From positions 1,056,001 through 1,120,000 of the forward strand of contig OY970393.1 in NCBI GenBank assembly GCA_963720465.1: a DNA stretch of 64,000 nucleotides, read 5' to 3'. The DNA comes from Methanobacteriota archaeon (GTDB lineage Archaea > Halobacteriota > Bog-38 > Methanoflorentales > Methanoflorentaceae). Of the stretch, positions 1 to 64,000 are shown piece after piece. The notes below the pieces were generated by a model, which saw nothing but the letters and a program-made list of their open reading frames with translations, was not told where the DNA came from and did not search any database. The position numbers and the translations under genes are program-made. Position 1 is the stretch's first letter; every line of letters begins with the position of its first letter.

Positions 1-457
1 AGAAGGTCAGATCGCTTTCCCCGTCAACGACCGCAAGAAGCATCTTTTTCCGCACGTTTTGAGTGAGTTTGACCTTTTGCACGAGATCAGCAAAGGGAAC
101 GGCAATACGTTCTGAAAGCACGTAGACGTAGGCAAAAGCCGCACCCTCGCCGGGCCGTCCTCCGCGCGGATACAGCCGGAAGTCCGTCACGCTTGGTTGC
201 ACGTAGTAACCCCGTTCGCGAAGGTCCTTGTAGACCACATATTTGAGGTCAAAGTAGGGTTGAATGCCAGAAGCCCTTTTCAGAAACTCTTTGAGCGAGA
301 CCTCCAATTCAAGCCGATCCCGTTCTATCAAGAAGGCAGCTTCGACCAGTGACAGCTCGAGGCCGTCGCCTTTCAGCCGACCATAGTAGCTGTAGTCCTC
401 CTCCGCAAAGGATCTCCTAGAGAGCACTACTTTGTCGCCCTTTATGTCCAACGCCAT
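1..457 (-). CDS. endA: tRNA-intron endonuclease (partial, 3' end beyond window)
   Basis: Manual translation from ATG at 457: MALDIKGDKVVL...YGRLKGDGLELSLVEAAFLIE...FDLKYVVYKDLRERGYYVQP...DFRLYPRGGRPG...LAVVDGESDLTF; typical EndA motifs (LSLVEA, VYxDLRxRGY). Absent from ORF track because truncated. Confidence 0.9.
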   Translation of the reverse strand, partial: MALDIKGDKVVLSRRSFAEEDYSYYGRLKGDGLELSLVEAAFLIERDRLELEVSLKEFLKRASGIQPYFDLKYVVYKDLRERGYYVQPSVTDFRLYPRGGRPGEGAAFAYVYVLSERIAVPFADLVQKVKLTQNVRKKMLLAVVDGESDLTF

Positions 458-578
458 CGTCTCACACCGTTCCTGTCATTTCCCAATACTGATGACGCGA
501 TATTACTTTTTCCCCCTAATGCATAGCTTAAAATAGCAGCCAGCTGAGAATCTTATTGGTATCGGGCAGGCTCAGAGG

Positions 579-3488
579 ATGCACTCAGTTGTAGATTCAA
601 TTAGCGGTCAGTTTGCGCCCCTCTTTCCCTTCACATTTTTCAATGAAATGCAGTCGCGCGTGCTACCAAGTCTCCTCACATCGGATGAAGATGTTGTCGT
701 TGCAGCGCCGACCGCATCCGGAAAGACCGTCCTTGCTGAGCTTGCGATGGTTCGCGAGCTCTCAAAGCCGCGAAGCGGCAAAATCCTCTACCTCGCACCG
801 ATGCGGGCACTCACAAACGAGAAAGAAGGCGAGTGGCAAAGACTGTTTGAGCCAATGGGATTTGAGGTTTACGTCGTTTCTGGCGAACGCGAGCTGGACC
901 CAGCAAAAGCCCGCAGCGCACACATCATCATATCGACGCCGGAGAAATGGGATTCTTCGAGCAGAAAGTACCGCACGACACACAAGTTCGTAGGAGACGT
1001 CTCGGTTATTATCATCGATGAGGTACATCTGCTCGATTCTGACGGGCGCGGCGGCGTGCTTGAGGCTTTGATTACCCGGATGAAGCGCATCACGGACAAC
1101 AAAGTCCGGATCGTTGCACTCAGCGCGACGATGCCCAACGTTCGCGAGGTCGCTCAATGGATAGGAGCCACGGAAGAGCGAACCTTTGCATTTGACGATT
1201 CTTACCGCCCAGTTCCACTCAAAGCCGACGTTTTTGGATACAATCCTGGCAAGAACAAGTTCGTAGACAAGTATATTAGACTTTATAAGGCCGTCTCACT
1301 GATCGAGCCCCACCTCGCCGGCGGTCAGGCGCTCATTTTCGTAGCTACGCGGTCTGACACGACTCAAGCAGCGTCAAAGCTCGTCGAAATCTTCGCCACA
1401 AAAAGTGCGAGGCTTACAACACAAGAGTCCGAACAAGTGGCAGCACGAATTAAGAACAAATCCCTCGGAGACGCCGTGCGCAACGGTATCGGTTTTCACC
1501 ACGCAGGTCTTGTGAAGCAAGACAGAGACCTTATTGAGGAGGCTTTCAAAGCCGGACACATCAAGATACTGGTCTCGACGTCGACGCTCGCCTGGGGTGT
1601 GAACCTGCCTGCACGTGTTGTCGTTATTCGCGACATCGCGAACGAAGCCATCGATGAGGAAACAAGCTCATTGGATCTGCTCCAGATGCTCGGTAGGGCT
1701 GGAAGGCCCCAGTATGACGAACGTGGATTCGGGTGGATTATCGCTCCACGCGACCGTGCAGAAGAATTCGTGCAGATGTTGCGGGAGGGGCCACCCATAC
1801 GCTCGCAGTTGCACACCACGCTCAGCGAGCATTTGAATGCCGAAATCAGCATGGGCACTATCAAGAGCCGTGAGGATGCCCAACAATGGTTTAGCGGGAC
1901 GTTCTATTACGTGCAACACCCGGAATCAAGTGTCTTGTTGGACGATCACGTGAACGCCCTCATCGAAAAAGGCTTCGCCGTCGAGGCACAGAATAATCTG
2001 CTTCCGACCGATCTTGGCACGCTTGCCTCGAAATATTACCTTCGCCTTGACACGGCTCGCGGATTCAAACAATTGAGAGAGGGGCCTTCAGACGAGGAGC
2101 TGCTCAACGCCGTTGCATCCGCTGAAGAGTTCATCAGCGTGGTCGTTAGGCGCAACGAACTCTCAGCGATTAAGGGCGCGCAAGCGCATTATACAGGGTC
2201 AAAGTCGAAGGTATATGCGATATTGAAGGCATACATCGAGCGCGGGGAAGTCCCAGAAGTGCTGCGCAGCGACGCGTGGCTCATCCGACAAAACGCGCTT
2301 CGGCTTCTATCGGCGCTTGAAGCGTTCCTCCTCCGTTTCAATGCACCGGAAACTGTCTTGCGTGCGAAAATTCTCGCCCTAAGACTTGAATACGGAGCGC
2401 CAGAAAAGCTGTGCCCCTTGCTTCAGCTGGACGCAGTGGGCATAAAACAAGCGACTCAGCTCTATGCGCAGGGGATCAGATCGCCGTTTGATATCACCGG
2501 TACCATGCTTTCAAGACTTGTTGCCGGCGCGCGGATAGCACAGTCAATAAGCAAGCTGCCCGAAATCGTGATTGACATGCAGTTGCCCGATTCCATAGCA
2601 TTTGGACAAGGCCTAATGTGTCACGCAACTCTAGCAAACGCTCGCGGAGGCGCACGTGTGTCGGTAACCGTGTTTGCCAACGGGCTCAAGATGCTTCGCG
2701 ATAGTCTCTATCTAGCGAATGGGTATACCAAATCAATTCCCATCGCCATCTATGGCTCTCAAAACGAACGAGTCACGTATCAAGTGCGAGTCGACCATCT
2801 CGACTGCGTTGAAGCTCCGCAGATCCGAGAGAACGAAATAATGATCGACGGACTCCCAAACGAACTAAGCGCAGCTACCAGTAACGCGGGCAAAAGACTG
2901 ATAACTACCGACAATGGGACAAGAGATCAGACGGAAGTACCACGCTTTTCTATCCCCCCTAGAGCGTTGGAGACGCCGCCCACGGCCCCCCATCACGCCT
3001 CGCGCAGGGAGAACACAAAACCGGACGAAGGGGTTTTAGACGTGCGCTCGAGATCCGTGGGGCGCTGCAAGCAATGTGGCGGCTCATTGAACCGCGCTGA
3101 AAGCGCAATAATGTGCGATTGCGGAGCAGTTTACAAACTGCCCACAGGAGCAGAACTCACAGAAAGTACTTGCAGCTGCGGGTTGCCCAAGTTCAGGCTC
3201 AAGCTTCTTGACGTTGACGTGTGCATTGACCGTCGATGCGAGAGCATGGATGACGTAATTTCCAAGCACTTCGCAACGAGCAACTTCATCTGCCCTCGCT
3301 GCCACGGTCCTCTAACCATCGTGCGCAGGAAGGGCATCATTGTGGGGTGTGCACAGTACTACGACGGATGTAAGACCGCATTTCTATTGCCTGCTAACGC
3401 TACGATCGTTGGACGGTGCGAGTGCGGGCTCCCAAAGCTGCAGTTGAAAACCAAGACTCGATGTCTCGATACCGCGTGCCGCGCGTAA
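579..3488 (+). CDS. Ski2-like (Brr2/Mer3-type) DEAD/DEAH helicase with Sec63-like region and C-terminal Cys-rich zinc-ribbon repeats
   Basis: APTASGKT, DEVH, SAT, HHAGL, TLAWGVNLP, QMLGRAGRPQYD; winged-helix motif HLNAEISMGTI; 16-Cys C-terminal tail. Confidence 0.9.
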   Translation: MHSVVDSISGQFAPLFPFTFFNEMQSRVLPSLLTSDEDVVVAAPTASGKTVLAELAMVRELSKPRSGKILYLAPMRALTNEKEGEWQRLFEPMGFEVYVVSGERELDPAKARSAHIIISTPEKWDSSSRKYRTTHKFVGDVSVIIIDEVHLLDSDGRGGVLEALITRMKRITDNKVRIVALSATMPNVREVAQWIGATEERTFAFDDSYRPVPLKADVFGYNPGKNKFVDKYIRLYKAVSLIEPHLAGGQALIFVATRSDTTQAASKLVEIFATKSARLTTQESEQVAARIKNKSLGDAVRNGIGFHHAGLVKQDRDLIEEAFKAGHIKILVSTSTLAWGVNLPARVVVIRDIANEAIDEETSSLDLLQMLGRAGRPQYDERGFGWIIAPRDRAEEFVQMLREGPPIRSQLHTTLSEHLNAEISMGTIKSREDAQQWFSGTFYYVQHPESSVLLDDHVNALIEKGFAVEAQNNLLPTDLGTLASKYYLRLDTARGFKQLREGPSDEELLNAVASAEEFISVVVRRNELSAIKGAQAHYTGSKSKVYAILKAYIERGEVPEVLRSDAWLIRQNALRLLSALEAFLLRFNAPETVLRAKILALRLEYGAPEKLCPLLQLDAVGIKQATQLYAQGIRSPFDITGTMLSRLVAGARIAQSISKLPEIVIDMQLPDSIAFGQGLMCHATLANARGGARVSVTVFANGLKMLRDSLYLANGYTKSIPIAIYGSQNERVTYQVRVDHLDCVEAPQIRENEIMIDGLPNELSAATSNAGKRLITTDNGTRDQTEVPRFSIPPRALETPPTAPHHASRRENTKPDEGVLDVRSRSVGRCKQCGGSLNRAESAIMCDCGAVYKLPTGAELTESTCSCGLPKFRLKLLDVDVCIDRRCESMDDVISKHFATSNFICPRCHGPLTIVRRKGIIVGCAQYYDGCKTAFLLPANATIVGRCECGLPKLQLKTKTRCLDTACRA

Positions 3489-3531
3489 GCATTACCTCAC
3501 AGCACCAACGTCTTCTTGTTCCGTGGTGCCC

Positions 3532-5094
3532 CTACAGCGGCACGTCAGGTTGCTTCCGAATCGTGGCGCTGTCTGGGTCAAGGCCGCGCCATTCGACAAC
3601 GTAGCCGAGAGCTTCCAACACTTTCTCTGGAGATGAGAATCCTTCTTCTTCGATTGCACCGAGCGCAGCAGGTAGTGCGCTACCTTCAAGGGCTTCTAGT
3701 CTCTCCGCGATTACGCCAAGCTTCAGTTCACTTATGAGAAGCATGCCGATCAGACGGTAGTGCGCTGCTGGATTGGCCTGCAGCCAACGCACGACGGCCC
3801 CTACCGATACAGACTGCTCGTCGGCCAGTTGCGTTACGTCGATTACGTCGCCTGTGAGTCCAAGCCGTGAGCCGTCGATGGTTTCGGCCTGCTGCACTAC
3901 GATCTTTTCCTCTAACTGCTTTAGGTAGTCGACGACCGGCTTCAGCGGCACTTTCTTGTCGTAGAAGATGACGAGGCCTTTCACTTCCTTGAACTTAGCA
4001 CAACTGAGGTTTCTATCAACAGCAATGAGTAAGTTCTCAACGTCGAGCTCCCGCAGCTTCCCGAGCTTTTTCTGAAGGTATTCGTCAGTCCAAAAACCGA
4101 CCACTTCCAGGTACGCCTTCACGCCGTTCTTTTCAAATCCGAAATCGGGGATAAACACGTACCGTCCGGCGGTCAATAGCTCAGGTTCTCTTTTTAGAAT
4201 CCAGCCCAACTTCAACGCGTTAAACGATCGGGCAAACGCCGCTTCAACGGAGCTGTCAAAGCGCTCTCTTGTTTCCTCGGCAGCCGGCACCTTAAAGAGC
4301 TCTTTTACCTTGTCGCTGTCAAGTTCCAGTTCGACCAACTTAGGTGCCTGTCGTTCCCCGGCAAGGATGTGTGCCTTTAGGCGCCATTCACGAGTCTCCA
4401 AGATTGATGGGAGCAGCTTCGCAAGCGATGCGCCGTACCGCTCGGTCATCTTGAAGAGCGAGACGGGGCCGTCCACGAAAACTCGATAAATGCCGCCGAC
4501 CTGCTCTACGGTGTACATGAGGCCCAGATATTTTAGCCGCCTGAAAATACGCTGGTAGTTGCCCCCCGCAGTAAACTCAAGAGAGACCGCCTTGAACAGC
4601 AACGTCTGCGTCAAGCTTAGGTTGTACTGCTGGATTAGCTCGCGCGGACGGAGAGGCACGAAGCGTTCAAGCACCAACTCGTCCTCGGCATCGCTCCAGA
4701 GCGACTCTTCGAGCTGCAATGGTGAGATGCCGAGTCGTGATGCTGCCTGTGCCATTACCTCTTCTTTCATTTCGTTCGTGGCGACAAGCGCATAACGATT
4801 TGCCTCTGTGAAGACTTCGCGGCGCGCTTTTTGGGGAGCAATATGGCTTTGCGGTTCGAAGACTGCTGACCGGTTGAGCAACGCGAGTAACCCCCTCACC
4901 AGTCGATAATCAAATCCGTCGCCCTCGAACTGCCGACAGTGCTTGACTAGCTCGCCCTGGCGCTTGCCCACGTGTGCTTCATAGGTCTCGATCAAACGCG
5001 ATGCCAACTCCACGTAACGCTCTTCAAGCGGCGCGTACACCGGTTTTATCTTTCCAGAGCGAGAACGGGCGATGAGGAGATTGCTAGGTAGCAC
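3532..5094 (-). CDS. bax1: DUF790 family endonuclease (Bax1-like)
   Basis: YNLSLTQTLLF, DGPVSLF..TERYG, FDSSVE, IPDF...LEVVGFWT.EYL.KK motifs; overlaps upstream XPB gene. Confidence 0.88.
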   Translation of the reverse strand: MLPSNLLIARSRSGKIKPVYAPLEERYVELASRLIETYEAHVGKRQGELVKHCRQFEGDGFDYRLVRGLLALLNRSAVFEPQSHIAPQKARREVFTEANRYALVATNEMKEEVMAQAASRLGISPLQLEESLWSDAEDELVLERFVPLRPRELIQQYNLSLTQTLLFKAVSLEFTAGGNYQRIFRRLKYLGLMYTVEQVGGIYRVFVDGPVSLFKMTERYGASLAKLLPSILETREWRLKAHILAGERQAPKLVELELDSDKVKELFKVPAAEETRERFDSSVEAAFARSFNALKLGWILKREPELLTAGRYVFIPDFGFEKNGVKAYLEVVGFWTDEYLQKKLGKLRELDVENLLIAVDRNLSCAKFKEVKGLVIFYDKKVPLKPVVDYLKQLEEKIVVQQAETIDGSRLGLTGDVIDVTQLADEQSVSVGAVVRWLQANPAAHYRLIGMLLISELKLGVIAERLEALEGSALPAALGAIEEEGFSSPEKVLEALGYVVEWRGLDPDSATIRKQPDVPL

Positions 5095-6445
5095 GCTCTG
5101 CGTCCCTCCATTTTCGCTTCCGACGGTGACTTATTTTTGTTTCGGTCGTATCACGTGTCACGATTTCAGTGAGTCTCGCGCGCTTTCCCTCTCGCTTTCG
5201 CAGCACGCGCCCGAGGCGCTGAATGAATTCTCGAGAGCTGCCGGTTCCGCTGAGTATGATTGCTTGCGCGGCGTCGGGAACGTCCACGCCTTCGTCAAGC
5301 ACTTTGGACGTGACTACCATACGGTACACGCCATCGTGAAAGTTCTCAAGGATCTCCCTACGCTCGCCCTTAGACGTCGTGTGCGTGATTGCGGGAATCA
5401 AGAACGTACGCGCGATGCGATCGACGAGCTTATTGTGTTGTGTGAAGATGATCGTCTGATCACTAGGATGGTCAAGAAGGAGCCCTTTAAGCGCTTCCAT
5501 CTTCGCCCGTGAGTTTAAGGCGATATCCAACGCCCGATTTCGAGCCAAAAGTGCCTTTCGCGCCTCTGGATCCCACGCGCTCCTCATGATAAACCGCGAG
5601 AAATCGTATTGCGTACGCATCAGAATATTGCGGCGCGCGATGTAATCGATGAATGCGCCGTGCATCCGCGTGTACTCCTCAGCCTCATCGGGCATCAAGT
5701 CGACAAAGAGATACCCGACTTCGTAGCCAGAAAGGTGTTCCTCTGCAAGGTCTTGCACGGTCAGCTCATAGACTTTGCCGCCAATAAGACGTTGGAGCTC
5801 GCTGTGCAGTCCGTCTTCGCGTTCATACGTTGCCGTAAGTCCTAGCCGCGCTTTCGACACAAACATTTCAGCGATGTGGCGATAGCCTGGCGAGGGGAGG
5901 TGGTGGACCTCGTCGAATATAACGAGCCCAAATCGATTGCCGAGCTCCGCGGCACGCAAATATGCTGAGTCGTACGTCGATACCGTGAGCGATTTGAGCA
6001 CGTTTTCGCCGCCCCCGTACGTCCCTATTTCGATCGCAAATTCAGCCGCAAGCACACGGCGCCACTGTTCTACTAGGTCGAGCGTAGGTACAATGACTAG
6101 CGAAGGCGTTTGCATCGTGCCAATTGCTCCGACGGCAACAATGGTTTTTCCAGCACCAGTCGGCAAGACTACCGTGCCTCGCTTTCCCGCTTGGATCCAC
6201 GAGTCCAACGCGTCTGTTTGGTAGTCCCGCAACGAGGCGTGGAACTGCAGCCGCGGGACCGGGAGCAACTCAAGCGCTTCATCTACATATTCGATGTGAC
6301 TGCTCTCGAGATAATCGGTAATATCGGCATAGTGCAAGGCCAGTGCCCTATACGCGCCAGAGCGCGCGTCCCAGTGGGAGTTCGGGACCCGCGCATCGCC
6401 GCGAATCAGCAGCGTACCTTTGTCGTATTCAATCCGCACTTTCAC
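5084..6445 (-). CDS. xpb: XPB/Rad25-like DNA repair helicase
   Basis: LRDYQ, LPTGAGKT, DEVHH, LGLTAT, VLDEGVDVP, QRLGRVLR. Confidence 0.9.
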   Translation of the reverse strand: MKVRIEYDKGTLLIRGDARVPNSHWDARSGAYRALALHYADITDYLESSHIEYVDEALELLPVPRLQFHASLRDYQTDALDSWIQAGKRGTVVLPTGAGKTIVAVGAIGTMQTPSLVIVPTLDLVEQWRRVLAAEFAIEIGTYGGGENVLKSLTVSTYDSAYLRAAELGNRFGLVIFDEVHHLPSPGYRHIAEMFVSKARLGLTATYEREDGLHSELQRLIGGKVYELTVQDLAEEHLSGYEVGYLFVDLMPDEAEEYTRMHGAFIDYIARRNILMRTQYDFSRFIMRSAWDPEARKALLARNRALDIALNSRAKMEALKGLLLDHPSDQTIIFTQHNKLVDRIARTFLIPAITHTTSKGERREILENFHDGVYRMVVTSKVLDEGVDVPDAAQAIILSGTGSSREFIQRLGRVLRKREGKRARLTEIVTRDTTETKISHRRKRKWRDAERAT

Positions 6446-6670
6446 TTACATCACCGCCGCGACCGGCCTGAGTCAGCTCCTTCGCACATCGGATTCACGC
6501 GTGCACAACTTGTCACATACGGAGGATCCACACTAATCCCCTCGCCGAATTGGGCGTGGGCGCGCTTTTCTCACCATTGCTCAGCGCCATAAGCTAACGA
6601 CGTACGATTTGAATGGACTGGAATACGACACAAAGCATCGTATTTTGCCTCGTCGACTCTGAGACAAATC

Positions 6671-7615
6671 TCAACCTGGTTGTGTCCTGTTGTGCGATAG
6701 CAACGTGCAGCTTTTGATCCATTCTCCCCGGGCCGCCCGGGACGTACCGACGATCAGGCGCGTAATTCCGGCTTCATTGCAGATTCCTCGCGCTTCGATC
6801 ACTTCACCTTCATTTGCTTGGCCCACGTAGGTGTGGGTATATGAGAGGACCTTTTTGACGGCCTCGTGCTCTATTTCGTAAATGGCAGGGCTGTCAAACG
6901 CATAGGTAGCGTTGGTTACCGTTGCGCGGACAGTAGCAAATCCATCGTCTGTTCCACGAGGCTCAATGGCTATCTCATCGAAGTCCCGTACGAATAGCAG
7001 ATCGAAGTACGTCGCCCCTATTGACCCGCGGTTCCATTTTCTTTTCTCGTGCAGGACGAACTCTTCGAATGTGAGTTCCGGAGTGCGCTTTTGGAATATC
7101 CGCCGCCACATGCCAGTATCAATCTCGGGCAACATTCCAGATTGTACCGCGTCGCGCAGAGCGTCTCGCCCGCATTCAAAGTTCGGCCTCCCGTAAAGAA
7201 CGAAATCAATGTCAGACGAGTCAGTTGCAAGCCCAAGAAGTCGAGAACCTGTGACGCCCATATTGCGCCGACTAATACCATTGCTCTCAAAAAAATCCAC
7301 GATAGACGAAACGTCGGCATCATCGCAGCGTTCCACGCACTGCCGAGGGCGCTCCAGCTGCGCAATGTCCTCGGAGGGAATGGCACAGAGCCCGTCTCGA
7401 TAGTGACGAGACTTATGCATCAGCTGCTGCGCTTCTTCGAAGCCCACTTTGCGAAACCGCGTACCGTCCGGGCTCACTCTTTCGCCATTTTTGTCCGGAA
7501 TGTAGCGCAAGAAGCCCCAGATATACGGCTCATTGTCATATGAAACAACCGCGTAAATCCAGTTATTTTTGGCTATAACAAAATCTCTTATTCTAACTGG
7601 TTCCTGCAACATCAT
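6671..7615 (-). CDS. Archaeal nucleotidyltransferase (DNA polymerase beta superfamily, COG1665-like)
   Basis: GVTGSRLLGL..DSSDIDFV motif; SYTHTYVGQA C-terminal motif. Confidence 0.75.
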   Translation of the reverse strand: MMLQEPVRIRDFVIAKNNWIYAVVSYDNEPYIWGFLRYIPDKNGERVSPDGTRFRKVGFEEAQQLMHKSRHYRDGLCAIPSEDIAQLERPRQCVERCDDADVSSIVDFFESNGISRRNMGVTGSRLLGLATDSSDIDFVLYGRPNFECGRDALRDAVQSGMLPEIDTGMWRRIFQKRTPELTFEEFVLHEKRKWNRGSIGATYFDLLFVRDFDEIAIEPRGTDDGFATVRATVTNATYAFDSPAIYEIEHEAVKKVLSYTHTYVGQANEGEVIEARGICNEAGITRLIVGTSRAARGEWIKSCTLLSHNRTQPG

Positions 7616-7919
7616 CTCGCGATCGTGTTGTCATTGCACCATTATTAAGTTTCCCAGATCTTAGTACTTAGTTGTCCTGCCTATGCAAGACCAGACCCTG
7701 TGAAATAGAGACAATCTAAGAGTGCTTATGCGAGTCGCGAGTCAAGGCTGCCACCGAAACAAGCCACGTGCGGCCCATTCCTGACGTTGACGTGTCTGTA
7801 GACGGGACCTCGCATTTATCGCCTTCTTCGTAAAGTATTGCTCTCCAGAGAGGGCCAAAAAATAAAGCCGCGTTGGATGCTGTTGGCAAAAAGGTAGAAC
7901 TTTTTACACTCGGTCAGGT

Positions 7920-8516
7920 TTACTCCCCGCTCCATGGTGGGATCCCAGTTCTTTCATACACGGTGTCGAGGCCCGCACCTCGGCGTACCACCACATAATT
8001 AACCAGATCCACGACGGTCGAAGGACCCAATGTTGCCGTGCCCCCTTGAAGCACGCAATCGACGCCGATCTTTACATTCTCTGCGCACATTGCTGGAGGC
8101 GCGCCGGCAACGTTAGCGCTAGTGGAGGTGATGGGGGCCCCTACACAGTCAATCAGTGCGCGAGTAACAATGTGCGACGGAAACCGAATGCCAACGAGGT
8201 TCGCACCGGCCGTAAGAACGTCAGGAACGACGTCCTTCTTTCGCAACAGCACGGTTACTGGCCCTGGCAATAATGTCTGAAGGAGGGGGGCGTCGTCGAT
8301 ATGCGCAACAGCCTCTATCATGTCAAAGCGAGAAACTGCAAGCGAGATAGGCTTTGAAGCCATCCGTTTGAGCGCGATCACTTTCCGCACGGTTGATTCT
8401 TGCAGCGCGAGCGCGCCAACTCCGTAGACAGTCTCGGTCGGGTAGGCTACTACCCTACCGGTCCTGATAGCGTGAGCAGCACCCTGCACACTTCTAGTCA
8501 CCTTAATAATAGCCAC
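7920..8516 (-). CDS. tsaC: L-threonylcarbamoyladenylate synthase (short TsaC/Sua5 YrdC domain)
   Basis: YPTETVYG, KR...KP, PGPVT, TSTSAN, PSTVVD. Confidence 0.88.
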   Translation of the reverse strand: MAIIKVTRSVQGAAHAIRTGRVVAYPTETVYGVGALALQESTVRKVIALKRMASKPISLAVSRFDMIEAVAHIDDAPLLQTLLPGPVTVLLRKKDVVPDVLTAGANLVGIRFPSHIVTRALIDCVGAPITSTSANVAGAPPAMCAENVKIGVDCVLQGGTATLGPSTVVDLVNYVVVRRGAGLDTVYERTGIPPWSGE

Positions 8517-8561
8517 CGCCAGCCCCTCGGCAAATAGCTGTCTGCAAAAAAGGCAGCGCCT

Positions 8562-9038
8562 TCAGTGCCGCCGCTTGACGATGGCCACATCTCCGAAGGT
8601 CAAGTTCTCGGACGGCTTGCCTTTTTGCGCTTTTTCACTGCCGATGTCGATGAGGAGGCTTACATTCAGCGCCTTTTCGAGTTTCTTTCGGAGCTTATCG
8701 TCAGGGGTTAATTCCTTTCGCTCAATTTTCTTTATGATGAGCGCCTTTTCCATTATTTTGGCCGCCAATTGCTCCTGGGTTAGTCTACTTTTTTGACGGG
8801 CGTACTTCACGATATGATCGAAATCGGGATCCAGTTCACCCTCCATTTGGCGATAAATATCCCGGTACCGGGTGCGGGAGTGTGCGGCGACTTTGTTCGT
8901 GGGTCCGCGCAGCGTTTCGGGGCGGCGGATTTCTGTGCCAAGACCTCCGCAAGCGGCGCACGTCTCGAGCTGTGCTCCCTCGATCATAACGCGTTTAGGC
9001 TTTCCTAGGATTTCTTTCCCGCATAATTCGCAGTGCAT
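8562..9038 (-). CDS. mbf1: Archaeal multiprotein bridging factor aMBF1
   Basis: MHCELCGK..CAAC zinc ribbon plus C-terminal HTH and LTFGD; start reassigned to ATG 9038; divergent from pan. Confidence 0.88.
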   Translation of the reverse strand: MHCELCGKEILGKPKRVMIEGAQLETCAACGGLGTEIRRPETLRGPTNKVAAHSRTRYRDIYRQMEGELDPDFDHIVKYARQKSRLTQEQLAAKIMEKALIIKKIERKELTPDDKLRKKLEKALNVSLLIDIGSEKAQKGKPSENLTFGDVAIVKRRH

Positions 9039-9085
9039 AGCTTTCCTCGAAAAAAGGATATATAGCATGCATTGTTAAATACCAT

Positions 9086-10324
9086 GTGGAGGAGACGACA
9101 GTGGAAGACTCGTTTGACGAAAGCGAAAAGAAGGGGAATGATTTTTCTGAATACCTCTTGGATCGCGTTCGTCAATTGGAAGAGCGCAATCTCAAGCTCC
9201 GCGATGCCAATCGCAAGGTCGAAAACGAGAAGAGATCCGCCGAGAACCAGAAGGTGCGTTACGAGCGCGAAGTCCGAAAACTCAGAAGTGAGCTTGAACG
9301 ACTCAAGGGACCACCGTTACTCGTGGGGACCGTGCTTGACGTGCTTGACGACAATCGAGTCGTCATCAAGAGCTCAACGGGTCCAAAGTTCGTGGTCAAC
9401 GCCTCGCAGTTCATCGAACAGGAACTCATCGCGGGCGCCCGAGTGGCGCTGAACCAACAATCTCTGGCTATCGTAGGCGCTTTGCCGCCTTCGAAGGATC
9501 CCACAGTGTACGGAATGGAAATCATCGAGACTCCAACCGTGAGCTACGATGACATCGGAGGTCTTGACGGTCAGATTCAAGAGCTGCGCGAAACGGTAGA
9601 GCTCCCACTATTGAAACCTGAGCTATTTAAGCGGGTAGGCATAGAACCGCCTAAAGGGGTGCTTCTCTACGGCCCTCCGGGAACAGGAAAAACCCTTCTT
9701 GCGAAGGCAGTAGCAAAAGAAACCGAATCGGTTTTCATTCGAATCGTAGGCAGTGAGCTCGTTCAAAAGTACATCGGCGAAGGCGCTCGACTCGTTCGAG
9801 AGCTATTTGAAATGGCCCGGGATAAGGCGCCCAGCATTATTTTCATCGACGAACTCGATGCGATAGGAGCGAAGCGCTTAGACAGCGCAACTTCGGGAGA
9901 TCGTGAAGTCCAACGGACGCTCATGCAGCTCCTCGCCGAGATGGACGGATTTGAAAATCGTGGCGACGTGAAGATCATCGGTGCGACAAATAGGAGCGAC
10001 ATACTCGACCCTGCGTTGCTTCGGCCTGGGCGCTTTGATCGCCTCATCGACATACCACTCCCAACGTACGAAGCCCGCGTTGAGATCGTCAAGATCCACA
10101 CGTCCGGCATGAACTTGGCTCACGAGATTGACGCCAAGAAGATTGCGAAGCTCACTGAAGGCGCAAGTGGCGCTGACATAAAAGCAATTGCGATGGAAGC
10201 CGGCATGTTTGCCATTCGCGCGGAGCGCGAGTCAGTGACAGCTGCCGATTTTGACGATGCCGTGCGTAAAGTGGTGGGCATGCCTAACGTCGAGACGCAG
10301 CAGCTGGGGTCAATGTTCGCATAA
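9086..10324 (+). CDS. pan: Proteasome-activating nucleotidase
   Basis: N-terminal coiled coil, OB domain, [23 protein letters not shown]-terminal MFA (HbYX-like). Confidence 0.96.
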
Positions 10325-10458
10325 GCGAGCAGCATTCTCCGTCTTTGAATCGTTCGTCTTTAGCGCGTGCTAGAAGGCCATTGCGGTGGCGCGTGTGGGT
10401 GTGCGATTGAGTATTTTCTAATTCTACGACACCCCAGCGCTTACTACGCGTTTTTCCT

Positions 10459-11052
10459 CTAAAACTGATGATAAACGAGATAGAATCGTTGCAGCGCTGT
10501 GAAATTGCTCGCCAAGGCCACAAAAACCATCATCCAGCCGAGCAACGGGAACCAGATGATGTTTTCCGGGAATATGAGGCTGAGCAAAGCGACAAAGAAG
10601 ATGAGGACGAGCCTGTCTGCTCTCCCGAGCAAGCCCCGATAATTCCGGCCGACGCCAAGTGCTTGGGCTTGGGTTCCAAGGTAACTCGTCATGAGAACGC
10701 CTACAATCGCGAGCAGCCCAATCTGCCAAGCGACGTACCCACCGAGCGTAATACCGCCGAATATGAAAATATCGGCATAGCGGTCAACGACGTGGTCGAT
10801 TAGGTCACCTTGCAACGATTCGCTGCTAGAACTTCGCGCTAGACACCCATCTAATGCGTCAAAGAGTGCATTGCAGGCAAGTGCCAATATCGCCACTGGA
10901 AGCAGTTGCGCGTAGAACGCGACGCCGGCGACGACTGCAGAAACGAGGGATAGAGCGCTCAGCTGGTTTGCACTTACGCCGCGCTTGTAAAGCGCTAGCG
11001 CGATCGGATTTAAAATCCGCCCCATTCTTCCGCGGTATGTGTCAAGCGTCAT
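10459..11052 (-). CDS. CDP-alcohol phosphatidyltransferase (archaetidylinositol-phosphate synthase-like)
   Basis: DALDGCLAR...GDLIDHVVDRYAD signature; hydrophobic. Confidence 0.88.
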   Translation of the reverse strand: MTLDTYRGRMGRILNPIALALYKRGVSANQLSALSLVSAVVAGVAFYAQLLPVAILALACNALFDALDGCLARSSSSESLQGDLIDHVVDRYADIFIFGGITLGGYVAWQIGLLAIVGVLMTSYLGTQAQALGVGRNYRGLLGRADRLVLIFFVALLSLIFPENIIWFPLLGWMMVFVALASNFTALQRFYLVYHQF

Positions 11053-11560
11053 TCAAATAGGCAGTCCAGTCACATTGACCAGCGGCGAATCGCTGGAGCC
11101 AGTGTCCTTGTATGATTTCCCAGACGACTTGCGCTGATTCACTCAGCGTACCTGTCGAATCTACTTCGTACACATTGTTACCGTGCCGTGCGACGGCCTC
11201 AACCAGGATGACATCAAGGATTTCCGCTTCTACGTTTTCCTGTATCTTTTTGTCTGAAAAAGCCTTCTTCTGGAGGCGCCTGCGAAGCGCGACCGGATTG
11301 GTCCGGAGGACGATAACACGGTCGACCGAGAGGTTATGGGAGAGGTGCCCCTCAAGCACGAGATCTTCTGAAAACGGGTGCGCTCTCAGTGCCTTGAGAT
11401 CAACTACTAGACAGTCACGGTTTTCGTCCCACTCTGCGTAGTACTGGTGAACGCGAATCACTTCGTTTAAGTCCACCACCTTGAGGCCATAGCGGTCGCG
11501 GAGAATCTTGCCAATTGTGGTTTTGCCGGTGCCGGGAGTTCCTGTGAGAGCAATTTTCAT
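11042..11560 (-). CDS. Adenylate kinase, AK6/Fap7 type
   Basis: GTPGTGKTT, EGHLSH, ENVEAE. Confidence 0.85.
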   Translation of the reverse strand: MKIALTGTPGTGKTTIGKILRDRYGLKVVDLNEVIRVHQYYAEWDENRDCLVVDLKALRAHPFSEDLVLEGHLSHNLSVDRVIVLRTNPVALRRRLQKKAFSDKKIQENVEAEILDVILVEAVARHGNNVYEVDSTGTLSESAQVVWEIIQGHWLQRFAAGQCDWTAYLNDA

Positions 11561-11575
11561 AGGTCAACAAAGAAG

Positions 11576-12646
11576 TCAGGTTGTGGACACAAATTCGTTG
11601 ATGGCACCGAGAAGCATTGCATTTTGCCACGGCTGGCCGACGGTAATTCGAATGTGGGTATTGGAGCATCCACGAAACGTCTCGCAGCTTCGAACGATTA
11701 TGCCTTTACTTAGCAGGTATTCCGATACTTCGCGCGAAGTGTGTGGCGCGGTGTCAACGAAGACAAAGTTTGCTTCCGTAGAGTACGTCTTGAAGGGGAG
11801 CTTGTCGTGTAGGTACTTCCGTCCATGCGCTACCATCGACACGGTCTTTTCCAGAAAATCGCGATCTGAAAGTGCTGCAATACCCCCCTTGACAGCCAAT
11901 TGATTCACGGGAAAGGGAAGCATGCGTCTCTCGTACAAACGTGCTAGCCCCTCTGCAACCACCGCATAGCCGAGGCGCAGCCCGGCCAATCCAAAAGCTT
12001 TTGAAAAGGTTCTAGAGACCATCAGGTTATCAAAGTGATGTACGAGCTCAATGTGGCTTTGCGATGCAAATTCAGCGTAGGCTTCGTCCAGCACGACTAG
12101 CGCTTCTGTCGATCGTAGCAAGCGCCTCAGCGCTTCTTTCTTGATTGCGTTTCCTGTCGGATTATTGGGAGCGCAGATGAAGATTAGCTTGGTTCTGTTG
12201 GTGATTGCCTCGATTACACCCTCGACGTCGATTGAAAAATCGTCCGAACGCTGGACGTAGACGCACGCGCCGTGTCCCGCCTCCACGATTATTTCGTAGT
12301 ACGAGTAAGTGGGGATAGGAATAATCGCCTGATCACCGGGCACTACGATGTAGCGCACCAAGGTGTTGAGGAGATCGTCTGATCCGTTGCCGACAATGAC
12401 GCGCTCCGCTGAAACTCCGGTGTAGCGCGCGATGGCGTCCTTGAGCTCGACGTACCCAGGAGGGGGATAGACGCTTATTTCGTCGATGTGATGTTTAATC
12501 GCTTCAACTGCTTGTGGGCTCGGTCCCAAGGCGTTTTCGTTTGATCCGAGTTTGATCACCTGATCAGGACTGATGCCATAAGCTTGCGCTACGTCTTCGG
12601 CAGACTTACCTGGAATATACGTTGATGGCACGTTCAACCACTGCAA
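11576..12646 (-). CDS. hisC: Histidinol-phosphate aminotransferase (start may be GTG 12631)
   Basis: KLGSNEN, PNNPTG, DEAY, RTFSKAFGLAGLRLGY. Confidence 0.9.
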   Translation of the reverse strand: MQWLNVPSTYIPGKSAEDVAQAYGISPDQVIKLGSNENALGPSPQAVEAIKHHIDEISVYPPPGYVELKDAIARYTGVSAERVIVGNGSDDLLNTLVRYIVVPGDQAIIPIPTYSYYEIIVEAGHGACVYVQRSDDFSIDVEGVIEAITNRTKLIFICAPNNPTGNAIKKEALRRLLRSTEALVVLDEAYAEFASQSHIELVHHFDNLMVSRTFSKAFGLAGLRLGYAVVAEGLARLYERRMLPFPVNQLAVKGGIAALSDRDFLEKTVSMVAHGRKYLHDKLPFKTYSTEANFVFVDTAPHTSREVSEYLLSKGIIVRSCETFRGCSNTHIRITVGQPWQNAMLLGAINEFVSTT

Positions 12647-13790
12647 TAGCCGTTGTAATTTGCTCTTTTGTGATCACCAGAGGGGGCACGAACCTTAACA
12701 CTTTTTCTGATGTGTTATTCAGCAGTACGCCGTTCACTCGGGCATAGTCGACGATAGGAGGTACCGGAAGCGACGACTCATAGGCGACCATAAGTCCTTT
12801 ACCTCGTATATCAACAGTATAGGTCGATTCGAGCTCACCTAGCAGTTTTTTGAGCAACTCGCCCTTATATCGTGACTGCTCGACGAGAGATTCGCTTTCG
12901 ATCACGTCGATCGTAGCCAGAGCCGCAGCGCACGCAAGTGGATTACCACTCTGCGTCCCCCCGTGATCGCCTGGAGCGAACTTGTATGGCTCACGTGACA
13001 TCATAGCGCCAACGGGAAAACCGCCACCCATACCCTTAGCCAAGGTCATCACGTCCGGAACGACGCCAGCATGCTCGCACGCGAACCATTTTCCTGTCCT
13101 CCCGAAGCCGGTTTGCACCTCGTCCGCGATCATTAGTATACCCCGGTCTGTGCAGAGCTCGCGGACCCCTGCGAGGTATTCGTCTGGAGGCACGATAACC
13201 CCACCTTCTCCTTGAATCGGTTCCACGATGACAGCAGCGGTATCCGCCGTGACCGCTCGGGCGATTGCGTTCACGTCTCCATAATCGACAAAGGTGACCC
13301 CATCAATAAGGGGCTCAAACGGTTTTCGGATTGCCTCTTTCCACGTTACGCTGAGTGAGCCCATAGTGCGTCCGTGGAATGCGTTTTTAGTCGAAATGAA
13401 GCCTTTCTTACCGGTTACCTTCCTCACGAGCTTCATCGCGGCTTCGTTTGATTCAGCTCCGGAGTTCGTAAGGTAGAGGCGCTCCATCCCCGTCAGCTTT
13501 GCCATGCGCTCGGCTAAGCGCGCTTGGAGTTCGGTATAGTATAAATTTGAGGTGTGGATGAGCTTCTCTGCTTGCACCTTCATGGCGCTGACCAAGCGCG
13601 GATGGCAGTGTCCGATACTATTGACGGCGATTCCTGCGACGCAGTCTATATAGTCATTACCGTCGGTATCTGTAACGATCGCGCCTGTGCCGCGTTCAAT
13701 CACTAGCGGTTGACGCGAGAACACCGGCATATAGTGCTGCGATTCTTGGGCTACTACCTTTTCTTTTTCGGGTACGCGCATTTCTTTCAC
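12606..13790 (-). CDS. argD: Acetylornithine aminotransferase
   Basis: [34 protein letters not shown]; class III PLP aminotransferase. Confidence 0.87.
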
Positions 13791-13864
13791 GTCCTATAGT
13801 TCCGCGTAAGTCCTTGCCTCGTGCACTTTAGAGAGACCATTCTTCCGCACGCGACGTCGCGCAT

Positions 13865-14779
13865 CTATTCAAATTCGATGGTGGCAGGCGGCTTCGGCGT
13901 AATGTCGTAGACCACGCGCGCGACGTCCGGGATTTCGCTCGTGATACGCGAAGCAATTCTACGAAGTACGTCATAAGACATTTCAAGCACGTCGGCAGTC
14001 ATGCCGTCTCGCGACTGCACAGCACGCACTGCGATTATCCAGCCGTGCAAACGCACGTCGCCCTTTACACCGGTTCCTTTCTCTAAAAGCGCCGCGAAAG
14101 TCTGCCACGGTTTGTACCTCAAGACCTCTTGCTCGACAATTGCGTTCGCCTCGCGGATAACGTGGACTTTTTCCTCGGTCACCTCGCCGATAATGCGCAC
14201 CGCGAGCCCAGGTCCCGGAAACGGCATGCGCTCACTGAGCTCAGGTGGCAACTCAAGGGCCCGCGCGATTTCGCGGACTTCGTCCTTGTACAGGTACCTA
14301 AGGGGCTCAACGACCCCGTTGAACGCAATCTCCGAAGGGAGGCCGCCGACGTTGTGGTGCGACTTGATCTGCCCCTCAGATTCGATAATGTCTGGATAGA
14401 TCGTACCTTGTACCAAGTAATCTACTTGGTTCCGCCTCGCCACTTCCTCGAATATGCGGATAAATATCTCGCCTGTTATTTTTCGCTTCTCTTCGGGATC
14501 CGCAACTCCGCCGAGCGCATTAATAAATCGTGCCTTTGCATCGATTATCGTCAACGGCATGTGACGAAAAGCCCTCTTGATGTTTTCAGTTTCACCCTTG
14601 CGCATCAGTCCTGTGTCCACGTACACAGGATACAGGTTAGCCCCCAGCGCCTGGTACGCAAGCGCTGCGCAAACTGAACTATCGACGCCGCCAGAGAGAG
14701 CGATGATCGCTCGATGATTCCCCACGTCTCTCTTGATCTCTGCGATTGCTCCCTCAATAAATTCCTGACTATTTACCAT
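13865..14779 (-). CDS. guaAB: GMP synthase subunit B
   Basis: [33 protein letters not shown]. Confidence 0.95.
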
Positions 14780-14829
14780 AAGCCCAATCGTTTCTTCTGT
14801 TCAACGTTCAGCTGCGCTGTCATGTGTGA

Positions 14830-16389
14830 TCATGTGCTCGTGTTCATGCGGAGTACTGATCGCACAAATTCAAGAAACGGCGGTGACGGCCTGCCCGGCC
14901 GTGACTTAAACTCCGGGTGGAACTGCGTCCCCAAGAAGAATCTCTTCGTCGGAATCTCTGCAATCTCCATTCGGACGCCGTCTCGAGCTTTCCCTGAAAA
15001 CACCATTCCGTTTTGCTCAATGCGCTCGATGTACTCTGGATTCACTTCGAACCGATGTCTGTGCCGCTCGGTCACGAGCGCACGTTTGTACATCGCATGC
15101 GCGCGCGTCCCAGGCGAGAGAACGATTTCGTAGTTGCCCAGTCGCATGGCGCCCCCCATGTGATCGACGTCAAGTTGTTCGGGCAGTACATCGATGACGT
15201 GGACGCCGGTGGGATCCAGCTCAGCGCTCGTTGCGTCGAGCCCCAAAACGTTACGACAAAACTCGACGATGGCCAATTGGAAGCCAAAACAGATTCCTAA
15301 GAAGGGGATGTCATTCTCGCGCGCGAAACGAATAGCATCGATCTTCCCCTCACTTCCTCGAGGGCCAAACCCGTGTGCGACCAAAATACCATGCACCGCC
15401 GTCAGCGTCTCCAGCGCGTGCGGGTCTTCTGCATCAACGAGCTTGACGTCAATGCCTCCTCCGAGAGCGCTTGCAGCGTGCTTGATGGCCTCTTTGATGC
15501 TGAAGTACGCATCTTCAAACATATATTTGCCGACGATGGCAATTGATCGCGAAATAGGCGGGTTTTTCATCACATCCCAGGGGCTAGCAGCTTTCCTTTC
15601 AAGGGCGAGTTTCTCCACGAGGTAGTCGCCTAAGCCCTCAAGCTCAAGCAGCGAAGGCACCTGGTAGATGTCAGGCACGTCATACGCACTGATTACCGCG
15701 TTTAGTGGCACATCGCAGAAGAGCGAGATCTTGGCGCGAGCGTCTTTGCCCAGCGGTGTTTTACCTCGGCCAACTATCACGTCAGGACTGAGTCCAAGCT
15801 CTCTTAGGCTCTTTACCGAGTGCTGGGTCGGCTTCGTTTTGTGATCGCCGGTCATATCCTCCGGCACGAGCGTTACGTGGAGCAGGACGAAGTAATCTTC
15901 TTCGCCGTGCATTTGTCGCACGGCTTCCAAGAATGGCATGCTCTCGATGTCGCCGACGGTACCACCCACCTCCACGACGCATACATCAGCCTTGGCCTGG
16001 TCGGCCACGGTCCTGATGCTGTTCTTTATTTCATCAGTTATGTGAGGAATAATCTGAACGGTCTTTCCCAAATAGTCCCCTCGCCGCTCTTTTTCGATGA
16101 CCGACTTATAGATCTTACCTGTGGTAATATTGTGATCACCTGTGAGTTCAACGTCGAGGAACCGTTCGTAGTTTCCCAGATCGAGATCAACTTCAGCTCC
16201 GTCTTTGAGGACGAATACCTCTCCGTGTTGGAAGGGATTCATAGTTCCGGCGTCGATATTTATGTATGGGTCAATCTTGATCGCCGTTACGTTGTGTCCG
16301 CGGTTGATCAGAAGTCTGCCAGCTGAGGCGGCCGTGATGCCCTTACCGAGGCCACTCATGACCCCGCCAGTGACGACAACATATCGCAT
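14830..16389 (-). CDS. pyrG: CTP synthase
   Basis: [47 protein letters not shown]; start set to ATG 16389. Confidence 0.96.
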
Positions 16390-16569
16390 CCTTCTAGTCC
16401 TCCACAATGCCATTAATGATGTTATCGTTATAATACGCTGCCAAAAAGCTATTTATACTCTAGACTAAGGCGCAGCCTGATTTCAGAATTCTCTTCCCGA
16501 CACAGCAAATAACATAATAACAGCGCGCCCATTGGGGGCGCAGCGTAATGTGGCCTCCGTTTGCGCCTT

Positions 16570-17202
16570 TCAGTCTAATAATCTCCACGTGTAATACGCC
16601 AAAACAACCACGACGATAAAGCCAAGGATCGCCACGCCGTAGCTGATGCCGCCTGCGGCTAACAATATCAGCGCAATGATCACGCCAATCGCAAGGAGAA
16701 TGTAGGGAAGATTCCTCATTCTTCTGATTCTCATTGCGTCTACGCGAAGATGCGGCAACTGAAGCTGCATTGAAGGTCGCAAAACCCTAGCAGGTCGCGC
16801 GTTGCTCCGATAATCCATGCGCGAGAGGGCCTCATCGACCTCAATAGCATCAGGTGGCGGCTCGTTTTCGAGTTGTCCGATTTGCAGAATGAAGCTCTCC
16901 TCCCGTGAACCGTACCCTGTTGAGATGCTTACCTGGCCCTCATAAAGCTCCTGCTGACCAGGGGGATTTGCGACGGTGATGGTAAGCAGTTCTTCGCCAT
17001 CAACGTACGGGTTATTGCGGTTGAAAGTTACTTTGTCTTTGATCGCGCCACGCGATGAGAGGTAAATATGGGTCGGAGCTTCGTAATTGACCACATCGAT
17101 ATCGAGAGTCGCCTTGCCGCCTGGCCTGAGCGGAAGCCGAATTAGGGGTTCCTCGATTTCGATAGATTGCTGCCCCTTCCGGTTTAGGTACACGCTCTGC
17201 AT
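16570..17202 (-). CDS. Conserved archaeal membrane protein (beta-rich N-terminal domain, two C-terminal TM helices)
   Basis: VYLNR..G.QSIE, PTHIYL, STGYG motifs typical of the gene found after Trm112 in Halobacteriota (from memory); C-terminal hydrophobic segments. Confidence 0.65.
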   Translation of the reverse strand: MQSVYLNRKGQQSIEIEEPLIRLPLRPGGKATLDIDVVNYEAPTHIYLSSRGAIKDKVTFNRNNPYVDGEELLTITVANPPGQQELYEGQVSISTGYGSREESFILQIGQLENEPPPDAIEVDEALSRMDYRSNARPARVLRPSMQLQLPHLRVDAMRIRRMRNLPYILLAIGVIIALILLAAGGISYGVAILGFIVVVVLAYYTWRLLD

Positions 17203-17205
17203 AAT

Positions 17206-17385
17206 CTACCTCATCTCAGGCGGAAGCAAGTTGGGGATTCGCTCGTCTATTGGATAGTACACACTGCAAGCCTTACAATAGAGCGTGCCTTTAATAATCT
17301 CTCCCACCTCTTCGCTCTCGACCTCGAGGACGAGCGGGCCTTTGCAGACAGGACAGCACAATATTTTCAGTAACTCCCGTTTCAT
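17206..17385 (-). CDS. trm112: Methyltransferase activator Trm112
   Basis: Manual translation (59 aa, below ORF cutoff): MKRELLKILCCPVCKGPLVLEVESEEVGEIIKGTLYCKACSVYYPIDERIPNLLPPEMR. Confidence 0.92.
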   Translation of the reverse strand: MKRELLKILCCPVCKGPLVLEVESEEVGEIIKGTLYCKACSVYYPIDERIPNLLPPEMR

Positions 17386-17415
17386 GTCAATCGCTTATTC
17401 GGGCGCCGCCCATAA

Positions 17416-18438
17416 TCATGCGCGTTCGAGTTTCTCCTCTCTTAAATCAACTATTTCTTTTAGCTCTGGCCCAGTCGAAAGCAGTGTAAACGGAACGCCC
17501 ACTGCCGTTTCAGCTTCGTGCAGGAACGTCTTCACTTTTGTGGACAACTCATCGTACTGGTTCGCTCCCTTAACGGATGGATCAAGCTTGTCCAGCCCGG
17601 TTATCGCCACCTGCGTAGCGCCGTTTATCATAGCAGAGTATTTCGCCATGGTGGGGTCCCACCAGCCGATGCGCCGTTGCCGGCCGGTAACGGTACCAAA
17701 TTCCTCAATGTCTAACTTTTTTGCCTCGTCCTCGCTCATTTGTGTTTCAAAGGGCCCCGCTCCGACGCGTGTCGGAAATGTCTTGAAGACCACGATTGTC
17801 TCGGTTATACGCGTCGGTCCGACGCCGACATCGGCAGCAATTTGAGAGGCTGTCGTATCTTTTGATGTTACATAGGGAAACGTCCCGTAGAAAAGAGAGA
17901 TTCCAAATCCCTGCGAACCCTCTAAAATCACATTTTTCGCCGCCTCAAGCGCCTCGTTTACTTCAGCCGCAGCATCCGTCAAAAAAGGCGAGAGTTCAGC
18001 TATCTCTCGTGCTTGTGCCGTTGTCCTTTTTGCTCGATCAGCTGCGGCCGGGCCACAGCCAGTTCCGGTTGACCCAATCGTTTGTGAAAGGTACGGATCC
18101 TGCTTATCTGTTTCGATGTGTTTTGTTTCGATTATCGCGCAGCGATAATCCACACCAACTCGATCTGTCACCTTGAGCGCTCCCGCTTCGCTAAGGAGCA
18201 CGCGTGGATCAACCAGCACGCCTGCGCCGATGAGCAGTCGCGCGTCCGGATAAACGAAGCCGGAGGGTATCATGCGCACGCCGAACTTTCGTCCACCTAC
18301 CTCGATTGTGTGCCCTGCATTGGGGCCAACTCCGCCGCGGGCAATAATCGCGGGCTTGTCAGCAAACGCGACGTGCGCGACGATCTTACCTTTTCCTTCG
18401 TCTCCAAAGAACCCGCCGACGATTATGGTGGACACCAT
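17416..18438 (-). CDS. purA: Adenylosuccinate synthetase (short archaeal type)
   Basis: [34 protein letters not shown]. Confidence 0.95.
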
Positions 18439-18644
18439 GCCCAGCACCTCAAATCGATAAAAGGACGTCTATTCGCTTGCTATCGCGCTGTAAATATCTC
18501 AGACATCACAGGTATGCTGTCAACAGTATTGGCTCGCAATATAAAAAAACATGCTTTTGCGCCCGACTTCCTCGCATTGATTCGCAAATGCGCAGCGAAG
18601 CACTAATAACGGAGCATTTCATATTGATTGTAGCAGGTAACAAC

Positions 18645-19871
18645 ATGAAAGCTGATGCTGTTCAAATTGCAGATAACGTCTACTGGGTAGGCGTATTGGA
18701 CTGGGACATACGAGCATATCACGGCTATACGCTGCACGGCACGACGTACAACGCGTATCTCGTCTTCGGTGAGGATCGCACGGCTCTTATAGACAACACG
18801 TACCCAGGCACATCAGCGCAGATGTGGGCACGGATTCGAGATGCGTGCGAAAAGGAGGGGCGACCACTCTCGCTCGACGTGGTCATTCAGAACCATATCG
18901 AGCTCGATCATAGCGGGGCGTTGACCGAGATTCACCGCAAGTTTCCCACCGCGCCCATTTACTGCACCCAAACTGCCGCTAATGGACTGAAAAGGCTTTA
19001 CCCGGCACTCGACCAGATCGAGTTCACGACCGTCAAGACCGGCAGTGAGATTGCGCTCGGCGCGAAAACGTGTACCTTCCTCGAGGCGCCGCTGCTGCAT
19101 TGGCCGGACAGCATGTTCACCTTTCTGAACGAGGACGGCATACTATTTTCAAACGACGCTTTTGGCCAGCACCTCTGCTTGGCGCGACGATACGACTCCG
19201 ACGTCCCAGAATACGTGCTTATGCGAGCCGCACAAAAGTTTTACGCCAATCTCATCACGCCGCTGTCCCAGCTTGTGCTCAAAAAACTCGACGAAGTCGC
19301 TACTCTCGGGTTACTCGAAAAAATACGGATGATAGCCCCTGCTCACGGGCAAATCTGGACCGACCCAAACAAGATTATCAAAGCTTATGCGGCCTGGGCA
19401 ACTGGAACGTCAAAGAGCAAGGCCACGATCGTTTACGACACGATGCATTACTCCACACAAAAGGTGGCCCACGCCCTCGCCGAGGGGCTAATCGCCGGCG
19501 GCGTCGACGTCGCGATGTATTTCCTGCACGCTGACGAGAGAAGCGAGATTGTAACGGATATCCTGGATAGTAAACTCGTCCTATTTGGCGTTCCGACGAT
19601 GCACAACGAACCCTTCCCGAGCATTGGGGACCTGGTCTACTATCTTAAAGGGCTCAGGTTTGACAAAACGGGAGAAAAAAAGCTCGCAATTACCTTCGGC
19701 TCTATGGGGTGGCGAGGCGGCGCTTCCAAGAAGCTTGCTGACGCCGTCGCTGCGTGCGGATTTGAAGTGGTCCAGGACTTAGAAGTGTATTACGTGCCTT
19801 CAGAAAACGAGCTGGTCCAATACTATGAGATAGGTAAACAACTCGCTTCTCGGATAGTGATGGGCGCCTAA
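18645..19871 (+). CDS. fprA: Flavodiiron protein FprA (F420H2 oxidase-like)
   Basis: [38 protein letters not shown], flavodoxin domain YDTMHYST; start at ATG 18645. Confidence 0.92.
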
Positions 19872-20319
19872 GCTCTTGACGCCCAAAACTGACCAGCCGA
19901 GCCAACTAATTGAACCGCCGACCCGGCTCCGAGACACGCAGACGCGCATGGATACTTTGTGTGAGATTCTGTCCGAAAGTCCAGCACAAATCTCCAGCAA
20001 ATTCAACGCGCTGCGATGAATCCAAGTTCTAGACCTCAGCTTATGCTTTGAAACTGCTTTCAACGGGCGAATTGAACAACGCATCGTCTTCATCAATGCT
20101 GTTGGCTTTACCATGTTCATCGCGTTCAACATTGTTTTTATGGTGTCGCTAGGAAGCGTCGGGTGGGCCACGATGGCGCTTAGCTGGGGACTTCTGAGCG
20201 TGCTCATTTTTGGTATGGTAGGGACTGAGGGATGGATTTCGCAAAAAGCGCACTTTTTAGCTAGGAATAAATAATAAGAGAGCTTTGATTGCAGCAGCGA
20301 CGCAAAATGGTCTAATCGC

Positions 20320-20940
20320 ATGAGATGGCGAAGTTCGACGAAGGTCGTAGGCGTACTTTATGAGGAGCGCGAAAACGCTGAACTTGAGTTACTAGGCGGA
20401 TCACAGATTACGGGTATCACCTATCTTAAAAAAGAATCAGACGACGTCAAGCTCGTAAGCGCTTCAAAATTCGACGTGAATATCCTGCGCGACACGACGG
20501 CTACCGGCGTGCTCTATCGAGATCAAACGGCAGCCGACGTGCAACTGTTGGCGGGGTCAAAGATCGTCGGCGTGCTGTATGAGGAGACGAGCGTGCCCGG
20601 GCTCAAGCTCTTGCGCGTAGCGCATACGGCGCTGAAACTCGTCAGCGGACAAGCGGTCAAGGGCCTCCTTTATCAGCAGCAAGGTGGGCCTGATGTCAAG
20701 CTTTTGAGCGACGTGAGCGATCTTTCGACGGCAGCCGGGGCACTATTGACCGGCGTGCTTCACCAAGAAAGCCAGATGGGCGCTCTGCGTCTAGTCAGCG
20801 GACAAGCGGTCAAGGGCCTCCTTTATCAGCAGCAAGGTGGGCCTGATGTCAAGCTTTTGAGCGACGTGAGCGATCTTTCGACGGCAGCCGGGGGACAGCT
20901 TGTAGGTTTTCTTTATCGTAATGAGGCCCTGAACCAATGA
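20320..20940 (+). CDS. Uncharacterised 21-aa repeat protein A1 (soluble)
   Basis: About 8 units of [IVL]-x-G-[IVL]-x-Y-x-[EQD]; stop overlaps next ATG (ATGA at 20937-20940). Confidence 0.75.
   Translation: MRWRSSTKVVGVLYEERENAELELLGGSQITGITYLKKESDDVKLVSASKFDVNILRDTTATGVLYRDQTAADVQLLAGSKIVGVLYEETSVPGLKLLRVAHTALKLVSGQAVKGLLYQQQGGPDVKLLSDVSDLSTAAGALLTGVLHQESQMGALRLVSGQAVKGLLYQQQGGPDVKLLSDVSDLSTAAGGQLVGFLYRNEALNQ
20641..20893 (+). repeat. 100-bp identical direct repeat within gene A1 (153-bp period)
   Basis: 20641-20740 equals 20794-20893 (gtcagcggacaagcggtc...gcagccgggg). Confidence 0.95.
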
Positions 20941-21815
20941 AACTTCCAGAAGATTCGTCTGTAATCACCGGAGTCCTCTACCAACACAAGGGTTCGACGG
21001 ATACACAGCTCTTAGGCGGGCTTGCGATTGGCGTCAAGTTGTTCGACGGAGTACCGATCAGCGGTTTCACTTACTGCGAAGAGAACTCAATAGAGGACAA
21101 GCTCGTCAGCGGATCGCGGGTTACGGGGATCGTGTGGCGACACGAGACCAGTGTCGATGACCGAATCCTCAGAAGTGCGAAAATAAAAGGCGTGATATTT
21201 CAGAACAAGGAGCAAGCTCACCGCGACGCAGCGCGCGAATCAGCAAACGTCGATGCCGCGCGAGTGATTCCGCGTTCGCCTCAACAAGGGCTCCTGAACG
21301 GGTCGCAGATTGTTGGAATCATCTGTCGCGACAAGAGCACGGGTGAGGAGCAGCTCACGACTGGAGCAAGAGTCGACATGAAGATTCTTAACGGAGCGTC
21401 CATTGCGGGCATCATATATGAAGGACCAGAGGGAGAGAGTATCAAGCACCTGACCGGATCGAACATCACTGGCCTGCTATTTCAGCAGCAGAACTCCAGC
21501 AGCGAAACACTCGTAGGCGATATGGCCATTTTGGGACTCATCTACCAAGAGAAAGACGCCGTTCTTGCAAGACTTGCAAACAGCTCGCAGAACGCCATCT
21601 CGGTGATCGAGACGGTCATTCTCTACATGCTGCTCATTGTTGGCATTTTGGGTCTGCTGGTTCCGGCAGTGAGTAAGCAAACCGATTTCTCACCCTTGAA
21701 TTTCCTCGCGCTTCCATCTGAAGTCTTGACTGCTCTTTTTGTCCTGATGGTGGTTGTTTCTATTATCGTCCTCGTTTACATGAGATACAAACACTCACGC
21801 ACCATCACGAGCTGA
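20937..21815 (+). CDS. Uncharacterised 21-aa repeat protein B1 with C-terminal two-TM anchor
   Basis: 8 repeat units, then IETVILYMLLIVGILGLLVP and VLTALFVLMVVVSIIVLVYMRY. Confidence 0.8.
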   Translation: MKLPEDSSVITGVLYQHKGSTDTQLLGGLAIGVKLFDGVPISGFTYCEENSIEDKLVSGSRVTGIVWRHETSVDDRILRSAKIKGVIFQNKEQAHRDAARESANVDAARVIPRSPQQGLLNGSQIVGIICRDKSTGEEQLTTGARVDMKILNGASIAGIIYEGPEGESIKHLTGSNITGLLFQQQNSSSETLVGDMAILGLIYQEKDAVLARLANSSQNAISVIETVILYMLLIVGILGLLVPAVSKQTDFSPLNFLALPSEVLTALFVLMVVVSIIVLVYMRYKHSRTITS

Positions 21816-21829
21816 GCTGCGGCACCAAC

Positions 21830-22099
21830 CGCGCTTCTTAGCGAGGTTAATAGGGCCCGACTTTTCCGCACGCGCCCCCTCAATCGCGAATCGAACGGGA
21901 GGGTTTCCTCGTCCGCTTGCATTTAATATGTCGTTACGGCGTCAGTCGCGCCGTCAGTTGAGGCCGAATCCACCCCAATCTTCATAGAGATAATTCGGGT
22001 GATCCAGTTAGACTAGGTTGGCTATTTCTTGGCGGTCACCGGCACTTCGTTGAATGTCGGAACAACTGGAGACGAAAGAATGGGAGTCTCGCTCGTCAT
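21830..22099 (-). pseudogene. Degraded GT2 glycosyltransferase N-terminus
   Basis: Across shifting frames: MTSETPILSSPVVPTFNE..AKK / IANLV*LDHPNY / KIGVDSASTDGATDAV; GT2 motifs (PxxNE, VDxxSTDG) with stops and frameshifts. Confidence 0.6.
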
Positions 22100-22318
22100 C
22101 GCGAGTGGTGACGTCTGCTCCGACAAACATGGGGGTACCCGACGACACCGGATAGAGGGCTGATATCGCGCTCTGTCACTCACTGCCTGCCCGCCACATA
22201 TACACGGCTGCCCCGATGCAAAGGAGAAACAGACCGATTATCAGGAGTTCTGCTTTAGCATCAGACGGTATGCCGTTTAGTATTTCCAAGAGCATCGTAT
22301 CACAACCTATTACACATG

Positions 22319-23419
22319 TTATTCAAGCAAAGGGATCCCCCGATAAGCAGAGGCGGCGTTCAAACGGGCGACACTAGGGGGATAACCTTCAATGAGCGAC
22401 ACCATCAGCGCCACCATATCGAGCTTTCTTTCTAGCAATCTATCGCGTTTCTTTTGCCAGTTTTCCTTTGTATGGGGGTCCTGAATGAGCTGCACCGCCT
22501 TAGCCGCGACTTCGGCTGCGGTCTTTAGGTTTAAGAGCAGCCGAAACTCGCGCTCAAGCTCGATAAAGACGCCCGTGTCACAGTCACCTACAAAAGCATT
22601 GCTCCGGATTGTCGGCGTTCCCAGAAGTGCGGCTTCGGTCGCCATAGTGTGCGTATCGGTGATGAACAACGACGCATAGTATAGCACGTCGTGTATTCGC
22701 CTGTTCGGCACGTTGAGAACGTGTTCTTTAATTTGCTTTGGAACGTCGGTTTCTGACGAAATGAACACCTCTCCGTAGGCGCTGAGCTCTCTCACGAGCG
22801 CGATCTTTTCGGCGTCGGTCAGTCTCGCGCCGAGGTCGTGCGAGCAGTCAAACGCGTTAAACCGCAGCACACTGTAGTCTTGACTCCTTGAGATGCCCAA
22901 GAGATCAAAAACGGAAGGATCAGGCGTGTAATAGTTGGGGTGTAGGTACGCGAGCTCCTTGTAACTCTGTACTTTCAGGTGTTTTGAGCCTAGCTCCTGT
23001 TTGAATGATGACGGCGTTACAAAAACATCAGTAAACTGATACGTGAGTTTGAACATCGCGTAACGCGCAGCGTCGATCGTGCACTCGCCGTCATTAAACG
23101 TGATATCGGGAACCTTGAGCAAACGCGCCGTGAAGGTCGAATAGGTACCCCAGCCCGTGGTCAAGTCAATCTTCTTCCCCTTGAGGTGTCGAAAGGCATT
23201 GACCACATCGTGCGGAAGTGACGTGTTATGTCCACACTTCACGTCGGGCGGACTCGAGAAAAGGAAAAAAGGAATGTCGAGCTCGTTTAGCAGGTCTATG
23301 GTCTCTCCGTAATCACGAGCGAGTACGAAGACCTGATTGCCGTCAACCTCAAGCGCGGCCACGATGTTCTTGTAGAAATGCACCTGAGCTGGCGTATTGA
23401 CAAAAACGGCAATTTTCAC
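22319..23419 (-). CDS. DUF354 family glycosyltransferase-like protein
   Basis: NTPAQVHFYKN, ARDYG, YKELAYLHPNYYTPD, TMATEAALLGTP; GTG start at 23419 after GGAGGT. Confidence 0.85.
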   Translation of the reverse strand: MKIAVFVNTPAQVHFYKNIVAALEVDGNQVFVLARDYGETIDLLNELDIPFFLFSSPPDVKCGHNTSLPHDVVNAFRHLKGKKIDLTTGWGTYSTFTARLLKVPDITFNDGECTIDAARYAMFKLTYQFTDVFVTPSSFKQELGSKHLKVQSYKELAYLHPNYYTPDPSVFDLLGISRSQDYSVLRFNAFDCSHDLGARLTDAEKIALVRELSAYGEVFISSETDVPKQIKEHVLNVPNRRIHDVLYYASLFITDTHTMATEAALLGTPTIRSNAFVGDCDTGVFIELEREFRLLLNLKTAAEVAAKAVQLIQDPHTKENWQKKRDRLLERKLDMVALMVSLIEGYPPSVARLNAASAYRGIPLLE

Positions 23420-23534
23420 GATGCTACCTCCTGCGTGTACGTCATTTCGCGTCTGCAACGGGGCACGGTGCTTTTGAGCGGGTCAGAGCTTGCGCCGTCA
23501 CAATCGCTGCACATCCCTCCAAGAGTCTTCATCG

Positions 23535-24086
23535 TCAAGCCTGCTCGCAAAGAACGCCGCATATTCTCACCCCACTTACAAGATTTACGTCTTCACGGCC
23601 CTCGTCTTGATATAAGAAGCCGCTAAGGGTTGCGCTTTCGAAGATTTTCTTCTTAAGAGAGTTTTCTTCTCGACAAAGTATGCCGGTTACCTGTTGCCAC
23701 GGCAGGATATGCGCCGTATGATTGAAGTCTGCGAGGAGCGTTGTTTCGCCGGAAGTCTCGTCTTGATAAATCAGACCTTTGATCCGCTGGTCACAAAGCG
23801 ATTTTTTGCCGAGAGAGACGGGGTCTCCGTAGAGTATTGCCACGATTTTCGATGCTTCGAGGATTCGTTCGTCATCCTCGGTCGTCGTCCAATAGGTGAG
23901 GCCGTCGAGCTGTAAGTCGCTCAGAATGCTCTCATCGGCGCTGTCGTCGTGGTACAGGACACCAACCACTTTCGAATTAGTCAGGAGTTTGACGTCAATG
24001 TTCAGCCCGCTCTGGAGTTTTTTTTCATCAGTCCCTTCTTCCTGATAGATGATGCCTGTAATTTTCACGCCGCTTAAGACCTTCAT
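23535..24086 (-). CDS. Uncharacterised 21-aa repeat protein A2 (soluble, 183 aa)
   Basis: MKVLSGVKITGIIYQEE...; 8 repeat units; ATG 24086 after GAAGGTG. Confidence 0.78.
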   Translation of the reverse strand: MKVLSGVKITGIIYQEEGTDEKKLQSGLNIDVKLLTNSKVVGVLYHDDSADESILSDLQLDGLTYWTTTEDDERILEASKIVAILYGDPVSLGKKSLCDQRIKGLIYQDETSGETTLLADFNHTAHILPWQQVTGILCREENSLKKKIFESATLSGFLYQDEGREDVNLVSGVRICGVLCEQA

Positions 24087-24096
24087 GGTAACACCT

Positions 24097-24909
24097 TCAC
24101 GAACTATCTGTAGTCGACCTCTCAGTGCTGTGATACCGAAGGTAGAGTAGGTACACCACAGGCACGACAATTAACGCAATAGCGATGTATGAGCTGAGCA
24201 GAGTGATATTGAATTGTTTCAATGCGATCGGCACGACAAGACCAAGAACGCCAATGATCGGCAACAGGTACAACAATATGCGCTCCGCTTTGCGAAATCC
24301 ATTTCCTGACGGCTCTTCCACCTCAGTCGCGCGGCGTGCCGCGCGACTCGGGGGCTCGATATCTCGATAGATGATGCCGATGATCCTCAGACTAGTCAAG
24401 ATGCCTTCCTCGCTGGAGGCTCGCTCTCTGTATAGCACTCCTGTCAACACCGCTTCGCGCAAGGACGTTGCAGTGACTCCCTTGTCTTCTCTATAAACCA
24501 CGCCCGTTATTCTCGAGCCGTTAAGGATTCTTGCGTTGAGCTGTGGTCCACCGAGCAGCTTCACTTCGGTGCTGCCGGCCTGTTGGTACGTAATGCCCAG
24601 CAGTTTAGATCGGCTTAAGATTGTCCGATCGGCCGAACTTCCCTCTTGGTAAATAATGCCCAGCACCTTCCGCGCGGTCAAAATGTTTTCACGAGAGGAG
24701 TCTTCATCTTGATAGATGACTCCTGTGATGTTTAATCCGCTCAAACAGGTCTCTTCACCGTTTTTCTTATCCTTGAATATGATGCCGGTGAGCTCCCCAT
24801 TATCCAGAAGTTTCACTTTGATTTCAGGCGCGTTCAGCAGAACGCCGTCTTTACCCTTAGTGTCCTGGTAGGTGAGTCCAACCACTCTCGAACGATCTAC
24901 TGCTGCCAT
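24097..24909 (-). CDS. Uncharacterised 21-aa repeat protein B2 with C-terminal two-TM anchor
   Basis: 8 repeat units, then AERILLYLLPIIGVLGLVVP and YIAIALIVVPVVYLLYLRY; GAGGT upstream of ATG. Confidence 0.8.
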   Translation of the reverse strand: MAAVDRSRVVGLTYQDTKGKDGVLLNAPEIKVKLLDNGELTGIIFKDKKNGEETCLSGLNITGVIYQDEDSSRENILTARKVLGIIYQEGSSADRTILSRSKLLGITYQQAGSTEVKLLGGPQLNARILNGSRITGVVYREDKGVTATSLREAVLTGVLYRERASSEEGILTSLRIIGIIYRDIEPPSRAARRATEVEEPSGNGFRKAERILLYLLPIIGVLGLVVPIALKQFNITLLSSYIAIALIVVPVVYLLYLRYHSTERSTTDSS

Positions 24910-25260
24910 CTAAACCTCAGTCTCTGCCGCGGCTGCTTGAACGCTCGCCAAACTTCGCCGAGAATTAACCGTCATAGTTTGCCACTGAATATGTAAGTAG
25001 CGGACTCGATAACCCTAATGTGAAGCATGCACCGATCAGTGAAGCACCAGTGATCGCAAGACGGAGGCCGGTAATCAAGCAAAGAGCGCTTGGTACAAGT
25101 GAGATTAAAACTATGTAGATCATTTTTCAAACCTCATTCTTCTTCTCCTTTTTCGGCTATATCCAGCCCGCATTCGAAGCAGTGGAAGCCTTGAACAAGG
25201 TGCGCGGGCCCATCAGCCGTGCGCTCTGCGACGAGCATAACGGGTAGCCGCGCTGAATGC

Positions 25261-25992
25261 TTACAGTAAGGCATTGAGCCGGGCTTCATTTTCGTAAACT
25301 TCAATTTCTTCAATTATTCGTTCCAGCCGCGCCACGCGCTCTACCAGCTGTTCAACCGGGTCGGTCAGTTCCCGCTTACTCTTCACTAACGACATTGTGT
25401 TATACCCATACGACTGTCCTTCGTCGAGATCCGATCTTTCCGTTGGTCGTAGGATCATCAGCTCAGCATCTTTGACCGTGTCAGCTATGGGCTTTTCGAC
25501 GAGCTTGTGCGTGCTACTTTCGAAACGCTCTTTTGCTACCTTTTCGGCACGCTCTCTAAGTTTATTGAGCAAAATATCAAATATTTCGCGTTTATGCTCT
25601 TCTTGCGCCATCGAGAGACTTTGCACGATCGTCGTAGCGCAACTCTCTAATTTCTCGCAAAGTCTATTCGGGTTATTCTGCGCCCATTTTAGAAGATCGG
25701 AGGTATAAACATCCGATTCTATGTTGCATTCCTCATCGAGTAGCTCGTCGAACGTATCTGCGCTCGAATCTGCGATCATGCGTGCTGCCTCATCTATAAA
25801 CTCGCACGTCGTATCGTGCGGCATGAACTCGAAGCCTTCTGCGGTGTGAACTGCGTATATGACTTCTGTGATCCATTCAGGCGCGATATCCTTCTTAAAT
25901 ACGATTTTATCTTCTTTTTGATGTTCGACCGTATGAAGGTTTTGCGCGATCGCATGTGCCATCTGTTCTACTTCATGTGCAATTTCGCTCAT
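25261..25992 (-). CDS. Acidic hypothetical protein, possibly phage/Ocr-like N-terminal domain
   Basis: Long ORF; APEWI..VH...MPHD..EFI..A...ESDVYTSDLLKW; C-terminal coiled coil; start taken as ATG 25992. Confidence 0.6.
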   Translation of the reverse strand: MSEIAHEVEQMAHAIAQNLHTVEHQKEDKIVFKKDIAPEWITEVIYAVHTAEGFEFMPHDTTCEFIDEAARMIADSSADTFDELLDEECNIESDVYTSDLLKWAQNNPNRLCEKLESCATTIVQSLSMAQEEHKREIFDILLNKLRERAEKVAKERFESSTHKLVEKPIADTVKDAELMILRPTERSDLDEGQSYGYNTMSLVKSKRELTDPVEQLVERVARLERIIEEIEVYENEARLNALL

Positions 25993-26505
25993 GTTCCTAT
26001 CATCCTGTCTTTTGGCTATACAGCGCATAGCTGTAGACGCGTACGTGGTTTCTCCCCATAGCCCCGACTTCAATGACACTTCTTTCACTGCCAATCACAC
26101 CCATCTTGAAGGCGCACCCGTAACGAGGACGACGGAGCTTCTTGATGCTGGAGTCGTCCCTGTTTTCTGCTTACTAGTAGAGGCTTTTCTGCAGAGTTGT
26201 TGCGTGCATCGTGAAGACTTTTTCCCCATCAGAGTGCCTCAAGACTTAACTATTGTAAAAGTATTTAAATGTTGCTTAAAATTATCAATAGTTTTAATTT
26301 ATATAAAGCTTTAAAAAAAATAGTCAAGAATTAAATTTGTTCCAACTCATGTCTGCGGCCACAGATTTTTGTCCCGTGAGAAAAAACAAAAAAGAAACGT
26401 TAGGTATAAACAAAATAACAACGATTAAGTACAAATTGCAAGTAAATAGCTACATGGCGTTTAATACGCGGTGCAATTTGTACGCAGATAATAACATGCA
26501 TCGTT

Positions 26506-27360
26506 TTGCACAGAGCCGACACCAAAAAGGAGCGGAAAGTGGACGAGCCTAACTCCGAAATAAAGAGCCAAGAAGTTGAAGAGATTCTGCGCCTCTTAGC
26601 GTGTTCTGATTTGCGAAACAATCTCGCCAAAGCACTCCGTAATGGCAAGAAAATGACGCTTTCTGAATTGGGCGAGCACGTTGGAGCTAGCTCACCGGCT
26701 TGTGTGCACGCGTTGCGAGAACTAGGAAAGGTGCACGTAACACATCAAGACGAGAAGCGCAACTACTCGCTCACTAACATTGGCGAGATAGTCACGCGAA
26801 AGTTCGAAGAGCTTAACGCCGCCATCACAACGTTATCGCAAAACAAGGAATTTTGGCTCGACCACGATTTGAGCGACATCCCGAAACATTTGCTCGATAA
26901 GATAGGGTCCCTCGCTGATTCCACCGTTCTAACAAGTACTCCCACGGATCTCTTCAAGTCTTTTTCTACGCTCTATACGCTGCTTCAAAATTCCAAGGAG
27001 ATACGCGCCATCTCCCCGATTTTCGTCGAAGATATGACGGCCCAGTTTGTCAAACTGGTAGACAAGAACATAGACATCGAACTCATTTTTACGCCCGACG
27101 TACTGGACGCAACACTAAGATCGGCGGATAGAAAAGGATTAGAAAAAGCCCTCGAATCGAATCTCAAGCTCTTCAAAACTGAGAACCAACCGAACTTTGC
27201 CTGCACTGTTACTGACTATTTCTTGATTCTCGGCTTCTTCAGGCCGGACGGAAGTTTCGACTGGTCTACCGCCCTTCTGAGTTACAGTCCTGAAGCACTA
27301 GAATGGGGACAGGAGTTGTTCGCATATTATGTCGAGAAGACAGAACCCATCATTCTTTAG
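26506..27360 (+). CDS. Winged-HTH transcriptional regulator, DUF1724/COG4742 (FilR1-like)
   Basis: LLACSDLR..L, HALREL, YSLTNIG, FWLDHDLSDIP, TVTD, GSFD, ALEWGQELF. Confidence 0.88.
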   Translation: MHRADTKKERKVDEPNSEIKSQEVEEILRLLACSDLRNNLAKALRNGKKMTLSELGEHVGASSPACVHALRELGKVHVTHQDEKRNYSLTNIGEIVTRKFEELNAAITTLSQNKEFWLDHDLSDIPKHLLDKIGSLADSTVLTSTPTDLFKSFSTLYTLLQNSKEIRAISPIFVEDMTAQFVKLVDKNIDIELIFTPDVLDATLRSADRKGLEKALESNLKLFKTENQPNFACTVTDYFLILGFFRPDGSFDWSTALLSYSPEALEWGQELFAYYVEKTEPIIL

Positions 27361-28285
27361 CAGCACTGCGTCAGACGGGGAATTCCTCTCCCAATTTCGT
27401 TTACCACCGCCACGTACGCGGCTAGCGAATGTATTTTCCTTCGTTACATTCAATCCAATGTTCCCTACGGTGTTCGTTAGCACCGTAGTGGTAGCGATAC
27501 TGTACGTCTCTTTTCTGCTTCAAGGTGTCCTGATCAGCACCTTGCTGTTAATCGCCACCTTCTTTTTGGGGATTTCCATATACAGTTTGAACAGAGTGAC
27601 AGATCTCGAAGAAGACTCAATCAATCTGCCCGACAGAGGTCAATTCTTCAAGAAAAACCGAGACTACCTGCTTTTTGCGAGTCTCGAATCAATTAACATC
27701 GCGGTGATTCTCGCTTTCTTCAGCAAACCGTCTGCAATCATCATCATTCTCTTCGCGTTCTTTATAGCGTTTTTTTACGACATAGGAACGCGCAGATTGA
27801 GACTAAAGAACACCCTGCTCCTTAAGAATATCACGATCGCAGGGACGATGACTATCGCAGCAGTGCTTCTGCCACTTGTGGTCCACACCAATATCTCATT
27901 TGTCGTGCTGATGGTTGCCTACTTTATCTTTCTCAATATTTTCATTGAGAGCGTGCTTCATGACGTCCGAGACATCGACGGTGACCGGAAGGCCGGCGTG
28001 CGGACCATCCCCGGATACCTGGGCAGGAACAAGACACGAAATCTGCTGCTGCTCCTGAACTCCACGCTTGTGGTGTGGGTTGCTTTCTCGCTGTTTCAAA
28101 CCATTTTTTACCCGTACATTTTCGTTTTGATTCTCGGCGTGCTCTACGGGTACTGGAGCATCCTACGCTTTACGAGGCCGAGCGCTACGACAAGCAGGCC
28201 CTTCTATTCGCTTGTGACCGCCAAATGGGTGATCCTGGCCCTTTATGCCACGCCATTCGCTTTGGGGTGGCTCCACATCCTTTGA
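27329..28285 (+). CDS. UbiA family prenyltransferase (true start uncertain)
   Basis: NRVTDLEEDSINLPDR and HDVRDIDGDRKAGVRTIP Asp-rich motifs; multiple TM segments. Confidence 0.85.
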   Translation: MSRRQNPSFFSSTASDGEFLSQFRLPPPRTRLANVFSFVTFNPMFPTVFVSTVVVAILYVSFLLQGVLISTLLLIATFFLGISIYSLNRVTDLEEDSINLPDRGQFFKKNRDYLLFASLESINIAVILAFFSKPSAIIIILFAFFIAFFYDIGTRRLRLKNTLLLKNITIAGTMTIAAVLLPLVVHTNISFVVLMVAYFIFLNIFIESVLHDVRDIDGDRKAGVRTIPGYLGRNKTRNLLLLLNSTLVVWVAFSLFQTIFYPYIFVLILGVLYGYWSILRFTRPSATTSRPFYSLVTAKWVILALYATPFALGWLHIL

Positions 28286-28452
28286 GTCAACGACATCCTG
28301 CTCACTCTGCCTCTGGTGTTACTATTTTTAGAAAAACATTGATATTTTTTATCAAGAATTTAAACTACTAACATGATTAAGCATAGAGATATACAATGAG
28401 AACGAATAGCAAACTTTATATTGTTCTCCATCATTGACACGCTTCGACAATC

Positions 28453-29304
28453 ATGTATATCACTACACAAAGAGGAGAAGAACTCAGCGAAACGATCGTA
28501 GAGCCACGCGTCAACGATGGCGAGCTGCTCAGACTATTGATATGCTCGGACCTGCGGAAGAAGCTCCTTCTTGCACTTAAAAACGGCACAACATCCCTCG
28601 CCGGCCTGCGCGAAGCAACAGGGGCAAGCTCAACCGCAGCAATACACGCGCTCAGAGAGCTGGAGAAAGAACGCCTCACCTTCCAAGACGGCAAGCGCAA
28701 CTACTTGCTTACAAGCTCTGGCAAGATTGTGGCTTTGCACGTGGAGAGCTTTGTACAAACGGTCAACGTGATTACTCAGTTTGGCAAATTCTGGCTTGAA
28801 CACGATTTAAGCGGCATCCCTGAAGATTCTCTCAAGAACATAGGGTATTTGCAAGAGTCGCAGGTTTTGACAAGCATGCCCACTGACGTTTTCAACGCCT
28901 TTTCGACCTTTATCACCCTGCTCGAAGACGCCAAAGTGATACGAGGCGTTGCCCCTGTGTTCACGCCAGACTTGCTTGATGTTTATGCCGAACTCGCCGC
29001 AAAAGGCATACCGATCGAGCTTGTCGTTACTCACGAAGTGCTCGAAAACATGCTAGAGCTCACAGACCGCAGCCCGCTCAAGAATTCGCTTAAGGCAAAT
29101 CTTAGACTGTTTGTGATTAAGCAAAACCCAAAAACGGCTTTCACGGTTACTGACTATTTCTTTATGGTTGGACTCTTCAGATTGGACGGGTCTTATGATT
29201 ATTCAGACGAATTGCTAAGTTATAGCAACGACGCCCTTAGGTGGGGCCGTGAGCTGTTTGATCATTACGTCCGAGCATCAAAAGAGTTCGACTTAAGACT
29301 TTAA
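28453..29304 (+). CDS. Second DUF1724/COG4742 winged-HTH regulator (paralog of 26506..27360)
   Basis: LLICSDLRKKL, HALREL, FWLEHDLSGIP, TVTD, GSYD, ALRWGRELF. Confidence 0.88.
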   Translation: MYITTQRGEELSETIVEPRVNDGELLRLLICSDLRKKLLLALKNGTTSLAGLREATGASSTAAIHALRELEKERLTFQDGKRNYLLTSSGKIVALHVESFVQTVNVITQFGKFWLEHDLSGIPEDSLKNIGYLQESQVLTSMPTDVFNAFSTFITLLEDAKVIRGVAPVFTPDLLDVYAELAAKGIPIELVVTHEVLENMLELTDRSPLKNSLKANLRLFVIKQNPKTAFTVTDYFFMVGLFRLDGSYDYSDELLSYSNDALRWGRELFDHYVRASKEFDLRL

Positions 29305-29690
29305 GGCCTTATTCAAGCCCGCTTTGTTCCTTTGAGCTGCTGCGACAACTCCCTAAGATAGGAGCCAAATTGTGTTGGCCTTTGCGAAGACGGCCATTCG
29401 AGGTCGCTGCTAAGAACTAAAACCTTTTGCTTGAACACCTGCTTCTCAACACAAAAAGGGGCCTGTCGTTCAGAACAATCAGCGCTAGTCACAGCAATGC
29501 TTTTCTTTGCGCGCGACTTACGAAAGCCGCAACAGCACCCTACCAATCGCCAATGCCCGCCGCATTGTCGCCCACATGGCATTTATACCTAAGCAGCCGC
29601 CTGCCTATTCGCAAGATCTCGTCGCTACCCTCACGTCGCAGGACGGATCGTGCCCTTGCTTCGCTAATTGCCTGAAAACCTTATATCGAT

Positions 29691-30473
29691 GTGGCTATAT
29701 TGACTCAGCTAGATTTCCCGCGGAAGCGGCGGCTGAAAAACAGGCGCGTATTGGAGGCAATTTTGGCAGATCGTCGGACGTACGTCTACAGCCCATTTTC
29801 GCCAGTCATTACCGCATTTGTCATATTCGTAGTTCTCCTGCTCTTTGTTTTCATCTTTCTTGGGCTGATCGGAGCGGCTTTTAGTCGAATCGGGTTTTCT
29901 GCTCAAGCAATCTTACTTTTGCTTTTGGCTGTGCTCATCGGGAGCGTTATTAACATACCCCTATTCACTCTTGAAACGTCTGAGCCGATCATGACTGACG
30001 CCTATGTCACCGTTTTCGGCATGACCTACCGCGTCCCAGCGGCGGCCGAAGGCTCACGAAAAACGGTCGTTGCTATCAATGTCGGCGGTGCCCTGATTCC
30101 ATCTGTTGTCTCGCTTTATCTCCTATGGCGATTCCCGAACGTTTTAGCCTTTGCGATCGTCGGGGTGACTCTTGTAGCCGTCATTTCCCATCTCATATCA
30201 AAACCAGTAAAGGGGGTAGGAATAGTCTCTCCAGCGCTTGTTTCTCCTCTCGTTGCCGCGGTTTATACTATCGCCGTTTTGACACTATTTTCAGGGTTCG
30301 ACAACGCCTTTGCTTTAGCTTATGTGTGCGGCGTGCTGGGCACTCTGATCGGGGCCGACTTAACGAATTTAGGAGCCATCAAACAGGTTGGGGCTCCCAT
30401 TGCCTCGATTGGTGGCGCCGGCACTTTCGACGGCGTCTTTCTCTCAGGGATCATAGCCGTCTTGCTTGCGTAG
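29691..30473 (+). CDS. DUF1614 family membrane protein (start uncertain)
   Basis: GSVINIP, AINVGGALIP, GTLIGADL, SIGGAGTFDGVFL. Confidence 0.88.
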   Translation: MAILTQLDFPRKRRLKNRRVLEAILADRRTYVYSPFSPVITAFVIFVVLLLFVFIFLGLIGAAFSRIGFSAQAILLLLLAVLIGSVINIPLFTLETSEPIMTDAYVTVFGMTYRVPAAAEGSRKTVVAINVGGALIPSVVSLYLLWRFPNVLAFAIVGVTLVAVISHLISKPVKGVGIVSPALVSPLVAAVYTIAVLTLFSGFDNAFALAYVCGVLGTLIGADLTNLGAIKQVGAPIASIGGAGTFDGVFLSGIIAVLLA

Positions 30474-30596
30474 AAGCGACTGCGGGAGCAAACCTCACTG
30501 CACAGCACGAATGGTCTTAAGGTCGACAAATCAGCTTTATATAGTGTTTCAACATGATATTGTCCATCGCGCCGACCTCACCACTATCTGGAAGCC

Positions 30597-30857
30597 ATGG
30601 CCCCGAGTCGCCTTTTGAAGACCAATCTGGTGCTACTTGTCCTTGTACTGATAGCTATTATTGCCAGTTCCTTCGCAGCCTATGCGGGCAACACGAAGTT
30701 CATCGGCATCCTAGGGATTGCCGCACTGGCGTTGGCCCTGGTGTTATGGCGTATTTTTAGTCTGACGAGGCAGACAGCAACAACCTCCGAGCCTGAAACG
30801 CTCCGCTTTGACTTCGACATTGACAGCATCCAAAAAAATCGTCCACCCCACAAGTGA
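30597..30857 (+). CDS. Small two-TM membrane protein
   Basis: Two hydrophobic helices and a polar tail; TTTATATA about 60 bp upstream. Confidence 0.55.
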   Translation: MAPSRLLKTNLVLLVLVLIAIIASSFAAYAGNTKFIGILGIAALALALVLWRIFSLTRQTATTSEPETLRFDFDIDSIQKNRPPHK

Positions 30858-31008
30858 TGCGGCCCCAATCACCGCTTGTAAACCGCTTCAGACGTTGATT
30901 ACTACCGTTCTGGTGATATGATCCCCCAGTCGCTGCCATTTTGTCGGAAATTATTGACAAGGATTTCGGGTGAAGCGCCGCAACGAAATGCGCTTTTTAA
31001 CGGTAAGT

Positions 31009-31752
31009 CTACTCCGACCAAGAGCTGGCGCACGACTTACAGCGCGGGTTCCTCGCCACCTTGACCTTGTCGAATGCCATCGTTTCGCCATCGTAGATGA
31101 GGAGTTCGTCGACCAATGGTACGCCTACGCCAGCTAAGCACTTAATGGCCTCTGTTGCTTGCAGCAATGCTATCACGCCTGGCGTCGTAGCTAATACCGG
31201 GAACACTGCGCGAGGCGGAGCGTGCGGATAGATACACTCTAGGCAAGCCGTCTTGCCCGGCAACACAGTAGTAAGTCGCCCTTCGTAGCCGTATACCGCG
31301 CCGTGGATCAGAGGGACGGAGTGAGCAATAGCCGCCGAATTTAGCATGTACCGCACCGCAAAGTTGTCCATAGCGTCGAGAATGATGTCGCAGCGTTTAG
31401 TGAGCTCAAGGACATTCTCGTCCTCGATAGTCAGATCGAATGCTTCAACACTAATCGTTGGATTGATCCGTTCCACTTTCTGCGATGCTGATTCGGCTTT
31501 TTGTTTTCCCAAATCTTCGTCCCAATGCAGTACCTGCCGGTTCAAATTGCTAAGCTCGACAGAGTCCATATCAATCAGCTGAAGATGCCCAACGCCCGCG
31601 ACAGCAAGATACAACGCCAGCGGGGAGCCGAGCCCGCCTAAGCCAGCTATGAAGGCGGTCGAGTTTTTCAGCCGTTCCTGCCCACTTTCCCCAAACCCAG
31701 GAATGATTATTTGTCGGTGGTATCGCTTACGATCGTATTCAGACAGAGACAT
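31009..31752 (-). CDS. ThiF/MoeB/UbaA E1-like adenylyltransferase
   Basis: RYHRQ, GLGGLG, SNLNRQ, CLEC, CKSC. Confidence 0.92.
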   Translation of the reverse strand: MSLSEYDRKRYHRQIIIPGFGESGQERLKNSTAFIAGLGGLGSPLALYLAVAGVGHLQLIDMDSVELSNLNRQVLHWDEDLGKQKAESASQKVERINPTISVEAFDLTIEDENVLELTKRCDIILDAMDNFAVRYMLNSAAIAHSVPLIHGAVYGYEGRLTTVLPGKTACLECIYPHAPPRAVFPVLATTPGVIALLQATEAIKCLAGVGVPLVDELLIYDGETMAFDKVKVARNPRCKSCASSWSE

Positions 31753-31838
31753 GAATGAAACCCCCAAACCGAGAACAAACCGGCCCCCTTGCACGTGCTA
31801 TGCTATGCGTTGCAGGGATTGGTGAGTTTTTGGCCAAA

Positions 31839-32252
31839 TCACATCTTGATTCTTTTTCGTTCAGTGTACAACGTCATCTGGATGTCCTTTCTAAACTCAT
31901 TGTCATACAGCAGCTCAAAATTGCCGTTCGGATCCTTGGAGCGCAGGTTATACACTTTCACTGTTTCCGTATCTATCGGGCCTTCAAGCATTTTTCCTTC
32001 GGGGATGTCTTTCGTAGGTTCATCCAGAATCTCGCAGACTTTCTCATCTCGTTTGATAAGCACATCAAAAATGGTGAGGTCTTTCTGTTTCAAAATGTCA
32101 AACAACGCTTCAGTGACCTTCTTGTGAAACGACTTTTTTTCTTGCCAAAGATTCATCGCCTTCACGATTCCGTGCAGCGCATCTGATACCGCTTCGTCGA
32201 CTTCGTCCTCACTCATGTCAGAAACGTTCATCGAATACGTCTTACTCGACAT
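31839..32252 (-). CDS. Hypothetical protein
   Basis: Protein-like composition (charged, amphipathic); no recognised motif. Confidence 0.55.
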   Translation of the reverse strand: MSSKTYSMNVSDMSEDEVDEAVSDALHGIVKAMNLWQEKKSFHKKVTEALFDILKQKDLTIFDVLIKRDEKVCEILDEPTKDIPEGKMLEGPIDTETVKVYNLRSKDPNGNFELLYDNEFRKDIQMTLYTERKRIKM

Positions 32253-32800
32253 AATAATAGCATACGAACCCGCGCCTCTTAAACCTGAAGCATCTTCTCG
32301 AATACTTCTTAGCTTTGGCATTCACGCGTGCCTCTCGGGCAATCTACTTGCTTCCCGTTATAGCGCCTCACGACCGTCGCAGTGCTAGGCTACATGAGCG
32401 CAAGAAGGCAAAGATGATAGGGGGCCATAATGACATCAAACCTAGCTCATATCATCGCAGATATTCTCGTGCGTTAGAAGCCACGAACAAAGATTGTTTT
32501 TAATCGCGACGACAAACATGCAGACGTAAATGGGACACGTCCGACAAGAAGCCAAACGAAGAACTGCGCTTTTATGTCAACTAGTATGATTGGAGGCACA
32601 AAGTTATTTAGAAGCTCAACGGCTGCGAAGCGTCTGGAAACAGCCTGCCCCCTAGGACGAGGCCAGCTGACACGTACCGGCTGAACGACGGATATCTAGT
32701 GGACAAACCGTAACAACGGTGCGAGTGTAGAGGGCAAAAAACTCACGCAGAAGCCGCAAGCGCACCTTGCAATCGCATACATCTCCATCTAAACTGCAGC

Positions 32801-33001
32801 TTAAGGTCGGTTTTGCACTTTCGATTCCCGGCCGGGACATTTCTTCATTGCGCGCATAAACCCAATGCCCCACTGAAATACGCAGAGCTCCTCGCCAGTC
32901 ACGGATTTCATTTTCTTGTAGTCGGTCAAGTTTTGATCCGCAAAGTAACTCTCGCACTCAGCGTGATACAAGCAGCTTCTTTCGATGCATTTACGCGTCA
33001 T
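32801..33001 (-). CDS. Small Cys-rich hypothetical protein
   Basis: MTRKCIERSCLYHAEC...CVFQWG...CPG. Confidence 0.35.
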   Translation of the reverse strand: MTRKCIERSCLYHAECESYFADQNLTDYKKMKSVTGEELCVFQWGIGFMRAMKKCPGRESKVQNRP

Positions 33002-33244
33002 AATCTCAGTAAAAAGTGTGCAACGCATCTACCTAAACATTTTCGCCGGCGTCTGGCGCGGTCCGAAGGAGTTGCAATCTTGTGCGGGACAAAACCCTGA
33101 CAAGAGCATTCAGATGCTTGGGCAGATTTTGTTTCACGTACTGAAGGCAGTCACCCATCCTCACGTAAGTTACGGCTTGCGAGGGGCGTCTTCGAGTTCA
33201 GAGCCCGTTCCAGCGACTCACGTTGGCGCGGCGATAGCTGGTGC

Positions 33245-33610
33245 TTAGTCGCGTTTTTCATATACCTTATCGGGATTGAACACCTTATCGCCTATTGTCC
33301 GCCCGTCGATAGTCCTGAAGAAGCACGACCAGAAGCCAGTGTGGCACGCCGCTGTAACTTGATCTACCTTGATCACAAGCGCGTCCGCATCACAGTCAAC
33401 CAAGATCTCCTTTACCCGTTGAACGTGGCCCGATGTCTCCCCCTTTTTCCAAACGCGCCGGTTTATTCGGCTCCAATAATGGACGCAGCCTGTTTTTCGG
33501 GTCATCTCGAATGCGTCCTTATCCATAAAGGCGATCATCAGCACTTCCCCGGTCTCGTTGTCCTGCGTAGCGACCGGAATGAGGCCATTTTTGAAATTAA
33601 GCTCCACCAT
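33245..33610 (-). CDS. hisI: Phosphoribosyl-AMP cyclohydrolase
   Basis: GLIPV..QD, WKKGETSG, DCDAD, ACHTG..SCF. Confidence 0.94.
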   Translation of the reverse strand: MVELNFKNGLIPVATQDNETGEVLMIAFMDKDAFEMTRKTGCVHYWSRINRRVWKKGETSGHVQRVKEILVDCDADALVIKVDQVTAACHTGFWSCFFRTIDGRTIGDKVFNPDKVYEKRD

Positions 33611-33632
33611 TGTTGATCCCTCGATGAGAAGT

Positions 33633-34109
33633 CTAGCTTGACGTGCGTTGCGCGTACATTGACCGCGCTTCTTGAAGGGTTTCGCCATCAGAGTTGATGG
33701 CCGCACCAGCGACGCTGCCCACAACAAGAACGTGATCTCCGGCCCCTCTGGTCCACTTCAAGTTACAGTCGACAAATGCCAAGCAGTCTTTGAGGATGGG
33801 CGAGCCTGTACTCCCCAGATCGTACTCCGTCGACGCGAACTTCTCAACTCTCCTCCCTGAGCTCTTGCCGAAGACATCAACCAATTCCGCTTGATCAGTT
33901 CTGAGAATGTTAACTGCAAAAGCATTGCTATTGACGATGAGCTCGTAGGTGTAGTGCAACGGATTCACTGCTACCATAATCAGCGGCGGCACGAACGACA
34001 CCTGGGTAATCCAGCTTGCGACGAAGCCGCTCGCGTTCCCCGCACAGCGGGCTGTTACAATCGCTATTGGGTTTATCAGTTTCCATAGCACGGTCTGCAC
34101 GACATTCAT
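33633..34109 (-). CDS. Flavin reductase family protein
   Basis: SWITQVSF.PP, FAVNIL, SGR..EKF, GDH. Confidence 0.85.
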   Translation of the reverse strand: MNVVQTVLWKLINPIAIVTARCAGNASGFVASWITQVSFVPPLIMVAVNPLHYTYELIVNSNAFAVNILRTDQAELVDVFGKSSGRRVEKFASTEYDLGSTGSPILKDCLAFVDCNLKWTRGAGDHVLVVGSVAGAAINSDGETLQEARSMYAQRTSS

Positions 34110-34136
34110 GAACAGTCTCCTGTAGTCCGTTTTGCC

Positions 34137-35366
34137 CTATGCGTGGCTCAAGACGCGATCGATAATCTCCTGAACGCGGAGTGATTCTTGTTCACCGGTT
34201 CTCAGATCGCGCAGCGTTAGTTTTGAGGTCTGCATTTCACTCTTTCCGATAATGACGGCGAAGTCGAAACTTGCGCTGTTGGCATACGTCAACTGCGCAC
34301 GAACCGTTCGCCCCATAACGTCAACATCCGTGGAGACGTGTGCCCGTAACTCATCGGCGATGCCGAGCGCGTAGATGCGCGCGTCCTTGGTGGGGACGAC
34401 TATAATCCGCGGCGGCTCTTCGCCAAGAATGGTGACGGCCCGCATGATCCGGTCAAATCCAATTCCAAAGCCTGTTGCCGGCACGTCATCGCCGCCGAAG
34501 AGGTGTGCCAGCCGGTATGCGCCCCCTCCGAGAACTTGGTTTTGAGCGCCGAGGCCGTGAGCGTAAGCTTCAAAGACGATCCCGGTGTAGTCCTCGAGCC
34601 CTCTCGCGATGCCGAAATCAACAGCATAATCTATGGCGAGCGTGTCAAGCAGCTCAAGAACCTGCAAGAGGTGATCGGTCGACGCAACGCTCTGCGCTTC
34701 GCTCAGTGGGTCTGGCGCTTCGATGATGCTTATGGCGGTGTCGCCGTGTGGGAGCTCCTGCAATCGATCGAAATCGCCCTTGTCGATTAAGCGCATCGCG
34801 AAGGCACGGGTTTCGTCATCAAGCTCGCAAAACACGGCCCTAAGGACGTCCAGAGAGCCAACGTGGATCTTTGCCTCAAGCCCTACGCTTCTTAGCATAT
34901 GCTGCGCAAGCGCGATAACCTCTGCATCTGCTTCTGGCCTCGCACTTCCGATGAGTTCGACGCCAAACTGCCAGAACTGCCTGTAGCGCCCGGACTGAGG
35001 GCGCTCATACCGAAAGCAGTCACCGAAATAGTAGAACTTGAGCGGCTTAGGCGCGGATTGCAGCTCGTTCACGTACACGCGCATGACGGGCGCGGTGAGC
35101 TCAGGCCGCAACGCTAGCGCGCGCCCCCCGCGGTCTGTAAAGCTGTAAATCTCGTCTGTTATCGCTTCTCCCGACTTGATCGTGAAAAGGTCGAGCGGCT
35201 CAAACGCCGGCGTTGCGATCTCGCCGTACCCCCAGCGCTCGGCCACGTTTCTGAACCGAAGCTCGGCAAAGCGGCGTTTTGCCATCGCACCGGGCAAAAA
35301 ATCGCGGGTGCCGCGGGGCCTTGTAAGCCGCCGTTTCACGTCCCGATTGTCTTCAGAAGCTTTCAC
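34137..35366 (-). CDS. hisS: Histidyl-tRNA synthetase
   Basis: RPRGTRDF, LRPELT, FRYERPQSGRYRQF, GGGAY, GFGIGFDR, anticodon domain. Confidence 0.94.
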   Translation of the reverse strand: MKASEDNRDVKRRLTRPRGTRDFLPGAMAKRRFAELRFRNVAERWGYGEIATPAFEPLDLFTIKSGEAITDEIYSFTDRGGRALALRPELTAPVMRVYVNELQSAPKPLKFYYFGDCFRYERPQSGRYRQFWQFGVELIGSARPEADAEVIALAQHMLRSVGLEAKIHVGSLDVLRAVFCELDDETRAFAMRLIDKGDFDRLQELPHGDTAISIIEAPDPLSEAQSVASTDHLLQVLELLDTLAIDYAVDFGIARGLEDYTGIVFEAYAHGLGAQNQVLGGGAYRLAHLFGGDDVPATGFGIGFDRIMRAVTILGEEPPRIIVVPTKDARIYALGIADELRAHVSTDVDVMGRTVRAQLTYANSASFDFAVIIGKSEMQTSKLTLRDLRTGEQESLRVQEIIDRVLSHA

Positions 35367-35546
35367 GCGTCTTATCTTCTCCTCAAAGCTTTCTTATGGC
35401 TCGTTACACGATAGAAGTGAACAGACCGTATTTAACGGCTCCGGCCTACCCTGATTGCCGGCTGTCCGTTCGCGCGTCGATCATGTTGGCCCGTTGTGGT
35501 TCTCGATGTGGTGTATTTATTACACTTGCTAAGAACATAACTGCGC

Positions 35547-36347
35547 ATGCCTAGCCTGGAGACAATACTCAATAGGCTCGTCGACGGAGAGGTTTCGAAA
35601 CAAGAAGCTGCACAACTCATTCGACGCGAGATCACTATTGATGGATATGAAAAGGTTGCTGAAATTGCGAAGCTAGATACCGCACGGCTACATCGGGTAG
35701 GAATTCCAGAAGTTGTCCTAGCAGAAGGCAAAAATGCGCAAGATCTCGTCGCTATTGTCAAGGCGCAGCTCAAGGTGGAAGGGCGCGTCGTACTTACTCG
35801 AGTAACAGAGCACCAGTTGCGGGCACTCAAAGACTTTGACGTCGAATGGCACGATCGAGCGCGCATCGCAGCTATTGGAGAAAAACCGCACGTTGAACCC
35901 CCTTACGGACTTGTCGGCGTTGTATGCGCCGGTACTGCAGATATCTCTGTTGCAGAGGAGGCCCGCATTCTCGCTGAAGAACTAGGCTGCAAGACAATCA
36001 TATCGTACGATGTAGGCGTAGCGGGCATTCACAGACTGTATCCAGAGCTTTCCAAACTGCTAGACACAGACGTGCTCGTCGTCCTTGCTGGCAGGGAGGG
36101 AGCCCTCCCCACCATTGTAGCAGGCTTGACTGACATCCCGGTGATAGGCGTTCCGGTCTCCACTGGGTACGGCTTAGGCGGTCAAGGAGAAGCTGCCCTG
36201 CTAGCAATGCTGCAGTCGTGCTCGGTATTGGCCGTCGTGAACGTGGATGCAGGCTTCGTGGCCGGCGCTTTCGCAGCAAAGATCGCGAATCGTGCGGCTC
36301 GTACTCGACAAGAAACCTCTTTACCAGATATACAAAACTGCGGCTGA
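35547..36347 (+). CDS. larB: Nickel-pincer cofactor biosynthesis protein LarB (PurE-like)
   Basis: GIPEVV.AEGK, AGTAD..VAEE, DVGVAGIHRL, AGREGALP, PVSTGYG. Confidence 0.9.
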   Translation: MPSLETILNRLVDGEVSKQEAAQLIRREITIDGYEKVAEIAKLDTARLHRVGIPEVVLAEGKNAQDLVAIVKAQLKVEGRVVLTRVTEHQLRALKDFDVEWHDRARIAAIGEKPHVEPPYGLVGVVCAGTADISVAEEARILAEELGCKTIISYDVGVAGIHRLYPELSKLLDTDVLVVLAGREGALPTIVAGLTDIPVIGVPVSTGYGLGGQGEAALLAMLQSCSVLAVVNVDAGFVAGAFAAKIANRAARTRQETSLPDIQNCG

Positions 36348-36370
36348 GAGGCGGCAGCGCGCATGCACGG

Positions 36371-36859
36371 CTACCGCAGAAGCAGCCCGATTTTTTGCTT
36401 AATCTCCTCGAGGCTTTCCGTTTCGAAACCAAAATAGTCCGCGAAAGCTTTCGTAGTCCGGAGCATTCGTGTTCTTCCGTAGCGCTCCGATTCAACGAGC
36501 TTGCGCGCCTCGAGGTCATGCACATGCCCGTACGCTTTGTTGCCTCGAATTTCGGCTACCTTTGATTGTGTGACCGGTTGATGAAACGCAATAACGGCAA
36601 GCGTACGCAGCACGGGCGTTTCGAGATCACGCTGAGCGATCGTGCGGACTGCATCAGCATATTCGCCCTTCACCTGCATGACGATGTCTTCGTCAGTTTG
36701 GACGATCTCAAGCGCGCCATTCTCCCGATATTCTTCGATGAGCGATTCGACGAGTTCTTCGACATCAGCGTCAGGGCTCACGATAGACTCTAGTTCGAGA
36801 AGGGTCAACGGCCTGCCTGCAACGAAGAGCGCGGCCTCGATGAGATCTCTAGCGTTCAT
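36371..36859 (-). CDS. scpB: SMC-Scp complex subunit ScpB
   Basis: IEAALF, TLAVIAFHQPVTQ, TT..F..YFG. Confidence 0.92.
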   Translation of the reverse strand: MNARDLIEAALFVAGRPLTLLELESIVSPDADVEELVESLIEEYRENGALEIVQTDEDIVMQVKGEYADAVRTIAQRDLETPVLRTLAVIAFHQPVTQSKVAEIRGNKAYGHVHDLEARKLVESERYGRTRMLRTTKAFADYFGFETESLEEIKQKIGLLLR

Positions 36860-36885
36860 TACCGTTCATGAACGCTGGAAGGGCG

Positions 36886-37581
36886 TTAAAGGTTTTTGCA
36901 TTGGATCAAGATGTCACCGAATAGTTCCTTTTGCTCAAGCTGTATCTGTCGCCTAGTTGCCATGAAGAGCAATGGTATGTAGGTTTGTACGATATGCTCA
37001 GCAGTATTATCAATGACAAGCTCGCTAAAGAGCACCTGATCCTGCTTCCCGAAGCGTCGCTTAAGCTCGCGTTGCACTCGTTTGACCTGCCGCTCGATGT
37101 CTTCAGTGTGCGCCACCGCAAAAGCGTCAAACTCCTGTGCTTGCAGCTGTATGAGCCGGCGGACGTCTGACTTTTCCCTTCGCTTTGTCGCTTTTTTAAG
37201 CTCGTGGATGAGCTCTGATAGAGTGACACGACGCTTCGCGTGCCGCCGTACCTTAGGCTTGAGCGCGGGGAAGCACGCGCGAAGGTCTTCATCCAGCAAT
37301 TCTTCTTCGTTCAGGTCTTGCGGTTCCGATTCCTCGAGCGCGTCCGCCTTCATCCTCAGCAGTATCGATGCAAAAAGGAGCGTTCGGCTCGACACCCGCA
37401 AGTCGAGTTTTTCGAGCTCCGCGACTTGGGCCAAGAACTTGTCGGTAACGTCAACGATGTCAATATCCCACGGATCGATCTCGCCGTTTTTCGCGAGCGA
37501 GACCAAAATGTCGATTGATCGCTCATCAAAATCTTCAGGCGCTTCACCGTTCGCGGTGGCGCCGCGTCCATCGCTGGTCAA
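36886..37581 (-). CDS. scpA: Kleisin ScpA
   Basis: IDPWDIDIV.VTDKFL, ASILLRMK, QKELFGDI. Confidence 0.92.
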   Translation of the reverse strand: MTSDGRGATANGEAPEDFDERSIDILVSLAKNGEIDPWDIDIVDVTDKFLAQVAELEKLDLRVSSRTLLFASILLRMKADALEESEPQDLNEEELLDEDLRACFPALKPKVRRHAKRRVTLSELIHELKKATKRREKSDVRRLIQLQAQEFDAFAVAHTEDIERQVKRVQRELKRRFGKQDQVLFSELVIDNTAEHIVQTYIPLLFMATRRQIQLEQKELFGDILIQCKNL

Positions 37582-40500
37582 TTAAGCTTCACCCCAGTGA
37601 CGCTCGAGATGTTGCCCTCCTGCATAGAGACGCCTATCGTGCGACTGGCCGCTTCGATCATGGGTTTTCGCAGCGAGACAACTATAAACTGAGCGTTCGA
37701 GGAGAGTTTCTTAATCATGTGTGCGACGCGTTCGGCGTTTGCACCGTCCAAGAACATGTCGATTTCGTCGAACATGTAAAACGGCGCCGGCATGTACCGT
37801 TGAATGGCGAAGATCATCGCCAGCGCTGCAAGGCTCTTTTCTCCGCCCGACATCCCCTCGATTCGCTGCACGTGTTTGCCCTGTTGCCACGAGTGGATGA
37901 AGAGGCCGCCATCGAAGGGATCCTCGTAGTTCTCCAGAGCAAGCTCACCTGTGGCCCCCGAGAGTTCGACGTAAATATCCTTGAAGTTCGCATTTATGCT
38001 TTCAAACGCCGTGAGCAGAGCCTCCTTTTTCATCTGGCCGTAGCGGTCGATGCGTTCGAGTATCTCAGCGCGTTCATTGAAAAGCGTGTCCTTGCGTGCG
38101 GCGAGATCCTGTTGTCGCCGGGCGACGTTGTCATAATCCTCGATTGCCCGCATGTTGACGTCATTCATCGACTCGAGCTGCGCTTCGAGGGTTCTCAGCG
38201 CTGCCACGACAGCCTCATGCGGCTCATCAGGCCGCACGTCGTCGATCTCGCCCGCTTCTGCTTTGAGTTCGTCTCGACGGGCTTCAAGCTCCAGCCGCTG
38301 ATAATCAAGGGTTTCGATCGCCTGCTCGGTGCGATCAATCTTGCGCTGAAGATCCATTTTCTCCGTCTCCTTTAGGCTGATCTGCTCCAGCAGCGCATCG
38401 CGTCCTTCACGCAGTTCTGAAAGCTCGCGTGCAAGTTCGCGCTCGCGGCCACAAACGTCGGCGAGCTCCTGTTCCAGGTGCGTAGCAGCCTCGGAATGCT
38501 CACGGATACTGGCGCGGAGCTCCTTGATCCCCTCATCGGTCGTTTCCAAATGCTCCTTAGCGTCAGCAAGCTTCTTCTCGTTATAGTCTTCCTGCAGGCG
38601 GAAATCAGCGATGGTTGCGTCGCATTTGCTGATGCGGGCCTGTAGCCGTCTGACCTCGTCCGCGATCTGAGCGAGGTTTTCAGTGAGCTTTGACGCGTCG
38701 GTGCCCTTGAGCCGCTTTTCAAGTTCAGTTATATCCTGCTCAAGGGCGGCAACGGCTGAAGCGTGTAGCGCCTCCTGTTCCTCAAGCTCATTAATCTTCA
38801 CGCCCGCCTGCTCTTTCTCTGCCCGCATAGCAGCGAGGTGGGCGATTTCCGCGTCCGTTTCTGCGTTAGCCTGCTCCTTTCGCGCCTCGAAAACCTTAGT
38901 CTCCCGCGCCAAACGCTCCCGCTCACCCTCAGCTGTGACGAGCTCATGCCGTGCTTGCAGCAAAAGGTCATCCACGTCGTTGAGCTCTTGCTGCAGGCGC
39001 TCACGTTCCTTTTCGTACTCGCGTATCTGGCGACTAAGCTTGTGCAGCTCTTGCTCCTCGCCGGCGATAAACCTCAGCGCCCGGCGGTCGATGCCTCCCG
39101 TCATGGCACCGCTCATTTCGAGCAGCTCACCCTCAAGCGTCACCATGCGGTACTGGCCAATAAGACCCCGGGCCGGCCCGAGCTCAGTGACGACAACGGT
39201 CTTGCCAAACACGTATGAAAATGCCGCTGCGTACTCCGGGTCATAATCAACGAGATTAATGGCGTAATCGACGATGCCGTCGCGCGGAGGGAGCACTTCG
39301 CGGTGCACGGACTTCATCTTGTTCAGAGGCAGAAGCGTCGCGCGGCCCACGTTCTGCTCTTTCAAATAGGCGATAGCGTGCGCCGCGTCTGCATCGGTGT
39401 CGACGACAATGTTTCGCAAGCGCGGGCCCGCCGCAATTTCGAGAGCCGTAGTATACCTCGGATCGACCTTGCCAAGCTCGGCCACGACGCCCCGCACCCC
39501 GGGCAACTGGGCGGTCATTATCGCTTCCACCGCTTTGCCGAAACTCTCTTTTAGGCGCGCTTCGGCGCGAACGAACTCCTGATGCGCTTGGTTCAGCCGC
39601 CTTTCAACCGTTTCCGTGGCGAGCTTTAGGTCCTCTCGTTGCACCTCAAGGTCTTTTATGTTCTCGCGCGCGTTCTCCAGTTTTTGCGTCAGCGCGGCGC
39701 GATCCTTATAGATCTTCTGCAGATCACGCTCTATGGAAGCCACGTCTGAACGCACGGCGTCAATCTTCCCCTCGAGCGCGTGTACGTCCGTTGAGGCGCG
39801 ACGTAAGACATCGAGCACCCTGTCGCGGGCGCGTACGACGTCCCCCCGCTTGTCCTTTTCCTCGCCAAGCGCTTCGCGCTTTTCGAAGAGTTCGTCGCGC
39901 GCCTGAGTCACATTTTCGTCGAGCGTAGCAAGCTGTTCTTTGAGCGCGTTGAGCTCCTGCTCCTGTTCTCCGAGCTCGCTTGAAAGGCTTGCCCGTCGCA
40001 CCGCTTCAGCTCCCAGATCACTCTGCAGTGCCTCGTGCTTCTGCTTGAGGGCGTTCACCTCGATGAACGCCTTGCGCTTCTGTGATTCAAGGCGCTCTGC
40101 CTCCTTAGTCACAAAATCGATCCTACTTTGATGTTGCCCAAGACCGCCCTTGATACTCTCTATATGTTTTGTCAATTCGAATTGCTCGTTTTCGCCTTTT
40201 TCAGACACGGCGCTGTTGAGTGCGCTCAACTGACCCTCAAGATCGTAGATCGCGTCTCGCGTTGTGCTGAGCTCGTGAACCGTCTTGTCCTTGCTCCGCT
40301 GCTTGCGCGCCAAGTCGTCTTCAGTCGCCTTGATCTCGCGCGCGAGCTTGTAGAGCTTTGACGCAAACACCATTTTTTCGTAGTCCCGTTTCTTTGCTTT
40401 GAGCTCTTGATACGTGAGGGCGTGCTCCCTTTCGACTTTAAGCTGCTCGAGCCGGAGCGCTACCTCGTTGAGTATGATTTCGACACGTTCAACGCGTTCC

Positions 40501-41049
40501 CGCACTACTTCGAGCTCATCGAGCGCTCGATCCCGCCTTCGGTCAAACTCAGCAATACCGGCGATCTCGTCAATGATCTTACGGCGCTCAAGCGGGCTTA
40601 CCTCGATGATGCGCGTTATGTCGCCTTGGAGCACGACATTGTAGCCCTCTGGGGTGATGCACGCTTTCGAAAGAAGCTCGTGAATGTCTGCGAGCGTGCA
40701 CGGCTTGCCGTTGAGGTAGTAATAGCTGTAGTACCCACTTGCGGTGCGGCGCACCTTTCGGGCAACCGTCACTTCCGCGTCGGCAGGTAGTTCAGCGTCG
40801 GCGTTGTCAAACCTCACCTTGACCATTGCCTCGTCGGCACCGTTCCCGTTAAAAATCAGGTCGGTGAGTTTCTCAGCGCGCATAGTCCGCGAACTCGAGA
40901 GCCCGAGACAAAAAGAGTACGCTATCGACGATATTCGACTTTCCTGAACCGTTAGGTCCGGAAACAGCCGTAAAATCGTCAAAAAAGGGAATCTTCACCC
41001 TTTTCCCAAATGACTTGAAGTTGTGAATCTCAAGTTCGTTAATAAACAT
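37578..41049 (-). CDS. smc: Chromosome segregation protein SMC; +1 frameshift near 40910-40914 in this sequence
   Basis: ATG 41049 frame: MFINELEIHNFKSFG...GPNGSGKSNIVDSVL; the remainder (hinge, MSGGEKS, FDEID) is in the 37578..40982 frame. Confidence 0.93.
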
Positions 41050-41073
41050 CGTTTCGTCGGGCCGCGTGCCCGC

Positions 41074-41436
41074 TCACACTTCGCGATCAGCGATGATTAT
41101 GTCGTTGCCTAGGCGACGCTGGGGCTCTGGAGTGCAGTCCACATCCGCGATGATGAAGGTGGTCTTCTTTTTTCTCTGCAATATCGGAAGCGAAGGCTCA
41201 TCCGGCTCTGTTTCGCTTGGAAGCTCATTACTCTCATTCACGCGCGGAAGCAGTGCCATATCGTGGACTGAAGAACTGACGTCGACGAGCTGTTGAGTGA
41301 TACCGTTTAAGACGCTTGACAATTCAGCAACTTTATGCTCGAGATTCGTCACGCGCTGGTCGAGCGTCGAGCGCGGGACGCCTTGTTTGACCCTTAAGCG
41401 ACGCGGCACCTCATCTGGATCGTCTTGATAACGCAT
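41074..41436 (-). CDS. Small coiled-coil protein upstream of smc
   Basis: LDQRVTNLEHKVAELSSVLNGITQQLVD coiled coil, NDIIIAD tail; 24 bp before smc start. Confidence 0.65.
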   Translation of the reverse strand: MRYQDDPDEVPRRLRVKQGVPRSTLDQRVTNLEHKVAELSSVLNGITQQLVDVSSSVHDMALLPRVNESNELPSETEPDEPSLPILQRKKKTTFIIADVDCTPEPQRRLGNDIIIADREV

Positions 41437-41517
41437 ACCCTACCTCGTAGTGTAGTGCGGGGTTCGCACCTTATACTTTATGGTATGTACTCGAACCGCA
41501 AGCGACGTAATTCGGTT

Positions 41518-42780
41518 TTATGGCGTAATCCGCCGCCGATCACGAGGAAAAAGAACACTTTCCCGGATGTTGGCGAGACCGAGCATGGTTACGAGAAGGC
41601 GCTCAGCCCCAAGACCCCATCCGGCGTGAGGCGGCATGCCGAAACGAAATGCGTCGAGATAGAAGCCGAAGTTTTCAGGCGCAAGCGATTTACCGGCAAG
41701 CTGTTCGACGAGAAGGGCATAATCGTGAATCCGTCGCGCACCCGACGCGAGTTCCATCCTCGGGTGCATGAGGTCGAAGGCGTAGCAGAGATTGTTGCGT
41801 GGCTGCACGTAGAAAGGCTTCAGCTCAACCGGCCAGTCTACGATGAAGTAGTGTTCTCCCATCTCCTCACCGACCGCTTTTTCCGCAGCGGTGTCAAGAT
41901 CGTCCCCCCACGGGATATCCGCGATTTCAATCGCCTCAGCATAAGCGATTCGTTTGAAGGGAATGTGGGGAATCAATGGCGTCACGCCTAACGATTGGAG
42001 CGGAGCGCTGCAGCGCTCAGCAACGGCGACATAAACGTGCTGAATGAGCTCTTCAAGGAGCTCCATGACCTCGCGATCGTCTAGGAATGAGGCCTCTACG
42101 TCGATCGAGGTGACTTCATTGAGGTGTTTGCGCGTGTCGTGCTCCTCGGCGCGAAATATGGGGCCAACCTCAAAAACCCGTTCCAAACCGGCCGCCATCA
42201 TGATCTGCTTGTAGAGCTGCGGGCTCTGGTTCAGGAACGCTTCGCGATCAAAGTACGATATAGGGAAGAGCTGCGTTCCACCCTCAGTCGCTGTGGCCAC
42301 CATTTTGGGAGTCTGAATTTCAATAAAATCGTGGGCTGATAGAAACGTCCGTACCTCCTGGAGCACCGTCGCACGAATAAGGAAGATAGCGCGCGTGGCT
42401 GGAAGACGCACGTCCATGAACCGCGCATCCAGCCTTGTATCGAGATCGGCCCGCACCTTGCCGGTAACGTCAAGCGGAAGCGGCGATTCCGCAGCGCTAA
42501 GTAGCTCAACCTCGTAGGGAATAATCTCAAAGCCTTGCGGCGCTTTCAGTTCCTCCTTGACGAGTCCCGCGACGCGAACGACGGACTCCCGGCTGAGACT
42601 TCGCACGTGTTCGACAAGTTCGGGGGGGACCTTCTTCTTGGGCATGGTGATTTGCATAATGCCGTCGCGATCGCGGAGCAGAAGGAAGCTAATGCCACCG
42701 AGGTCGCGAAGCTCGTGCACCCACCCCGCAACGGTCACGTCAGTTTCTGGGACGATTGCGCTCGAGCGCGTCAGCTTCAT
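41518..42780 (-). CDS. aspS: Aspartyl-tRNA synthetase (archaeal, likely non-discriminating)
   Basis: [37 protein letters not shown]. Confidence 0.95.
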
Positions 42781-44045
42781 TGAAGTCTCCGCAGCACTGA
42801 CGCTGCGTGTCCAGGCAACCCCTCGATCTGGGCCAACGAACTGACGAGGTCCGCAAGGCTGCCCAGCCCGTCTTTCGATAGCACTTGAACGCTCGTCTTC
42901 TTAGTAAAGTGGTCGACGTTGAGCCCGCTGACGTACTTGGCGAACCCGCCGGTCGGCAACGTCGAGCTTGTCCCGGTGGCGTAATCACCGACAGCTGCGG
43001 GGGTATAGTCGCCCACACAGATCGTTCCGGCATTGCGGATCTTTCCCAAGACGCCAATCGGATCGCGCACCATGAGTTCGAGGTGCTCGGGAGCGAGGTC
43101 GTTGATGAACGAAACGCACGCGTCCACGCTGTCGCCCACGAGAACGGCGGTGTTGCTCAGATCAATGAGGTCCTTCCGGGCAGCTGCTTCTCGTTGCGCA
43201 ATGAGCTCCTTTTTTACCTCACGTGCGAGTTCCGCAGACGGAGTCAGCAGGAACCCGGATGATTTAGGGCCGTGTTCGAGTTGGGCGACGATATCAGCAG
43301 CGATATACTCAGGATTTCCTCCATCGGCAAGCACCGCTATCTCACTTGGGCCTGCAGGGAAGTCGATTTCCACCTCACTCTGCACGAGGAGCTTTGCGGC
43401 CGTTACGTACACGTTTCCCGGTCCGACAATCTTGTCCACCTTTGCGACGCTCTGTGTCCCATACGCCATTGCAGCGATCGCCTGCGCTCCCCCAATCTTA
43501 TAGACTGCGTTCGCACCTGCAATATCGGCAGCGAGGAGTGTCGCCACCGGCACGGTGCCGTCAGGCATGGGCGGAATACACACGACCACCTCGCGCACGC
43601 CGGCTACCTTAGCCGGCACGATATTCATGAGCGCCGTCGAGGGGTACAGCGCGAATCCTCCGGGCACGTAGGCGCCGATGCGATCGAGTGGCGTAGTCTT
43701 CTGCCCGAAGACAACTCCGGGAGCAACCTCGTGAAGCCACAAGTCACTTTGCACCTGTCGCATGTTGAACGACGTGATGTTGTCGGAAAGGTGGTACAAC
43801 GCGTCAATGACGTCCTGCGAAGCATTTTCGTACGCTGAGAGGAGCTCCCCCTCCGTTACTCGAAGGTCGACGATGTCGGCTTTGTCATATTCTAAGGTGT
43901 ATTGCATGACGGCGGTGTCGCCGTTTTCTTTGACCTCGTTAATGATTTTCTGGACGTGGCCCATAACCTCGCGCACGGCCGCACCGCGGTCGAGAAAACG
44001 GTCGAATTCGGCGTCAGTCACCTCGGATAAGCGTTTACAGATCAT
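42777..44045 (-). CDS. hisD: Histidinol dehydrogenase
   Basis: YVPGG, GGAQAIAA, GPGN.YV, DFPAGPSE, QLEH, APEHL, GDY, EGL.GH. Confidence 0.9.
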   Translation of the reverse strand: MICKRLSEVTDAEFDRFLDRGAAVREVMGHVQKIINEVKENGDTAVMQYTLEYDKADIVDLRVTEGELLSAYENASQDVIDALYHLSDNITSFNMRQVQSDLWLHEVAPGVVFGQKTTPLDRIGAYVPGGFALYPSTALMNIVPAKVAGVREVVVCIPPMPDGTVPVATLLAADIAGANAVYKIGGAQAIAAMAYGTQSVAKVDKIVGPGNVYVTAAKLLVQSEVEIDFPAGPSEIAVLADGGNPEYIAADIVAQLEHGPKSSGFLLTPSAELAREVKKELIAQREAAARKDLIDLSNTAVLVGDSVDACVSFINDLAPEHLELMVRDPIGVLGKIRNAGTICVGDYTPAAVGDYATGTSSTLPTGGFAKYVSGLNVDHFTKKTSVQVLSKDGLGSLADLVSSLAQIEGLPGHAASVLRRLQ

Positions 44046-44275
44046 GGCATCACAACCGATAGGACGCGACAGGGTATTAACCTTTATGGGTAAGCCTCGC
44101 ACGCCAATATTTACGCACAAGACTCATTTCGAAGTACTTAAATAGAAAGAAACGAGCATTACAAGCGCATGAGCAGAAAAGACCTGATGAGCGACATCGG
44201 GATGGCTCGCAAAGAGCTGAGCATCAACCGAGTGAAAAAGATAGTGAAGGTGTGCCTCACCATCACCCGAAAGTC

Positions 44276-45271
44276 TTACTGATCGACAATGGGCGCTTCG
44301 CGCCCGCATCCCGGACACTGTTTACCTTGTTTTTTGATCGCATAGCCCGTTCGTTCGACAATGACGGCGCCGCATTCAGGGCAGAACGTATTCTCGTGCT
44401 GGCTCGCAATGTTGCCTAGGTATATATAGCGCAGTCCGGCCCGTGCCGCGGCGCTATGCGCCCTTTCGAGCGTTTCTATGGGCGTTGCGGGACGGTCAAG
44501 CATACGCCAATCAGGATGGAAGCGCGAGAAGTGAACCGGCAGATCGCGGTCAACACCAGCCGCCCACTCGCTAAAAGCGGCGAGCTGTTCTTCATCATCG
44601 TTCAGTCCGGGAATAACGAGATACGTCAGTTCGAGGTGGATGCCGTGCTCGTGCATGCGCTCGCACGTTTTGAGCACGGGATCGAGGCGCGCCTTGCACA
44701 CGCCGTTGTAGAACCTCTTGCTGAAGCCCTTCACATCGACGTTTGCCGCGTCGAGATAAGGCCCAATCTTTTCGAGAGCTTGCGAAGTCATATAGCCATT
44801 GGTGACGTACACTGTGTACAAACCGGCTTCTTTAGCGAGGATCGCAGAATCGTACGTATACTCAAACCAGATCGTCGGCTCATTGTACGTCCACGCAATC
44901 CCGCGGCAGTTGCGCTCGAGAGCGAGCTGCACGGAACGTTCCGGAGGGATTTCCGTCGTGCCCAGCTCTCCGACTTCCGCGAAGGAGATGTCGTAGTTTT
45001 GGCAGTGCTCACATCTGAAGTTGCAACTCACCGACCCGAGCGAAAACACCTTTGATCCGGGGTAAAAATGATACAGTGGCTTCTTTTCGATCGGATCGAC
45101 GTTCATTGAGCTCACCTCCGCATAGATGAGGGTTTTGAGCTTACCGTCGAGATTCTGCCGCACGTGACAGATCCCCCTATCCCACTTCTTAATCTTGCAC
45201 TCGTGTGCGCACGCAAAACAGTGCGCGGCCTCGCTTTCGATAGGTTCCCACAACATCGCATCTTTTATCAC
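44276..45271 (-). CDS. amrS: AmmeMemoRadiSam system radical SAM enzyme
   Basis: DPIEKKPLYHF.PG, CNFRCEHC, YNEP, YIYLGN, CPECG. Confidence 0.9.
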   Translation of the reverse strand: MIKDAMLWEPIESEAAHCFACAHECKIKKWDRGICHVRQNLDGKLKTLIYAEVSSMNVDPIEKKPLYHFYPGSKVFSLGSVSCNFRCEHCQNYDISFAEVGELGTTEIPPERSVQLALERNCRGIAWTYNEPTIWFEYTYDSAILAKEAGLYTVYVTNGYMTSQALEKIGPYLDAANVDVKGFSKRFYNGVCKARLDPVLKTCERMHEHGIHLELTYLVIPGLNDDEEQLAAFSEWAAGVDRDLPVHFSRFHPDWRMLDRPATPIETLERAHSAAARAGLRYIYLGNIASQHENTFCPECGAVIVERTGYAIKKQGKQCPGCGREAPIVDQ

Positions 45272-45316
45272 GTTATGACCCTCGTGGCTTTTCAGGGAGT
45301 TTGCATCGTTTGATGA

Positions 45317-45464
45317 GATTTCCCGATCCTTTTCTGCAGCTCATTGCACACTACGATCGCGAGCATTGATTTTATCGCCTATGATGTAGGGATTTCCCGA
45401 TCCTTTTCTGCAGCTCATTGCACACTATGATCGCGAGCATTGATTTTATCGCCTATGATGTAGG
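45317..45464. repeat. 74-bp tandem duplication (2 copies, 1 mismatch)
   Basis: 45317-45390 and 45391-45464 (gatttcccgatcc...gatgtagg). Confidence 0.95.
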
Positions 45465-45527
45465 CGCGTGACAATGCGCGAGCGAGGGCGCATCAAGTGA
45501 AGTCTGCCAGACTGTAATGCGACTCGC

Positions 45528-46475
45528 CTAGCCAAACGCACGGAAGGTCACGATGTTCCGCGCGTAGGGGACGAGCTTGCGTAGTGACATGAGATGGGAC
45601 GTTTCAGCGTGACAATAAATGAGACAGTGCATGTCGCAGTGCAGCATCTGCTCACGGTCAGCTTGTGCCCGTTCTGAGGTCATAAGGGTCTGAAGGTCGT
45701 TTTCGAGGAGGTTGCCCAACTTCGTGCCGATCGGCATGCACGGGTAAATAATGTCGCCATTCGGCTCGATCATGATGCTAAGCGTTCGGCACGTGTACGG
45801 CTGGTCAAAACTCTCGATGTACGAGCGACTCGTTGTGAGCGTGTTCCCGTATTCGCGCTTCAGGCGCGTAACAACTTCGCGAAGCGCCATGAGATCCGGC
45901 GTGAGATCTTCAGTGCCATCAAAGTTGAACGCAGGCATAATGAGGATCTTGTGGCCGTGTGCGTGCACTTTTTCCACCTTTTCCTCGATCTTATCGAGAT
46001 CGTGCTTCGTTACGACTGTTTGCACCGTCGTCTTGATGCCGAGATCAGAGAAAAAGCCGAGCCGATCAAACATGTGCACGTTGTTGTGGCCCTCGTCAAT
46101 GGATAACTGCAGAAAATCGAAGTACCGTGCGTACTCTGCGAATGGTCGTCGATCGATAAGAAGTCCGTTGGTAGTAAACAGAATATAGTTCGAGCAGTCG
46201 TGGGTGTAGCGGAGAATTTCACCGATATCCTTGCGCAATAAGGGCTCTCCCCCTTCAAAGCTGATGGTAAAGGTGCTTGCTTGGGAAAGATTGTCGATGA
46301 CGGTGAACACGTCATTTGTACCAAGGTCAGGGATCTTATCTGCCCAGACGTTACAGAAGCCACACCGCAGGTTGCACCGGTGGGTGATCTTGAATGATGC
46401 GTAGAACGGATTGTCGAACTCGTTTCGGATGTAGTTCGAAAGATACCCTCTAAGGGCCCGCACATTTCTATTCAT
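45528..46475 (-). CDS. Radical SAM protein with SPASM/twitch-like C-terminus
   Basis: CNLRCGFC, GGEPLLR, TTNG, C..PNGD..PC...C..HC...C. Confidence 0.85.
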   Translation of the reverse strand: MNRNVRALRGYLSNYIRNEFDNPFYASFKITHRCNLRCGFCNVWADKIPDLGTNDVFTVIDNLSQASTFTISFEGGEPLLRKDIGEILRYTHDCSNYILFTTNGLLIDRRPFAEYARYFDFLQLSIDEGHNNVHMFDRLGFFSDLGIKTTVQTVVTKHDLDKIEEKVEKVHAHGHKILIMPAFNFDGTEDLTPDLMALREVVTRLKREYGNTLTTSRSYIESFDQPYTCRTLSIMIEPNGDIIYPCMPIGTKLGNLLENDLQTLMTSERAQADREQMLHCDMHCLIYCHAETSHLMSLRKLVPYARNIVTFRAFG

Positions 46476-46550
46476 TGTGCCTCGCTACAGTTGCGTGACG
46501 GATGAATCCGTGACGGAGTGGCTGTCGTTGGTATCCGACGAGACACAGAT

Positions 46551-47210
46551 TCACTCCTCAAAGGGCGCGACGTAGCAGGATGCCTGCTTGCTGCTAATAA
46601 GCTTCTGTTCGTGAAAAAGGCGCGCTGTGAGGAGATACGTACCTTCTTCACTCGCGTAGAGCTCGCTTACGAATCGCTTCGTGCCGCCTTTTGCGATGAA
46701 GTCGATATCGATCACGTCCATGAGCGTGTGGGCTTTCGACGGGGGAGTTGCGGCGATCTCGAGCCGTAGATCCGACACGTCGCGGTGGGCGTGCACGACC
46801 GTTTCCGTCTCGATTGTTTCTTCGTATGCCCAGTAGGGCCGATTCACGAAGAAGGTCTGGATCTCAGCGGGATCCTCTACGAGTCGAACCTCCTGATCAG
46901 GCGAGTACCAGCTCACGAGAGCACCGTCGCGGTACGCCGTGACGTGCAGATAGACCCGTCCAGTGTGGTTCGCAAAAACCTGAAAGTTGAGCACTTCTGT
47001 GTCTTGAGGGGCCAACTCTTTCACGAAATGAAATGAGCCGCTTGGCAAAACGTCGAGATCGTACGAGTTGTAGGTATACAGCGTCGCGCTTACGTCGACG
47101 AGGCGCTCCGTTGATATGTTCCTCAGCTGGACGGTGATCCAGTGGCGCCCCCGGTCGAGCACCTCGGGCGTAACGGTTGCCTCGAAGGGATATTTGCGTC
47201 GTTCTTCCAT
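46551..47210 (-). CDS. Hypothetical beta-rich (Ig/CARDB-like) protein
   Basis: WITVQLRN, LAP.DT..LNFQV, GTYLLTARL patterns. Confidence 0.6.
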   Translation of the reverse strand: MEERRKYPFEATVTPEVLDRGRHWITVQLRNISTERLVDVSATLYTYNSYDLDVLPSGSFHFVKELAPQDTEVLNFQVFANHTGRVYLHVTAYRDGALVSWYSPDQEVRLVEDPAEIQTFFVNRPYWAYEETIETETVVHAHRDVSDLRLEIAATPPSKAHTLMDVIDIDFIAKGGTKRFVSELYASEEGTYLLTARLFHEQKLISSKQASCYVAPFEE

Positions 47211-47221
47211 GACGCACCGGC

Positions 47222-47704
47222 CTACTTGACGTTCACTCGCGTTTTCTTTTCCACCTCAGTGGGCTCCTTCTTCGGGATTTTGACCTCGAGCACGCCGTTC
47301 TTGAACGTTGCCTCTGCCTTATCTGGAAGAACGTCGGCGGGGAGGTCGAGCATCCGGCGGTACGATGCGTAGCCTCGCTCGCGGTAGGTGTAATCCTCAT
47401 CCTTGCGTTCCGTTTCGGTGCTCGATTCAGCGCTGATCTCGATCCGTTCGGGGGTGAGGTTGATCTCAATATCCTCCTTCTGCACTCCGGGCATGTCTGC
47501 GACCACCTGGAGGGCGTCGCCAAGGTCAACCACGTCAACGCGTGGCTGTTTCAAAGCGGGCATCTGCGAGGGGAATACGCGCTCGAGGGTATCCTCCATG
47601 TTGGCGCGGAATGTGTCGAGCGTGCGACGCATCTCGGCGAAGGGGTCACGCATCCAGTAGTCCTTCGGCGTGATTCTCTTCTCTTCTTTCTTTTCGTCGG
47701 TCAT
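47222..47704 (-). CDS. Small heat-shock protein Hsp20
   Basis: ADMPGV.KEDI, ERGY..Y.R...LP, ATFKNGVLEV.IPK, VNV tail. Confidence 0.93.
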   Translation of the reverse strand: MTDEKKEEKRITPKDYWMRDPFAEMRRTLDTFRANMEDTLERVFPSQMPALKQPRVDVVDLGDALQVVADMPGVQKEDIEINLTPERIEISAESSTETERKDEDYTYRERGYASYRRMLDLPADVLPDKAEATFKNGVLEVKIPKKEPTEVEKKTRVNVK

Positions 47705-47795
47705 AGTATCATCAAATTAAGTAGCGCACGCAAGGTAATAAAGCATATGCAAGGAAAAAACAGATCGCGAACTGGGGGCTTCACGAGGCAAACGG

Positions 47796-48536
47796 TTATC
47801 GCAGAAATAGGTCGAGGCCGTTTTGTACGCACGCCTTCTGCCCTCGATCGGCGTACCCCTCCAGGCTGAGTGCGTGGAAGACCCGTGCGACCGACAAGCA
47901 ATCCGATCGCTGCGCACTCATGTCGCTGTTTACGACAAACTTCGCTTCAGGATATTCTTTGATCAAATCCACCGCATCTTGCACCGATGCTTTACCTGGT
48001 TGGACGGTAATGCCGACGTACGTTCCCGCTTCAAGTGCAATATTGATCGTAGACAGATCGATGTGATCGATAACCACATCCTTGGCCCCAACGTCGTCAA
48101 CGATCGCGACGATTCGCTCGAGCGCTTCTCGCTTCCCGCGCCGCGGCGTATGGATGACTTTAGGGTAGTAATCGATCTCCAGCTGCGCGCGAAAAACCCG
48201 CTCCTCGACGTCCGTGCATCGCTCAAGACCGATCTCCCCGACGGCGACCACATCTGGGTGCGAGAGATATTCGGGGAGCGCTCGTAGCGTTTCGTCGACC
48301 TGGGCGTTTATAGAGCGCGGGTGGACCCCGAGACCAACGTGCACGTTGACACCATTTTCCGCGCCTCGGCGCACTTCTTCGTGCGCAAGCTTGTGAAAGT
48401 GGTCGAGCAACACGTCCGCGGTTGACATTCGCATCGGGTCGTGCGCGAGCGTGAGCACGTCAGTGACGCCGGCGACGCCCATTAATTCAAAGTCCTCATA
48501 CGGACGAGTGTCCATGTGGGCATGCGTATCAAACAC
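47796..48536 (-). CDS. TatD family metal-dependent hydrolase
   Basis: DTHAH, GVHP, GEIGLE, HTPR, DH, NSD. Confidence 0.88.
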   Translation of the reverse strand: MFDTHAHMDTRPYEDFELMGVAGVTDVLTLAHDPMRMSTADVLLDHFHKLAHEEVRRGAENGVNVHVGLGVHPRSINAQVDETLRALPEYLSHPDVVAVGEIGLERCTDVEERVFRAQLEIDYYPKVIHTPRRGKREALERIVAIVDDVGAKDVVIDHIDLSTINIALEAGTYVGITVQPGKASVQDAVDLIKEYPEAKFVVNSDMSAQRSDCLSVARVFHALSLEGYADRGQKACVQNGLDLFLR

Positions 48537-48702
48537 GAGTGCATGAGCGCGGTCTTAAGTCTTATGTGTTATGCACGAGCGTTCCGCGCGAGCCAGCGGG
48601 ACAATTTCACAAGCGTTGCCGTCTGAGAGGTTCAAACGGGCTACCTGAGCCAGAAGACCGATAATTATAAACGTGAAGAGTAAGCAGCATAGTTAGCTGA
48701 CC

Positions 48703-48894
48703 ATGTTAGTACCCAAAATAGATGTCGAGCTTTGCGTCGGGTGTGGGGCGTGTGAAGACACGTGCCCCGACGTCTTTGAGCTCCAAGATGATGGATTATC
48801 ACACGTCGTCGACGCGGCTGCTTGCAGCGAGTGTGAGTGTCAAGAGGCTGCTGACAGCTGCCCGACTGAGGCCATCTCCTTTATCGAAGAGTGA
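48703..48894 (+). CDS. Monocluster ferredoxin
   Basis: CVGCGACEDTCP...CPTEAI; TTATAA upstream and T-run downstream. Confidence 0.9.
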   Translation: MLVPKIDVELCVGCGACEDTCPDVFELQDDGLSHVVDAAACSECECQEAADSCPTEAISFIEE

Positions 48895-48930
48895 CCTCAC
48901 GTTCCCGCACGACGTCACAAATTTTTTTTG

Positions 48931-49305
48931 TCAATCCTCTAGGCGGATGCTGTTAGATTCCAGCAACACGGGCACCAAATCGCCGGCAAAGGGAATCCGC
49001 GGTGAGATTATAAGCCGTGCAGCTCCATATTTGTCACTACGCAGGCACCATCTTTTCGCGTTCGGGGTTATGGAAGGGGATAATCCTCCGTATCCCGTAT
49101 TTCCCCAAAAGTAGCCCACCGACGCGCCAAGAACCGACGCAGGAATCAGCACGAACAGAATGGTTAGCGGACTCGCGTTCTCTCTCAGCAGCAGCGCGAT
49201 TGTCGGCTCTGTGGGGATACGGAGCACCGATGAGGTAGCGCTGACGAGAAACAGTCCAAGCAAGCCGTAGTTAGTGATGAAAGGCAGCGGTAAGCACCCA
49301 GTCAC
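48931..49305 (-). pseudogene. Frameshifted DedA/VTT-like membrane protein
   Basis: YGLLGLFL..S..IPTE...LGASVGYF, then shifted frame LGKYGIRRIIPF.. with stops, then DKYGA..IPFAGDLVPV. Confidence 0.6.
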
Positions 49306-49437
49306 TTTGATCGGTTACAACACTTCTACGCGTTTATAAAGAGGTATTGACGAGGACGCCCGGCCACACAGATTGCATTAGAGCCGTGACCGATAACAGC
49401 GCTTATATCAACGCGGCGCTATAGGTGTGAAGATAAC

Positions 49438-49809
49438 ATGGAAAACCAACGATATAAGCGCGGGATCGAAGCGCTGCGTAGGGTCAACGAGGAGGGCATC
49501 ACAAACCTCATTCAGAGTATGGACGATGTTGCGCCCGACCTTGCACGCTACGTTATTGAGTTTGCGTACGGAGATATCTATACCCGTCCCGGACTCCATA
49601 CGAAGCAGCGTGAACTATGCATCGTCGCCGCTCTCACCGCCCTCGGAAATCGAGAGGATCAACTTCGCGACCACATTCAAGCAGCTCTCAATGTCGGGTG
49701 CACGCGACAGGAGCTTGTCGAAACCATCCTCATGATGGCAGTCTATGCAGGCTTTCCGGCCGCGATCAAAGGAATGCAGATCGCACGCGAAATGTTGCTC
49801 CGTGAGTGA
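49438..49809 (+). CDS. Carboxymuconolactone decarboxylase family protein
   Basis: EFAYGDIYTRPGL, QL..HI.AALNVG, VYAGFPA. Confidence 0.88.
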   Translation: MENQRYKRGIEALRRVNEEGITNLIQSMDDVAPDLARYVIEFAYGDIYTRPGLHTKQRELCIVAALTALGNREDQLRDHIQAALNVGCTRQELVETILMMAVYAGFPAAIKGMQIAREMLLRE

Positions 49810-49947
49810 ATGGACCGACCAAGCAACGTCTTGTTAACGCCGTCCTGCCGCAGCCTTTTTTCCCAGAATAACGAAGCGGAGCGCGTTATGCGCATAGCCA
49901 CTTGACGGATCGTGAAGGACTGGCGACCGCAGCTAAGTCAAAAAAGA

Positions 49948-50022
49948 TGCTCCGGTTGGGATTTGAACCCAAGTCGAGGGAGTGAGAGTCCCTCATGATT
50001 GGCCGGACTACACTACCGGAGC
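49948..50022 (-). tRNA. tRNA-Glu(CTC)
   Basis: GCTCCGGTAGTGTAGTCCGGCCAATCATGAGGGACTCTCACTCCCTCGACTTGGGTTCAAATCCCAACCGGAGCA; anticodon stem AGGGA/TCCCT; no encoded CCA; T-run downstream. Confidence 0.96.
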
Positions 50023-50144
50023 CAGACTTTTACTATAACACACGGACTCTTAAGCTTTGCTGGCGGAGCGGAACGGTCATAAAATGGTCCAGTCGACCAG
50101 CAGATGGAACAGACATCTGCCCTGCGCGCGGTGCGCCGGCGCCG

Positions 50145-50918
50145 TCAGAGCGAGACCGCGTCGTTGAGAAAAGTATACTCTTTTCTGATCTGGTTGACCA
50201 CGGCAACGTCGATTACCGCGGTGATGATTGCTTCAGAGTTACCCGCGGCGACAAGCGTCTCCCCCCACGGGTCGGTAATCATGCTGCCGCCGAGAAAAGT
50301 CGTCGTTGGCACGGGGGTGCCTACTTGATTGGAGCCGATAAAGTAACACTGGTTTTCGATAGCTCGGGCCTTGTTTAGCGCGATCCAATGGTCAAGGCGC
50401 TGCGAAGGCCATGCCGCAGGGCAGACGATAATTTCAGCCCCCTTCTTGACCAGAGCCCGATAGAGCTCAGGAAAGCGAAGGTCATAACAGATCGAAAACC
50501 CGATGACACCGAGCTCTGTCGGCGCAACGACAACGTCCGTTCCTGCGATCAATGACCGTTTCTCCTTCGAATGATAGGAGAACAGATGAATCTTGCGATA
50601 CCGTGCGCAGATCGTGCCGCGTCTATCGATGAGCACGCTTGTGTTGAACATCCGCCCAGGCTCGTCCACCTCAAGCACGCTCCCCATCAGGATGTAGCTT
50701 CCCTTTTCGCGAGCAAGCCGCGTAAAGACTTTGGTTGTCGGCCCCGGAATGTGCTCTCCGGCTTTGAAATCTCTGCAGTGGGTGAACAGTTCTGGGAGAA
50801 CGATGAGGTCGGCATCCGTTTCGTCGATTAAGGCGACCGCGCGATCAACGTTTTCCGATCGCGTGCCGAGCGCACCCATCTGAATACACGCCACCTTGTA
50901 CCCCATATGATCCGCCAC
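50145..50918 (-). CDS. Carbon-nitrogen hydrolase (nitrilase family)
   Basis: LPE, YRKIHLF, ICYDLRFPE (E-K-C triad), ARAIENQ. Confidence 0.9.
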   Translation of the reverse strand: MADHMGYKVACIQMGALGTRSENVDRAVALIDETDADLIVLPELFTHCRDFKAGEHIPGPTTKVFTRLAREKGSYILMGSVLEVDEPGRMFNTSVLIDRRGTICARYRKIHLFSYHSKEKRSLIAGTDVVVAPTELGVIGFSICYDLRFPELYRALVKKGAEIIVCPAAWPSQRLDHWIALNKARAIENQCYFIGSNQVGTPVPTTTFLGGSMITDPWGETLVAAGNSEAIITAVIDVAVVNQIRKEYTFLNDAVSL

Positions 50919-51076
50919 TCGCGTGCGAAAATCTGACGTTCGCCTCGTGTCTCATAGCCTTCGAGGCATATAGCCTTACGGGCCAAACTTTCCCCTAGCG
51001 TTCGCGACGACCGATGGAACGCCTGAGGATGCGCGCGCAGGAAGATATTTCTATTCTCAGTCGGAACTAGAGGTAA

Positions 51077-51955
51077 ATGAAGCGGGAGCAAATTCTCATC
51101 GAAGCGTTGCCCTACATTCGTGAGTTTTACGGATCGTTCGTCGTCATTAAAATTGGTGGCCACGCGATGATCGACAAGCATCTCATGGAGGGCATCATCG
51201 AAGATATCGTGCTTTTGCGGTATGTCGGCATGCAGCCAGTGCTCGTCCACGGCGGTGGACCCGAGATCAGCGAGAAGATGGAGCGGATGGGTAAAAAACC
51301 CGAATTCGCCGCTGGCTTACGCGTCACCGACGAAGAGACACTAGAGATCGCCCGCATGGTTCTCATGGGGAACATCAACACGCGCCTCGTCGCGCTCATC
51401 GGCAAGCACGGCGGCAAAGGCGTCGGGTTGTCAGGGAAGGACGGACGCATGATCGCCGCGCGGAAAAAGGGCCCTCAGCGGGTGGTCTATGAAGGTATCG
51501 AGCAGGAGGTCGACCTCGGGTGGGTCGGCGAAACGGAAGTCATCAACCCAGAGATTCTAATGATCATGGCCGGGAAAGGGTATATCCCCGTGGTTGCCCC
51601 CATTGCGGTCGATAACGCGTGCCACAGTCTCAATCTCAACGCGGACACCGTCGCAGGAGATATTGCGGCAGCGCTTAAGGCCCGCAAGCTCATCGCGCTG
51701 ACTGACGTCAGCGGCATTCAACGCGACCAGAGCGATCCCGAAACGACCATCTCGCGCATGACGTTCGCAGAAGCGCAGCGCGCGATTGAGACAGGGAGCA
51801 TCAGCGGCGGAATGATCCCCAAAGTGCACGCGTGTATCAAGGCCCTCGAAGCGGGGGTGCAAAACGCGCACATCATCAACGGCAACGTCCATCACGCACT
51901 CCTGCTCGAGCTGTTCACAGACAAAGGCATCGGAACGATGATAGTGAGGGGGTAG
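51077..51955 (+). CDS. argB: Acetylglutamate kinase
   Basis: KIGG, VHGGG, GLRVTD, NLNAD, GGMIPK. Confidence 0.95.
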   Translation: MKREQILIEALPYIREFYGSFVVIKIGGHAMIDKHLMEGIIEDIVLLRYVGMQPVLVHGGGPEISEKMERMGKKPEFAAGLRVTDEETLEIARMVLMGNINTRLVALIGKHGGKGVGLSGKDGRMIAARKKGPQRVVYEGIEQEVDLGWVGETEVINPEILMIMAGKGYIPVVAPIAVDNACHSLNLNADTVAGDIAAALKARKLIALTDVSGIQRDQSDPETTISRMTFAEAQRAIETGSISGGMIPKVHACIKALEAGVQNAHIINGNVHHALLLELFTDKGIGTMIVRG

Positions 51956-51994
51956 GCCACGCGACCACCGCATCGGCGCTGGCACGCTGGGAAC

Positions 51995-53224
51995 GTGCAC
52001 ATGAGAACGATTCGCGAAGTAGAGTTGCAGGGACACATTATTGACTCACTCACCCTGACGCGGGTGCTCGACAAGATCATGGATCTTGACGGTGAGTTCG
52101 AGATCATCAGCTTCAAGATCGGTGAGCACAAGAGCGACCCGAGCTACGTCAGGCTGGCGGTCAAGGGACGCGACGAGGCACATCTTGACGCGATCCTGAG
52201 CGATCTTCACCGCCTCGGTGCCCAGGTTCCAGAGATCGAAGACGTCCGTTTTGGAGCCGCCGACAAGGACAAAGTCGTCCCGAAAGGGTTCTATTCGACG
52301 ACGAACCATCCCACTTTTATTCACCACCGCGGCGCGTGGATTCCCGTAGAGGATATCGAGATGGACTGCACGATCGTCGTTCGCGACGACCGGGCGCGGT
52401 GCACACCGCTCCACCTAGTGGTGAAGGGGGACCAGATCGTGCTCGGCCAGCGTGGTGTCCGTGTTGTTCCCCCTGAGCGACCGCGTACTCGCTCCCTTTT
52501 TGAGTTTATGGGCGGGGCCGTATCCTCTGAGCGCCCTTCAGCGACGCTCATACGCCAAATTGCCGTGGAAATGGTACAAGCTAAGGTGCAAGGCAAGGAG
52601 ATCGCCGTCGTTGCAGGCCCCGCAGTATCACACACCGGCGCTGCCGTGGCGCTGTCGAAAATTATACGCCGCGGGTACGTCGATGCACTTCTCGCCGGCA
52701 ATGCGCTCGCAGTCCACGACATCGAGCGTGATCTGTACGGAACATCGCTCGGCCTCGACATCAAGACAGCCGAACTAGTCAGTGAGGGGCACAAGCACCA
52801 CCTCTATGCCATAAGTGAGGTGATCCGCTCCGGGTCGATTGCAGCTGCGGTGCGCCAGGGGCTCATCAGAAGTGGCGTCATGTACGAATGCGTGGTCAAT
52901 AGCGTGCCGTTCGTGCTTGCTGGGTCCATCCGTGATGATGGCCCGTTGCCCGAAGTCATTACGGACACGATGGCGGCTCAGGATGCCATGCGAGAGCTTC
53001 TGAAAAATGCTGACCTCGTGCTTATGATGGCCACCATGCTGCACTCAATCGCCGTTGGGAACATGCTACCCTCGTACGTCAAGACAATTTGCGTCGACAT
53101 TAATCCCGCTACCGTGACCAAGCTCATAGATCGGGGCACGGCACAGGCGATTGGCATCGTTACCGACGTCGGAACCTTCTTGCCCACGCTTGCAGCAGAG
53201 CTTGAGACGATCGACGTCGAGTAG
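51995..53224 (+). CDS. TIGR00300/LOR-SDH family protein (ornithine cyclodeaminase-like)
   Basis: [51 protein letters not shown]. Confidence 0.87.
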
Positions 53225-53226
53225 GA

Positions 53227-53235
53227 TTTTTTTTT
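53227..53235 (+). terminator. Oligo-T archaeal terminator candidate
   Basis: T9 run immediately after the stop codon at 53224. Confidence 0.5.
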
Positions 53236-53382
53236 AGAAGGAGCGTTACCTGCCCGCGTTATGATACCCGCTCGCTTGCCGCTACCTCCATTTGTTACAA
53301 GCGTCGACCGAGCCGTACCTCCAGCTGAGCACCCTAAAGAGAAGGATGCAGAACCGCAATTCCCCCACCGAGCCGCGCAGCG

Positions 53383-55758
53383 TTAGGTCGCACCGCCGTA
53401 ATAGATCACCGCACCGCCATCGTCAAAAATCTTGCTCCGAGCGTCGGTGGTGTTCCCCAAATCCACGTAGTTTATGACTGTTCCCGAAAGAAGACTATTC
53501 CCCCCGGTCTGGGCAACCTTGCCCTGTTCGATGTTAAACGTGCCGATGTAGACGTATGCGTCTGGCGGCGTTTGGTACGGTAGTTTCGGAAATTCCGTAG
53601 CGGGGTGGTACAAATCAAAACTGTCAAAGAGCGCACGACGATTTGCATCCGCATAAATGGGCAGAAGAGGGGCCCCGCCTGCCGCGCTGCCTCGAACATC
53701 AGTAAGCCACTGGCCAGCGATCACCTCCCGTTCGTTAAAGAGCGCTGCGTCGACGTCGCTATTCAGAACGAATGAGGTCGACCCCTGATGAGTGATCTCG
53801 TAGACGAAGCCGGTACTAAACAAGAACAAAACGACAAAAAATGCAGCCACCAGTTTGAGCGCGACGGCCCGGACCATGTGCCGCCGCCTGATAACGAGCT
53901 GCCCCACCGACTGAGCGATGAGCAGCCCACCCGTAACGCAAAAGGGCGCCAATAACAGCGTTGAGATGTGGAAGATTCGCGTGATGTTGATAGAAGAAGC
54001 CAATTGCGGAACGATCACGGCAACGATCAATATGGCGAAACTGGCCAGTGCCAGCGCGATGTACTCCGCGTCGAACCGCTTTCGGAAGCGGCGGATTGGG
54101 AGCACTCCGAGCCCAACGACGATCAGCAGCGCGCTGACCAGGTAAAGGGCCAGCCCGACTTCGTGGAGTGGCGACAACGTGCCAACCTGAAGGACGTCGT
54201 TCAGTGATGCGCTGTAGTATTCCGTTCTGCTCGCACTGAGCGCGGCAAAAAGAGCAACAGGCGGCGCCGCATAGAGCCAAGTCCACGCGCCGGTCTCCCG
54301 CTGTCGCCGCGCTGCTACAACGTAAATCAGCGCCAGCGCGCTGAAGTAGATCACGGCGCCGATTCCGACGGCTATTTCAATCGTTCTCGGCGTGATGGTA
54401 TGGAATATCTCGCTGAGGACCCGACCGATGGCCGCAGAGGCGGCTGAACCGACGCTGGTATACCACGCGGCGGTGAAAGCCGCAAATGACAGCACAAAAA
54501 GAAGCGAGAGCATCCGGCGTGGCGCTACGGACCGATTATCCGGTGGCCCTTGAGCTGATCGCCGCAATCGGTGCAGCGCAGGATTGTCCACCAAGAACAG
54601 CAACAGCCAAGCGATGACGATGTAGCCGAGATAGATAATCGCGAGCGCATAATGAGATACCACGAGCGAGGCGGCGAAAACGGCGAACATCGCGTACACG
54701 CGCCTTCTCTCTGCCCCTGACCGGTATTTGTCCACGATCAAAATAAGGAGCAGGACGAAGAAGAGCTCGGCGACTTCCTGTCGCGCAAGCGCCGGCATCA
54801 CGCCGAAGAACACGTTCAGAGACGAGACAAAAAAGGCGCCGAGGAAGGCGATTTTGTCATTTGTCTGCGACTGAAGGTAGACGAAAAGCCCGAGCGGTAC
54901 CAACGCGAAGATGAGAGGGTACACGATCTTAAAGAGCCATGTCACCGTTACACCCGACGTGAGCGAGAGAATCGGAGCGAGCACGGTGACGCTGGTCACG
55001 GCGTTCGTCGATCCGGGTAAGGACGCATTCCACACGCCGTTGGTGAGTACCAGGTTCGCGTTATAGAGCTCCTTCTGAATATCCCAGCCCCAGACGTTCG
55101 ACGAGATGAGCGATGCGAAGAAGAGCATGGCGATGGCGATCGCAAAAACGGCGAGCGGGTACCGCTCCTTTGGGAGAGATTTTGACGTGCCGACCCAAAA
55201 AGCCGTCGCGCCGATTATGACAAGTGCACCCAGCAGCGCGACGTTTGTGTTGTACGTATTCATCGCGTAGGTAGCGAAGATCATGATAAAGGGAACGAGA
55301 CAAAGGAAGAGAACAGAGGGCGTCAGCACACGCCCCCATTCTATCGTCACATCGTCTTCGAAGTCTCGGTCGCGCCAGTAGCTCACCGCAGCCAACAGGA
55401 CGATTATGGCGCTCATTGTGCCTACCGCCGGAAGGAGGGCGAGAGGCCGTTCGATGCCGAGCAACGGATACGCGAAGTTCGCCAAAAGCCCCGTAAACAT
55501 GCAGGTCGCGATGCTGAGGCCAACGGCGAAGAGCACCGTTTTTGTGCTGCCGAGGCAATGAGCGCGTAACGCCCGCAAAATGAGTATGCCCGGAACGAAG
55601 AGGATATACGCCACACCAAAGACGCCACGCAAAAGAGGGGGGTGAATGCCTAACGCGTCCAGCCCTATGAGCGCCCATACCACAAGCAACAAGAGGAAGA
55701 CCGCTTTGAGCGTTTCTGCGTGCTTCCAATCGTTCATTCGGAAGGGGTTAAGCGTCAT
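53383..55758 (-). CDS. DUF2206 family polytopic membrane protein
   Basis: FVPG..ILR, GWDIQKE, FKIVYP, LARQEVAELF, SHY, NITRIFH, KIFDDG. Confidence 0.85.
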   Translation of the reverse strand: MTLNPFRMNDWKHAETLKAVFLLLLVVWALIGLDALGIHPPLLRGVFGVAYILFVPGILILRALRAHCLGSTKTVLFAVGLSIATCMFTGLLANFAYPLLGIERPLALLPAVGTMSAIIVLLAAVSYWRDRDFEDDVTIEWGRVLTPSVLFLCLVPFIMIFATYAMNTYNTNVALLGALVIIGATAFWVGTSKSLPKERYPLAVFAIAIAMLFFASLISSNVWGWDIQKELYNANLVLTNGVWNASLPGSTNAVTSVTVLAPILSLTSGVTVTWLFKIVYPLIFALVPLGLFVYLQSQTNDKIAFLGAFFVSSLNVFFGVMPALARQEVAELFFVLLLILIVDKYRSGAERRRVYAMFAVFAASLVVSHYALAIIYLGYIVIAWLLLFLVDNPALHRLRRSAQGPPDNRSVAPRRMLSLLFVLSFAAFTAAWYTSVGSAASAAIGRVLSEIFHTITPRTIEIAVGIGAVIYFSALALIYVVAARRQRETGAWTWLYAAPPVALFAALSASRTEYYSASLNDVLQVGTLSPLHEVGLALYLVSALLIVVGLGVLPIRRFRKRFDAEYIALALASFAILIVAVIVPQLASSINITRIFHISTLLLAPFCVTGGLLIAQSVGQLVIRRRHMVRAVALKLVAAFFVVLFLFSTGFVYEITHQGSTSFVLNSDVDAALFNEREVIAGQWLTDVRGSAAGGAPLLPIYADANRRALFDSFDLYHPATEFPKLPYQTPPDAYVYIGTFNIEQGKVAQTGGNSLLSGTVINYVDLGNTTDARSKIFDDGGAVIYYGGAT

Positions 55759-55948
55759 GGCGTCCTCTGAGAATTGCCTCGCGCGTGGTCGCAAACCCTC
55801 CCGGTGTGTTTCGTGTGCGCATCACTTCGGCAGGAAGCCTGCGTAGGCTGCGTAGGTTACGTTGACTCGGCCCGCGTCTGCGAAAAAAAGCAACAGTTCG
55901 CTGATGCGTGCCGCGCCACCCCGCTCTGCGCTCGCCCCTCGGTGGCCA

Positions 55949-56908
55949 TCATCTACCGTATCTCTTCACGTCTGCGTCTACCATCATGCGAACGAGCTCT
56001 TCAAACGAGGTCTCGGGTGCCCAGCCCAACCTGGCATGAGCTTTTGACGCGTCTCCCTTCAAATCAGGTACGTCTGCGGGTCGCATAAATCGTTCGTCGA
56101 TTGTGACGTACTTCTCCCAGTTCAGGCCGACGTGATCGAATGCGAGCGCGGCGAAGTCCCTCACCGAATGGTTCTCGCCGGTGGCGATCACGTAATCATC
56201 AGGCTCACCCTGCTGCAGCATGAGCCACATAGCCTTCACGTAATCGCCGGCAAAACCCCAGTCGCGGCGCACCTCCAGGTTGCCTAAGCGAAGCTCGTTC
56301 GCCTGGTTACAAGAGATGCGCGCGACCCCGTCTGAGATCTTTTTCGTTACAAACTCTATGCCGCGCCGCGGAGACTCGTGGTTGAAGCAGATACCGCTAC
56401 AGCAATACAGCCCGTAGCTCTCCCGATAATTGATCGTCGCATAATGCCCATACACTTTTGCAACGGCATATGGACTTCGCGGGTGGAATGGCGTGATCTC
56501 ACTTTTCAACGGCTGCGGCGACGTGCCAAACATTTCGCTGCTCGAAGCCTGGTAGAACCGTGTATCTGGGCAGAAGTGTCGCACGGCTTCGAGGACGCGC
56601 ACGACGCCAAGCCCCGTCACATCGCCGGTCAACACCGGTTGATTCCAAGACGTCGCGACAAACGATTGCGCGGCAAGGTTGTAGACCTCGTCAGGCATGG
56701 CGGTCTGCACTGCGACGTTCAGCGACGACTGGTCGGTGAGATCGCCCTCGAGCAGCACGAGGTCATCTATAAGCGCCCCGATTCGCGTTTCATTGGGGGT
56801 GCTTAGCCGTCTAACCAGACCGTAGACCTCGTAGCCCTTTTCGAAGAGCAATTCGGCAAGATATGAGCCGTCTTGCCCCGTAATGCCAGTTATCAGTGCC
56901 GTCGGCAT
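55949..56908 (-). CDS. gmd: GDP-mannose 4,6-dehydratase
   Basis: ITGITGQDGSYLA, QASSSEMFG, SPYAVAK, NHESPRR, RDWG. Confidence 0.95.
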   Translation of the reverse strand: MPTALITGITGQDGSYLAELLFEKGYEVYGLVRRLSTPNETRIGALIDDLVLLEGDLTDQSSLNVAVQTAMPDEVYNLAAQSFVATSWNQPVLTGDVTGLGVVRVLEAVRHFCPDTRFYQASSSEMFGTSPQPLKSEITPFHPRSPYAVAKVYGHYATINYRESYGLYCCSGICFNHESPRRGIEFVTKKISDGVARISCNQANELRLGNLEVRRDWGFAGDYVKAMWLMLQQGEPDDYVIATGENHSVRDFAALAFDHVGLNWEKYVTIDERFMRPADVPDLKGDASKAHARLGWAPETSFEELVRMMVDADVKRYGR

Positions 56909-57155
56909 GATCCCACCATCGTTCAGTCAGTAGTTCGTTGATCGTATTACCCCTATAAGAATGTGCCGTCACGCTCGAATGCCGATCGGCTGGCGATGAA
57001 GCTCGTTCCCGTTCAAACGGGGCTTGCTTCGCGACAGAACTATTTCGTCTCGAGCCATCGGATCTTCGACCAAACGCATGCACTGAGGCCGCGGGACGTC
57101 GCGCAGCTGATCTTGTCGGTTGCCCGTGCACGAGAACGCACAAGCGTCCGTTTGG

Positions 57156-57575
57156 TCAGGTGACGGTGATAAAGAGGTACACTGACCGATACACGTTCAC
57201 TTGACCCGTCTTGTACAAGTCAAACTCCAATTTTTGGTCTGAGCCTCGGGAGGTGGCCGTAAATGAGATCGAGCGTTGCCATATCTGATTGTTAGCGAGG
57301 CTGAACGATTCAGTGGTAATGGTTTTGTTAGCCAGCGTTGCCACCAGTGTGTAGTTGACGTCAGCGTTTTCGTGATTGACGACACCGACGGTTACGTTGG
57401 CCGTCTGGTTGACTGTGAGATTCGTCGGATAATCTGAGGCTTTTCCGCCCGCACCTAACAGGTACAACTCAGTAAACGGTTCGCCTGGTTGCGGAAATAC
57501 GATGATCAGTATCGTTCCGCAAACAGCGAGGATCAAAACGGCCGCGAGTACCCAAGTAAGAAGTTTACGATTCAC
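57156..57575 (-). CDS. DUF1616 family membrane-anchored protein
   Basis: N-terminal TM, EPFTELYLLG..GKASDYP, VGVVNHE, YRSVYL. Confidence 0.85.
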   Translation of the reverse strand: MNRKLLTWVLAAVLILAVCGTILIIVFPQPGEPFTELYLLGAGGKASDYPTNLTVNQTANVTVGVVNHENADVNYTLVATLANKTITTESFSLANNQIWQRSISFTATSRGSDQKLEFDLYKTGQVNVYRSVYLFITVT

Positions 57576-58028
57576 GCCTTCGGTCTGATTCCTTCGCGCT
57601 TGCTCATAAATGTTTTCTTACGCAGCGAAGATGGCATGAGCAGCGCCGCTGCACGTGTGGCACCTCGTGCCGACTAGGGCCACACACAACGGTTATGCTG
57701 ATACGTTCGCTCACGGGTGGACGTTCCGATATAGGTATGCGGTTCCATCTTTTTGAAAAGCGCAACTCAAAGCTCTTGAAAAATCTATATAAACGCAATA
57801 GTCAAGAGGCCAATCAAATCCAATTTTTGCATAGAGATAGTACTTACCTTGAGCGCGCTGCTAGTTTGACGGCATCACCGGTACAGAGATAGAGTTATAT
57901 AACGATCCCTAAAGAGATTAGCAATAAATGGGTTTAGTACTGAGGTTATACGTCAATAGCTCCCGGAGGAGCTGCCCTATGGGCGGGTCCCGGGCATTCC
58001 CACGCTTCGCATGCCGCCTCACGGAGGG

Positions 58029-59104
58029 ATGACACGCAATCAATCTTTTTTATAAGTGAAGCAGGCAAGCTTAGCACGAGCCCGCAAAAACGCTGCATTC
58101 CTATTTCTAAAGAGCTAAAGGCGCGGGGATATACGTGCGATGTTTTTTTGCGCGAGCCTCTGGGTAAGTACCAAAATGTCTTTGCGCAAGTAGCCAACTG
58201 GAAGGCGCTCTTACGCGCGGAGCCTGATGTCGTTATCATTCATCGATCGTCTAACATAATCGATTATAAGTATGTACAAAAGCTCCAGACTGAGCACCCG
58301 CAGACCCGGGTCATATTCGATTATGATGATGCCCTCTTCCACGTTCATACTCAGGGAAGCCCCGTTCAAACTCTGAATAGAATGCTGTTATATTCCCACC
58401 TAAACAAACTCATAGGCCGGTCAGACGCCGTGTTTGCGGGAAGTCACTACCTCGTCTCGTACGCCCAAAGGTACAACTCAAATGTGCACTTAGTGCCCTC
58501 GGCCGCGGCTACTGAGGTGCTTCGTCCAGTGCACCGCGCTCCCGATACTGACACAGTCATCACGATCGGGTGGTTAGGAGGCGCGAGGAAGTGGCTCCTT
58601 CCAAGTTTGCGACTGCTAATCGATCCATTAAACCATCTGAGCGCCAAGTACAAGATTCGCTTCAAAATGGTGAGAGCACTGTCTGAGGCGGTAAAAGCAG
58701 AATTGAGACAGAATGACTTTGCGGTTTCATTTGGATCAGATGAGATGATACCGCTCGACCAGAAACTCGCGGCAGAAATAGCTGACTTTGACATAGGGGT
58801 AATGCCACTTGTAGACGACCCGTACACCCGTGGGAAATGCGCGATGAAAGCATTAGAGTACATGGCGATGGGCATACCGGTGGTAGCAAGCCCTGTAGGT
58901 GAAAATTGCTATGTTGTGAAACCGGGCATAAATGGGTTTCTCGCAAGTACCTGCGCTGAGTGGAGTAACACTCTTGAGATGCTTATCATCGATGGCTCAT
59001 TGCGAAGAGCAATGGGAAACAGAGGCCGCAACATGGTCGAAGAAGAATATAGTGTTAAGAAGATTGTGGACCGGATAGTTTATGCAATTGAACAACTCTC
59101 ATAA
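58029..59104 (+). CDS. GT4 glycosyltransferase (probable 1-nt frameshift near start)
   Basis: DYDD, IGWLG, DIGVMP, KALEYMAMGIPVVASPVG; GT4-like N-terminus (IFFISE..KRC..KELKARGY) is upstream of TTG 58148, ATG 58029 is out of frame. Confidence 0.82.
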
Positions 59105-59480
59105 TGGCTTCCCCCACAATGTAAGACTACGCGTCGAGTCCTGAGCAGATGTACTATATGTTGACGTCTGCGAATTGCATTGTGAATTGTTCAGTTACCT
59201 TCAGAAGGGAACTCATTCTCGAAATTGGCGGCTCCGATGAATCGTGAGACGGGCGCCAGACTGCGACTTATGGCTCAGAATCCTGCTCCAGCAGTATACG
59301 CCAGCAATGTCTGAAAAACGCATAGCTGCGTAGAAGTAGTTGCTTTGTCCCGTTGTTCAGTCATACTGCTTTAACCCTACGCCGTTTCCAGGCGCAGCAA
59401 ACTAAAAGCAACCTCCCCGTCTTAGGTAACCTGGTGTGTGTGAGAAGAGTTCAGTAAAAACGCAGCGACAAGCATCTGCA

Positions 59481-59728
59481 AAGACGTATAATCCCAAAAT
59501 TGCCATTGTTATTCTCATCATGAGGGGGAAAGTGGTGTTAGTGGGCGCCTCAATTCCATTAAGAAGCTGGATTATCCAAATTATGCTGTCATTGGGGCGG
59601 ACAATAACTCTTCTGATGGCTCCCAAGCATTTGTAGCGGACGCATTTCCGGGCGTTCATTTGATTCAAAACAAAAATAATGAGGGAGTTGCTGAAGGACA
59701 GAATATTGGTATTGAAACAAATATATAA
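59481..59728 (+). pseudogene. Truncated, frameshifted GT2 glycosyltransferase fragment
   Basis: PKIAIVILI..GK / LNSIKKLDYPNYAVIGADNNSSDGS..F...FPGVHLIQNKNNEGVAEGQNIGI then stop. Confidence 0.7.
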
Positions 59729-59766
59729 TAACGAGTAGCCGCAGAACACTAAATGCGGGTTTTGCT

Positions 59767-60888
59767 ATGAAAGGAGACGCTAGGTCGCACGTGCTCATTA
59801 TCACGATATCGCTGAGCCTTCTTCTTCTATTGGGGCCTCTGAACACATCGTCAAGCGCCCAGCTGGCACCCGCAGGGGCGCAAGGCAAGCGCATCATATT
59901 TCGAGACGACGACATTACGCCTTGGGGGGGGCTAGACGCTCTCAAGGCGGTGAACCAGGTTCATATCGATGAGGGTGCGCCCGTAACCCTCGGCGTCATA
60001 CCGGCCCTATGTTTTCCTGCGCAAGACAACAGCACCGGCAGTTCTCAGGTAAATGAGGGTGCGCCCGTAACCCTCGGCGTCATACCGGCTCTATCGTTTC
60101 CTGCGCGAGAGAGCAACAACGTTACTAATAACTCTTTATTCAACAATTCGTTTTCAGAATATATGCGGTCTCTCGCATCGAGCGGCCTATTCGAGCTCGC
60201 CCAACACGGATATGACCATGATGACAACAGTAAACAATACGGCGTGTCTGAACCCAGTGAGTTTCGAGGGATGCCGTACACTGAGCAATACGCACTCATA
60301 GAGCAGGGCCGCAACTTAATGCAAAGCGCGTTCGGAACTGCGCCGACGAGTTTTATCCCACCCTATAACACCGGGGATAATAATACGTTAAGAACAATCT
60401 CCGCGCTCGGATTCACCGCGTACAGCTCAACTCCCAGTGACGTCAAGCCTACGATAGACGAAAACATCAGATTTGAGCCCCAGTACGTAGATCTCGATTT
60501 CAGCATTTGGAACGCAAGCTCCCTCGGGCTTGCAATAAATCAAACACAACTCTTACTTAGCAACCCACGCATTCATGACATCGTGGTCGTGTACCATTAC
60601 AGAGACGTTCTGACGAGTCCCAGCGCCGGCGCAGTCAACGCCACTAGGGTGGAAGGATTAAAGGATTACATCCAGTATTTGAAGACGCAAAACGTCACGT
60701 TTACGACGTTGAACGGCAAATACGTGACTTCTCAATTTTTGGGGGCTTCTTCAAACGCTGCATCACCGTCAGCGCTGGCTACAACTCTCCAAGCGGCGCA
60801 ACCTCAATGGTTTTGGGCAGCCTTGGCGCTTGCAACACCTATAGTTGTGGCCGCCTTTTTGTGGGAGTTGGCGGAGCATGTTAAGTAG
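59767..60888 (+). CDS. Secreted, membrane-anchored polysaccharide deacetylase (DUF2334-like)
   Basis: Signal-like N-terminus, FRDDD, LGVIP, ELAQHGYDH, SEF.G, FIPPYN, YH, C-terminal TM. Confidence 0.82.
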   Translation: MKGDARSHVLIITISLSLLLLLGPLNTSSSAQLAPAGAQGKRIIFRDDDITPWGGLDALKAVNQVHIDEGAPVTLGVIPALCFPAQDNSTGSSQVNEGAPVTLGVIPALSFPARESNNVTNNSLFNNSFSEYMRSLASSGLFELAQHGYDHDDNSKQYGVSEPSEFRGMPYTEQYALIEQGRNLMQSAFGTAPTSFIPPYNTGDNNTLRTISALGFTAYSSTPSDVKPTIDENIRFEPQYVDLDFSIWNASSLGLAINQTQLLLSNPRIHDIVVVYHYRDVLTSPSAGAVNATRVEGLKDYIQYLKTQNVTFTTLNGKYVTSQFLGASSNAASPSALATTLQAAQPQWFWAALALATPIVVAAFLWELAEHVK

Positions 60889-61129
60889 TTTCCTAGGCGG
60901 CGACTATAGTTGAGCGCGAAAAGGCCGGAAACCGCGATGGATGTGAAAAGTTGTACAAGCCATACATCATTAGAAGGCGGCCTTCAGTCAAGAGGCAGGT
61001 TTTGCGAATCAAGAGTGGATGATATGCGACATCCAGAGCTCGGATTACGCCGGTGAATTCGCTTGCAGCTGAATCCGGGTGTAGGGTCTGCCTGTCGCCC
61101 CCACAGTTAGCGTACGCTAACGGTAAACC

Positions 61130-61300
61130 CATAAGAAAGTGATCACAGCCAAAAGAGTATTAAAAGACGCGAAGAATTCTCTGCGAAGAATCTATGGTTT
61201 AGCGGGGAACAACAGTGCGACAAACCAATTTGAGCAATTGCTCGGCTTAAAGACGGTGAGGAACATGCCACGGGATCCAATTAAACTTGCTGACGCCGAA
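61130..61300 (+). pseudogene. Possible remnant of NeuB/SpsE C-terminal SAF domain
   Basis: VITAKRVLKD / EEFSAKNLWF / QFEQLLGLKTVRNMPRDPIKLAD across frames; directly upstream of SpsF-like gene. Confidence 0.4.
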
Positions 61301-61353
61301 TGCGTTGACAAGAAGCCCGCCTTTAGAAACTTCACGCACGTGGACCGGAGGGA

Positions 61354-62166
61354 GTGATCGAGGTGCGGACCGGTTTTTTGATTACATCGCGGTTGAAATC
61401 AAAACGATTGCCTCTGAAACTTCTGAAACCTTTGCGGGGTAGGACCGTTATCGACCGAGTCATCGAGAGAGCAAAGGACGTCAAACACCTTTCAGACGTT
61501 GTGCTATGCACTTCAGCGAACCCGCAAGACAGACCGCTGATAGACATAGCACTGAACAATGACGTGCATTACTTTGTCGGCGATGAAACAGATGTTGTAC
61601 GAAGGCTAGTCGAAGCGGCCAATTTCTTCAATTTGGATTATTTCTTGGCGATTACTGCCGACAACCCGCTTTTCACCATCAGTTACTCTAATGTCATCGC
61701 GGATGAGGTTAAGCAGGGGTGCTATGATTTTGTCAAGCTGGAGGGGCTTCCATTGGGCGTGGCTACCTACGGCGTTCGAGTGAAGGCTTTCGAAACGATT
61801 TGCCGAATAAAGCCGATCGTCGACTCAGAATTCTGGGCATACCTCATAAACAAGCCTGATATCTTTACTATAAGGTCCATAACGGTCGGAGACAAACTCA
61901 ATAGGCCTGATCTGCGGCTCACCTTGGATTATGAAGAAGACTACGAACTTATCAGCAACATTTACTCGCACGTCCCGTTCGAAACTGTGCTAAATCTGTA
62001 CGATGTCGTGGACTATCTCGACGAGCACCCAGAGCTTTCGCTACTCAATGCGAACTGCGTTCAGAGAGAATTAGCCCCGGATATCAAGGCGGAAATCGAT
62101 CGCGTTTACACGGAAAACAAGAAACAAATACAGACTATAAAAAGAGCGATCTATTCAACCGCTTAA
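61354..62166 (+). CDS. Acylneuraminate/SpsF-like cytidylyltransferase
   Basis: SRLKSKRLPLKLL, GDETDV, ITADNP, RLTLDYEED. Confidence 0.85.
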   Translation: MIEVRTGFLITSRLKSKRLPLKLLKPLRGRTVIDRVIERAKDVKHLSDVVLCTSANPQDRPLIDIALNNDVHYFVGDETDVVRRLVEAANFFNLDYFLAITADNPLFTISYSNVIADEVKQGCYDFVKLEGLPLGVATYGVRVKAFETICRIKPIVDSEFWAYLINKPDIFTIRSITVGDKLNRPDLRLTLDYEEDYELISNIYSHVPFETVLNLYDVVDYLDEHPELSLLNANCVQRELAPDIKAEIDRVYTENKKQIQTIKRAIYSTA

Positions 62167-62599
62167 CGCCACGCGTACGGGAAGGCGATTCTTGGGACTG
62201 AAAAACCAGTTAGGAGGCGCCAGGCTATAGCGCATTCAGCGCTGCGGCGTGCATCGACATGCTTGCTTCCCGTTGTGCGCAGCAACGCTGCCAGAATGAC
62301 CCACTACCCTCCTGCGCGGCTCTTGACTTGCGGTGTTAGATGTAGGCGTTGAGACCACCGAGGCCAGATATAAGACAACACCTTTCCGAAGACAACACCT
62401 TTCCGCGCGTGGCCAGAGTGTTTTGTGTCGCGCGATACACGACGTAGCTTTACCGAAGATCGATCGAATGAGACTCGCGGACATAAACGACACATTAGAG
62501 CGACAGAAGCAGCGAGCAAACACCGTAACGCTATGTGGTTCGTCCATGCCGTGTTCTCGATTCTCTCAGTAGCCCATAAATAGTTCTGGACGGCGTTTC

Positions 62600-63598
62600 T
62601 CACGAATAGGGCTCTTTTAGGAGTTTTCGGATCTCGTCTTCTGAAAGATGGGTGCTGGAGAACGACGTGTAGTTCAGTTTCGAGCCTTTGGTTTGTACTT
62701 CAGTGTTGGCTGAATCGATCACGTAAAGTCCGTCCATTTCAGTCGCATACTCTGCTTCATCCTCGGTCATGAGCTCTTCGTGCATCTTCTCTCCCGGCCT
62801 CTTTCCGACGCTCTTTATCGTGACTTCTTCTGGTGCAACGCCATATGTGGGCGCGAGCTCTTCTATGACGGCTCGTGCGAGATCAATGATTTTTACGGAG
62901 GGCATCTTTAACACAAAGACTTCGCCACCTCGCATCCGGGTCGTTGCTTGCAGTATGAGGTCGACTGCTTGTGATACGCTCATGATGAAGCGCGTCATTC
63001 CCGCATTAGTGACCATAATGCTTCGATGGTCTCTGATCTGCTTAGCGAAGACAGGAACAACAGAGCCACGCGTGTTCACTACATTACCAAACCGCACGCA
63101 CGAAAAGGCGGTCTTTCTGTGACCTTTGTAATAGTTCGCTGATATCACCAGGCGCTCTGCTAATAGTTTCGTTGCTCCCATCACGTTTCGTGGATTCACT
63201 GCTTTGTCGGTGCTGATTAGCATCATTTTTTCAATTTCCTCATCGAGCGCGGCGTCAATGACGTTCTGCGTTCCGTTCACGTTTGTTTGCACAGCCTCAA
63301 ACGGGTTGTACTCGCATAGGGGAACGTGTTTCAGCGCAGCGGCGTGAAGGAGTATATCGACGTCTTCGACTGCTCTCCTCAACCTGGTGTTTGTTCTCAC
63401 ATCGCCCACAAATGCGCGAACCCTGAGAGACGGCAAATCCTGTTTGAGTTCATAAAGGCCCCCTTCATTGTTGTCAAAGACCCTGATGACTCGCGGGTTA
63501 AATTCAAGGAGGCGCCTGACGAGGTGGCCTCCGATCGAACCGGATCCACCGGTAATGAGTATAACTTTGTCCTTATAAAATTCGTTTGGGTCTGTCAT
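62600..63598 (-). CDS. UDP-GlcNAc 4,6-dehydratase family (CapD/PseB-like)
   Basis: TGGSGSIG, HAAALKHV, STDKA, GATK, RFGNV, RPGEKMHEE. Confidence 0.9.
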   Translation of the reverse strand: MTDPNEFYKDKVILITGGSGSIGGHLVRRLLEFNPRVIRVFDNNEGGLYELKQDLPSLRVRAFVGDVRTNTRLRRAVEDVDILLHAAALKHVPLCEYNPFEAVQTNVNGTQNVIDAALDEEIEKMMLISTDKAVNPRNVMGATKLLAERLVISANYYKGHRKTAFSCVRFGNVVNTRGSVVPVFAKQIRDHRSIMVTNAGMTRFIMSVSQAVDLILQATTRMRGGEVFVLKMPSVKIIDLARAVIEELAPTYGVAPEEVTIKSVGKRPGEKMHEELMTEDEAEYATEMDGLYVIDSANTEVQTKGSKLNYTSFSSTHLSEDEIRKLLKEPYS

Positions 63599-64000
63599 CG
63601 TCTCCGTGCACTTCGTAAAAGTGTTTGATCTCATCGACTATATACGTAATATCTGCTTCAGCGAGAGTGGGATACATGGGTAAAGTTACGACGCGCGCGG
63701 CTACCTTCTCGGTGATGGGAAGCTTATCCGTGTACCCGAGAACGTCCTTGTAAAAGCGTGTCGTGTGCACGGGTTCGAAGTACACCTTCGTCGCGATGCC
63801 GCGTTCCTCTAAATAGCACATGAGTTTGTCTCTCTGCGGCGCTTGTACGGTGAACATCTGGTAAACGTGACGGTAGCCGTTCGGGGGCTTTGGGAGGATT
63901 ATGGCCGGCACGTCATCCCGGAGGCGAGCGGCGAGCGCGGCTGCTTTCTGTTGCCGCAACGATATGAGCCGGTCAACTTTCTCCAGTTGAGCGATTCCGA
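63573..64000 (-). CDS. DegT/DnrJ/EryC1/StrS aminotransferase (C-terminal part; 5' end outside window)
   Basis: HVYQMFTV, RD.L...L..RGI.T.VYF.PVH, LP..E....V.TLPMYP. Confidence 0.85.
   Translation of the reverse strand, partial: GIAQLEKVDRLISLRQQKAAALAARLRDDVPAIILPKPPNGYRHVYQMFTVQAPQRDKLMCYLEERGIATKVYFEPVHTTRFYKDVLGYTDKLPITEKVAARVVTLPMYPTLAEADITYIVDEIKHFYEVHGDDDRPKRIL

Follow-up and report, generated by a model that had tools for sequence, protein, structure and literature searches.

Paired soluble and membrane-anchored proteins built from a 21-residue repeat, encoded beside glycosyltransferase genes in one genus of peat archaea

The window analysed here is a 64,000-nucleotide stretch of contig OY970393.1 (assembly GCA_963720465.1, positions 1,056,001 to 1,120,000 of the forward strand) from an archaeon of the Bog-38 lineage (Methanoflorentaceae). 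It contains four open reading frames whose products, A1, A2, B1 and B2, share a repeat of about 21 residues. These form two pairs with a putative glycosyltransferase gene between them, and the relevant features, numbered from the first letter of the window, are as follows.

20320-20940, + strand: A1, 206 aa, eight units, soluble and made only of repeats (from the ORF, the unit count and orthologues)
20629-20896, + strand: internal tandem duplication in A1, two 115-nt copies that are 95% identical and lie 153 nt (51 aa) apart
20937-21815, + strand: A2, 292 aa, anchored; two blocks of four units separated by a 21-aa non-repeat linker, then a C-terminal two-helix hairpin
21585-21794, + strand: A2 membrane hairpin, residues 217-286, with Kyte-Doolittle segments at 217-249 and 253-286
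22176-22295, - strand: orf39, a conserved ORF of 39 aa with a single hydrophobic stretch, immediately following the DUF354 gene
22319-23419, - strand: DUF354 / GT4-like (GT-B type) putative glycosyltransferase, 366 aa, probable GTG start at 23419 after GGAGGT; third gene of the B operon
23535-24086, - strand: B2, 183 aa from its ATG, eight units, soluble and made only of repeats
24097-24909, - strand: B1, 270 aa, anchored; eight units and a C-terminal two-helix hairpin
24127-24291, - strand: B1 membrane hairpin, residues 207-261, a homologue of helices 1-2 in GT-C-like proteins from archaea

The longest ORF for B2 begins at a TTG at 24170, but the ATG is preferred because the orthologues are 183-185 aa long. 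An earlier note on this DNA had described four genes at these positions sharing a ~21-residue unit, about eight copies in each, and the ORFs and motif counts agree with it. The tight linkage it reported is also present: the stop of A1 and the start of A2 overlap in ATGA, and 10 nt lie between the TGA of B1 and the ATG of B2.

Each protein has seven to eight occurrences of the motif G-[IVLFM]-[IVLTFH]-[YWFC], which lie 21, 31 (21+10) or 42 residues apart, and a count of eight in each protein is reached only with two degenerate units chosen by eye, at A1 residue 145 (GVLH) and B2 residue 83 (AILY). The unit consensus is [IL]-L-x-G-S-[KR]-[IVL]-T-G-[IV]-[LI]-Y-Q-[DE]-x-x-S-x-[DE]-x-K, and in all four paralogues the units are arranged as 2 x (31+21+21+21). 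Since the two halves of B1 (1-94 and 95-190) align in register (34% identity, E 2e-22), as do the halves of each of the four proteins, the domain is a duplicated four-unit super-repeat. The constant eight units and 2 x 4 organization are consistent with a defined domain, and A2 and B1 are collinear over their whole length (30% identity, E 2e-38). The aromatic position of the unit can instead be Cys, Phe, His or Trp, as expected of a core position. Within A1, the copies of the tandem duplication in each orthologue align more closely with each other than with those of other species, indicating concerted evolution.

The four ORFs are real genes under purifying selection. Relative to the window copy, dN/dS lies between 0.05 and 0.41 in all 34 pairwise comparisons (A1, 0.17-0.32; A2, 0.19-0.41; B1, 0.11-0.19; B2, 0.05-0.19), protein lengths are conserved among orthologues (those of A1 are 53-90% identical), and GAGGT precedes the ATG of B1 in 9/9 orthologous upstream regions. 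A1-A2 and B1-B2 are adjacent in 11/11 carrier genomes, so that the recurrence of a soluble and an anchored partner, which the earlier note had left as a point to check along with selection, is borne out. In a midpoint-rooted tree, each of the four subfamilies is monophyletic (support 0.967-1.0), and soluble proteins group with soluble (A1+B2, 0.999) and anchored with anchored (A2+B1, 0.865), which implies that the pair was duplicated as a pair. The four genes would then be two diverged copies of one ancestral soluble-plus-anchored pair of eight-unit proteins.

We found no known family to which the repeat belongs. The rows from a Pfam-A search with the four proteins (hmmscan, E <= 1) were all unrelated and below threshold, the best being SPC12 on the hairpin (E 0.009), with no LRR, pentapeptide, hexapeptide, WD40, YD, MORN, CW_binding_1, bactofilin or Kelch among them; NCBIfam gave nothing for the four proteins. 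In the PDB by sequence (hmmsearch with A1 and A2 profiles against 177,635 sequences), the best E values were 0.31, to YidC on the hairpin, and 1.3. When a profile was run against 1.84 billion cluster representatives, the repeat was found only in proteins of the A1/A2/B1/B2 family. Identity as an anti-phage defence or phage protein was rejected: no PADLOC profile scored better than E 0.029, and PHROGs gave only phrog_6750 to A1, a repeat-summed whole-protein score of E 5e-5 in which no single stretch passes.

The B1 structure model (pLDDT 72.7 overall, 71-88 in the repeat part) has one long strand of 8 residues and one short strand per 21-residue unit. With this model, Foldseek returned 0 matches at E <= 0.001 in the PDB (best TM 0.12-0.14) and 0 at the same threshold in BFVD; in a VIA wide search the best matches to the repeat part, phage tail proteins, reached Z ~4, and hits to the helical hairpin took up the list. 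The ~21-residue repeat domain is previously undescribed, with no match in Pfam, NCBIfam or PDB sequences and no fold match to the B1 model, and the earlier failure to recognise it as LRR, pentapeptide, hexapeptide, WD40, YD or bactofilin was justified. The same note's proposal of a new beta-repeat fold fares less evenly: no family or fold match was found, but the proposal depends on a single moderate model, that of B1, the B2 model being poor (pLDDT 43.6).

Kyte-Doolittle windows place two C-terminal hydrophobic segments in A2 and B1 only, in agreement with the view of each pair as a repeats-only protein and a protein with a C-terminal transmembrane hairpin. The same measure of hydrophobicity shows no signal peptide and no hydrophobic leader at the N-terminus of any of the four (maximum 19-aa window in the first 30 residues, <= 0.24), as had been noted from the sequence alone. 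The B1 hairpin carries six Arg/Lys before helix 1, two in the tail and one in the loop, a pattern that agrees with the established positive-inside rule. We infer that the repeat domain is cytoplasmic and the hairpin N-in/C-in; the cytoplasmic location proposed earlier would fit the lack of a signal peptide, the Arg/Lys-rich flanks and the N-terminal position of the homologous hairpin in GT-C-like proteins.

That homology emerged from a B1+A2 profile, which matched the N-terminal ends of 12 proteins 593-642 aa in length (E 4e-7 to 8e-4 among 1.84e9 sequences). A profile of the hairpin detected the long GT-C-like proteins at E 1e-17 to 1e-21, with the homology confined to their residues ~5-70, and an HMM built without A2 recovered the A2 hairpin at E 8e-5. 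The shared consensus is F..t.klilY.lP..GilG..iPl.lGQyNl.lLg.YlAiP / mi.aP.iYl.y. For one long protein, P0052, the Atlas model has TM scores of 0.84-0.89 to archaeal clusters whose names, DUF2206 or 'putative dolichyl-phosphate-mannose-protein mannosyltransferase', are automatic. B1 and A2 are not themselves GT-C-like DUF2206/PMT_2 glycosyltransferases, having only two hydrophobic segments against a polytopic core of some 12 or more helices plus an extracytoplasmic domain. In another protein, P0082, the hairpin is joined to a DivIVA-like coiled coil, which suggests that proteins of scaffold type can use it as a portable anchor. The source genome was found to encode no long GT-C-like protein that bears this hairpin and to which B1 or A2 might dock.

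Between the two pairs, directly after B2 and on the same strand as the B genes, is a gene that scores above the cut-off for Pfam PF04007 (23.4 bits against 22). It has 1,728 homologues, the full-length ones at 46-54% identity (E ~1e-103 to 1e-117) carrying PF04007 and some also PF13439; some sources name these homologues glycosyltransferases. A remote-homology study predicted glycosyltransferase function for DUF354, while reporting few conserved catalytic residues and terming the function obscure (PMC4520260). A glycosyltransferase gene follows B2 in 11/11 carrier genomes, a DUF354 gene in 8 (split into three pieces in one case) and a GT2 gene in 3 (next-but-one to B2 in one of these); an additional GT2 follows DUF354 in 2 genomes. 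By this adjacency the suspected tie to glycan synthesis is firmer than first proposed, whereas the linkage to DUF354 in particular recurs in 8/11 genomes and gives way to GT2 in the other 3. At E <= 1e-10, a search for DUF354 found none in 5/5 genomes that lack the repeats. The A pair adjoins a glycosyltransferase only when co-directional behind DUF354, and in one further genome with a downstream GT1.

In tblastn searches, four relatives have orf39 in the corresponding place at 69-95% identity, and two more have it at 50-55%; it may be part of the B operon, and it is still present in a genome from which the cassette has been deleted. One relative encodes a 350-aa fusion of a DUF1616 membrane part (profile positions 2-142 of 307) with at least four of the same repeat units. 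The surrounding cluster contains a weak Pfam polysaccharide-deacetylase match (E 0.0013, below cut-off) and, read by eye, a sugar dehydrogenase and an aminotransferase. The source genome has five separate DUF1616 matches, located elsewhere.

Among genomes, the repeat occurs only in a single genus of peat archaea that encode Mcr, and the named records closest to the carriers are archaeal MAGs from peat bog and fen. The cassette is cleanly deleted in one closed, single-contig sister genome of that genus and was not found in another genome that is 90% complete, and it is therefore accessory. One genome has two B1-B2-DUF354 copies. The convergent arrangement of the pairs, a feature of the earlier description, holds in the window but is not conserved: all five genes are co-directional in three genomes and the pairs are divergent in one.

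We tentatively favour, as a plausible reading, the idea that the repeat proteins work in the cytoplasm, tethered to the membrane, as adaptor subunits in a variable module for envelope glycans. An N-in/C-in hairpin of the same kind as helices 1-2 of the GT-C-like proteins would fix the repeat domains of B1 and A2 to the cytoplasmic side of the membrane, and each anchored protein could assemble there with its soluble paralogue into a tethered platform. Serving a variable cassette for envelope-glycan synthesis as an accessory or adaptor subunit, such a platform would bring the soluble glycosyltransferase encoded behind B2 (DUF354/GT-B, or GT2 elsewhere) to the membrane, or position it there, close to where lipid-linked acceptors are located. 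Gene adjacency does not by itself establish physical or functional coupling, and the adaptor reading is weakened because the cassette is accessory and the source genome lacks a long GT-C-like docking partner. A bolder form, which we regard as unlikely, takes the 2 x (31+21+21+21) repeat as a new beta fold and the hairpin as a portable docking module derived from GT-C-like helices 1-2 that plugs cytoplasmic scaffolds (beta-repeat pairs, DivIVA-like coiled coils and other small proteins) into membrane glycosylation machinery.

Adjacency might instead reflect a hypervariable envelope island, with the cassette a lineage-specific accessory unrelated to glycans, such as a stress, virus-interaction or niche factor. 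Its presence in a single genus, where it is variable, duplicated in one genome and rearranged between genomes, and the lack of any family match that hints at function are what such a factor would show; the defence and phage searches described above lend it nothing, and both the GT-C-like homology of the hairpin and the fusion to DUF1616 connect the family with envelope-glycan genes independently of adjacency, so that we consider it rather unlikely. An improbable alternative is a membrane-attached cytoskeletal or polymer scaffold, bactofilin- or DivIVA-like in role, in which soluble and anchored subunits co-polymerise for shape or division and the glycosyltransferases are incidental. The beta-repeat domain has no enzymatic motifs, soluble and anchored proteins are paired, and the same hairpin anchors the coiled coil of P0082, but there is no bactofilin or other cytoskeletal Pfam match (E <= 1), a glycosyltransferase stays adjacent in every carrier despite the change of enzyme type, and loss from a closed sister genome, with both genera otherwise living without the cassette, would be unusual for a shape or division element.

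Short tandem repeats of the AIDA-I/TibA type are modified by dedicated heptosyltransferases, and the repeat proteins could in the same way be acceptor substrates of the adjacent cytoplasmic enzyme. Every unit has a polar loop in which Ser/Thr are common (Ser at position +8 in 12/30 units), and a gene for a soluble GT-B-type enzyme lies directly downstream. Against this, orthologue alignments reveal no Ser/Thr position conserved in all loops, Gly and hydrophobic residues make up most of the columns that do not vary across B1 and A2, the downstream enzyme is exchangeable between DUF354 and GT2, and cytoplasmic protein glycosylation, which these proteins would require, is rare in archaea; we judge the acceptor role quite improbable. 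Repeat-rich beta proteins of envelope gene clusters are often found at the cell surface, yet an extracellular or S-layer-associated location is highly improbable here, as 0/4 proteins have a signal peptide or N-terminal hydrophobic segment, two of the four have no membrane segment at all, and the charge distribution of the hairpin favours N-in/C-in.

If the adaptor reading is right, the locus would represent a new protein repeat family, possibly a new fold, the first functional setting for DUF354 enzymes, which are widespread, and a reusable two-helix membrane module that GT-C-like enzymes of several archaeal phyla also have; portable docking, if true, would be an undescribed archaeal coupling of cytoplasmic sugar transfer to outward-facing steps of envelope-glycan synthesis. 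The value is limited by the restriction of a dispensable repeat to one genus of uncultured organisms, in which functional work would have to be heterologous. According to a preprint (10.1101/2025.08.21.671631), members of the family Bog-38 / Ca. Methanoflorentaceae live as obligate hydrogenotrophic methanogens and are abundant in northern peatlands. Our literature search found no characterised cell-envelope biology for this lineage.

To place the family among known systems, we compared it with other repeat and membrane proteins. MORN-repeat tethers such as junctophilins are cytoplasmic proteins with about eight 21-23-aa units of predicted beta-hairpins, conserved Gly and aromatic residues and a C-terminal membrane anchor, features that all have observed or predicted counterparts here. 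However, there is no Pfam MORN match (E <= 1), the motif is G-h-h-Y-Q-[DE] rather than Y-x-G-x-W...G-x-G, the anchor is a two-helix hairpin instead of a single helix, and the repeats are archaeal and limited to one genus. Choline/cell-wall-binding (CW_binding_1) and clostridial CROP repeats, which lie outside the cell and use aromatic residues to bind ligands, similarly mix units of ~20-21 aa with long units of ~30 aa and form beta-hairpins with Gly and aromatic residues, but the proteins described here have no Pfam match, gave no fold match, lack a signal peptide and tolerate replacement of the aromatic. Bactofilins (PF04519) are cytoplasmic beta-repeat proteins at the membrane that scaffold envelope-synthesis enzymes, and the resemblance lies in that membrane-associated, cytoplasmic beta-repeat character; they differ in lacking any Pfam or fold match to the family and in having three short strands per winding, in contrast to one long and one short strand per unit in the B1 model. 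The four window proteins lack the DUF1616 part to which the repeats are fused in one relative. Finally, the archaeal DUF2206/PMT_2-like proteins of ~590-640 aa have no repeats and possess a polytopic core absent from B1 and A2, but their N-terminal helices 1-2 are homologous to the B1/A2 hairpin.

The four repeat-protein genes lie exactly where the earlier note had placed them, as two pairs with a gene for a DUF354-type putative glycosyltransferase between them:

20320-20940 (+): A1, ORF of 206 aa, repeats only
20937-21815 (+): A2, ORF of 292 aa, repeats plus a C-terminal two-helix membrane hairpin
Likely start GTG 23419 (-, the B strand): DUF354-type putative glycosyltransferase gene, 366 aa, GGAGGT upstream
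23535-24086 (-): B2, 183 aa from ATG 24086, repeats only
24097-24909 (-): B1, ORF of 270 aa, repeats plus the hairpin

Linkage inside each pair is as tight as had been described, with an ATGA overlap of the A1 stop and the A2 start and 10 nt from the TGA of B1 to the ATG of B2. A B2 start at TTG 24170, which gives the longest ORF, overlaps B1 and was rejected because the orthologous ORFs (183-185 aa) and the family alignment favour ATG 24086. The four ORFs are genuine genes: all four families are under purifying selection (Nei-Gojobori dN/dS 0.05-0.41, with nine or ten orthologues per family; B1 0.11-0.19, B2 0.05-0.19, A2 0.19-0.41, A1 0.17-0.32), protein lengths are conserved across orthologues, and 9/9 aligned B1 upstream regions have a GAGGT ribosome-binding site ahead of the start. 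No clearly conserved TATA element was seen in the B1 upstream alignment; a scan for sigma-70 promoters and terminators, whose models are not applicable to archaea, gave nothing usable above shuffles, and Rfam found one tRNA only, far from the repeat-gene locus.

The proposal that these proteins share a unit of ~21 aa, present about eight times in each, was borne out by leave-one-protein-out searches, in which the units of three proteins recovered 7-8 of those in the fourth (E 1e-25 to 1e-29). The unit consensus is [IL]-L-x-G-S-[KR]-[IVL]-T-G-[IV]-[LI]-Y-Q-[DE]-x-x-S-x-[DE]-x-K, and its motif G-h-h-[YWFC] comes back every 21, 31 or 42 residues; each of the four proteins has 8 units, counting two degenerate units chosen by eye. 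Spacings in B1 and B2 run 31, 20-21, 21, 21, 31, 21, 21, and A2 follows the same pattern with a 21-aa non-repeat linker in mid-protein. Since the N- and C-terminal halves align in register in all four proteins, the repeat domain is a duplicated four-unit super-repeat of ~94 aa. When the unit HMM was run against the genome's 15,529 stop-to-stop ORFs, which is a circular test, only the four proteins matched (next best E 1.7), and no further paralogue was found in the window's genome. At the DNA level, Tandem Repeats Finder detected no tandem repeats in 20000-25200. A separate DNA repeat search found an internal tandem duplication in A1 (20629-20896, +) of 153 nt (51 aa), 95% identical over 115 nt, whose copies are near-identical to each other within each orthologue and divergent between species, a pattern indicative of concerted evolution through gene conversion or unequal recombination.

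Each pair joins a soluble to a membrane-anchored partner, as the earlier note had it: A2 and B1 carry two hydrophobic segments at their C-termini, and A1 and B2 carry none. The anchored proteins are related to each other, as are the soluble ones. B1 and A2 are collinear over their full length, hairpin included, at 30% identity, and the closest paralogue of B2 is A1 (31%). In a midpoint-rooted FastTree phylogeny of 42 sequences, every subfamily is monophyletic (support 0.967-1.0), and the deep clades are A1+B2 (0.999) and A2+B1 (0.865), from which it follows that an ancestral pair of soluble and anchored proteins was duplicated as a unit; the gene order inside the pair became opposite afterwards.

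The repeat had not been recognised in the earlier note, and no known family was found to match it: Pfam, NCBIfam, PADLOC and PHROGs gave nothing meaningful for the repeat proteins, and a PDB sequence-profile search gave nothing. The further suggestion of a new beta-repeat fold fared less evenly. An AlphaFold2 model of B1 from a 39-row alignment (mean pLDDT 72.7) has an all-beta repeat part, at pLDDT 71-88 per 10-residue block, in which each unit forms one long strand of about 8 residues and one short strand of 4-5, followed by a hairpin of two helices at low confidence. With this model, neither the PDB nor BFVD gave a Foldseek match at E <= 0.001 (best TM about 0.12-0.14); a wide VIA structure search yielded nothing usable, its top rows being helical matches to the hairpin only, as did a second VIA fold search, and the ESM Atlas gave no usable match for B1 residues 1-190 and holds no model of them. 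The B2 model was poor (22-row alignment, pLDDT 43.6), and the domain modelled in B1 is only provisionally a new fold. At the protein-family level the repeat is new, with no model, name or structure found for it; that it is unpublished is judged from the missing Pfam and NCBIfam models and from database names that read 'hypothetical protein'. Three B1 orthologues (P0022, P0025 and P0027; JGI) bear the name 'cation transport regulator ChaC', which looks like an annotation error, as Pfam and NCBIfam give it no support.

The B1 query matched 12/17 other genomes of the same genus, among them G005 through the hairpin only, within a long frame, and G011 by an 87-aa remnant only; it matched 0/6 sister-genus genomes and 0/17 genomes from other families of the phylum. 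A repeat-only profile found 10/17 and 0/6 of the same-genus and sister-genus genomes, respectively; with the window's own, these two sets make up all 24 genomes of the class. A word-indexed search of 5.8 billion proteins returned 32, all of them orthologues of at least 54% identity and none meaningfully named, and a HMMER scan of 1.84 billion cluster representatives with a B1+A2 profile returned 52 proteins at E <= 0.001. Of these, 34 are matched in the hairpin alone and 2 across the last units and the hairpin; the remaining 16 are matched in the repeat part, and every one belongs to the four subfamilies, whole or as a fragment. Scanning one genome per species (185,579 species) gave 17 loci, all in MAG records from peat, bog or fen whose titles name Methanomicrobia, Halobacteriota, Methanobacteriota or Euryarchaeota archaea; the titles of two more name other taxa, which we attribute to mistakes in binning or labelling. 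McrA is encoded in the window's genome.

The A1-A2 and B1-B2 pairings are kept in 11/11 genomes that have the genes. The convergent layout is not general: besides the window's genome only one other has it. In five genomes the pairs run in one direction, either in a five-gene array B1-B2-DUF354-A1-A2 (three genomes) or with DUF354 and A1 separated by about 3 kb (two). Two genomes have divergent pairs at a distance of 7-8 kb, and in the two most distant genomes the pairs sit on separate contigs. The constant neighbour is a glycosyltransferase gene right after B2, in keeping with the suspected tie to glycan synthesis; linkage to DUF354 itself recurs in 8 genomes (in three pieces in one, in two cassette copies in another), but the other 3 have a GT2 gene instead, next-but-one in one of them. 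Two genomes have an extra GT2 downstream of DUF354. At E <= 1e-10, DUF354 was not found in five repeat-less genomes (completeness 87-91%). The split DUF354 gene (L028 of G002, 4195-5434, -) consists of three ORFs, and in G001 (L027, 1688-2432, +) B1 is split in two by one TGA; these could be decaying genes or MAG assembly errors. The two B1-B2-DUF354 operon copies of G008 lie on different contigs (L029 and L030), with B1 proteins 73-74% identical to the window's.

For the DUF354 protein, 1,728 homologues were detected, with full-length ones at 46-54% identity in Thermococcus, Methanocella, Methanolinea, Methanomassiliicoccus and others; these have PF04007, in some cases alongside the GT4 N-terminal domain PF13439. 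The only relevant paper on DUF354 among the matches listed is a remote-homology study that predicts a glycosyltransferase, yet with few catalytic residues conserved (PMC4520260). Literature searches found nothing on DUF2206 by name and nothing relevant on Methanoflorens with glycosyltransferase.

The cassette of both pairs and DUF354 is an accessory unit that can be lost, as follows from its deletion in a single-contig genome of the genus that is syntenic on both flanks (DUF7524, adenylosuccinate synthetase and FprA-like on one side; orf277, FilR1-like and UbiA on the other). What is missing there is A1-A2 together with everything from DUF354 to codon ~84 of B1; of the cassette and its surroundings in between, the first 83 codons of B1 and orf39 are left. 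The latter (22176-22295, -) encodes 39 aa with a single hydrophobic stretch and lies downstream of DUF354, 24 nt from its stop; tblastn places it at the same position in six relatives at 50-95% identity, and it is kept in the cassette-deleted sister genome. Upstream of B1 on the same strand, orf277 (25261-26094, -) encodes a 277-aa acidic protein, helical-looking by eye and without a Pfam match, in place by tblastn in five relatives (67-93% identity), the cassette-deleted one included. Beyond it, at 26506-29304 (+), a UbiA-family prenyltransferase gene lies between two FilR1-type regulator paralogues, its start overlapping the end of the first, and in several relatives the three genes are found in synteny on the B1 side of the cassette.

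The hairpin has a wider distribution than the repeat. B1 and A2 end in ~65 residues with a common consensus, F..t.klilY.lP..GilG..iPl.lGQyNl.lLg.YlAiP / mi.aP.iYl.y, which twelve representatives of 593-642 aa, without a Pfam match, have at their N-termini; a hairpin profile detected further long proteins with it (E 1e-17 to 1e-21). For one of these long proteins, P0052, the Atlas model superposes at TM 0.84-0.89 on archaeal clusters automatically named DUF2206 or 'putative dolichyl-phosphate-mannose-protein mannosyltransferase', and by this modelled likeness the long proteins are GT-C-like. Elsewhere the hairpin ends a DivIVA-like coiled-coil protein, follows signal-anchor-like N-termini, or precedes a coiled coil. 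In the window's genome it occurs in B1 and A2 only, and the N-termini of that genome's DUF2206 genes (one at 53383-55794) differ from it. A gene cluster in G003 (L039) holds both a 601-aa polytopic protein starting with a B1-type hairpin (1506-3311, -) and a 350-aa fusion of a DUF1616 membrane part to the same 21-aa repeats (10613-11665, -), both frames with masked (X) stretches; the cluster also has a weak polysaccharide-deacetylase Pfam match (E 0.0013, below the cut-off) and, read by eye, a sugar dehydrogenase and an aminotransferase.

Some 30 kb away from the repeat genes, the window has another envelope-glycan locus (53383-56908, -), where an 803-aa DUF2206 (GT-C-like) membrane protein adjoins a 319-aa ORF that by eye looks like a sugar dehydratase of the GDP-mannose 4,6-dehydratase type. 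A possibly broken gene lies at about 57168-57620 (-; G000:C1:1113168-1113620): its DUF1616 match (E 1e-31) is confined to the C-terminal half of the profile, and it has an in-frame TAA.

GT-C enzymes have cytoplasmic N-termini. In B1, six Arg/Lys residues precede helix 1, two follow helix 2, and the short loop has one; in the DUF1616 fusion, the segment joining its last helix to the repeats is also rich in Arg/Lys. From the positive-inside rule and the analogy with GT-C N-termini, we infer that the repeat domain is probably cytoplasmic and the hairpin N-in/C-in. The absence of signal peptides reported earlier also holds, as none of the four proteins has an N-terminal hydrophobic segment, and we regard it as very improbable that they are surface proteins. 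The anchored and soluble paralogues may instead form a membrane-tethered cytoplasmic platform, through a hetero-assembly that we purely infer; this platform would be an accessory subunit or an adaptor of the neighbouring glycosyltransferase, by itself a soluble enzyme, and both would belong to a variable envelope-glycan cassette. We hold this reading, the likeliest of those considered, tentatively, at somewhat under even odds.

The repeat proteins could also be acceptor substrates of the glycosyltransferase, which seems quite improbable. A cytoskeletal polymer is unlikely too, and an accessory role unrelated to glycans is a doubtful reading that deserves some weight. In biological terms, the repeat cassette probably adds to a kind of process that is already known. 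Its significance is tempered by the repeat being limited to one genus, dispensable, and found in uncultured organisms.
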